Positions 1 to 64,000 of a stretch of 64,000 bases of DNA are shown here, one piece after another. The stretch lies in the IMG/VR virus record IMGVR_UViG_3300010399_000003, positions 48,853 through 112,852 of that record; one strand, given 5' to 3'. Origin of the DNA: a virus. Positions within the stretch are counted from its first letter, which is position 1. Each line of letters starts with the position of its first letter. The notes under the pieces were generated by a model that was given only the letters and a program-made list of their open reading frames with translations, searched no databases and was not told the origin of the DNA. The position numbers were made by a program, and so were the translations under genes.

Positions 1-1073
1 AGTCGCCATCAGCGACTCAGCGGCAACTTGTACAGCAAACAATCCAGCAGCAAGTAACGCAAGATTTTGCGTAAAGATTTTCACTACTGGTGGCAGTGAA
101 TCGTAGGCTTTGTACACATTGACAGCGCCGGTCACTGTCATGCTTACAAACTGACCGGTTGTTTCAATGATGCCTTTCAGCATATCCGCGAGATGTTGCA
201 TCGCAGGACCGACTTCAGTTTGTATACCAGCGACTGAATCACGCAACGATGTACCTAAAGCATACCAGGATTTAATCGCCACATTGGTGATTGGCAACAG
301 AACCGTGCCGATTTGTTCAGATACCTGCTGCCACGCGCGTTCCGACGAACCGGCAATCTTCGATGAATATTCCATCGACAGGCCGTACAAACCAGCTTTC
401 TCAGCACCTTCTTTCAGAACCGCATTGAGCAGCGCTTGTTGTTTTTCCGCACCAGTCAAAGCTCCGCCACTCTTGCCTATACTCTTTGCGTATTCATCCG
501 TTGCTTGTGTCAGTGTTGTCGTGAAACCAGCACCACGTAAAAGCATCGTATTCATGCCTGTGATGCCGGCAACAATTCGCTTGAAGGTCTCTGATGAACT
601 CTCACCAGAGATTGTCGCCATATTTTGCGCGACTGCCGAAAGCTCCGTAGCTCGTTTCAAATCGATATGCGCGCTGAGCAACTGAACAATCGCATCCCGA
701 GATTGGACGCCAGTGATACCAGTCTTTTCAATTTTAATTGCGAGATCATCAATGAATTTTGCCGAGTAACCAGCGTTCTGGCCAAGGAAACGCGTGACGC
801 CACCGAGCTGCTCTAAGCGAGCACCGGCCATCAACGATTCTTTAACGATATTGGTTGTAAAACTGACAGCTTGTTGCGCATACGATGCAAGAGTATTTCC
901 AAGAAAAGCACCAACCGTTGCAGCCGAAGTCATGCTGCCCTGAAGAGTATCAATCCCCTTTGCGGTGTGCAGCGAAGCTTCGCCAGTCTGCTTAAGTGCG
1001 ACGTCAATTCTCGCCAAGATTGACGAGAGTTGATCTTCGAGAGTAATGTTACCTGTAAGGGTTCCGATATCCA
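1..1073 (-). CDS. Tape measure protein, N-terminal part (partial; continues past the window start)
   Basis: Translating the reverse complement from the ATG at 1071-1073 gives a long open frame: MDIGTLTGNITLEDQLSSILARIDV...GITGVQSRDAIVQLL...GLYGLSMEYSSKIAGS... It is Ala/Gly/Gln-rich like a tape measure protein. It follows G/GT-like chaperone genes, and its ATG overlaps the upstream stop (TAATG). Confidence 0.55.
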
Positions 1074-1418
1074 TTACTGTTTCTCAAGTTCGTCCCACGG
1101 AATCGGTGGTGGAAGCGGCATATCGATTGGAACACCCATCAAAATCCGCATTCTCATTTCTTGTTGCTCTGGAGTCTGTGTAACCTTCTGTGGCTCCTGT
1201 TCTTCGAATTGCAAACGAAAATCTTCGAGTGAATAGGCGCGTTGCCCTCTTCCACGATAGATATTAGCAAGCACCGTAGCGATTGAAGCGGCACGATAAT
1301 CCGCGCGTAATTCGTTGAAGGGCTCAAGTCGTGCATACAATTCCCATTCAATGAATTCCTTGGCCGTGAGACTACGGAGCATCCGTTTCACGCTGGCTTT
1401 TCCAAGCCTCACGGCCAA
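1074..1418 (-). CDS. T-frame segment of tail assembly chaperone (GT fusion made by -1 frameshift from the G gene)
   Basis: Frame is -1 relative to 1451..1846. The -1 frame stays open from 1574 down to 1076, overlapping the G C-terminus. It lies immediately upstream of the tape measure gene. Confidence 0.5.
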   Translation of the reverse strand: MAVRLGKASVKRMLRSLTAKEFIEWELYARLEPFNELRADYRAASIATVLANIYRGRGQRAYSLEDFRLQFEEQEPQKVTQTPEQQEMRMRILMGVPIDMPLPPPIPWDELEKQ

Positions 1419-1450
1419 TTGATATGCAAAGCGACGCCGTGATGATCGCT

Positions 1451-1846
1451 TCAGTCTTTTTTTGTTGCTGCTTCCGCGTTCACCGTCATGCCATTGAGTT
1501 TCAGGATTTCTTTGACGATCCGTTCCGTCACCTTGTGACTCTTCTGGCGAAACACGGCAATGTTCTTCGGATTGTCAGCGAAACGCACGCCTTTGCTATT
1601 CACAAGGCTCTTCGTGATCAGCCGAAGACCAGCAGTCCGTTTGGCCTCACCCTCGTTTGCTTCTGACCACTCGATGAGATCACCAGCGGTCAGTGAAGCA
1701 ATCCGAAATGGTTTGCCAGGAGTGAATCCCTCAATGGTCGCATACTCAACGTCATTCGCGCTGAGGATGTCATCCATTGACTCGACCTGATTCGTGTCTG
1801 TCACCGCAACAGCTTCTTTTTCATCCATGATTTTCTCCCCACGCAT
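1451..1846 (-). CDS. Tail assembly chaperone (G-like)
   Basis: 131 aa, acidic. It sits between the tail tube-like gene and the tape measure gene and ends in an A7 slippery run. Confidence 0.5.
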   Translation of the reverse strand: MRGEKIMDEKEAVAVTDTNQVESMDDILSANDVEYATIEGFTPGKPFRIASLTAGDLIEWSEANEGEAKRTAGLRLITKSLVNSKGVRFADNPKNIAVFRQKSHKVTERIVKEILKLNGMTVNAEAATKKD

Positions 1847-1928
1847 TTAGCGCCCGATCTTTCTTCTACGTCAGTGTCCCTCGCAAAGATCGGGCAGAAA
1901 GTGGACTACTGACGCTGCGTGGGGCAGC

Positions 1929-2381
1929 TTATCCGCCGTACACGACACCGTTGATCGTGAACAGCCCACTGAAAACGAGAGTCACGTCTGCCGACAGTTT
2001 TCCATCGACAGGCGCCTTCGGCGAAACTGCCTTGACCTGACCGCTCATGACCCATACGGACGCGCCACCGGCCGCAGGGAACGTGAACTTGTAACCGTCT
2101 ACCGGCGGTGGCTCCGTGATGAGCGCCGCAAGCAAGCCGGTCAGGTGGTCGTGCGTTCCGTCATTCGGCAAGAAATTGAGCGGAATCGTACAATCGCCAC
2201 GACGTAGCACGCCCAGCACGCGTGCATCGATGTTTCGATTCTGCGTCGTTGCGTCGAATTCCGCACGTGACATTGGCGGGAAATTCACGTCACCGAGTTC
2301 AGCGATGTCCGTGAAAACCGTCGGCGTCGCCGCGAGAGCTCGCGCAACTTTTGTTCCGTGACCACTGATCGCTAGTGTCAT
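1929..2381 (-). CDS. Major tail (tube) protein
   Basis: 150 aa. Position directly upstream of the chaperone genes; predicted beta-rich. Confidence 0.45.
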   Translation of the reverse strand: MTLAISGHGTKVARALAATPTVFTDIAELGDVNFPPMSRAEFDATTQNRNIDARVLGVLRRGDCTIPLNFLPNDGTHDHLTGLLAALITEPPPVDGYKFTFPAAGGASVWVMSGQVKAVSPKAPVDGKLSADVTLVFSGLFTINGVVYGG

Positions 2382-2406
2382 CTGTTGTTTCTCCTGTTGA
2401 AAATCA

Positions 2407-2808
2407 TTACGACGGAGCTTTCTCGGCTTCTATGTTAAACACGAGCTGAAACCGTCCAGAACCATCTGCACCCATGTCAGTAGGTTCCTGTCGTGCTCGA
2501 ATGCTGAGATAGAACACGCCGCTCAGCACAGTGTTGGTAACTCCATCCAATGAATTGTACGCTGCTTTGCTCATCGCACGCGCTGATGCATAAGTCGCAG
2601 CACGCACAAGAATTTGAGCAGTTGGTCGTTGAGTCGCCGCCGTCGTTTGATTCTGTTTTCGTGAAGGTGCCATTCCACCAGTTTCTGAGACGGTCAGGTA
2701 AGGACCATTTCCAGTCGGAATGATCGCCGCGGAACTCTTGAAAATGGATGTTCCAAGAACTCCGACCCCGTCCGAAACTAATTTGGCTGCAATCTCGTCA
2801 AGAAACAT
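2407..2808 (-). CDS. Tail terminator/completion-like protein
   Basis: 133 aa. Call rests on position only. Confidence 0.3.
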   Translation of the reverse strand: MFLDEIAAKLVSDGVGVLGTSIFKSSAAIIPTGNGPYLTVSETGGMAPSRKQNQTTAATQRPTAQILVRAATYASARAMSKAAYNSLDGVTNTVLSGVFYLSIRARQEPTDMGADGSGRFQLVFNIEAEKAPS

Positions 2809-3242
2809 TATTTTTCGTCAAAATTCAAACGCACAGCCAATCGCCGAAGCATATCGTGCTGAGCCTCGTTAATCGGTCCTTCCAAATACTTAGGTCCAGT
2901 TCCAGGAGTCGTCCACGAAATCGGATGTCCATTTTCCATCGCGGTAATCCACGACGGTGGCGAATGATCAGAAAGATGTTCGTGAACTGCAATTGCATAT
3001 TCACTGGCTGCGCCGCCGTAGGACATCGTCACAGTGAAATTGTCGCCCTCTTGAACTGGTTTCGAAACCATACCGCTCGCACGCAACGTTCCGCCATCCA
3101 TAGCGACCGGACAGCGACGTTTCGATTCCGTCATGATTTCTTGCGCTTCTTGATACAATGCAGCCTTGACTCGCTGTGGAGCTTCTCGTGCGATTTTTCG
3201 CACAGTTGAACGCATTGCCTCAAGACCGCGCCACTTAATCAT
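2808..3242 (-). CDS. HK97 gp10-like head-tail joining component
   Basis: 144 aa. Position and size. Start overlaps the upstream stop. Confidence 0.3.
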   Translation of the reverse strand: MIKWRGLEAMRSTVRKIAREAPQRVKAALYQEAQEIMTESKRRCPVAMDGGTLRASGMVSKPVQEGDNFTVTMSYGGAASEYAIAVHEHLSDHSPPSWITAMENGHPISWTTPGTGPKYLEGPINEAQHDMLRRLAVRLNFDEK

Positions 3243-4471
3243 ACGGTCGCTGCTTCTTGTTGTGCCAGCACGTATTGAATGGCTTCAGCAAAATCTTTTC
3301 CAATGCTCGCCCAGCGAAAACGATCTTGCTTGACTAACTCCAAACCAGCTTTAGACAATTCAGCTCGTTTCTCTTTATCGTTGTACAGAGTATCGAGTGC
3401 TGTAATGAATGCGTCCTTATCCGGCACGCCGCCAATCACATTCACATATGGCATGCCGATTGCAATGTTGGAACACGGAATTTGTATTGCAGCATCGGCA
3501 GTCAATTCACCGAGTGCCGCCCAGTTCGGTACGATCTGTGGAACACCGCACGCCATTCCTTCAAAAGTGGTCAGTCCGAAACCCTCGCCCTGAGTCGTCG
3601 AAATTTGCACATCGAAACAATTGTATGTGTCGCGCATGTGCTGTTCCGAAACGCCATACCAAACAGGTGGTTCCATGAATGCCAGTTTAGCAAGCACGCC
3701 ATAGTAACGAGCAAGCTGCTTCACGTCAACGCCAGCTTCTCCGGTTGGCGCCGCATGCAAATACAAGAATGCATCGCTGATCTTCTTGGACTTGATCCAT
3801 TCAGCAAAATATTGAATAGTTAAATCCCAACGTTTCCGTGGCTGATTGCGGTTCACATTTCCAACAATGAATGCGTCATCCAAATCTTTTGGTAGCCGAC
3901 GGCTCCGACATTCCAGTCGATCCATCGGCCAATATGTGTCCAGATCAACACCCAAAGGAATGACCGTCGCAGGTCCGCGATATGATCCATTTCGCGCTTC
4001 ATCCATCGCGAATTTTGTCCAGAAGATAGCAAGCGAAATACCTTCAAGCCACGGCCCTTGAAAATTCTTCCCGTCAACAGCCAGCGATACGATCACCGGA
4101 ACCTTTTGGAACTTCGGTAACTTCTGCAACTCATCGATGTAGAACGGAATATTCCATCCGTCCTGCTGAATAACAATGACGTCAGGTTCAACGTGTGCAC
4201 ACATCCATGGCAATCGACCAACGCCAAAGAAATCGCCACCAGGAGCTGCTGCAAAAATTGGATACGGATACTCGTGCGGATCACCACGATAATTAATGCC
4301 CAAAACAGTCACGTCGTAAATCTTGTGCAGTGTCTCCAGCGTTTTATGAGTCGCCAGAGCGAAACCACTCGGACATCCGGCATCTCCAATCCACAGCAAC
4401 TTCTTCTTCATACGTTGTGTCCCAACAGCGCGATGACCTCTGGACGCCAAACGATTTGATCGGCCGTCCAT
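3239..4471 (-). CDS. Glycosyltransferase, GT-B fold (GT4-like)
   Basis: 410 aa. GT4-type motif ...TTQGEGFGLTTFEGMACGVPQIV... Confidence 0.65.
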   Translation of the reverse strand: MDGRSNRLASRGHRAVGTQRMKKKLLWIGDAGCPSGFALATHKTLETLHKIYDVTVLGINYRGDPHEYPYPIFAAAPGGDFFGVGRLPWMCAHVEPDVIVIQQDGWNIPFYIDELQKLPKFQKVPVIVSLAVDGKNFQGPWLEGISLAIFWTKFAMDEARNGSYRGPATVIPLGVDLDTYWPMDRLECRSRRLPKDLDDAFIVGNVNRNQPRKRWDLTIQYFAEWIKSKKISDAFLYLHAAPTGEAGVDVKQLARYYGVLAKLAFMEPPVWYGVSEQHMRDTYNCFDVQISTTQGEGFGLTTFEGMACGVPQIVPNWAALGELTADAAIQIPCSNIAIGMPYVNVIGGVPDKDAFITALDTLYNDKEKRAELSKAGLELVKQDRFRWASIGKDFAEAIQYVLAQQEAATV

Positions 4472-5115
4472 TTCATCGTCTCAAGAAAGTGACAATCCCC
4501 ACCAACGAAGGAACCCCACGTTCCAAACATCTGAGGATCGTTTGGGATGAGCATCATCGGAGTGCCGACATTCCCGCAGCGCAAAATTGCACCCTGCCAC
4601 AAGACAAGACCATTCGGATATTGCATCCTGAACAGAACCGGTCGGTCAGGAGTTTGAAGCATGGCATCGGCCATGAGTTGCCGTGTGCCAGGTGCATAGT
4701 AATCATCGTCATCGATATGTGCAATGTATTGACTACTCGCCTTTGGCTGTGCAAAATTTCGTTCTGCCGCACCCCAATCTTTTCCAGGAGGACACGCAAG
4801 GAAACGAACCTGCGGCCCAAGAAACTGTTGTAAATTTGCTTCCAGCGATTCATCACCGACTAACACGATTTCGTCACCAGCTTGCAATTCAATCGACGCC
4901 AACGTTCTAGCCAAAGTTGGCCGACCGATTGTTGGAACGAGGAAGCTAACTGTTGACACCAGCGCCTCCAATGCCACGAAGCTGTTCCCAACTCGGATCA
5001 GATTCCCATTTCGTCCGATAATTTGAAGCTGCGCGTTGAAATTTCTGATGATGCGCAGTCCATTCAGCATCGGTGAAATATTCCGGAGTTGCACTCTGCT
5101 TATGCTGCACTCCAC
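4408..5115 (-). CDS. Glycosyltransferase, GT-A fold (true start likely internal, near 4960)
   Basis: SFLVPTIGRPTL... and HIDDDDYY (DxD). The listed N-terminus overlaps the upstream gene, so the real start is probably later. Confidence 0.45.
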   Translation of the reverse strand: MECSISRVQLRNISPMLNGLRIIRNFNAQLQIIGRNGNLIRVGNSFVALEALVSTVSFLVPTIGRPTLARTLASIELQAGDEIVLVGDESLEANLQQFLGPQVRFLACPPGKDWGAAERNFAQPKASSQYIAHIDDDDYYAPGTRQLMADAMLQTPDRPVLFRMQYPNGLVLWQGAILRCGNVGTPMMLIPNDPQMFGTWGSFVGGDCHFLETMKWTADQIVWRPEVIALLGHNV

Positions 5116-5590
5116 ACTGGACTACAGCATCACAAACATCAGCTAATCGCATTCGACGAAGATAATCCATATCTTCGAAATACGCATAGCCAGGAGAAAT
5201 CGTTTCATCGAAAACGCCGACCTTCTCGACGCATGCATCGCGAATCAGGAAGCACGAAAATCCGAATCCGCAGCTTACAAAACTTGCAGTGGCCGCAACC
5301 ATCTTTTCCAATGAGTCCGGTGCGAATGTAATATCGTCATTCGTAATGAATCGCTCTTCGCGGATATTCGTGATGAACCAATTCCAGGCCTCAGCAAGAC
5401 CCATCGGTTCAGAAGGCGAAAACACATTGACCGGAAATGTTGCTTCCGCGATTGCTTTCGTCAATCGTGCATTGTCCTGCCCATTATCGATGATTTCCAT
5501 CGTTAGCGGAACCGTGCTTTCATTCAGCGACAAGATCATCTTCCGCAAAAGATCATATCGTTTCAGCACAGGCACGCACACGCTAATCAT
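4946..5590 (-). CDS. Glycosyltransferase family 2-like
   Basis: MISVCVPVLKRYDLLRKMILSL...IIDNGQDN, a GT2 N-terminal signature. Confidence 0.6.
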   Translation of the reverse strand: MISVCVPVLKRYDLLRKMILSLNESTVPLTMEIIDNGQDNARLTKAIAEATFPVNVFSPSEPMGLAEAWNWFITNIREERFITNDDITFAPDSLEKMVAATASFVSCGFGFSCFLIRDACVEKVGVFDETISPGYAYFEDMDYLRRMRLADVCDAVVQCGVQHKQSATPEYFTDAEWTAHHQKFQRAASNYRTKWESDPSWEQLRGIGGAGVNS

Positions 5591-6249
5591 AGTTTCTCCT
5601 TCAATGTGTTAACAGCGTCCCTCACTGCAGCTGCATGAATCTCAGCCCAATAATTCGGACGTCTTCGCACAATGTCCTTATCAGCTTCTACAAACACCTG
5701 ATCAGGAGAGTAACCGGACCAATCGTGTTCAATCTGCACATCGGGAACCATGATGCACCGATCAAAGACTTGCATCACATCACGTAAGAAAATATCACCC
5801 CAGAAGATTCTCGGATCCCATAGAAAGCCAAGCGCATTAGTAACACGACGCGACACGGTGGCGAACGGAAAGTGATCCTGATTCAGGGTCGACACACCGA
5901 TGTCGAATAGACCATCCGGATACTGGTTCGCGATTTCCAATATCCGCGTGGACCAATCAGGTGTTCGAAAGATCATGTCGTCGTTGCCACACATCAAAAC
6001 GTCGCCAGTCGCCACGCAATGCATTTCGTTGAAGAACGTTGGCATACTGTCGTAACCATTGTAACGCGGTCCGACAACAACATGTTGATCATGCAAAAAT
6101 TGCTGGCTTGCCACATCGTCATCATCAACGCGAAACACTAGCTCCGCGTCCTCCTGATGGACAGTCTGTTCAAACGATTCAAACACCTTACGCAACCGAT
6201 GAACGCGGTTTCGCGTTGGGATAAGGACGGACACCTTGGTGAATGGCAT
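5587..6249 (-). CDS. Glycosyltransferase family 2-like
   Basis: VSVLIPTRNRVHRL...FRVDDDDV. ATGA overlap with the downstream gene. Confidence 0.6.
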   Translation of the reverse strand: MPFTKVSVLIPTRNRVHRLRKVFESFEQTVHQEDAELVFRVDDDDVASQQFLHDQHVVVGPRYNGYDSMPTFFNEMHCVATGDVLMCGNDDMIFRTPDWSTRILEIANQYPDGLFDIGVSTLNQDHFPFATVSRRVTNALGFLWDPRIFWGDIFLRDVMQVFDRCIMVPDVQIEHDWSGYSPDQVFVEADKDIVRRRPNYWAEIHAAAVRDAVNTLKEKL

Positions 6250-6389
6250 GTTTGTTCATCAAGTGCTGCAGCACTGCCGCTTCCTGGTCTTTTGTCAGAT
6301 TTCCATTGTCGTCAGCGATGAGCGCAACGTTATCGTAGAATTCATCGCTGCATTTGGAGCAACCACGAAGTAATCCATTGAGTTCCATA

Positions 6390-7988
6390 TCAGTGCCCCG
6401 CGTATGAAACAGTGCTTGCGGCCGTCAGCGTTCCTTTGTGAACGGCTTCATCCTGTTGTTTCCGAATACGCACATCTTCGTCCCATTCCGCTTTTGCCCA
6501 CCCATTATCAACGAGGAAATCAAACATCATTCGTTTGATGGTAAACATTTCCTTGATTGTCGTCCCATGCGGGCGGACAAGAATTTCGTCGCGTGCTGAG
6601 AACCCAACAATCCATTGATTATCGTAATTGTAATCTAGGATTTCCAATCCGCTTTCTTGTGGGTGTGTCCACCATCGTGAACCTGGATACGGAATTCCTA
6701 CTGCAAGATTGCAAGAATCCAAATATGGTTTGACAGATTTCAACCACGCTATGGTCTCTTTTGCGGTCTCCATCGTTTCACCGGCAAGACCAGCAACCAA
6801 GAACGCGATCGTATAGAAACCGTGTTTCTTCGCGTTAACCAATGCCGCAGTGTTCTGCGCGACCGTCGTACCCTTCCAATTTGCATCGAGGATTTTTTGA
6901 CTCCCTGATTCAATACCAAAACACGTGACTCGAGTGTTCATTAACTTGAGAGATTCCGCAACATGGTCATCCATAGTATTGACACGAGTATGGATGCGGG
7001 CAGCGAAACTCCCCGAACCAAAAGCAGCATGAACAGCAGAAGCAAGCTCACGAAGCTTAGTGCGATGAAGCGTGTAGGTATCATCTTGGAATTTGAACAT
7101 CCGCACGCCTTTATCCATCACTTGTGCCATTTCCGCAATGATGTTATGCGGCGAGCGATATCGAGGTTTCTGACCGATCCACGGCGTGGAACAATATGTG
7201 CACTTGTACGGACAACCACGTGTCCCGATGAGCGACATGACTGCGCTCGATGAATCAGGGTATTCCGAGTTCGGAAAGTATCGCTTCTTCATGACAGCGA
7301 CACCGTCGTTGTAAATGTGATCTTGGGGCAAAAGATCCCATGCGGGGAACGGAATAGCATCCAAGTCCAGAACGTCAGATTTATCTCCGTAGTAGAAAGG
7401 CTGCAACTTTCCAGCATCCCAATCTGTGAGCAACTGACGGACTGCAACTTCACCTTCCATCACCACTACAGCATCAAATAATTCCCGTCCGTCCAGAGCT
7501 CGATAATCACGGCGCTGGCGAAGAACTCCTTGATAGTGATAGTTTTCTTGTCGCCCTGCTTCTTTGACTTCTTTTGGTTCATACGAAGGATGCGGACCGC
7601 CGGCAACAAGCAACGCTTCCGGGCAACGATCTTTGATGTAAGCAGCGAGTTCCAGAGCCTCACCGAATTGTGGTGTACAGAAACCAAACATATGAACGTC
7701 GGAATCCATGACGTCTTCGGGGAGGTGGATGTTGCCTTCATAGCGTTTATCCAACATCGAAGTGACGATAACGTCATGCCCATCTTCGCGAAGCAAACCA
7801 GCGATGTATAACACGCCAAGCGGAATGTTTGTCTTAGAATCAGCAAGCCATGGCGAGCTCGGCAAAATGCAGTGAATCTTGCGCGGACGGATTTTTCGAA
7901 TCGGCAATCCAGAAGTCGTAATGGCTTCACAGAGCGTATGATCGCTCATTTGATATCCCGATGAAGCCATTGTTAATCGTTTGGACAT
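6390..7988 (-). CDS. B12-binding radical SAM enzyme (class B-like); start adjusted to the internal Met
   Basis: N-terminal B12-binding-like region. Radical SAM cluster GTRGCPYKCTYCSTP (CxxxCxxC). The listed ORF start overlaps the upstream gene. Confidence 0.7.
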   Translation of the reverse strand: MSKRLTMASSGYQMSDHTLCEAITTSGLPIRKIRPRKIHCILPSSPWLADSKTNIPLGVLYIAGLLREDGHDVIVTSMLDKRYEGNIHLPEDVMDSDVHMFGFCTPQFGEALELAAYIKDRCPEALLVAGGPHPSYEPKEVKEAGRQENYHYQGVLRQRRDYRALDGRELFDAVVVMEGEVAVRQLLTDWDAGKLQPFYYGDKSDVLDLDAIPFPAWDLLPQDHIYNDGVAVMKKRYFPNSEYPDSSSAVMSLIGTRGCPYKCTYCSTPWIGQKPRYRSPHNIIAEMAQVMDKGVRMFKFQDDTYTLHRTKLRELASAVHAAFGSGSFAARIHTRVNTMDDHVAESLKLMNTRVTCFGIESGSQKILDANWKGTTVAQNTAALVNAKKHGFYTIAFLVAGLAGETMETAKETIAWLKSVKPYLDSCNLAVGIPYPGSRWWTHPQESGLEILDYNYDNQWIVGFSARDEILVRPHGTTIKEMFTIKRMMFDFLVDNGWAKAEWDEDVRIRKQQDEAVHKGTLTAASTVSYAGH

Positions 7989-7998
7989 TACCCAGTCC

Positions 7999-8775
7999 TC
8001 AGTAAGGTTTGCTGCCCTCGTAACGTGCCCACAATTCACGGATGTCTACACCGAGTTGATTCAATTGCGAATGTGCCAACTCAATGTCCCGTGTTGCAGA
8101 GTGCTGCGGATGATAAAAGAGCACCTCCGGAATTCGCACAAAGTCGACACCGTCCTTGTACAACTTGTATTGGAAATGCGTTTGTGAATGACCCCATGCG
8201 GATAGTTTTTCATCTAGACCATGAACTGCATCGAACGCATCTTTGCGTGCAAGCCAGACACCTGTATCGATGGCTGTATAATCGTACGTCATCCCCGGCA
8301 TATTCTGCAATATGCCAGCTCCATCAATACGCCATCTTGTTTCTTCGCACTGACTCATGTTTACATGAAGATGACGTCCATCTGCAGTGATAAATCCATT
8401 CCAGGAATTATGATGTGCTTCACGAACTTGCAAGAATTTCGCGAGAAGATTTGAATCTAACAAATAGTCGGCACGGCAAAACAAAACCCACGGAGTTCGT
8501 GCATAGCCAACCGCTGTGTTTGTCGACCACGCATGAGTCTTAAGCGGATCATCATGTTTCAACGAATGTAATTCAACATTTCGTATCGGAAATTCAAATT
8601 TTTCCAATACTGATTTGATTTGCATCACTGAATCATCAGTATCGTTATCAACAATAACAAGTGATTCTACAAAATGCTGCATCAAAACAAAATCTTGCTT
8701 ATACAACGAATACAAAGCTGCTTCAAGATTCGCTAAGGTCAGGCTCTTAAAATAGACGAAACAGATCGTGATCAT
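7999..8775 (-). CDS. Glycosyltransferase family 2-like
   Basis: MITICFVYFKSLTLANLEAALYSL...IVDNDTDDS. ATGA overlap with the upstream gene. Confidence 0.55.
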   Translation of the reverse strand: MITICFVYFKSLTLANLEAALYSLYKQDFVLMQHFVESLVIVDNDTDDSVMQIKSVLEKFEFPIRNVELHSLKHDDPLKTHAWSTNTAVGYARTPWVLFCRADYLLDSNLLAKFLQVREAHHNSWNGFITADGRHLHVNMSQCEETRWRIDGAGILQNMPGMTYDYTAIDTGVWLARKDAFDAVHGLDEKLSAWGHSQTHFQYKLYKDGVDFVRIPEVLFYHPQHSATRDIELAHSQLNQLGVDIRELWARYEGSKPY

Positions 8776-9155
8776 CCGATCATCACCGTCGTTGCAATCG
8801 GATTCCCAGTTCCGGCATCCACGAATCCACCGATATCCAATGTTGGACCAGAATCACCATCTGGAAAGATGAACTGATCGTCATTATCAATGCCCTGACC
8901 ATTCGTCGCTGCGACGATTTCGGCAATATCAAGCAGTGTGATCGTTGCACGTGTGACGGTCAGGACTCCCTCTCTCGTCCGAACTTGCTTGGCTTGAAAA
9001 TCGACAATCGCGTGTAAAGGAACAGCAGTTGCGTATGTCTTCGCACCATATTCATCCGTGCCAGTTTCACGTTTGTACATCACCGTCGCTTGAATCGGCC
9101 GTGTCACCCGATTTGCAATCTCGACGCCAGAACGAAGAACATCGAGTAAACTCAT
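8772..9155 (-). CDS. Head-tail adaptor/closure-like protein
   Basis: 127 aa. Translationally coupled, downstream of a connector-like gene. Confidence 0.3.
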   Translation of the reverse strand: MSLLDVLRSGVEIANRVTRPIQATVMYKRETGTDEYGAKTYATAVPLHAIVDFQAKQVRTREGVLTVTRATITLLDIAEIVAATNGQGIDNDDQFIFPDGDSGPTLDIGGFVDAGTGNPIATTVMIG

Positions 9156-9754
9156 GGCCGATAATAGGATCCATATGAGACGACATCGAATTGCGCAGTC
9201 TGCACAAATTCAATGCTCTCATCAGTCAACCAACTTGGCACCATCCACACGTCCACGATCTGTGGTAACAAGGGCAACGGTTCGACGTTGTCCTTAAAGT
9301 TCACGGACACTGAACCGGCACTCACCGATTTGATTCCCTGTATTGCCACATCATTTTCGATTAGTCGATCCGTTTTCGAAATCTGTCCGGCGAGTTCGGC
9401 TGTGGCAAATTTCAAATCTTGTGGAATGACGTTACTCGGAATCGCATTTCCATTCCGATCGTACATTCCAATGCGAGGCCATGGCAAGGCTTGAGTCGTA
9501 GTAGCCGGTGCGCCAGTCCAGGTGCGGCTGATCAGGTAACGGTCGCCATCGCCGGAATCCGTTCGGATTAAGCGACGATGCAATGTATAGGCAGCAACGA
9601 TCATGCGAGTCGCAGTGATGAGTAGCGAAGTTTTCTCTTCGGCGGTCTCATCCCACAGTGCAATATGCGCACGGTCAGCCCAATACGCATCCGCTTCTTC
9701 AACAGTGATGAACGAATTGGAATTAGCACCACCGACTGTTGCATCCAGAGGCAT
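9152..9754 (-). CDS. Head-tail connector protein (HK97 gp6-like N-terminus)
   Basis: N-terminus ...SFITVEEADAYWADRAHIALWDETAEEKTSLLITATRMI... resembles gp6-like connectors. Confidence 0.4.
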   Translation of the reverse strand: MPLDATVGGANSNSFITVEEADAYWADRAHIALWDETAEEKTSLLITATRMIVAAYTLHRRLIRTDSGDGDRYLISRTWTGAPATTTQALPWPRIGMYDRNGNAIPSNVIPQDLKFATAELAGQISKTDRLIENDVAIQGIKSVSAGSVSVNFKDNVEPLPLLPQIVDVWMVPSWLTDESIEFVQTAQFDVVSYGSYYRP

Positions 9755-10024
9755 TTATTCCTCCTTGGGTTTCAACGCCTCAGTTTCTTCTGCGCGGATG
9801 GCTTCGAGTTCGCGTTCACGAGCTGCCATCATACGTTCCCGGATCACTTGGGAATTTTCTTCTGAAGTGCTGATTCCTTCCGCGTTGCATTTCAGGATTT
9901 CCGCGTTCATCACGTCTTGAATTCGCCGCGCTTTAGCACGACTTGAACCAGAACGACTGACTGCCACGCCAACGGCCGTGACAATTTTCGATTCCGGCTT
10001 GGGCGTTGGTTCTTGAGACATCAA
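9755..10024 (-). CDS. Hypothetical virion-module protein (Glu/Arg-rich)
   Basis: 89 aa. Coupled to neighbouring genes. Confidence 0.3.
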   Translation of the reverse strand: MMSQEPTPKPESKIVTAVGVAVSRSGSSRAKARRIQDVMNAEILKCNAEGISTSEENSQVIRERMMAARERELEAIRAEETEALKPKEE

Positions 10025-10449
10025 TCCTCCGTAATCGCCGTCGCGGTACTCAACGATGGCGTAACGCCGTTGCCTGTAACGATGTTCGGTGTGACAGTGC
10101 CAGAATAGAACAACACGCCAGCACCGGAAATAGATTTACCAACACCGAAATGCGTTACAGTGCCTGAGCCACCAGTTCCCGCGGGGAATGTGATAGCTGC
10201 AACCGGACTCACGCTGTTGTTTGTAACCGTCCATCCGCTAGATGTCCGGACCACCGCGACACGAGCATAACTCGTGTAAGTGGTTTCACTCGTTGTCTGA
10301 TCACCAGCTTCACCAGGATCTGCCGTGTGAAGACTTGTATAAATATCGGTGATCGGTGAAGAAGTGGCATTGATCGCAACGTTCGCAAAAGTTGTTGCAT
10401 TGAAAATTAGCAACAACAGCGAATTTTCAAACGAGTTGCTTTTCGACAT
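10021..10449 (-). CDS. Hypothetical Thr/Ser-rich structural protein
   Basis: 142 aa, beta-rich composition. Confidence 0.3.
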   Translation of the reverse strand: MSKSNSFENSLLLLIFNATTFANVAINATSSPITDIYTSLHTADPGEAGDQTTSETTYTSYARVAVVRTSSGWTVTNNSVSPVAAITFPAGTGGSGTVTHFGVGKSISGAGVLFYSGTVTPNIVTGNGVTPSLSTATAITED

Positions 10450-10668
10450 GAAAACTCCTATTGACAGACGCGCCGAAGGCGCTCAAGCAACGAAATCCCA
10501 GAAAATCCTTCGCGCACAATTTTCTCGTTCATCACCGCTCGTAAGGTATCACGATGATTAAAAGAGCAATGCAACAAATAAGAGCATGCAACACCAATCG
10601 CATCATGAATCGGCATGGCATAAAGAATCTGCAACACTGCAGTTTGCGCTGCGATATCCGGCCCTTGC

Positions 10669-11052
10669 TTAGTGAGCGGTGGCTTGGAGGAAAGTGATTC
10701 CACCATAAGCAAGTATCCCCTCATTTCCTGTATCGATGCGTTTCAGTGAATAACGATACGTGATTGGTTTCAGACTCGATGTTTCATCACTGTCAAATGT
10801 GATTACCACACGTTGTTGATTCTGATCCGGATTTGAATTAAAGATACCAGAGATGACGATATCGGTTGGCGTTGCTTTCCGTGGAATCACCGGTGGATCT
10901 GCTGCCTTGTCAGTCTTCCGAACAATGAATTCCATCTGCCAAGCCGAAACATCAAGAGGATTTCCACTCGCATCCGAAATCTTGAAAGACAAGATTTTAT
11001 CTTCGCCAAGAAACCAACGCTTATCGGCGTCGATGTTGAATTCAATAGCCAT
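10669..11052 (-). CDS. Ig-like/beta-sandwich small protein
   Basis: 127 aa. Confidence 0.3.
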   Translation of the reverse strand: MAIEFNIDADKRWFLGEDKILSFKISDASGNPLDVSAWQMEFIVRKTDKAADPPVIPRKATPTDIVISGIFNSNPDQNQQRVVITFDSDETSSLKPITYRYSLKRIDTGNEGILAYGGITFLQATAH

Positions 11053-11058
11053 TTCTAA

Positions 11059-12105
11059 TCACGGCATTGTGCGTAGAGCACGTGCACCGACACCACTCTG
11101 ACCAACTGCAACAAAACGATTCAAAGTACTAGACCACGCAATTTCTTGCCAATCCAAGGATTCCGCATAACCAATCACGATCATTGCGGGTGTGCCATCC
11201 ATCACACCAATTCGTCCCGTTGATGAAAGTGCAACAACCAAATCAAATTCTGGAGAATAAGCCATCGCTCGCCAATTATTTCCACCCTGACCACCAGGAG
11301 CAATCGTCCACGTAATTCCGTCGGTTGAAATCAACAGCGCCGCAGATGTTACATCACGATTTAATGCAATGAACACGTTCCACGAATGAACGTATAGAAA
11401 ATCGTACCACGCACCACTTGTGATATTTGGAATTGTATTGACTGTCCACGTAATACCATCCGTGGAGCGCATCATACGGCTTGTAGCAACGCCACTATCG
11501 GCACCGGCAATGAACAAACCTTTTTGATCGGACCGAATAACACCTTCCCATTGCTGATTCAACGGTGTCGTACGTAAAGTCCATGTATGTGCATTTGGCG
11601 AGGTCATCACCTGATTCGGATGACCATCCCAAGATACAGCAACTAACAAATGGAGCGATTCAGACCATGCGAGATCGTGCCAACCATTTGCTGCAGGAAT
11701 AGTCTCAAGTGTCCATGTAATTCCATCAGGGCTGGTCATAATCCCGCCCTGTGCTGCTGCAATAAACAAACCAAGTGTCTCAACCCAAATGACTGAAACC
11801 CAGCCTTTCGTTGGCGTCGGAGTAGTCCGGATAATCCAATCAAATCCATCTTGCGATGTCATGACTTGATTGCCCGACCCAGTCGAAGAAACAGCAACAA
11901 AAAGATTAAGCGATTCTGAACGGCATACTGAACGCCAATTATTATCGACTGGAGTCGCAGTCGGAACCCATTCTAAAACTGCTAAAGATCCAAGTGCTTG
12001 ATGCACATCATTATTCCAATATTGCTGTGGTTTGATCACGCCTTCAGGAAGCGCTTCATCATCAACAATATCGGATTTCTGTCTATGCTGAATACGAATA
12101 GCCAT
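11059..12105 (-). CDS. BNR/Asp-box repeat beta-propeller protein
   Basis: Repeated S-x-D-G-x-T-W boxes: TSQDGFDW, TSPDGITWT, TSPNAHTWT, STDGITWT (twice). Confidence 0.55.
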   Translation of the reverse strand: MAIRIQHRQKSDIVDDEALPEGVIKPQQYWNNDVHQALGSLAVLEWVPTATPVDNNWRSVCRSESLNLFVAVSSTGSGNQVMTSQDGFDWIIRTTPTPTKGWVSVIWVETLGLFIAAAQGGIMTSPDGITWTLETIPAANGWHDLAWSESLHLLVAVSWDGHPNQVMTSPNAHTWTLRTTPLNQQWEGVIRSDQKGLFIAGADSGVATSRMMRSTDGITWTVNTIPNITSGAWYDFLYVHSWNVFIALNRDVTSAALLISTDGITWTIAPGGQGGNNWRAMAYSPEFDLVVALSSTGRIGVMDGTPAMIVIGYAESLDWQEIAWSSTLNRFVAVGQSGVGARALRTMP

Positions 12106-12309
12106 TATTGAAATGCACCAACCTGAAACGCACCATTTTGGAATGCGGTTGTCCTGGCAACAACTACTTCAGGTTCTTCCGTATCGGATTGTCCAATGCC
12201 ATCAATCGTTTTCCCAAACAACGCATTGCATACAATTGTCGGATCAACGAATTGAGCCAACGCATCAATACTCGTTGAACTGTTTCCAATCGCATTAATG
12301 ATTCGAATA

Positions 12310-13677
12310 TCAGGCGGCATTCGAAATCACCTGCGAAAAACTTCCAGTCCCACGTATCACGGACAATCGTAATGAAGCAAGACTTTCAGCATCAGCGTCG
12401 CTTGTACCTTCGGCGGACCCGACCGCAATAATCAGGTCTCTACCAACTGCTTGTGCGTCGGCAATTCCATTAACGATACCAATTCCTTGCGCTTGCGATG
12501 CACCGATTGCACTCGCCGTTGCAGATCCAGAAGCGGCACCGACGCCTGGAACAAATGCGCCGCCGACTGCACTTGCCGCACTTGAACCAGCAGCCGCGCC
12601 GACACTAATTTTGAGACTGATGCCATCAGCAGTCGCAGTGGATAAACCAGACGAAGATCCGATTGCTTGCGCAGCACTTTTACCAACGGCAGTCGCATCG
12701 CCAAGACCGGCTGCGGATCCAATGCCAACAGTCGTTGCTTTGCCAACCGCTGTGACTGTACTTGTACCAGATGCATTTCCAACAGCAGTAACTAGAGCGG
12801 AACCGATAGCCGTTGCAGTGCTTGAACCACTTGCTGCACCAAGATTGGCTTCAGCATTTGCACCAAAGACGGACGATGTACCAGCTGCTGAGCCAATTGA
12901 ACTGGCTGTTGATTTACCAGTCGCGGTGGCCGAACTTGTCCCATCCGCTGCGCCAATACTCTGTGCAGTGGAAGCACCGACCGCCGTAACTGTGGAAGAC
13001 CCAGAAGCATTTCCAACCGCCGTGACTAATGCAGCACCAACCGCTGTGACTGTGCTTGAACCGCTGGTTGTTCCAACAGGAGCTTGCGGTGTAGATACAC
13101 CTGATGCATCAGCAACGCCAGCCGCGGAACCAATCGATGACGCCGTAGATTGACCGACAGCCGTTGCGCTCGCACTACCAGCCGCAGAACCTGTTGATGA
13201 TGCTGTTGATGCACCGACTGCAGTTGCAGTCGCGACACTTGATGCATTTCCAACCGCGGAAACGAAACTCGAACCGACTGCCGTGGCAGTTGAAGAACCA
13301 GCTGCATTGCCGGCACCAGCTGCGACAGCAAATGCAATTGCCGCAGCTGTTGCTAATCCGGCAGCAGCACCAGCTCCAATGAATTTCGCGGCACCAACTG
13401 CAGCCGCAGCACCAACACCAGCCGCTGCACCATCAGATCGCGCTGTTGATGCACCGACTGCCGTAACGGTTGAAGTACCAGCGGCCGAAGCCGAAGAAGA
13501 TGCTTGCGATGCACCAACTGCCGTAACAGTCGAAGTACCCGCAGCTGCACCAGCTCCACTAGTAACGCCACCACCAGTTTCGGCAGCATCCGGAGAAAAC
13601 AAACCACCAGCATTGAGTTCTGTATCGAAAAGTCCGAAAGACGATAACGCCGAATCAAAAATTCCCGGTTTAGCCAT
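12310..13677 (-). CDS. Ala/Gly/Ser/Thr repeat-rich fibre-like protein
   Basis: 455 aa. Many approximately 11/22-aa repeats such as GSSTVTAVGASTAQSIGSAAG. Confidence 0.5.
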   Translation of the reverse strand: MAKPGIFDSALSSFGLFDTELNAGGLFSPDAAETGGGVTSGAGAAAGTSTVTAVGASQASSSASAAGTSTVTAVGASTARSDGAAAGVGAAAAVGAAKFIGAGAAAGLATAAAIAFAVAAGAGNAAGSSTATAVGSSFVSAVGNASSVATATAVGASTASSTGSAAGSASATAVGQSTASSIGSAAGVADASGVSTPQAPVGTTSGSSTVTAVGAALVTAVGNASGSSTVTAVGASTAQSIGAADGTSSATATGKSTASSIGSAAGTSSVFGANAEANLGAASGSSTATAIGSALVTAVGNASGTSTVTAVGKATTVGIGSAAGLGDATAVGKSAAQAIGSSSGLSTATADGISLKISVGAAAGSSAASAVGGAFVPGVGAASGSATASAIGASQAQGIGIVNGIADAQAVGRDLIIAVGSAEGTSDADAESLASLRLSVIRGTGSFSQVISNAA

Positions 13678-14194
13678 TCAGATAATCCGGCCAGACCGCT
13701 CTCAATTCCTCTATTGTTTGCGCAGATTCAATTTCAGGGAGATCGGTCACATCGCGCAATCGTTGTTTCTTCGTCGCGATTTCCTGAGTCCGATTATCGC
13801 GAGTCGCCGCGCCAGTTCCAGGCAGTTCCATCGCGCGAACCATTTCAATATCCAGCAATGCTAATTTCTCATTACGAACCGCCCGCATTCGCTCACGATG
13901 TATTTCACGTGCTTTCGGCATATCGAATTGTAATTTGCGATCTTTATCAACCAGCGCATTTCGATAAATCCGATCTTGTGGTACTTCTCGCCGATCAATC
14001 AATCGCCAAGAAACTGGTGCACCTTGAGGGAACATCGATTTATCGATTTCTTTCTGAATATTTTGTTCCGTTGGTGGTTTAGACCACCGTGGCACGCCAT
14101 TGTCATCATAATCTGTCGTTATGAATGACATGATACCAACACTTCCATCTTTGAAAGTCAGCGCAATAGTTTCAACGTCTGGAGGTCGCGGCAT
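13670..14194 (-). CDS. Hypothetical protein
   Basis: 174 aa. Coupled to neighbours. Confidence 0.3.
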   Translation of the reverse strand: MPRPPDVETIALTFKDGSVGIMSFITTDYDDNGVPRWSKPPTEQNIQKEIDKSMFPQGAPVSWRLIDRREVPQDRIYRNALVDKDRKLQFDMPKAREIHRERMRAVRNEKLALLDIEMVRAMELPGTGAATRDNRTQEIATKKQRLRDVTDLPEIESAQTIEELRAVWPDYLNG

Positions 14195-15006
14195 TATTGA
14201 TCTCCAAGTCCGTTAATATGCCAAGCCGTCGGATCCGTCTGCAAAGCAGTCGTTGCAGTGCCATCCCAACATTCACACAGCACTGTACCAGCAGCTTGAC
14301 CCGCATTACGAACTGCTGCTTGGCGTAAGTTAGCAACCGTTAGCGATGTCGAAGTTCGTTCGACGTTCACCTGACAAGCCCAGTTTGTTGAGGAAAAGTC
14401 CACGTTGATGGTTACGGTCACCTGACCAGTTCCCGTATCGGTTAAGCTCGTGACATTGTAACTACCAAGAATATTTGCGGTGACGCCGCACTTAACCCAA
14501 AACTTGCCATGACCAGGATGGAAATGCTGTCGAGCAGGTGTGACGGCATCCGTCGTTGACGTAGCGGATTCCATTTCGGCTTGAGTCGCCGTTTGAATCA
14601 CGCCAGCCAATGTATCGGATGCTGCACTCGCACCCATCTTCACGCCACCATTAGTATCATAAACGAACCAGACGCCCTGTTCGTTCATGACGAGCACTTC
14701 GCCAGCAGCTAGTGTGACGTTGAATAATTCAACGATATTTGTTCCATCGAAGAATTCGATTCGAACCGTATTCGATGACGATGCATGCGAATTACGAATA
14801 TTGAGACCACGGACATTTCGTGTCGTACCAGTACTTGGCGCCCCTACCAATGTTGTCGTCGTAGCAGTGACAATCAATGTTGGCGTATTCTGACTATCAA
14901 ATGTACTTGGAGGCGTAAAGTCAGTCCAACTTGCAAGCACGTCGATATCAGCCGTGCCACTTGTTACAGCACGAATGACTGATGCGTTTGTGTCCAGATT
15001 CAACAT
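14194..15006 (-). CDS. Hypothetical beta-rich structural protein
   Basis: 270 aa, Thr/Ser/Val-rich. Confidence 0.35.
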   Translation of the reverse strand: MLNLDTNASVIRAVTSGTADIDVLASWTDFTPPSTFDSQNTPTLIVTATTTTLVGAPSTGTTRNVRGLNIRNSHASSSNTVRIEFFDGTNIVELFNVTLAAGEVLVMNEQGVWFVYDTNGGVKMGASAASDTLAGVIQTATQAEMESATSTTDAVTPARQHFHPGHGKFWVKCGVTANILGSYNVTSLTDTGTGQVTVTINVDFSSTNWACQVNVERTSTSLTVANLRQAAVRNAGQAAGTVLCECWDGTATTALQTDPTAWHINGLGDQ

Positions 15007-15674
15007 CAGCCAAGCCTCTGAGTTATGGCAAACGGTTGACTAGCAACATATGGAATCGGCGGTCGCCATGCAACTACTCCAATAGAAAACGTTCCGGACG
15101 CACCAGTAAACGAAGCAGTCACACTAGCTCCATTACGTCCAGACAGAAGTGCGTATTCAGACCAATCTTGCTGAGTATCGTCTGCACCCTTCGTAGCTGC
15201 AGCGCCATCAATATTGCCAACCGCTGTAATTGAATCGGCGCACCACGCCCATACAGCACAATCGTCAGCGTCCAATACAATAGCTCCAGATAATGGCGAA
15301 CCAGTCGTTGCGACTGTTGAAATTTTCGGACCAAGCACACGTGAAGATTGATCAGTGCCACGAAAGATATCGACCAAAACCACACGAAATGTATTAGTAT
15401 TGCTCGCAGTGATTGTAATAGTTGTAGAAACTGCACTCTTCGCAAAACAATACCAACTCTGCAAAACATCCAATCCAGCATTGTTTGTAAACAATGGGTT
15501 TGCCGTAAACCACGTATTTCCATCTGAATCCGCAATTGAAAGCGTTCCACCAGCATTTGCCAATCCGCCAACAGCAATCAGGTCACCAACCGCAGGTGTG
15601 ATGCTCGCCGATACTTGTGTTCCAGACGTATTTGCAAAATTCGCAGCTGAAGCAACTGGATGCGTGATCCCCAC
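15006..15674 (-). CDS. Hypothetical beta-rich structural protein
   Basis: 222 aa. ATG overlaps the downstream gene. Confidence 0.35.
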   Translation of the reverse strand: MGITHPVASAANFANTSGTQVSASITPAVGDLIAVGGLANAGGTLSIADSDGNTWFTANPLFTNNAGLDVLQSWYCFAKSAVSTTITITASNTNTFRVVLVDIFRGTDQSSRVLGPKISTVATTGSPLSGAIVLDADDCAVWAWCADSITAVGNIDGAAATKGADDTQQDWSEYALLSGRNGASVTASFTGASGTFSIGVVAWRPPIPYVASQPFAITQRLG

Positions 15675-16071
15675 AACATCATGCCTGCGCCAAAAAATTC
15701 ACAAATCGGCGAGCTCGGTCAAAGACACGAGTGGCTTCGACAAGCTCGCCGACTGTTGGTAAATCCGCGTGACGTGAACCTTCTTGTTCTAAGACATCCG
15801 CGACCATCAAAACTGCAGATGCCAGATCACTCTGGCTCTTTGCTCGCTTCACAGAATTTCGCAGTTGATCTGCTATCTCTGCGGCGGATGTTCGGCGTTC
15901 CACTTCATCCCTTCAGCAAGATACTTGTCGATATCTGCGTTGAACTTCGCAATCACTTCTTCGTCCGTCGGATCAGTGCCTGTTTCGGCACGCGAATCTT
16001 CGATGATCTGACGGACAATCGGTGCGAAAATCCCGAAGAGCTGAATGATGAGCTGATTCATGCGGCACCTC

Positions 16072-16494
16072 CTAGAACGATGTTGCGATTTGTCGCGCTG
16101 CTGCGATATAAGCAGCTAGTTCCGATTTTCCAGCAGCGTCAAGTCGTTCCTCGATGCGCGCAAGTGCGGTTTCCAATGCCGCTTTCCACCCTTGTGGAGT
16201 AGCACGTATCGTGGTCAATGCGATTGTCGATGCATCGACCACGCTACGTGTATTGTTTTCGGAAAGAAGTGGATGGCAGGGTTGCGGATCACAAACCTGC
16301 ACCTGATTCAGTTGAATCGCCACATGCTGAATGGTTCCGATTGCAACGACGCCTCGGTCAGCTTGGTAGTAGCGAACACCAGTCGGGGATAACGTCGGCG
16401 GGTTCTTTCCGCAGGCGGCTGCCACGACCACCAACAGAATCAGAATGCTAAGTCTGCGCGTCATGACGACTCCTTTGAAAGCGGGGACCGGCAC
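16072..16494 (-). CDS. Secreted lipoprotein (possible moron)
   Basis: Signal peptide MTRRLSILILLVVVAAAC with lipobox VAAAC. Confidence 0.5.
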   Translation of the reverse strand: MPVPAFKGVVMTRRLSILILLVVVAAACGKNPPTLSPTGVRYYQADRGVVAIGTIQHVAIQLNQVQVCDPQPCHPLLSENNTRSVVDASTIALTTIRATPQGWKAALETALARIEERLDAAGKSELAAYIAAARQIATSF

Positions 16495-16511
16495 TGTGGC
16501 CGGTCCTCCGA

Positions 16512-17018
16512 TTACTTGACGGGGACCGTTGCTGCAGCGGGAGCAGCAGTTGCGCTCGGTCCGGGCGGCGGTGCAGCTTTCGGACCTGCCGGTGGCTGAT
16601 CCGTCTGACCTCCGGGACGATTTTCGTATTCCACTGTCGTGGTGGTCGTTTTGACAACTGATGGTGGCTTCGACGGATAGACGCCGAATCTCTTGCCACC
16701 ACCGTAGTCCAGTTCGACAGTGCCTTTCACACCGACTGGCAAGATGCCACGCACGCTGTTGTCGCCCCAGCGAGTCGTCTGGACCTGCTGACCACCGATC
16801 TTCAGCGTACCACTGGAACCGAGTCCGGGACCGTCGATGGCGAATACGCCACCAGGAATGCCAACGACGTAAATCGGCTGCTTTTCCAATTCCTCAGCAG
16901 CGCGACGCTGTTCTTCCTGTTGTGCCTTTTCCTGCTCCGCAGCTTTCTTGTCGGCTGCCTCTTTCGCAGCCTTTTCAGCTTCCGCTTTCTTGTCGGCTGC
17001 CTTCTCCGTGTCGCTCAT
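16512..17018 (-). CDS. Lys/Glu/Ala-rich N-terminus plus Ig-like domain protein
   Basis: 168 aa. N-terminal KAEAEKAAKEAADKKAAEQEK, then a beta-domain, then a Pro-rich tail. Confidence 0.4.
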   Translation of the reverse strand: MSDTEKAADKKAEAEKAAKEAADKKAAEQEKAQQEEQRRAAEELEKQPIYVVGIPGGVFAIDGPGLGSSGTLKIGGQQVQTTRWGDNSVRGILPVGVKGTVELDYGGGKRFGVYPSKPPSVVKTTTTTVEYENRPGGQTDQPPAGPKAAPPPGPSATAAPAAATVPVK

Positions 17019-17207
17019 TGATCTTCTCCTTGAAACGACCGCAAGCGGTCATGAGGTGCGGTTCTTCACGTTCGCAATCCGGATGCGTGAGGTGGCAAAC
17101 CAAATCTGGTTTATCGCTCCAGTTAAGCGCAAACATAACGAACTCGGGATTGCGCACCCAAGGCCATATTTGCGCTTCGCTGTAGAGCGCAGACCCCATC
17201 GCGCGGA

Positions 17208-18251
17208 TTACGCGAGCGTTCCGACAACGATTCCGCTGTTTCCGTTGTAGTCCGAACGGACCCGCGGAATCATGATCGCCATCACAAGGTTGTGAATGGT
17301 GAATCCGTCGAGTGACGTATACGGAATGACCGTCGGCGGCTGGCCATTGATCACTTCGATGACGTCCGACGTCATCTGAACCAATGCCACGTTGTTCGCC
17401 GGCATCATGTCGGTCACGCGAATTCGCAGATTGCGGCCACCGAATACCATTCCCTGCAACCGCGCGAGGATGGAATCGTTGCCGTTCGCCTTGAAGTCGG
17501 TGTTCATCGCGTTGCCGACGTTCGTTCCGACATACAGATTGTACGGACCGAACTTCTGATCTCCCTGCAGCTTCGCAGTCATCGCCAGAACTTCCGCCAT
17601 GACCGTAGTGCCGACCGGCGCGGTGACCCACGCGGCCAAGGTCAGTGACTGAGTGTTGGCGTTCGGTGCGTTGAGCAGTCCGGGTGCCGAATAGCCAGCA
17701 TCGACCAGCGGCTGTCCGTCCAGCGTCGTCGCGCCGTTGATGGCCGCGTCCTCGATGGCTTCGTTGACCGCACGGGTGCACTGCTTGATCAGGGCGGTGT
17801 CGAGCGGCATGCCAACCCGCTGCGACATTTTGAGGGTCCGGATGTCGATTTCGAACTGGTCGGTTGTGAGATAGATCGGCGTGCGGCCGGGCAGCAAGCT
17901 GATCATCTTGTTTTCGCCACGAGCCGATGGCGTCATCGTGCGCTGCGCCGCGCCGACCTTGTTGGTCTTGTTCCACTCGAGCTGCGTCACGCTGAGTGGA
18001 TCGGATAGCGGATAGACCAGCCCTTCAGCGAGCAAGTCCGCGACGAACGTCAGACGCTGCAGCCCGACTTCGACCACGGCTTTGTCGATGGCAATCTGCG
18101 CGCGATCCGATAAGGGAGCGAGCGCACGGAAGCCGGACCTCCGCATTGCCGGAACCGACAGTTCACCAGTCTCTTCCAATGCGCGGAGAAATGCACCCGA
18201 GAGATTCGCATTCCCCTTTGCGGTTGACCGCATTGTATCGAACATTTCCAA
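17208..18251 (-). CDS. Major capsid protein (lambda gpE-like)
   Basis: 347 aa. Immediately downstream of a decoration-size gene, in the lambda D-E order. Confidence 0.6.
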   Translation of the reverse strand: MEMFDTMRSTAKGNANLSGAFLRALEETGELSVPAMRRSGFRALAPLSDRAQIAIDKAVVEVGLQRLTFVADLLAEGLVYPLSDPLSVTQLEWNKTNKVGAAQRTMTPSARGENKMISLLPGRTPIYLTTDQFEIDIRTLKMSQRVGMPLDTALIKQCTRAVNEAIEDAAINGATTLDGQPLVDAGYSAPGLLNAPNANTQSLTLAAWVTAPVGTTVMAEVLAMTAKLQGDQKFGPYNLYVGTNVGNAMNTDFKANGNDSILARLQGMVFGGRNLRIRVTDMMPANNVALVQMTSDVIEVINGQPPTVIPYTSLDGFTIHNLVMAIMIPRVRSDYNGNSGIVVGTLA

Positions 18252-18285
18252 GCCTCCCCAGACGCCGAAGCGTCCAATGCTGAAA

Positions 18286-18726
18286 TTAGAGAGCTTCGAC
18301 GCGAATCCGGGTCAGCACTGTGACCGTCGGTTTGTTTTCGAGTGCCGAGAAGAGCGCCGTTCCCGACGCCAGAATGCGCAGCGTGCCGTCACCAGCCGAT
18401 TCGAGACGGTTGCCCGCAACGATGTTCTGACCAGACGCGATCAGCATCCAGGCCGTCGCGCCAGCCTGCAGCGCCGACACTTCGACGAGGTCGTTCGCCG
18501 CATAGTCGTCATCGACGCCCTTGTTGACCATCGTGTGATCGGTGGCCACGAGCTTCGGAGTGTTAGCACCAGCCGTCGCATGCTTGCGGAAACGAATCAC
18601 GCCAGCATTGTTGAAGCGTTCGACGAGATGGCCAGGCCGGATTGTTTCACTCGCAGCGAGGTCATTGATCTGGACGCGCTCCCCGCCCAGAAAAATGGTG
18701 TTCGGATCGTAACGCGTGATTGTCAT
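18286..18726 (-). CDS. Head decoration protein (gpD-like)
   Basis: 146 aa, between the scaffold gene and the major capsid gene. Confidence 0.4.
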   Translation of the reverse strand: MTITRYDPNTIFLGGERVQINDLAASETIRPGHLVERFNNAGVIRFRKHATAGANTPKLVATDHTMVNKGVDDDYAANDLVEVSALQAGATAWMLIASGQNIVAGNRLESAGDGTLRILASGTALFSALENKPTVTVLTRIRVEAL

Positions 18727-18766
18727 CTGTCAGTCTCCTGTGCTTGAAATGCTGAAACTCAGCGCG

Positions 18767-27448: not shown

Positions 27449-30400
27449 TTATTTGATCTGCCATTTGTGGAATACCGCGGGATCAATGTACGATTTCAAG
27501 GCTTCCTTCTGAGTGTTGCCAAGCACGAGCGATACCCGATGGCCGACATACTCTGTGCGCTTCTTGTATTCCTTTGGCGTTTTCGGTTTCGGTAGCGTGT
27601 TCGCCACGCGAATCGCTTCGGCCGTGCCGACGTAGGTGCGGAAATCTTTCGGCGTGAATTCCTTCGTGATTGATTTCATGTAGGCGCGGACTCCAGCAGC
27701 ATCCGTATCGAACAGCCGTCCGCCTTTCGCGACTCGCGGTTTCAACATCTTCGCGAGTTCCTTATCCGACACCGTTAATTCGATACGTACACCCTTCTTG
27801 CCGATGAAATCGAAATCCACCCGATCGCCGGTGATCTTCACATGCCGTGCTTCGAGATTCGACGCACCATACGCTTTCTTCTCCGCTCGCGTATCGCCCT
27901 CGCCGCCGATTCGCATGCCGGTGCGTTCGATCAGGAAGAGAGCCGATGACGGTTCGGTTTCCTTCGGGGTCGTTCCGGCCATATCCTTCGCCATCTCAGC
28001 GCGGATACGCGGGAGCTCCTTGCGGAATGCCTTCAGTCGTTCGAACTTTTCCGCTGCGGCCCGTTCGGTATGCTTCGCCGAATAGAGGGATTGACGACGA
28101 CCCTTGGAATCTAAGCCGGTCGCTTGGAGTGGCGCATTCGGATTGTTGCTGATAAAAACGTTCGTCCACGCTGGCGGTATGCGCATCTTTTCCAATCGCT
28201 TCGCATCCCGCTCTGACGGTCGGTGCATCCCGGTCGGAACCATCTTACCCTTCGTCGGCCCTGATCCGCCAACGTGATGGAACCGTCCGGAGTGCCCAAA
28301 GTTTCCACTGCCTTTCCCACCAAGCGTCTGCAATTCTGATTCCTGCAGCGACAAATCCAACACTTGCTTTTCGCCGTCGGCTGGGCTGAACAAGACCTGA
28401 TTGATGACGGCAGTTTTTCCAACAAACTCGGTGTTTCCCGCATAACGCGCACCGAGCCCGGATTTGAGATACGCAATTGTCGCATGCGGATGATATTCCG
28501 GATACGTATCGGTGACGGAAAGTCCCTCGGAGATCAACGCGTTGAGTTCAACGAGCTCCGGGCTGTCGACTTCGACAAACAACACATCGTATTCGTCGCC
28601 CGCAAAGTAGCCCGTCTCACCAAACGTCAACGAGATCGGACCATATCCATCGGTAAATTCTTCCACGTCCGATACGTCGTCGGTATGAAGCCCGTATTTC
28701 ACCGTCACATGCGCATCAGTCTCGCGGCCTTCCTCCGCCAGTTCGGAATCAGGAATCCGGTCGCCTGCCGCGAACAATTGTTCCGCAATTTCCAACGGCA
28801 ACGGTGCCTGCACTGATGAAAACTCGTGCGGTCCGGCCATCGCACTCCGCGGTTCGTAATCCGGCGTCTCAAAATCCGGATCTGTATGAATGACCCGGAT
28901 CCCATCCTCCCCCGGATAGTACAGGTAAATGTTACCGTCGGTATCCGGCGTCAATTTCGAGAGGTGCTCGCCTGACACGTCGACGGCTTTCCCTGTGGAC
29001 GGATAAAACTGGAACTCGAAATCGTCGACGTAGGGATTGAGCGCCGGATTGTCGGGATCACCCTCCTCGCCCGCCAGTTCCGGGTCGTCGGCTGCCACGT
29101 CTTTCAAATTGCTATGAATCACCTGTTGGAAAATGCTACGATCGAAGATCACGCCGCGTCCTTCGGCCGTCGGAGCACCAAACAACGCCGTGCCGCTCTG
29201 CTCCGCTGCATCCAGCAATTGCTGCGTCGTATAACCAACCCCGGTCTCCGGGTCGATGGCGCCACTGCCGCCAGATCCGCCAATCTGACCAGGACGACCT
29301 GCGTGACCATGATCACCAGATCCCTTGCCACCCATTCCTTTGAATTGCGGAAGTTTAATGTTGGTTTTCGAAACGTGCGAAGAAGGAATCGCAGCTTTCG
29401 TGTAGACAACGAGTGCTTTGTCTCCCTTGTTCACATCGCGAACATATTCTTTCGCACCAGCCAACGACATTTCATAACCAGGATTGTACTCATCTTTTAT
29501 GTCAAAAAATTCCGGATCCAATCGAAATTTCAATCCTTTGGTTTTCACCGCGACAACAGCATTTCCTGGCAAGGCAATATCTGACGAATAAATTTCGTCA
29601 GGATCATTCGACAAATGGATCCCACGTGTTTGCCCTTCGAGATTTGAACGATCTTGACGCAACTTCAATCCGTGTTTCAAAATTGATGGTACATTGCGCT
29701 TAATCGTGATGTGATACAACGTATCCGGAATCTTCAGTTCTTTCAGAACATCCGGATGATTCAACAATCGATCCGCTTGCGTATGATAACCAATTGTTGA
29801 ACCACCAACTTTCCCCGGACGACCACCGTGCCCGTAATTGCCAGACCCTTTGCCACCGAGCGTCAGGATCTCATCGATTCGCGCCGAGTCACCGGCTTCG
29901 ACCGCCTCTTCCAACGCACGAAGTGTTGATTGCAACTTGAGCGGATCGGAAACACCGCTGATGTTTTCCAAAATCCGGTCAATCATCTGCACGTCGCCGT
30001 CACTGAGCGACTTCTCCAACGACTTGATGACCGCCTCGAGATCGTCGGTCGGTAACGTGCCTGGCTCCACACCGCTTACCACTGCCGCGATATCGTCGGT
30101 CGGCGGAGGTAATGCACGAGGCGGCACTTCCGAGACCGTTGGTAAGGCACCAGGAGCTCCTTCCGTGCCCGGCGCACCCGGCTTCGCTGGATCGGTGACT
30201 GGCGTACGTTCCTCGGGTGGTAGCGGCTTGAACCCATACCAAACCCTGCGGATCTCATCGTCGGTAAAGATCGTCCGGCCCATGATCTTGTTGACCATGG
30301 CCCATTTCTGTGCACCATCCGCCTTGAAAGATTCGGTATCCAACTCGCTGCCCGGCTTCAAACCAAACCATTTCTGTCGAATCTCGTCGCGGCTGAAGAT

Positions 30401-31711
30401 CGTTTGCTTCGCCGTCGCATTGACACTCGCCCACTGCGATGCACCCGCCGATTTCTCCGTCTCGGTGAGGTTCTGGATGACCGGCCACGCGACATCGTAT
30501 TTCGTCGGCTTCGGCAAGTAACCGTATCGGATGAGTCGATCAACCAATGGCCGAATGATGAACGGCATCGCATAGCTGGTTCGCCGATCATTCACCTGCG
30601 TGTTCCAATTGTCGGCGTCCTGTCCGGATGCGAGCTGCCCCATTTCCGACCCAATCAGGATCCGTTTCGGAATGCCTTTCGAACCTGCGATTTGCGTCAG
30701 GATAGCATCGGCCGGCGGACCGAAATTTGCCGTATCGCTCCCCAGAGGCGTGACAGTGACTCCGCGCGTGCGTAACCACCGCGTGATACCGTTGGCATAT
30801 TCCTCCGACTGCGTGCGCAAATTCTCGATCGCCGCCTTGGCATCTGGCAACGCCATATCCTTCGCGATATCCAGGTGCATACCCTGATTCGCGCGCAGGA
30901 AAAAGGCCTCGGCTCCGCCACCAGTCACCTTGTCGAGGTCATCCAGCAGATTCCAGACCGACTCCAACGTCGGCGTGCCGTAGACGTCATCGTTCAAACA
31001 GCCTTCGGCTACATGAATGATTCGAGACCAATGAATTTTCTTCTGCAAATCTGGAGAAGACAGTTCCGTCCGTTTGAGCTGATACCACAGTGGCAATCCA
31101 AATCGCGCACTGCGGATATTGGTCTCAAATTCGAGAATCGAACAGTCGGCGTCCCACATCGGACCACGCAGCCGCGTGTTCGCACCGCCCGGTCCGCCAC
31201 CACCGCTGAACGGACTCAGGTACAACAACGATTTTGCCGTCTCGTCGCCACGTGGTAATTCGGTATCCAGTGCGCCAGGCGCACCAATCAGCAACACCGC
31301 ATACGTGCTGAGCCCCGCGAGGATATCCACTCGTTGCAGCGTCGCCCAGATCTTCAGTCTGAGTTCGAGATCCAACCACGCCTGCTCGAATTCGGTGATG
31401 TTCGTCGGATCTTCGTCCTCGTACAGCTTGATCCCGCCCCGCCAAGTGGCTTTCGGGTAGGCTTCGACGATGCGCTTGGCCAACCCACCACGACGGTAGC
31501 GTTCCTCATAGTCCGAATATCCAAGTACGCGATCATAGCCGAAGATCTCGTAGAGGTCCCTCGCCCCTCTAAACGAGATCCCGGCCTGCCGCATGAACTG
31601 GAGCCGATCAAGCAAGACGCTGGCAGCAGCCCGAATTTCCATGACCTCCGTCACGCCATCCATCGGCGGAATATCGTGGAGTTCATGGCCGTTCCCAGTT
31701 TCTGGCATCAT
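27449..31711 (-). CDS. Portal protein fused to cargo domains (DarT-like ADP-ribosyltransferase, 2H phosphoesterase, topoisomerase IB); three linker motifs
   Basis: 1420 aa. Portal-like N-terminus. LYHITIKRNVPSILKHGL (DarT/DUF4433-like). HVTVKYG...HATIAYL (2H). C-terminal IPPAWT...FTPKDFRTY...LGNTQKEALKSYIDP (Topo IB). Confidence 0.6.
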   Translation of the reverse strand: MMPETGNGHELHDIPPMDGVTEVMEIRAAASVLLDRLQFMRQAGISFRGARDLYEIFGYDRVLGYSDYEERYRRGGLAKRIVEAYPKATWRGGIKLYEDEDPTNITEFEQAWLDLELRLKIWATLQRVDILAGLSTYAVLLIGAPGALDTELPRGDETAKSLLYLSPFSGGGGPGGANTRLRGPMWDADCSILEFETNIRSARFGLPLWYQLKRTELSSPDLQKKIHWSRIIHVAEGCLNDDVYGTPTLESVWNLLDDLDKVTGGGAEAFFLRANQGMHLDIAKDMALPDAKAAIENLRTQSEEYANGITRWLRTRGVTVTPLGSDTANFGPPADAILTQIAGSKGIPKRILIGSEMGQLASGQDADNWNTQVNDRRTSYAMPFIIRPLVDRLIRYGYLPKPTKYDVAWPVIQNLTETEKSAGASQWASVNATAKQTIFSRDEIRQKWFGLKPGSELDTESFKADGAQKWAMVNKIMGRTIFTDDEIRRVWYGFKPLPPEERTPVTDPAKPGAPGTEGAPGALPTVSEVPPRALPPPTDDIAAVVSGVEPGTLPTDDLEAVIKSLEKSLSDGDVQMIDRILENISGVSDPLKLQSTLRALEEAVEAGDSARIDEILTLGGKGSGNYGHGGRPGKVGGSTIGYHTQADRLLNHPDVLKELKIPDTLYHITIKRNVPSILKHGLKLRQDRSNLEGQTRGIHLSNDPDEIYSSDIALPGNAVVAVKTKGLKFRLDPEFFDIKDEYNPGYEMSLAGAKEYVRDVNKGDKALVVYTKAAIPSSHVSKTNIKLPQFKGMGGKGSGDHGHAGRPGQIGGSGGSGAIDPETGVGYTTQQLLDAAEQSGTALFGAPTAEGRGVIFDRSIFQQVIHSNLKDVAADDPELAGEEGDPDNPALNPYVDDFEFQFYPSTGKAVDVSGEHLSKLTPDTDGNIYLYYPGEDGIRVIHTDPDFETPDYEPRSAMAGPHEFSSVQAPLPLEIAEQLFAAGDRIPDSELAEEGRETDAHVTVKYGLHTDDVSDVEEFTDGYGPISLTFGETGYFAGDEYDVLFVEVDSPELVELNALISEGLSVTDTYPEYHPHATIAYLKSGLGARYAGNTEFVGKTAVINQVLFSPADGEKQVLDLSLQESELQTLGGKGSGNFGHSGRFHHVGGSGPTKGKMVPTGMHRPSERDAKRLEKMRIPPAWTNVFISNNPNAPLQATGLDSKGRRQSLYSAKHTERAAAEKFERLKAFRKELPRIRAEMAKDMAGTTPKETEPSSALFLIERTGMRIGGEGDTRAEKKAYGASNLEARHVKITGDRVDFDFIGKKGVRIELTVSDKELAKMLKPRVAKGGRLFDTDAAGVRAYMKSITKEFTPKDFRTYVGTAEAIRVANTLPKPKTPKEYKKRTEYVGHRVSLVLGNTQKEALKSYIDPAVFHKWQIK
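28258..28325 (-). repeat. Linker motif, copy 6 (GGKGSGNFGHSGRFHHVGGS; degenerate)
   Basis: Checked by direct translation. Confidence 0.75.
29281..29340 (-). repeat. Linker motif, copy 7 (GGKGSGDHGHAGRPGQIGGS)
   Basis: Checked by direct translation. Confidence 0.8.
29801..29860 (-). repeat. Linker motif, copy 8 (GGKGSGNYGHGGRPGKVGGS)
   Basis: Checked by direct translation. Confidence 0.8.
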
Positions 31712-31724
31712 CGTCAGACTCTTT

Positions 31725-32009
31725 CTATGTCGCTTGTTTCACTGGCCACGACCAATTGCGCATGCCGTCGCCCTCGCCGACCGACGTCACCCACAACGAA
31801 TCGTTGCCATCCAGGAAGACTTGCCCGTTGACCGAGCCGCCTCCCCAGACGCGGACCACGAGCATCGGCAGCACATCGCCGGCCTGCGCGATGTTGCCCA
31901 TGTGTGCGTCTTTCAGAGTCAGCTGTGTCGTAGACCGCCATCGATTGATGTTCTCAGCATCCTCCGACGACAGCCTGTAGTGTACGATCCGTCCAATCGT
32001 GATCTGCAT
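31725..32009 (-). CDS. Hypothetical protein
   Basis: 94 aa. Confidence 0.3.
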   Translation of the reverse strand: MQITIGRIVHYRLSSEDAENINRWRSTTQLTLKDAHMGNIAQAGDVLPMLVVRVWGGGSVNGQVFLDGNDSLWVTSVGEGDGMRNWSWPVKQAT

Positions 32010-32152
32010 GCTTCCTCAGTGCGACGGCGGCGGACTTGGCGGCGACGACGGCACACTCGGCGCTGGAGATGGCGGCGCGCTCGGAGCACTCGGAGCCGGA
32101 CTCGGTGTCGGGGACGGTGGAGAAGTCGGTGCGGGATTCGGGGACTGAGCCA

Positions 32153-32710
32153 TTACGGTTTCTCCTTCTTCTTGTCGGGTTTGGGTCGTCGATCGCTTTC
32201 CTTCGGCGGTTCGAAACTGCGCGCTTGCGGAATAGTCAGCAGCGTCTCCACCGCCTGGTGAATATCTTCCTCACGCACCGCGGGCATCGGTGATTCCGCA
32301 GGTGGCGGCGCGATGTTGGCATCTTCGGGCCGGACTGCCGGAGCCACGGTCGTCTTCCCATCGGTCACGGCCTCGGCCGTGCGGATCGCGGTGATCACAT
32401 TCGTGAGAGTCACGACTGTTTTCTGCAACGATTCAATTTGCAGTAACGCCCGCTGCAAATCCTCGGTCAACCGAGTCAGGTGACCATTCGTCTGTATCGC
32501 AATCTTGTTGGTGGTATCCCGCAATTCGTCGGCGCGACCCGCCGCGGTTTCGGCCTTCGTCGCCGCATCTTTCGCATGATCCGCCACCTCATTCAAGTCC
32601 TTCGAATTCCGTCGACTCTGTATTAAGGATGCCAACGCCACAATAGTCGGTGGAGTCGCCGTGCAAATCGCAGTCACCACAATCGCTGTAGTCGTCATCG
32701 GTTCAGGCAT
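32153..32710 (-). CDS. Membrane-anchored coiled-coil protein
   Basis: N-terminal TM (AIVVTAICTATPPTIVALASLI), then a coiled coil, then a basic tail. Confidence 0.35.
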   Translation of the reverse strand: MPEPMTTTAIVVTAICTATPPTIVALASLIQSRRNSKDLNEVADHAKDAATKAETAAGRADELRDTTNKIAIQTNGHLTRLTEDLQRALLQIESLQKTVVTLTNVITAIRTAEAVTDGKTTVAPAVRPEDANIAPPPAESPMPAVREEDIHQAVETLLTIPQARSFEPPKESDRRPKPDKKKEKP

Positions 32711-32890
32711 CGCGTCCGCCTATTCGCATCATCTGGCAATACGCCTCATACGCCTTCGGGGACAAGTCACGCAACTCATCCTCCAACTTTCGGACCACCG
32801 ATTGAAGTCGTTCCACCTCCAATTGTAACTGCTGCACTTTCTCATCCACCTGCCGCAGACTTGTCACCACCAGCATGTTGTCTTGCTCCA

Positions 32891-33331
32891 CTAGACCGTC
32901 TGCACCACACCATTCACCACGAACCCATGCCACCCGCACCCACCACGATCAGGGTTGCGGAGGATACTCGGCGTCAACGACAGCGTGTCGAAAGTCTCGC
33001 CGGTGCGTTGCCACTCGGCGTGCTGCGGATCGAGCGAGGGACCACCATCGAGTGGATTGGAGAACGCGACGAAAATACGCAAGGAGAAGTCCAGATCCGG
33101 GTTGCCAGATCGTTTCGGCGTGCAGACCGCACACGGACAGAGGAACGAGATACCGATCCCATGCCGCGCCGGTGCCGGCACCAAGAGATACCCGCGCCCT
33201 TCGCACTCTGAGCACTGCAGACTCGGTGCCTTCGGGTCGCATTTAGAGCAATCCGCCCCGCGATTGAAGATGCCTGGCCCACCGGCACCCACCCAGCGCG
33301 GATCCAACGACGTGAGCGGCACATCAGCCAT
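32891..33331 (-). CDS. Cys-rich hypothetical protein
   Basis: CSKCDPK...CSECEGRG...CPCAVC. Confidence 0.3.
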   Translation of the reverse strand: MADVPLTSLDPRWVGAGGPGIFNRGADCSKCDPKAPSLQCSECEGRGYLLVPAPARHGIGISFLCPCAVCTPKRSGNPDLDFSLRIFVAFSNPLDGGPSLDPQHAEWQRTGETFDTLSLTPSILRNPDRGGCGWHGFVVNGVVQTV

Positions 33332-33748
33332 TTATTGATCGAAGCACCGGCTCCGCTCCTCGTCGCTCTTCATGATCGATGAACACATCCGTTGCAGCAT
33401 GCGATGATTGGATTCCGTCAATTCCCTGTTGCTTTCGGCCACCGACGATAACCTCTCAATTGCCAGACGAAGATCACGCACCTCTTGCTGCAGCGCAGGC
33501 ATACTCTGTGCGCCCACGTATACCAGAAAGAAGGCAATAGTCCCCGGAATCCCCACCATGGCCATCATGCGTGCCCACAGCGGCAGATTGCGATCCTGCA
33601 CATCCCGTCGATCAGTGACCGCACGCGACCGTCGCTCGGGTCCCCGATATCGAGCAGTTGATACCATGCCGGAATCCAATCCACTCACTTCGCCTTCTTG
33701 ACCGTAATACTCGCGGAGTCTCGAATTGAACGATAGAATTCGCGCCAC
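33332..33748 (-). CDS. Small membrane protein
   Basis: One TM helix (IPGTIAFFLVYVGAQS). Confidence 0.3.
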   Translation of the reverse strand: MARILSFNSRLREYYGQEGEVSGLDSGMVSTARYRGPERRSRAVTDRRDVQDRNLPLWARMMAMVGIPGTIAFFLVYVGAQSMPALQQEVRDLRLAIERLSSVAESNRELTESNHRMLQRMCSSIMKSDEERSRCFDQ

Positions 33749-34572
33749 AGACGATTTGAGGTAGTCCGATTATAGTTCGCGCCGTCGAGGAATGCCAGGA
33801 ACGCTCGCCGGAGATCGTTGACGGGGAGACGAATGAACCGAATCGAGCGTGCCTGGCCCATCGCCTAGAAATGTCCCTTTGTCCGCACTCCGCCTCCCGA
33901 TCGATTCATGTCGTCGACCACTTCATGCGGCGAGCCCGGCCAGTGTGTGAAAATCGCTGATTCGACATTCATGCCCTTGAGCTTGAGCTCCTGCACGAAA
34001 TCGTAGGCTAGGCAATCAGGGCAATCCAGTCGTTTGCACCGACCGTAGAGTTCCCCACCTTCTTTGGCCTTGCGCTCACATCCATGCCCGCCTTGCGCCG
34101 TGATTGAGATATTGAACTGACCCATCTGACACCTCCGAGATTCTGACATTTCCGACTTGACGTGCGTTCTTCGAAGAGCGGCTCATGATTTCTGCAAGGT
34201 GCGAAGCCCGTCCCGGATTTCTGCGTGAATGTGATCACTCAGTTGCTGAACATCGTTCTCAGTGATATGTTCGAGCAGCGCGTCCCTGGCGGCACGGAGA
34301 CCGTGCACGATTGCCGGATTGCACGCGGCGGTCAGGGCATCGTCCCAGACACACGCTGGGAGAGCACCGAGCTCACATGCCAGACTTTCGAGAATGAAGC
34401 GTGCGGCTTCTGAGTCAAGCATGGCGGGTCTCGATGATCTCCGGTGCGCGATCCGCACCGCGCGAGGTGAGGCCCAGGACGAGCGGGTCATGACCCGATG
34501 TACGCGTGAACGGGGAGAGCACCCACGGATTCCGCGTCCCGTCTCCCTCTCCCCGACGAGCGATGTACGAAT

Positions 34573-36183
34573 TCACCATGATACGAACGCATCCTCCTGC
34601 TCAGGAGGCAGTGGTGCATACGCAATGAGCAGGGAATCCGCACGATTGGGCGAAGGCCCATCGCCATACTTCACAACAGTCTGTCCTTTGCTGTTAGGCT
34701 CCCACCTGATAGTGAGCAGCTGCTCTGCCAGCTCAGGGTCCTCATGCTCTGGTGCTATGTCGATAGCACCCTCTTCGAAGATAGTGCGTATGGACCACCA
34801 TATCTGACTAAGCATATTCGCAAACACTTCCCTCAGTGCTCGACTCCCGCACTTAGGGCAGTACTTGTCGAATGTGACGATGGTCTTGTCCCACTCGTGG
34901 TGACATGCAAGGCAGCCAAGAACAGTGCTCTTCTGATTCACCTGTATGGGGTGTATGGGCAGCTCGAGTTCCTTGCCTCTATCGACCACTCCACGCCCCA
35001 CCCCAATGTAGTCCACCTTGGCCAGCGTAGCACCATATCGGGAGTCCTGCAATGTTTGTATCAGCTTGCCCGTAGTCTTCATGGTGTCGGGCTGGCGCTC
35101 TTCGTACAGAATGCGAAAGACTCGCCCTCTACGCCACCCGCAGCATGAGGGGTCTCCTCCCTCAGAGGCACCTACGTCAAGACTTAATTCAATCGGCTCT
35201 CCTGCAGGTAGGCGGCGCTCCTGTGCTGCCCGGATCCACGTCAGCGGAATGAGCGAACCAGTGGAGTTCTGTACAGGGAATTGACCGAGAATCTTGGATT
35301 GCCAGAATGGATGAGTGTCCTCCAGCTTTCCGTCTGGAGGAGGGAAGCATCTGTTCAGCGCAATGCGTCCCTGGCCAAGACACATTTCGCAGATCGCTGA
35401 ATTCTCGCCTCCGCAGCTGGGGCACTCCTGTCCCCATGACCACGTCGGTGCCCATTTCTTTCGCTTTTCTTCGACGTAGGTTTTGCCGATGAGCTGATCG
35501 AGAACTCGCTTCGGCATTTCTTCGCCGGTGAAATTCGGCGAATCAAAAGCACTGATGCTGATGCTGTGCCAACTGGAATTCGGCTTGCAATTTTCGAAGA
35601 ACTCGCCACTCGGATCGTCCGGGTTGCCGATTGCAAGCATCTTCGAATTGTCGTTCGCGATCAGCGAGTCGGCTGCTTCCCACAGATTTCCGCGGATACC
35701 GTTGGCCTCATCAAAAATCACGAGGACGTATGGCGCATGAATTCCCTGAAATGCGGCAGGATCATACTCGTCTGGCTTTCGTCCAAATCCGACGAGCTCA
35801 TCTCGAGTCCCGACTCGCATCAACCACTCAGTCTGATTGACACGTCCCGGCAATCCTCCTCGCGCATGGACTCGTCCAATTTCACGCCAAAGAATTGCCC
35901 GGACCTGTGAACCAGTGGGTGCTGACGTCACGACGAAGGCGTCGCCCGGAGTGTGGGAGTCAAGCCACCACCCAACGAGCAACGCCGCGTCGTAAGACTT
36001 CCCGATTTCGTGACAGGACATGACGTTGACGCGCCGATGCGTCGCCAACGCTGCGTTGATCTTCTGTTGACCAGTCCAGAGGGTATCGCCGAGTCGCGCC
36101 TTCGCCCACGCGTTCGGATCCACACGGAACCGACGCTTGGTGAATTCAGCTTCGATAGCTGCTAATTCGGCGACGAGGTCCAT
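34573..36183 (-). CDS. Terminase large subunit
   Basis: ATPase motifs (...MSCHEIGKS..., VLVIFDEANGI) plus a nuclease-like C-terminus with zinc-ribbon insertions. Confidence 0.7.
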   Translation of the reverse strand: MDLVAELAAIEAEFTKRRFRVDPNAWAKARLGDTLWTGQQKINAALATHRRVNVMSCHEIGKSYDAALLVGWWLDSHTPGDAFVVTSAPTGSQVRAILWREIGRVHARGGLPGRVNQTEWLMRVGTRDELVGFGRKPDEYDPAAFQGIHAPYVLVIFDEANGIRGNLWEAADSLIANDNSKMLAIGNPDDPSGEFFENCKPNSSWHSISISAFDSPNFTGEEMPKRVLDQLIGKTYVEEKRKKWAPTWSWGQECPSCGGENSAICEMCLGQGRIALNRCFPPPDGKLEDTHPFWQSKILGQFPVQNSTGSLIPLTWIRAAQERRLPAGEPIELSLDVGASEGGDPSCCGWRRGRVFRILYEERQPDTMKTTGKLIQTLQDSRYGATLAKVDYIGVGRGVVDRGKELELPIHPIQVNQKSTVLGCLACHHEWDKTIVTFDKYCPKCGSRALREVFANMLSQIWWSIRTIFEEGAIDIAPEHEDPELAEQLLTIRWEPNSKGQTVVKYGDGPSPNRADSLLIAYAPLPPEQEDAFVSW

Positions 36184-36389
36184 CGGACCTAGCGACGATT
36201 GTCTCGCTCGCCGTGGCTCGCTCCGGCATCCGGAGCTTTCGCTGGATCATCCTTCGTCCCGGTGCCCGCTCCGCCCGGTGCGGGATGCGTGCGGCTATCG
36301 CCGGGATCTTTCGGTGGGCTCGGGTCGCCGGGTCTCGAGGATTTGTCAGTGCGGGGATCGTCGCCAGTGCTGCCCATTGGTTCCTCCTG

Positions 36390-36878
36390 TTATGCTGTCT
36401 TCTTCACGAGTCGCGGTGGCGTCAGTTCTTCCGCGCGAGTCAACGCATCTTTCTGCGGAGTCACGTCGATAGTGTTCGCCGATCGCTGCTCTTCAATCGC
36501 AGCAGCCAGGATTCGCGCACGATGTGCGAGTTCTTCGTCAGACAAATTGCCAAGATCGGGTGGACCCTCGCTGATCTGGATGCGCTCAGTGGGTTTGCCG
36601 AGCCACCAGTGCATGATCGTGACGGCGATGGCGGGTGGGCATTCACCAGCAATGAATTGCCGTCTGATAGCTGCAGCGAATTCTCGCATCTCCGGTGAAC
36701 CAGGCTCACCAACCACCATCTCGACGAATTCTCTGCGCTGATATGTAAGGTTGTTCTTGCGACCCGGAGTCCGACCTATCTTCCACGACTCGCCAAGATT
36801 TGGACGACGAGGATCGATTTCTACATCCCGAGTCTCGATTGACTCAGCTGTATTTTCTGCATCCATACAACAGACCAA
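36390..36878 (-). CDS. Hypothetical protein (possible terminase small subunit, by position)
   Basis: 162 aa, just upstream of the large terminase gene. Confidence 0.3.
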   Translation of the reverse strand: MVCCMDAENTAESIETRDVEIDPRRPNLGESWKIGRTPGRKNNLTYQRREFVEMVVGEPGSPEMREFAAAIRRQFIAGECPPAIAVTIMHWWLGKPTERIQISEGPPDLGNLSDEELAHRARILAAAIEEQRSANTIDVTPQKDALTRAEELTPPRLVKKTA

Positions 36879-36993
36879 GATTCATGATAGGAAAAATCTC
36901 GCCCAACGCGCCGAGGATAGCTTGCTCGTGGTCGGCCTGTAAAGGTCGTTTCTATCGGTTGGGTTTAAGAGAACTTCTGGAGGGTTAAGAATT

Positions 36994-37335
36994 CTATTCT
37001 TGCGAGTCTATCGGAACCTCTACAATTGATCGTTCGAGTCCACCTGCCCTCTTTCGTTCCTCACGTCGGAAGAGCTCTTCGACCACCTCAACAATTTCAC
37101 GCTCGGTGTACCCTTCCCCGCGTAATTTCTTCAAGTCTTCCGGATGAATCAACACTATCGGTTTTCCATCGCTGTACTCCGTGGCTGCCAGACGGTATGC
37201 TACACCTCGATTCACGTATTCAGATTCCTTCAAGACAGGCACCACCGGAAGCGGCGGAAAGAGTTCCATCAATCGCCGAAGGTCTGCCAGAATATCTTCA
37301 CTCTTCATGGCTATTCCCCAACAAATGCCGCACAC
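36994..37335 (-). CDS. Hypothetical small protein
   Basis: 113 aa. Confidence 0.3.
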   Translation of the reverse strand: MCGICWGIAMKSEDILADLRRLMELFPPLPVVPVLKESEYVNRGVAYRLAATEYSDGKPIVLIHPEDLKKLRGEGYTEREIVEVVEELFRREERKRAGGLERSIVEVPIDSQE

Positions 37336-37821
37336 TCAAAATCACACCATCGTACGAATCACAGCACATCTTCATGCGAACCAGCGCAGTCTGATGATCG
37401 AGAAACTGTTTCTTGTTCAGCAGCTGAAACGGCAGGTGCTGCATGCGTTGATAGATTTCCCGGAGCGATGCTTGCAACTCCAACAGATCATCCAGAAATT
37501 TCTTTTGCTTTTCTTTCATTTCCATCGGTCTCCTCCTGATCATGGCCACCGAAGTGACCGAGGGGTTTCTGTGGTTTTGCCCGCGTCCCGCGGCTCGCGT
37601 TTCGAGATTCGTGATGCGTCAGCTCGCACTCCGGTTTTCCCTGGGAAGGTATAACGCTGTTTGTTAGTACCCTAAACGTTTTACAATATTTTTCTTAGGC
37701 GCATAGGTTAATAGAAACAATAAAAACCCCCGAGTGAAACTCATCCCCTTCATTCTAAAGGGTTTACAGAAATTGTTTCTTCTAGCTCCTCCAAATAACC
37801 AGGGAGAACCGGAGCTATTTC

Positions 37822-64000: not shown

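Follow-up and report, generated by a model that had tools for sequence, protein, structure and literature searches.

Virion glycosylation by phages is already known, and the cassette described here would be a variant of it that includes a B12-binding-domain radical SAM enzyme. In Che8 and in the Corndog-type mycobacteriophages of cluster O, tandem phage glycosyltransferases (GTs) decorate virion proteins (Freeman et al. 2023, Cell Host Microbe 31:1216, as summarized in PMC12619734 and PMC11600133); by the same summaries, the cluster O system includes an O-methyltransferase and is accessory. Among cultured phages, phiPsal1 has the gene order capsid-GT4-MTase-GT2-neck-tail completion-tube, and S-CBS4 has the order portal-GT4-GalT-MTase. 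The sets of phiPsal1 and of the Synechococcus phages S-CBS4/S-EIVl are annotated, we found no characterization of them, and the paper describing phiPsal1 contains no discussion of them. The chloroviruses (PBCV-1/NY-2A) glycosylate their major capsid protein with soluble GTs of their own and methyltransferase activity.

The locus examined here belongs to an uncultured siphovirus-type phage of roughly 113 kb, of which a stretch of 64,000 nucleotides (the window) was analyzed. Our overall reading, offered tentatively, is that the locus may be an accessory, horizontally mobile unit for building and tailoring a glycan, expressed with the head- and tail-completion genes and acting on virion proteins.

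Gene content and position of the cassette

Domain and profile matches on the open reading frames identified five predicted GTs and one B12-domain radical SAM enzyme on the minus strand between 3239 and 8775 (Table 1). Starting from GT-A#1, the radical SAM gene is followed by a small CxxC ORF, three further GT-A/GT2 genes and a GT4 gene. All six enzymes that the sequence-only reading had named were recovered where it had placed them, and their placement within the late structural genes, a co-directional, overlapping string, agrees with that reading. The cassette is bounded on one side by the head-tail adaptor Ad1 and the connector (8772-9754) and on the other by Neck1, the tail terminator and the tail tube gene (1929-3242). 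Beyond the tube gene, the source contig encodes a chaperone, Phage_tail_T and a tape measure protein of more than 1289 aa.

Table 1. Cassette genes and their neighbors, with window positions and the principal matches.
Feature	Position	Strand	Matches and remarks
Head-tail adaptor Ad1	9152-9754	-	phrog_477 2.5e-32, PF20557; upstream boundary of cassette
Head-tail connector	8772-9155	-	phrog_3881 2.4e-5; directly upstream of GT-A#1; conserved at 42-68% among relatives
GT-A#1, core glycosyltransferase	7999-8775	-	PF02709 4.9e-6, PF00535 3.9e-5
B12-binding-domain radical SAM enzyme, 532 aa	6390-7988	-	PF04055 3.7e-17, PF02310 1.7e-10, CPYKCTYC
Small CxxC ORF, 66 aa	6188-6388	-	homologs at matching position in relatives
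GT-A#2, core GT2-like glycosyltransferase	5587-6249	-	phrog_14945 8e-14
GT-A#3, GT2-like, "galactosyl transferase" PHROG	4946-5590	-	phrog_29879 1e-26, PF00535 2.4e-7
GT-A#4, core GT2 glycosyltransferase	4408-4959	-	PF00535 9e-11; GTG start after GGAGG
GT4 (GT-B) glycosyltransferase	3239-4411	-	phrog_2170 4e-31, PF20706, PF00534
Neck1 / HK97 gp10-like tail-completion protein	2808-3242	-	phrog_5 7e-7, PF04883; downstream boundary of cassette
Tail terminator	2407-2808	-	phrog_2595 5.5e-11; PF12691 Phage_tail_terminator_6 on source contig
Major tail (tube) protein	1929-2381	-	phrog_158 1.5e-6

ATGA overlaps join Ad1 to the connector, the connector to GT-A#1, GT-A#2 to GT-A#3, GT-A#4 to GT4 and GT4 to Neck1. 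GT-A#3 and GT-A#4 overlap by 14 nt, the small CxxC ORF and GT-A#2 overlap by 62 nt, and the junction between the radical SAM gene and the small ORF reads TGAtATG. Coupling through both ATGA and TAATG junctions had been proposed; the ATGA form is found at most junctions, but the TAATG between GT-A#1 and the radical SAM gene, which are 10 nt apart, is not a stop codon overlapping a start. A genuine TAATG junction occurs between Neck1 and the terminator, at 2808. Promoter-like and terminator-like sites were no more frequent than in shuffled sequence. We infer late co-expression of the cassette with the head- and tail-completion genes. Gene position speaks to the target only indirectly, and late timing would also suit an enzyme set that modifies host envelope precursors, or DNA that is yet to be packaged.

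No membrane-helix-type hydrophobic segment was detected in any cassette protein, and all are thus predicted to be soluble. Domain searches found no Wzx, Wzy or phosphoglycosyl-transferase in the cassette, which fits stepwise transfer onto a soluble acceptor. That the cassette is a glycan-building unit of some kind we regard as highly probable.

The glycosyltransferases and the radical SAM enzyme

The AF2 model of GT-A#1 (pLDDT 94) has a GT-A fold whose best structure matches are WrtF, SpsA, chondroitin polymerase and TarS. Its C-terminal motif resembles that of beta4GalT/GalNAc-T enzymes, and D43, N44, RADY101-104 and WGH.QT194-199 are invariant in the family. DxD-type motifs are conserved within the families of GT-A#2 (VDDDD and GNDD) and GT-A#4 (DDDD), as is the EX7E motif of GT4; the NDD motif of GT-A#3 is less well conserved. 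GT-A#1, GT-A#2 and GT-A#4 occur in both of the phage lineages described below, and GT-A#3 is restricted to the window-type lineage; it shares 33% identity with the Pontimonas phage phiPsal1 GT2. The closest PDB sequence match of GT4 is B736L of chlorovirus NY-2A (3oy2, 1.2e-10), over the full length. GT4 is also 29-31% identical, over 98% of its length, to the structural-module GT4s of S-CBS4 and S-EIVl, and 27% identical to the phiPsal1 GT4 over 59% of its length. No mycobacteriophage homolog of GT4 or GT-A#3 was found at E 1e-5.

The radical SAM ORF spans 6390-8039, but the true start is probably the ATG at 7988, which has GAGG ahead of it. The protein combines an N-terminal Rossmann domain of the B12-binding type with a CxxxCxxC radical SAM barrel, and C259, C263 and C266 are invariant in the family alignment. 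It is the most conserved product of the cassette, with 76-88% identity across both phage lineages as compared with 45-62% for the neighboring GTs. Foldseek comparison of its AF2 model (pLDDT 85.5) ranked AprD4 first (E 4e-21), followed by MgmA, TsrM, CysS and TokK; AprD4 was also the best PDB sequence match, and no solved member exceeds about 20% identity. All NCBIfam matches fell far under the family cut-offs, the best being HpnJ (2.5e-30; 105.8 bits against a cut-off of 577.6). No close homolog was found in any of 50,697 GenBank phage records. Among 185,579 species genomes there was one close match, on a phage-like contig, and the remaining matches had no more than 31% identity. As judged from these comparisons, the clade is phage-specific.

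Two remote homologs and one substitution bear on the function of this enzyme. A 34%-identical homolog adjoins a Mu-type portal gene in a third phage lineage, at a locus that also holds GT2s, a GT4, methyltransferases, a sulfotransferase and a sulfatase-like gene, and a 29%-identical homolog is grouped with a DegT sugar aminotransferase, GTs and methyltransferases. At one locus (L144), where the rest of the cassette is orthologous to that of the window and no radical SAM enzyme is detectable, the slot is occupied by a 409-aa protein with PF08421, PF13489 and PF08484 (4e-28). Its combination of PF08421, a methyltransferase domain and PF08484 is the architecture of TylC3/TcaB9-type NDP-hexose C-methyltransferases. 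The sugar C-methyltransferase in this slot and the distant homologs in sugar-tailoring clusters favor a sugar-modifying role for the radical SAM enzyme, as does the substrate of its best structural match, AprD4, which is an aminoglycoside sugar. By position alone, the L144 locus suggests that the two proteins perform the same pathway step, although the replacement could instead be an unrelated acquisition. The sequence-only reading had guessed at a C-methylated sugar, for which the L144 protein speaks; against it, the closest solved structure, AprD4, is a sugar diol-dehydratase, not a methylase. To our knowledge, AprD4 makes no use of cobalamin. The next-nearest structure, MgmA, methylates a protein. 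We consider sugar C-methylation a reasonable candidate activity, with prospects slightly short of even.

Conservation, acceptor and alternative targets

The cassette was found in dozens of uncultured phage contigs, and retention of synteny in more than 30 independent contigs excludes a chance arrangement. All 15 window-type loci with contigs that reach across the junction have the cassette between Ad1/connector and Neck1/terminator/tube. A second lineage, marked by TerL of PF03354, a protease-capsid fusion and a portal of PF04860, has the core GT-A#1-(MTase)-rSAM-GT-A-GT-A with portal/head genes on one side and tail-completion genes on the other. The two lineages have no protein clusters in common outside the cassette, and their head and tail genes are without detectable similarity; retention of the head-tail-joining position in so dissimilar a lineage strengthens the case for virion-linked glycosylation, and the portal-adjacent homolog of the third lineage and the simpler sets of phiPsal1 and S-CBS4 point the same way. 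In some relatives whose capsid proteins are related, the cassette is reduced or missing altogether, and it is, therefore, accessory. The composition also varies. Most relatives encode a SAM methyltransferase of 235-265 aa between GT-A#1 and the radical SAM gene, which this phage does not have. The small CxxC ORF, which was not part of the sequence-only reading, has homologs of 42-51% identity at the same position in L001, L004, L013, L014, L015, L022 and L023, and an additional copy in L009 was read directly off the ORFs. They share the motif C-x2-C...NV..I.DD.G.LT, without a Pfam or PHROG match, and the ORF is optional, being missing from many cassette loci.

The Ser/Thr-rich proteins encoded at 10021-15674 had been put forward as substrates. 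Their enrichment is real (S+T fraction 0.22-0.31, versus 0.07-0.19 in the other proteins examined), but comparison gives the proposed substrate role no support: this variable fibre module is not at that position in some cassette-bearing relatives; in L008 and L013, the cassette is kept and Ad1 follows almost directly after the capsid gene. In mycobacteriophages, the reported glycans sit at the C-termini of the subunits of the capsid and the tail tube (Freeman 2023, as related in PMC12619734); Ser/Thr-rich C-terminal tails were not found on the capsid and tube proteins of this phage. The absence of any further protein common to the two cassette-bearing lineages also counts against a virion acceptor. 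A virion protein is still the best reading of the acceptor, and we give it an even chance. If it is correct, the four GT-A/GT2-type and one GT-B/GT4-type soluble enzymes would use host nucleotide-sugars to build a short hetero-oligosaccharide straight onto an acceptor in the cytoplasm, most likely at least one exposed virion protein modified during synthesis and assembly. The radical SAM enzyme would tailor one of the sugars, with C-methylation of an unactivated carbon as the likeliest reaction, and the class-I SAM methyltransferase of most relatives, an enzyme that this phage would have lost, would add another methylation.

Alternatively, the cassette might target host envelope glycans (cytoplasmic intermediates of LPS, O-antigen, teichoic acid or capsule) rather than virions, so that receptor masking would block superinfection or keep progeny off debris. 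The fold of GT-A#1 is like those of the cell-wall-glycan enzymes TarS, TarP, SpsA and the fucosyltransferase WrtF; prophages encode soluble GT-A enzymes, TarP among them, that attach sugars to wall teichoic acid; and the cassette is accessory and variable among relatives, as a host-interaction module would be. We think that this is unlikely. As a rule, seroconversion genes occupy lysogeny or moron regions and are not translationally coupled to a connector gene on one side and a neck gene on the other; there was no integrase family match among the window ORFs examined, and the cassette has neither transmembrane segments nor membrane-embedded Gtr-type components. Moreover, a host-specific target would not explain why the head-tail position is kept across structurally dissimilar lineages with probably different hosts. 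Another target could be the phage DNA, glycosylated just before packaging as a base hypermodification against restriction. DNA glucosylation is the activity for which phage GTs are most familiar, and phage DNA is reported to carry diverse glycans (Pyle 2024, as cited in PMC12619734). The packaging genes are co-directional with the cassette, and the phage clearly devotes genes to DNA modification, with a dNMP phosphatase, a GT2, an rSAM-SPASM protein and an amino acid:DNA transferase-like gene. This hypothesis nevertheless seems improbable, because a separate DNA-modification cluster lies on the other strand in the replication module (54.8-62.7 kb), beside the DNA polymerase, with its own GT2, radical SAM enzyme and weak beta-glucosyl-HMC alpha-glucosyltransferase-like match. 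The cassette adjoins nucleotide-metabolism genes in none of the loci examined, and five GTs would make an unusually elaborate pathway for a DNA glycan.

The role of the radical SAM enzyme can also be read in other ways. One is that it forms a deoxy or ring-contracted sugar, as an AprD4-like dehydratase or HpnJ-like rearrangement enzyme. AprD4 leads the Foldseek and PDB sequence matches and HpnJ the NCBIfam matches, but with the low identity and sub-threshold score given above, no AprD3-like reductase partner in the cassette and a substitute of the C-methyltransferase type in L144, this seems decidedly unlikely. Another is that it modifies a virion or other protein directly, for example by side-chain C-methylation, independently of the GTs. 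MgmA is a protein glutamine C-methylase that acts on methyl-coenzyme M reductase, the NCBIfam matches include methylases of RiPPs and of that reductase, the higher conservation relative to the GTs hints at a distinct constraint, and the small CxxC ORF comes next. However, that ORF is optional, the radical SAM gene is always embedded between GTs, a sugar C-methyltransferase-type enzyme takes its place in L144, and GTs, methyltransferases, sulfotransferases and DegT aminotransferases accompany its remote homologs. We consider a protein-acting enzyme very improbable.

Comparison with known systems

As far as the summaries describe it, the mycobacteriophage system resembles the present cassette in being accessory and in the SAM methyltransferase that relatives of the window cassette also carry. 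It differs in that the window cassette, inserted between the connector and Neck1, has a B12-domain radical SAM enzyme in addition to five GTs, with glycosylation here predicted from the genes. The sets of phiPsal1 and S-CBS4/S-EIVl likewise combine GT4, GT2 and SAM-methyltransferase genes within structural modules, that of phiPsal1 following the capsid gene and preceding those for neck, tail completion and tube, but each has just two GTs and lacks a radical SAM enzyme. The chlorovirus system has a eukaryotic host, atypical N-linked capsid glycans and no radical SAM enzyme, and the likeness is confined to the GT4 fold family. T4 alpha/beta-GT DNA enzymes and Gtr/TarP-type enzymes are, like those predicted here, phage-encoded GTs that use host NDP-sugars. 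Their genes (T4-type and Gtr) sit with DNA-metabolism or lysogenic-conversion genes, and Gtr enzymes are membrane proteins, whereas the window cassette is flanked by virion genes, its products are predicted to be soluble, and the DNA-modification genes lie elsewhere. The radical SAM enzyme shares its domain layout with sugar-acting B12-domain enzymes (the diol-dehydratase AprD4, the C-methylases GenK/GenD1, and HpnJ) and with class B methylases (MgmA, TsrM, TokK, CysS). The TylC3/TcaB9-type enzymes are unrelated to it in fold and chemistry, with SAM-dependent methylation beside a 4-keto group in place of radical chemistry at an unactivated carbon. As with the sugar-acting B12-domain enzymes, the gene neighborhood of the radical SAM enzyme is one of glycan biosynthesis.

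Gene order and enzymes of the cassette

In the window, the first ~41 kb form one minus-strand block of virion genes, within which the glycosyltransferase (GT) cassette lies between the connector and neck genes. Its enzymes are present as the sequence-only reading described them; start codons have been corrected and one small gene added. ATGA overlaps were found at five junctions, including the borders of the cassette with the connector gene and with Neck1. Promoter- and terminator-like sites in 1-20000 were as numerous as those in shuffled sequence, and the scan therefore yields no internal regulatory signal. None of the cassette proteins contains a hydrophobic segment of the membrane-helix type. 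On the source contig (ENA ERZ27256670 k141_6328653, 112,870 bp, an uncultured metagenomic assembly), the tube gene is followed by chaperone/Phage_tail_T and a tape measure of >1289 aa, an arrangement that indicates a siphovirus-type tail.

Features of the window, with strand and principal matches
Feature	Position	Strand	Match or remark
Large terminase	34573-36183	-	phrog_2
Portal fusion, 1420 aa	27449-31711	-	PF06381 portal domain; PF13563 2'-5' RNA ligase-like; PF01028/PF21338 topoisomerase IB; glycine-rich motif
Head-module protein	26228-27424	-	glycine-rich motif
Head-module protein	24126-26231	-	glycine-rich motif
Scaffold/protease-like gene	18767-21136	-	glycine-rich motif
Decoration gene	18286-18726	-	
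Capsid gene	17208-18251	-	PF19774/phrog_771
Lipoprotein-type protein, 140 aa	16072-16494	-	
Variable fibre module	10021-15674	-	between capsid and Ad1 genes
Tail-fibre-like protein	14194-15006	-	phrog_11355
Ala/Ser/Thr/Gly repeat protein, 455 aa	12310-13677	-	
Beta-propeller-like protein	11059-12105	-	
gp80-like fibre protein	10021-10449	-	PF23140 1.3e-14; 59-79% identical in relatives, mostly 71-79%
Ad1 adaptor	9152-9754	-	
Connector	8772-9155	-	
GT-A#1	7999-8775	-	
B12-domain radical SAM enzyme (rSAM)	6390-7988	-	CPYKCTYC
CxxC ORF, 66 aa	6188-6388	-	
GT-A#2	5587-6249	-	
GT-A#3	4946-5590	-	
GT-A#4	4408-4959	-	GTG start after GGAGG
GT4	3239-4411	-	
Neck1/HK97 gp10-like	2808-3242	-	
Tail terminator	2407-2808	-	
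Tail tube	1929-2381	-	
Vault-domain protein, 861 aa	46474-49059	+	PF11978 3.6e-29
DNA polymerase A	52032-54086		
Probable DNA hypermodification cluster	54809-62668	+	adjoins DNA polymerase A
HAD hydrolase	54809-55468	+	
Amino acid:DNA transferase-like gene	55605-56489	+	PF18724 1e-7
rSAM-SPASM	56467-57459	+	
Beta-glucosyl-HMC alpha-glucosyltransferase-like	57432-58238	+	phrog_842 6.5e-4, weak match
GT2 of DNA-modification cluster	58613-59284	+	
dNMP phosphatase	60498-61118	+	phrog_318 5e-40
Methyltransferase of DNA-modification cluster	61401-61943	+	
Small-terminase PHROG match	61940-62668	+	phrog_800 2e-9, stronger than a weak AAA_33 match under the Pfam cut-off

Three of the GTs are assigned to the GT-A family by their PF00535 matches (GT-A#4, 9e-11; GT-A#3, 2.4e-7; GT-A#1, 3.9e-5); GT-A#2 matched PF00535 weakly, under the cut-off (0.0069), and phrog_14945 at 8e-14. 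The DxD-type motif is kept as GNDD across 28 homologs of GT-A#2 and as DDDD across 20 of GT-A#4; the NDD of GT-A#3 is less well conserved (15 homologs), and GT-A#1 has an invariant RADY in place of the canonical DxD. The AF2 model of GT-A#1 (pLDDT 94) matched WrtF, SpsA and K4CP at E ~1e-11, and the fold search returned generic GT-A neighbours, with nothing pointing to an acceptor. GT4 scored above the cut-offs for PF20706, PF13692 and PF00534 (phrog_2170, 4e-31), which places it in the GT-B class, and its EX7E motif, EGFGLTTFE, is kept in 20 homologs. Its best solved relative, matched over the full length, is 3oy2, a chlorovirus GT; in chloroviruses the capsid is glycosylated by virus-encoded enzymes. 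We conclude with high confidence that the block from 3239 to 8775 is a glycan-building cassette.

Other proteins of the window also have unusual features. The topoisomerase IB domain of the portal fusion is of the bacterial type. A motif of ~20 aa, GGxGSGxxGHxGRPGxxGGS, occurs in at least seven copies in four large head-module proteins and may represent protease cleavage sites or linkers in a polyprotein of internal or ejected proteins. Within the structural operon, the 140-aa protein with a lipoprotein-type signal sequence (MTRRLSILILLVVVAAAC, maximum KD19 2.21) gave no family match; it may be a lipoprotein involved in superinfection exclusion or in lysis. The 861-aa protein, in which a major vault protein shoulder is joined to a Vault_3 repeat and SPFH/Band 7, is unusual for a phage genome.

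Distribution of the cassette

Metagenomic homologs of rSAM number more than 1000, with ~115 at 50-88% identity, all from uncultured material. We compared 27 IMG/VR loci by tblastn and clustering, and clustered the ORFs of 30 loci all-against-all. Two lineages carry the cassette among the loci compared. In group 1, which is window-like, the head genes (protease, decoration, capsid, ..., Ad1, connector) are followed by GT-A#1, a class-I SAM methyltransferase (MTase), rSAM, (small ORF), GT-A#2, GT-A#3, GT-A#4 and GT4, and then by Neck1, terminator and tube, with minor permutations and a second GT4 in some loci. Group 2 (12 loci, e.g. L003) differs in its terminase (PF03354) and portal (PF04860) and has protease and capsid fused (PF04586); its cassette, in the order GT, GT2, GT-A#1, (MTase), rSAM, GT-A, GT-A, is located between portal/head genes and tail-completion genes. 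The all-against-all clustering of the 30 loci yielded no non-cassette protein cluster common to both groups, which argues that the cassette has moved horizontally while keeping its head-tail joining position. In the locus comparison, rSAM is 76-86% identical across the two groups, the GTs 45-62% and the structural proteins 28-67%. The cassette is accessory, since phages with related capsid proteins have it in reduced form, as a single GT4 (L124-126 and L145), or lack it (L128, L130 and L140).

In most relatives the MTase (PF08241, 7e-12) lies between GT-A#1 and rSAM, at 2731-3456 in L001, 9207-9995 in L028, 16362-17063 in L144 and ~9120-9814 in L004 (ATG start inside ORF 8861-9814); in L001 and L014 this region also encodes a small DUF6527 protein. 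In the window, GT-A#1 and rSAM are just 10 nt apart (7988-7999), and thus the MTase has been lost. The small CxxC ORF was considered as a RiPP precursor and set aside, because it is optional across loci and its neighbours are GTs, with no peptide-maturation genes. In a third kind of phage (L108/L109, a ~89-kb contig), a 34%-identical B12-rSAM adjoins a Mu-type portal, and the toolkit at 9189-19147 is far larger, comprising in addition a sulfotransferase, two GT2s, a sulfatase-like gene, two methyltransferases, a GT4 and a 1000-aa multi-domain GT.

Megablast of window positions 1-20000 against GenBank phages gave no match, indicating that this phage has no cultured close relative. Nor was a close rSAM homolog found in GenBank phages; the sole match, from Streptomyces phage SF3 (26% identity), was rejected as the same system because the neighbouring genes encode thymidylate kinase and a Nudix hydrolase, a nucleotide-metabolism context. 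Cultured phages do encode relatives of GT4 and GT-A#3, likewise among virion genes, the order being capsid, GT4, MTase, GT2, neck, tail completion, tube in Pontimonas phiPsal1 and portal, hypothetical, GT4, galactosyltransferase, MTase in Synechococcus S-CBS4. These sets, which are annotated and not characterised, are simpler than the window cassette. Among 185,579 species genomes, the rSAM profile found one close match, L028, with the rest at most 31% identical, and no cellular ortholog or reliable host. L028 (JANLIC010000223.1) is a 54-kb phage-like contig with the same structural genes and cassette, binned with a Sulfuricaulis sp. MAG; the binning is a weak host hint, as the contig may be a mis-binned phage. 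Judged from these sequences, the rSAM clade is phage-specific, and the clade of B12-domain radical SAM enzymes defined here has no characterised member.

The reaction of rSAM

Two features looked for in cobalamin-dependent (class B) radical SAM methyltransferases are present in the enzyme. It matched PF04055 (3.7e-17), with the CxxxCxxC residues C259, C263 and C266 invariant in 31 sequences, and residues 72-160 of the long ORF matched the B12-binding domain PF02310 (1.7e-10); in the AF2 model (pLDDT 85.5) a Rossmann domain comes before the barrel, and the fold as a whole, over its full length, resembles TsrM, TokK, CysS and OxsB. The best Foldseek match was AprD4 (E 4e-21, TM 0.62/0.72), a radical SAM 1,2-diol dehydratase with the same domain layout and an aminoglycoside sugar as substrate, followed, in order, by MgmA (a protein glutamine C-methylase), TsrM, CysS, TokK and OxsB. 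All 26 matches to curated NCBIfam subfamilies (HpnJ, BchE, PhpK, GenK-like and others) were far under cut-off, the best being HpnJ with 105.8 bits versus 577.6. Fold and sequence thus place rSAM no more closely than among the B12-domain radical SAM enzymes.

Two gene neighbourhoods point to a sugar as the substrate. A 29%-identical homolog is surrounded by a DegT/EryC1 sugar aminotransferase, GTs, methyltransferases and a second B12-rSAM. In L144, where no rSAM is detectable, the slot is occupied by a 409-aa protein with a PF08421 Zn-binding domain, an MTase domain and PF08484 (4e-28), the architecture of the NDP-hexose C-methyltransferases TylC3/TcaB9; the rest of the L144 cassette is orthologous (GT-A#1 50%, MTase 64%, GT-A#2 54%, GT-A#3 50%, GT-A#4 63%, GT4 66%). 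We infer that the C-methyltransferase-type gene is a non-orthologous replacement for the rSAM step of the pathway, and such a replacement indirectly favours sugar C-methylation. Alternatively, rSAM might be a dehydratase, as AprD4 is, or a rearrangement enzyme; this is less likely, and the dehydratase reading is weakened by the lack of an AprD3-like reductase partner in the cassette. We tentatively assign rSAM as a sugar C-methylase, an assignment that falls a little short of probable. Because of the natural exchange in L144, heterologous expression would offer a direct test of the function.

Several rSAM homologs (P0009, P0031, P0037, P0050, P0052, P0090 and P0093; 620-908 aa) have inteins inside the enzyme, with inserted intein/Hint/homing-endonuclease domains (PF14890, PF01079, PF05203); the window copy has none.

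The acceptor and comparison with known systems

The glycan could be attached to a virion protein, to the host envelope or to phage DNA, and we give the virion protein about an even chance. In favour of it, the cassette is coupled to, and conserved among, head- and tail-completion genes in lineages sharing no detectable structural genes, its enzymes are soluble and lack lipid-carrier machinery, and the chlorovirus relative of GT4 would, by analogy, fit such an acceptor. The main rival is that the cassette modifies the host envelope. Seroconversion Gtr-type systems, however, have membrane GtrA/GtrB/GtrC and are linked to lysogeny, whereas the window cassette has neither feature: no membrane-type segment that would mark a GtrA/GtrB/GtrC-like component was found in any of its proteins, and the ORFs examined in the window matched no integrase family. 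Glycosylation of phage DNA is less likely. GTs of phage DNA hypermodification are linked to hydroxymethylase, nucleotide-metabolism or replication genes; the cassette has no such linkage, its neighbours being virion genes in every locus examined, and DNA modification has a gene cluster of its own in the window (54.8-62.7 kb), next to DNA polymerase and on the other strand.

Other observations speak against a virion protein. Neither 9 capsid nor 16 tube homologs have a Ser/Thr-rich C-terminal extension, decoration C-termini likewise have none, and no acceptor motif was found by inspection of the capsid, tube and decoration C-termini; that an acceptor region would be Ser/Thr-rich is an assumption of this analysis, the citing mycobacteriophage paper (PMC12619734) giving just the C-terminal position of the glycans. 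The sequence-only reading had proposed the proteins of the fibre module as substrates. They are indeed Ser/Thr-rich, but they are fibre-like (PF23140 gp80-like, phrog_11355) and belong to a variable module that is absent from this position in relatives keeping the cassette. The module spans ~5.7 kb, and relatives either lack it at this position or have it elsewhere. In the group-2 loci, two genes follow the portal and immediately precede the GTs (L003 6205-7128 and 7125-7730). The first encodes a protein of collagen triple-helix repeats (PF01391, 2.4e-34), a possible acceptor in that lineage; the second gave a weak MptE/Maf-like match (PF01973, 0.0017).

Taken together, an accessory mobile cassette that builds a glycan on a virion protein, with rSAM tailoring one sugar, probably by C-methylation, is an explanation that we consider plausible and not quite probable; the acceptor assignment is its weakest link, and its core claim is one that we infer. 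It is rather doubtful that a broad, wholly uncultured set of environmental tailed phages, of at least two lineages, mature their virions with a dedicated rSAM that places a C-methylated or radical-tailored sugar in a virion-attached oligosaccharide. If they do, rSAM would be the first radical SAM/cobalamin-type enzyme to be given a role in virion maturation, its extreme conservation (76-88% identity between lineages) and the inteins of some homologs would point to a key fitness determinant, and, should cobalamin really be used, the quality of the phage particle would be tied to host cobalamin and iron-sulfur supply. Glycan coats, if confirmed, could influence how phages adsorb, how stable they are, whether defence systems or predators recognise them, and how they behave in soils and sediments.

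In the account of Freeman 2023 given in PMC11600133, experimental proof of virion glycosylation has so far come from some mycobacteriophages alone, and its effect in these is a weaker neutralising-antibody response; the relevant passage of PMC12619734 places the glycans at the C-termini of capsid/tube subunits. Full-text literature searches that combined phage GTs and virions with B12 or radical SAM found nothing relevant, and in a tblastn search of 50,697 phage records neither GT4 nor GT-A#3, the two GTs used as queries, matched a Mycobacterium phage at E 1e-5. Unlike the assumed mycobacteriophage acceptors, capsid and tube proteins of the window type are without Ser/Thr-rich C-termini. As in the mycobacteriophage system, phage GTs are tied to virion genes, here as five GTs between connector and neck genes, and a methyltransferase is involved, here in most relatives of the window cassette. 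The occurrence in at least two environmental lineages, together with the simpler sets in cultured cyanophage and actinophage genomes, suggests that virion glycosylation is much wider than mycobacteriophages, and its chemistry may be richer: as many as five or more GTs act alongside tailoring of the O-methyl, C-methyl or deoxy kind, and a remote relative even has genes for sulfation. The cassette, a real and widespread glycosylation/tailoring module, is best grouped with the phage virion glycosylation systems, from which it is distinguished by its phage-specific B12-domain rSAM and its fixed place in the head-tail joining region.

Follow-up and report, generated by a model that had tools for sequence, protein, structure and literature searches.

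Organization of the head module

We analyzed a window of 64,000 nucleotides from the genome of an uncultured phage of ~113 kb. On the minus strand, at 27449..31711, a single uninterrupted ORF of 1420 aa with an ATG start was found, with the same coordinates as in the original prediction. According to Pfam and PHROG matches it belongs to a head module in the order large terminase (TerL), portal fusion, cargo ORFs, MuF, DUF2213-scaffold and major capsid protein (MCP). The same gene order was present in the relatives L003, L006, L007 and L008. The genes surrounding the portal ORF are:

34573..36183 (-): large terminase, upstream of the portal (phrog_2, E=5e-27)
26228..27424 (-): downstream ORF with a Cys-motif leader, a linker, a low-complexity stretch and a DdrB/ParB-like domain (DGHHRW)
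24126..26231 (-): 701-aa polyprotein with four modules and three linkers (profile and linker scans)
22663..24147 (-): MuF (SPP1 gp7-like) head protein with a C-terminal zincin-like module (PF04233 and PHROG)
18767..21136 (-): DUF2213 (Pa193 gp24-like) domain, linker and scaffold-like C-terminus (PF09979, phrog_760)
17208..18251 (-): major capsid protein, HK97-like, DUF6260 (Pfam and PHROG matches)

The portal ORF itself is composed of the following segments:

30452..31711 (-): portal core, aa 1-420 (PF06381 above cutoff, PHROG 146, StAshley, 9yin_A)
30218..30451 (-): tandem duplicated portal C-terminal segment, aa 421-498 (17/35 identical)
29861..30217 (-): Pro-rich spacer with two copies of a helix motif, aa 499-617 (read from the sequence)
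29798..29860 (-): linker 1, aa 618-638, LGGKGSGNYGHGGRPGKVGGS (regex scan, DNA alignment)
29336..29797 (-): ART-fold module, aa 639-792, nearest to the Tpt1/KptA NAD+ lobe; H667, H699, E734
29273..29335 (-): linker 2, aa 793-813, MGGKGSGDHGHAGRPGQIGGS (regex scan, DNA alignment)
28832..29272 (-): module X, aa 814-960, unassigned (no profile match)
28325..28831 (-): 2H phosphoesterase module, aa 961-1129; H1001-x-T and H1076-x-T (PF13563)
28262..28324 (-): linker 3, aa 1130-1150, LGGKGSGNFGHSGRFHHVGGS, with degenerate GRPG (regex scan, DNA alignment)
27452..28261 (-): type IB topoisomerase (TopoIB), aa 1151-1420, N-terminal and catalytic domains (PF21338, PF01028, 2f4q alignment)

An ORF of this unusual length might be an artefact, either a chimera of distinct genes produced by misassembly or a frameshift, or a pseudogene in decay; nothing besides the length favours this. 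The identical protein is encoded in two independent assemblies (ENA, 112,870 bp; Logan, 112,759 bp), all catalytic motifs are intact and the short overlaps of a few bases between neighbouring genes are operon-like. Furthermore, the fusion is not unique to this phage, as the same design, with variable cargo, is shared by more than 120 portals of this clade from metagenomes. An artefact is effectively refuted.

Portal domain, duplication and spacer

The N-terminus (aa 1 to ~460) is a genuine portal domain, as had been proposed. Phage_portal_3 (PF06381, DUF1073 type) matched aa 195-426 with E=6e-24 (84.8 bits vs a cutoff of 33.8), and the portal family PHROG 146 matched aa 48-461 with E=2e-53. 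In the PDB the Sf11 portal (9yin_A) was matched with E=1.5e-15, and the portal core shared 36% identity with the portal of Brevundimonas phage StAshley, a plain protein of 500 aa. The ORF is located downstream of TerL and is followed by the MuF, scaffold-like and MCP genes. No second portal match was found among the ORFs scanned in the head module of the window.

The predicted internal duplication of ~35 aa was recovered as well: aa 421-455 and 464-498 share 17 of 35 residues and the motif W..VN....IF...EIR..W(F/Y)G.KP. One or two copies of this segment were present in the relatives. The helix motif of the adjacent spacer, L.(A/S)(V/L)E..(D/G)....ID.IL, was found in relatives ahead of the first linker or at the end of the protein.

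A conserved linker between the modules

A regex scan located three copies of a linker (LGGxGSGxxGHxGRxxxxGGS) in the portal ORF, which agrees with the proposal that the modules are delimited by linkers. The fuller pattern of this ~20-aa element is h-x-x-[LMA]-GG-x-GSG-xx-GH-x-GRPG-xx-GGS. Linker 3 carries GRFHH in place of the GRPG core, and the junction between module X and the 2H module has no canonical linker.

In total, the window contained eight in-frame copies in four head-module ORFs, namely the portal ORF and three further ones, which the original prediction had not noted. These further copies lie in the ParB-like ORF (nt 27152-27208), in the 701-aa polyprotein (nt 25731-25787, 25098-25154 and 24642-24698) and in the DUF2213 ORF (nt 20276-20332). 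Within the 701-aa polyprotein they separate, in this order, a pterin-4a-dehydratase-like, an unassigned, a KptA/PARP-like ART and an Alt/VIP2-like ART module. The relative L003 had 11 copies in five ORFs. DNA alignment revealed that the linker is conserved as a peptide and not as DNA. Since eight in-frame copies in four neighbouring ORFs vary at synonymous codon positions, the linker is not due to chance.

Among 120 portal-family proteins, longer ones tended to carry more linkers (Spearman 0.44, p=4e-7). All 17 portal fusions of at least 1200 aa carried two or more linkers, and in none of the 120 proteins was a linker present inside the first 480 aa. Additionally, two variant linkers without GRP, type B (GDxxGHPFHGNQW) and type C (LGGPGSGP), were found at the same positions as the type A linker and mixed with it within the same genomes. 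The core common to the types is hydrophobic-x-x-(L/A)-GG-x-GSG.

The linker has the character of a conserved junction or processing element, and its most likely function is that of a site for proteolytic processing in head maturation or after ejection. Alternatively, the linkers could be functional peptides, i.e. flexible connectors which double as DNA-binding or as scaffold- or portal-docking motifs. AT-hooks have a G-R-P core which the GRPG core resembles, and the selection on the linker at the peptide level as well as the failure of our searches to identify a matching protease would fit such a role. Cargo would then be kept with the packaged genome, and the non-portal polyproteins would be ejected intact. 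We regard this as rather improbable: types B and C occupy the same positions without GRP, the shared core looks more like a protease site, and the portal-bound part would still be trapped in the capsid.

A canonical prohead protease was found neither in the window nor in the loci of the relatives. The DUF2213 ORF, in which the linker is followed by an Ala/Glu/Lys-rich C-terminus, is a candidate protease-scaffold. From sequence, the same layout was seen in L003; DUF2213 ORFs were also present in L006, L007 and L008, with linker motifs inside the one of L006. Sequence searches detected no similarity of the DUF2213 domain to any protease, and Pa193 gp24 has been described as a putative scaffold (PMC11456595). 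The C-terminus of the MuF ORF contains a HEIGH...EGFAEAF motif (nt 22756-22896) with weak matches to Peptidase_Mx and ATLF (Pfam E=0.03-0.05). This zincin-like HExxH module was missing from the MuF genes of the linker-rich relatives L003 and L006.

ART-fold module, module X and 2H phosphoesterase

The first module had been described as DarT-like. The ART fold stood, strand 1 carrying the His of the NAD+ site and a catalytic acidic residue being present, whereas the DarT identity did not: the Pfam DarT (DUF4433) score was below the cutoff (11.6 vs 22.5 bits), and Foldseek ranked 18 Tpt1/KptA structures (E 2e-4 to 3e-3) above DarT (E 0.03). The motif LYHITIKRNVPSILKHGL is present at aa 665-682, and its best match is FLYHGTPRRNLPSILKEGLK of KptA, not DarT. 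A Macro domain, as expected of a DarG partner, was found neither in the ORF nor in the scanned neighbours. The Tpt1/KptA RNA 2'-phosphotransferases are the nearest fold and share the motif LYH(G/I)T..N.PSILK.GL...(V/I)HLS. However, the phage module lacks their N-terminal RNA-binding lobe and scored below the Pfam cutoff (17 vs 26 bits), so membership was rejected. The wider family to which the module belongs shows an H-Y-E pattern, similar to that of PARP- and DarT-type ARTs.

Module X, which was not part of the original prediction, had no Pfam, PHROG or NCBIfam match in whole-protein scans and no Pfam match when aa 826-975 were searched alone. The sole homologue seen was aa 877-993 of protein P0013.

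The tandem H-x-T motifs noted earlier, HVTVKYG (H1001) and HATIAYL (H1076), belong to a 2H phosphoesterase with a PF13563 (2_5_RNA_ligase2) match above cutoff (E=6e-10, 39.8 bits vs 27). In the family alignment (A3) the second His was invariant and the first at least 90% conserved. Two H-x-T motifs are likewise found in Acb1 and LigT-type 2H phosphoesterases, and the best PDB match of the family profile was the anti-CBASS protein Acb1 (9q2g, E=2e-4). The similarity to Acb1 is nevertheless weak, and Pfam Acb1 (PF23474) remained below its cutoff (17.1 vs 27 bits). A portal region of a Pseudomonas phage is already annotated as 'Acb1-like' in GenBank.

Type IB topoisomerase

The C-terminal domain is a complete TopoIB of the bacterial/poxvirus type, as predicted, and appears catalytically intact. 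Both Top1B_N_bact (PF21338; E=1e-11, 44.3 bits vs 27) and Topoisom_I (PF01028; E=3e-27, 95.9 bits vs 23.7) were matched. The Deinococcus TopIB structure 2f4q aligned over the whole domain (E=4e-25, chain residues 38-298 of 346). Here, R1267, K1305, R1358, N1399 and Y1408 correspond to positions 137, 174, 239, 280 and 289, which we take to be the catalytic pentad of D. radiodurans TopIB. Two domains and the aligned R-K-R-N-Y residues are shared with the Deinococcus and vaccinia enzymes; unlike these, the predicted phage enzyme forms the last module of a portal polyprotein.

TopoIB was present in three of the 120 portal fusions. The other two, P0003 and P0005, kept the pentad motifs including the catalytic Tyr, with His replacing Asn in P0005, and the [ST]Y[IV]xP motif was found in 97 of 120 TopoIB homologues. 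In L007 and L008, TopoIB is a separate head-module gene with leader and linker. Vaccinia topoisomerase is carried in the virion core, and the packaged poxvirus enzyme relaxes supercoils and so aids early transcription.

Mobile cargo and comparison with known systems

The cargo of the portal fusions comprised 2H, Pterin_4a, zeta toxin, flavoprotein, PI3/4-kinase-like, ART and MuF modules, of which 2H was the commonest (67/120). Modules shuffle between carriers across the relatives: the ParB-like module of the downstream ORF was inside the portal polyprotein in 18 of 120 relatives, and the pterin module in seven.

Portal-effector fusions, to which the original prediction did not refer, have been described previously (Iyer, Burroughs, Anand, de Souza, Aravind 2017, PMC5512222). 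Portal or MuF fusions to 2H, PBECR, InPase, ART and Nudix domains were proposed to be head-packaged, peptidase-processed, injected effectors (PMC5512222; Iyer et al. 2022, PMC9503650), and mass spectrometry of phi24B virions has revealed a polyvalent protein (bioRxiv 10.64898/2026.04.10.717836). With portal, ART, X, 2H and TopoIB in one polypeptide of a head operon, the ORF fits the polyvalent proteins of Iyer et al. 2017 (PMC5512222). These likewise combine multiple effector domains, ParB-like ones among them, in portal-fused polypeptides among head genes, with predicted packaging and injection and proposed peptidase processing (PMC5512222, PMC9503650). In contrast, TopoIB is not in the domain list of PMC5512222, where 'topoisomerase' occurs in the reference list only, and 'linker', 'glycine' and 'low-complexity' do not occur in its text. 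The MPTase peptidase that is ubiquitous in the polyvalent model has here a putative counterpart at most, with weak matches and inconsistent occurrence. Neither TopoIB as virion cargo nor the conserved linker was found in the literature searched.

In T4, Alt and the internal proteins, among them an ADP-ribosyltransferase, are enzymes that enter the prohead and are injected together with the DNA. They are cleaved at a short conserved site, and the prohead protease gp21 thereby removes their capsid-targeting sequence. The leader-plus-linker ORFs found here resemble such a targeting sequence with its cleavage site. However, loading would here occur by covalent portal fusion in 12 copies, and the candidate site is a 20-aa Gly/His/Arg motif as compared to LxE in T4.

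Proposed role of the portal fusion

We consider it fairly probable that the ORF encodes a portal-anchored polyvalent effector polyprotein, with linkers that are probably cut so that the modules accompany the DNA on ejection. The domain identities, the intact catalytic motifs, the recurring linker and the shuffling of modules are observations, and we infer from there to a location in the capsid, to cleavage and ejection and to the targets. The portal C-terminus points into the capsid interior and therefore assembly of the portal ring into the procapsid would load 12 copies of each module without a separate targeting signal. The Pro-rich spacer would hold the cargo away from the channel. Cleavage of the linkers at the module boundaries, in the portal ORF and the three other head-module ORFs, would free the modules to leave with the DNA; with uncut linkers, portal-bound cargo would be unable to leave the capsid. 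In the host, the 2H module would probably act like Acb1 and destroy immune signals made of cyclic or 2'-5' oligonucleotides, or else trim RNA ends. The ART module may use NAD+ to modify host nucleic acid or protein, and TopoIB may relax supercoils of incoming or host DNA.

In the original prediction, the enzymes would act at the exit channel as covalent parts of the portal. Under such a model the modules stay on the portal and act on passing phage DNA, TopoIB for example relieving twist at the inner channel mouth during packaging or ejection. The in-frame fusion without internal stop is in line with this. With its intact pentad, TopoIB is a complete enzyme of the DNA-clamping kind; it requires no cofactor and therefore could work inside the capsid, where the Pro-rich spacer would let it reach DNA. 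ART domains, on the other hand, need NAD+, which is not expected in the capsid; the zeta-toxin kinases, flavoproteins and pterin dehydratase of the relatives have no plausible portal role; TopoIB is rare among the fusions and elsewhere a free gene; and a simple tether would not need conserved linkers. We judge tethered action unlikely, and release and ejection more likely, because the relatives carry the same modules as separate head-module genes with leader and linker, because the highly variable cargo set is aimed at cytoplasmic substrates and because the linker behaves as a junction or processing element.

Beyond release and ejection as such, we tentatively consider it possible that the linker and its B and C variants form the recognition code through which a large clade of phages, all uncultured, loads cargo and releases it, a system not recognised before, with a maturation protease cutting each linker. 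The DUF2213 domain would be the candidate protease, given its protease-scaffold position with a linker right after it. If so, any enzyme behind a linker, whether on portal, MuF, scaffold or a short leader, would be packaged and injected free, and TopoIB would be delivered by the virion, as a phage counterpart of the poxvirus core enzyme. With TopoIB as a new cargo and the conserved linker as a candidate processing signal, the locus extends the theme of polyvalent head-packaged effectors.

Structure of the portal ORF

One ORF of 1420 codons, opening with ATG, occupies window 27449..31711 (minus strand), as originally predicted. Two contigs assembled independently of each other, of 112,870 bp (ENA ERZ27256670) and 112,759 bp (Logan SRR6185503), code for the identical 1420-aa protein, which makes an artefact of assembly or frameshift very unlikely. 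Promoters or terminators that would point to separate expression of modules were not in excess within the ORF. The protein is composed as follows.

aa 1-~460: portal (Pfam Phage_portal_3, 84.8 bits, cutoff 33.8; PHROG 146, E=2e-53)
aa 421-455 and 464-498: tandem duplication, 17/35 identical
aa 499-617: Pro-rich spacer, followed by a helix motif present twice
aa 618-638, 793-813 and 1130-1150: three linkers of ~20 residues, delimiting four modules after the spacer
aa 639-792: ART-fold module
aa 814-960: module whose sole detectable relative is one metagenomic protein
aa 961-1129: 2H phosphoesterase (H1001-x-T, H1076-x-T; PF13563, 39.8 bits, cutoff 27)
aa 1151-1420: complete type IB topoisomerase (TopoIB; PF21338 and PF01028 both well above threshold)

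The portal part also matched the solved Sf11 portal (E=1.5e-15) and is 36% identical to the portal of Brevundimonas phage StAshley, a plain protein of 500 aa. Together with the Pfam and PHROG matches this bears out the N-terminal portal of the original prediction, and the internal repeat of ~35 aa was likewise recovered.

Genomic context

The window is clearly phage DNA, judging by its head, tail and replication genes, and belongs to what is probably a complete phage genome of ~113 kb. The main features of the window are:

17208-18251: HK97-like major capsid protein
18767-21136 (-): DUF2213/Pa193-gp24-like protein
22663-24147: MuF/SPP1-gp7-like head protein
22756-22896 (-): zincin-like signature HEIGHH...EGFAEAF at the C-terminus of the MuF ORF
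24126-26231 (-): 701-aa polyprotein with four modules and three linkers
34573-36183: large terminase
46012-46086: tRNA-Val, one copy

Further genes encode a tail-fibre-like protein, a primase-polymerase and a family A DNA polymerase. A glycosyltransferase-like ORF (3239-4471, minus strand; phrog_2170, E=4e-31) is located among the tail-end genes. Between ~41000 and 46500 minus-strand structural and primase genes give way to plus-strand replication genes, and near 42 kb the sign of the GC skew is reversed; this may be a region of divergent transcription or an origin region.

A 19.5-kb stretch of the head region was compared with GenBank phages by megablast and had no match. When the whole 1420-aa protein was compared with the same phages by tblastn the portal domain alone was matched, and thus no cultured phage in GenBank has this architecture.

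The enzymatic modules

Deinococcus TopIB (2f4q) matched the whole TopoIB domain (E=4e-25). Residues R1267, K1305, R1358, N1399 and Y1408 were aligned by HMMER with 2f4q positions 137, 174, 239, 280 and 289, which we take to be the catalytic pentad of the Deinococcus enzyme. The Tyr motif is kept in P0003 and P0005, the two other portal-TopoIB fusions among the metagenomic homologues, and the motif [ST]Y[IV]xP was found in 97 of 120 TopoIB homologues. Both the predicted topoisomerase and the conservation of its catalytic Tyr therefore hold. In the host the enzyme is predicted to relax, most likely, incoming or host DNA.

The 2H phosphoesterase had been proposed from its two H-x-T motifs; both are present and the Pfam score lies above the cutoff. 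With the profile of this 2H family as query, Acb1 matched best (E=2e-4), followed by YjcG and plant Appr>p CPDase. Acb1-like degradation of cyclic/2'-5' oligonucleotide signals, or RNA end processing, is a likely function in the host.

The ART-fold module had been described as DarT-like. A word-index protein search with the 155-aa module gave no match; 64 homologues, some of them within proteins of 2000-4400 aa, were obtained by exhaustive HMMER search. In their alignment a His is invariant and both the Tyr of G-V-Y-L-T and the Glu of L-D-P-E are nearly invariant, the Tyr position being occupied by His699 in the window copy. As judged from sequence, the conserved residues of the family are those of the H-Y-E-type ART pattern. 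AlphaFold gave a pLDDT of 31 for the single sequence and of 90.6 (confident) with the homologue alignment. Foldseek placed 18 Tpt1/KptA structures on top (E 2e-4 to 3e-3, probability 1.0) and DarT after them (E=0.03, probability 0.66). Pfam scans of 39 members matched PTS_2-RNA in 28, PARP in 14, DUF7002 in 14 and DarT in five, all of these matches scoring under the gathering scores.

Unlike Tpt1, the window module is without an N-terminal RNA lobe. Because of this missing lobe and of the fold and Pfam rankings the module is neither DarT nor an orthodox Tpt1; the ART fold of the original prediction was retained and the DarT affiliation was not. Alignment and structural model together indicate an undescribed small ART-fold family which is nearest to the NAD+ lobe of KptA. 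In the host the module would probably use NAD+ to modify a protein or the end of a nucleic acid.

The junction linker

The linker (type A, LGGxGSGxxGHxGRxxxxGGS) occurs eight times in the window, always in frame and on the minus strand: three times each in the portal ORF and the 701-aa ORF and once each in a ParB-like ORF and in the 789-aa DUF2213 ORF (18767-21136, minus strand). In the latter it directly follows the DUF2213 domain and precedes a long Ala/Glu/Lys-rich region. On the related contig L003, 11 copies were found across five ORFs. Other relatives carry the variants (L/A)GDxxGHPFHGNQ(W/Y) and LGGPGSGP at the same positions, mixed with type A within single genomes, and the shared core is hydrophobic-x-x-(L/M/A)-G-G-x-G-S-G. 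Variant junction peptides were noted on contigs L005 and L006 and in proteins P0004, P0018, P0028, P0186 and P0253; (E/H)D(E/Q)xGR(F/W) is a possible further type.

Among 120 portal-family proteins the number of linkers correlated positively with protein length (Spearman 0.44, p=4e-7). All fusions of at least 1200 aa carry at least two linkers, and the first 480 residues are linker-free in all 120. In the eight DNA copies of the window third codon positions vary freely while the codons for Gly, His, Arg and Pro are kept, so that selection acts on the peptide. The free variation of third positions led us to reject recent DNA duplications or recombination cassettes as the origin of the linkers.

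A text search of 8 million papers did not find the motif strings, and the words 'linker', 'glycine' and 'low-complexity' are absent from the polyvalent-protein paper PMC5512222. A tblastn search with the peptide gave no match, probably through low-complexity masking. We could find no earlier description of a conserved junction peptide common to the portal, the MuF-neighbouring polyproteins and the scaffold-like protein.

The portal-cargo family and module exchange

A full-length search yielded 129 proteins of 780-1731 aa, all with an N-terminal PF06381 portal. By local phmmer 2H cargo was present in 67 of 120. Other cargo comprised MuF (22), zeta toxin/AAA_33 (12), Pterin_4a (7), flavoprotein oxidoreductase (6), PI3/PI4-kinase-like (4) and Alt/VIP2-type ART (1); TopoIB is shared with the window fusion by P0003 and P0005 alone. 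Some portal-MuF fusions (P0110, P0112, P0115) contain an intein (PF14890). On contig L005 the large terminase is split (5258-7423), or at least appears so, with Terminase_6N and Terminase_6C in separate ORFs and a 214-aa ORF in between; an intein, an inserted homing endonuclease or erroneous gene calling may explain this arrangement.

A search with TopoIB only found 315 homologues at E<1e-10, mostly of 260-470 aa. Some are fused to an ART, NUDIX or InPase, the last a domain known from polyvalent proteins. P0185, P0194 and P0198 consist of a short leader, a type A linker and TopoIB, and on contigs L007 and L008 such genes are located between the portal-cargo fusion and MuF. The ParB-like module, an ORF of its own in the window, lies inside the portal polyprotein in 18 of 120 relatives, as does the pterin-dehydratase module of the 701-aa ORF in seven of 120. 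These differing carriers of the ParB-like, pterin and TopoIB modules indicate that modules are interchangeable between carriers.

The 701-aa ORF encodes, in order, a pterin-4a-carbinolamine-dehydratase-like module (E=5e-11), an unassigned 190-aa module, a KptA/PARP-like ART (FHGT...) and an Alt/VIP2-like R-S-E ART. With the portal module the head operon therefore contains three ART-fold modules. The 701-aa ORF and the ORF at 26228-27424 (minus strand) share the N-terminal Cys motif (Q)TCP(T/D)CQ(D/H)WI, and in the latter a second CPEC stands just ahead of its linker; this leader may be a zinc ribbon or a capsid-targeting signal.

Candidate proteases and proposed mechanism

A canonical prohead protease was seen neither in the head locus of the window nor in those of the relatives. 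The zincin-like module of MuF had weak Pfam matches (Peptidase_Mx, ATLF) and no match in the PDB, and the MuF genes on L003 and L006 lack it; these results weaken it as linker protease. The DUF2213 domain was always present, in the classical protease-scaffold position directly upstream of the capsid gene, and the motifs VVLGHP, EVSVGAF and DHLAFLP are common to the window and L003. A scaffold role has been proposed for the Pa193 homologue, described as "possibly cleaved after assembly" (PMC11456595), and one GenBank record names a homologue a prohead protease. No sequence similarity to proteases was detectable, leaving a protease role of DUF2213 without sequence support.

Portal and MuF fusions to 2H, PBECR, InPase, ART and Nudix have been predicted to act as effectors that are packaged in the head and injected, a zincin peptidase processing them (Iyer et al. 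2017, PMC5512222; 2022, PMC9503650), and a polyvalent protein was found in phi24B virions by mass spectrometry (bioRxiv 10.64898/2026.04.10.717836). The portal ORF is a member of this known class of portal-fused polyvalent effectors. Since the C-terminus of the portal points into the capsid, the fusion would load each module in 12 copies; once the linkers had been cut, the freed modules would exit with the DNA. Cleavage of the linkers is what we infer, with the MuF zincin and DUF2213 as candidate proteases; conceivably the linkers stay uncleaved and have a DNA- or scaffold-binding role. The original prediction placed the activities of the covalently linked enzymes at the exit channel during ejection. 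Permanent attachment at the portal is disfavoured, since the cargo is diverse and depends on cofactors, and the same modules exist as free leader-linker versions.

Implications

Of all phage proteins, effectors packaged in the head are the first to encounter the defences of the host. To our knowledge, the loading and separation of multi-domain polyvalent proteins have so far been predicted only. The portal ORF offers a simple, testable design in which covalent loading via the portal would fix the copy number at 12. The linker is a short peptide conserved at the junctions and could represent the processing signal that has long been sought. Through it both the processing of the polyprotein and the loading of cargo can be put to a direct test, and it could serve the engineering of cargo delivery by phage capsids.

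With the ORF, a complete TopoIB also joins the phage enzymes that are candidates for injection. TopoIB recurs in this clade, and we could find no earlier description of a complete one as putative virion cargo. Poxviruses bring their own DNA-relaxing activity to the earliest steps of infection, and by analogy phages may do the same.
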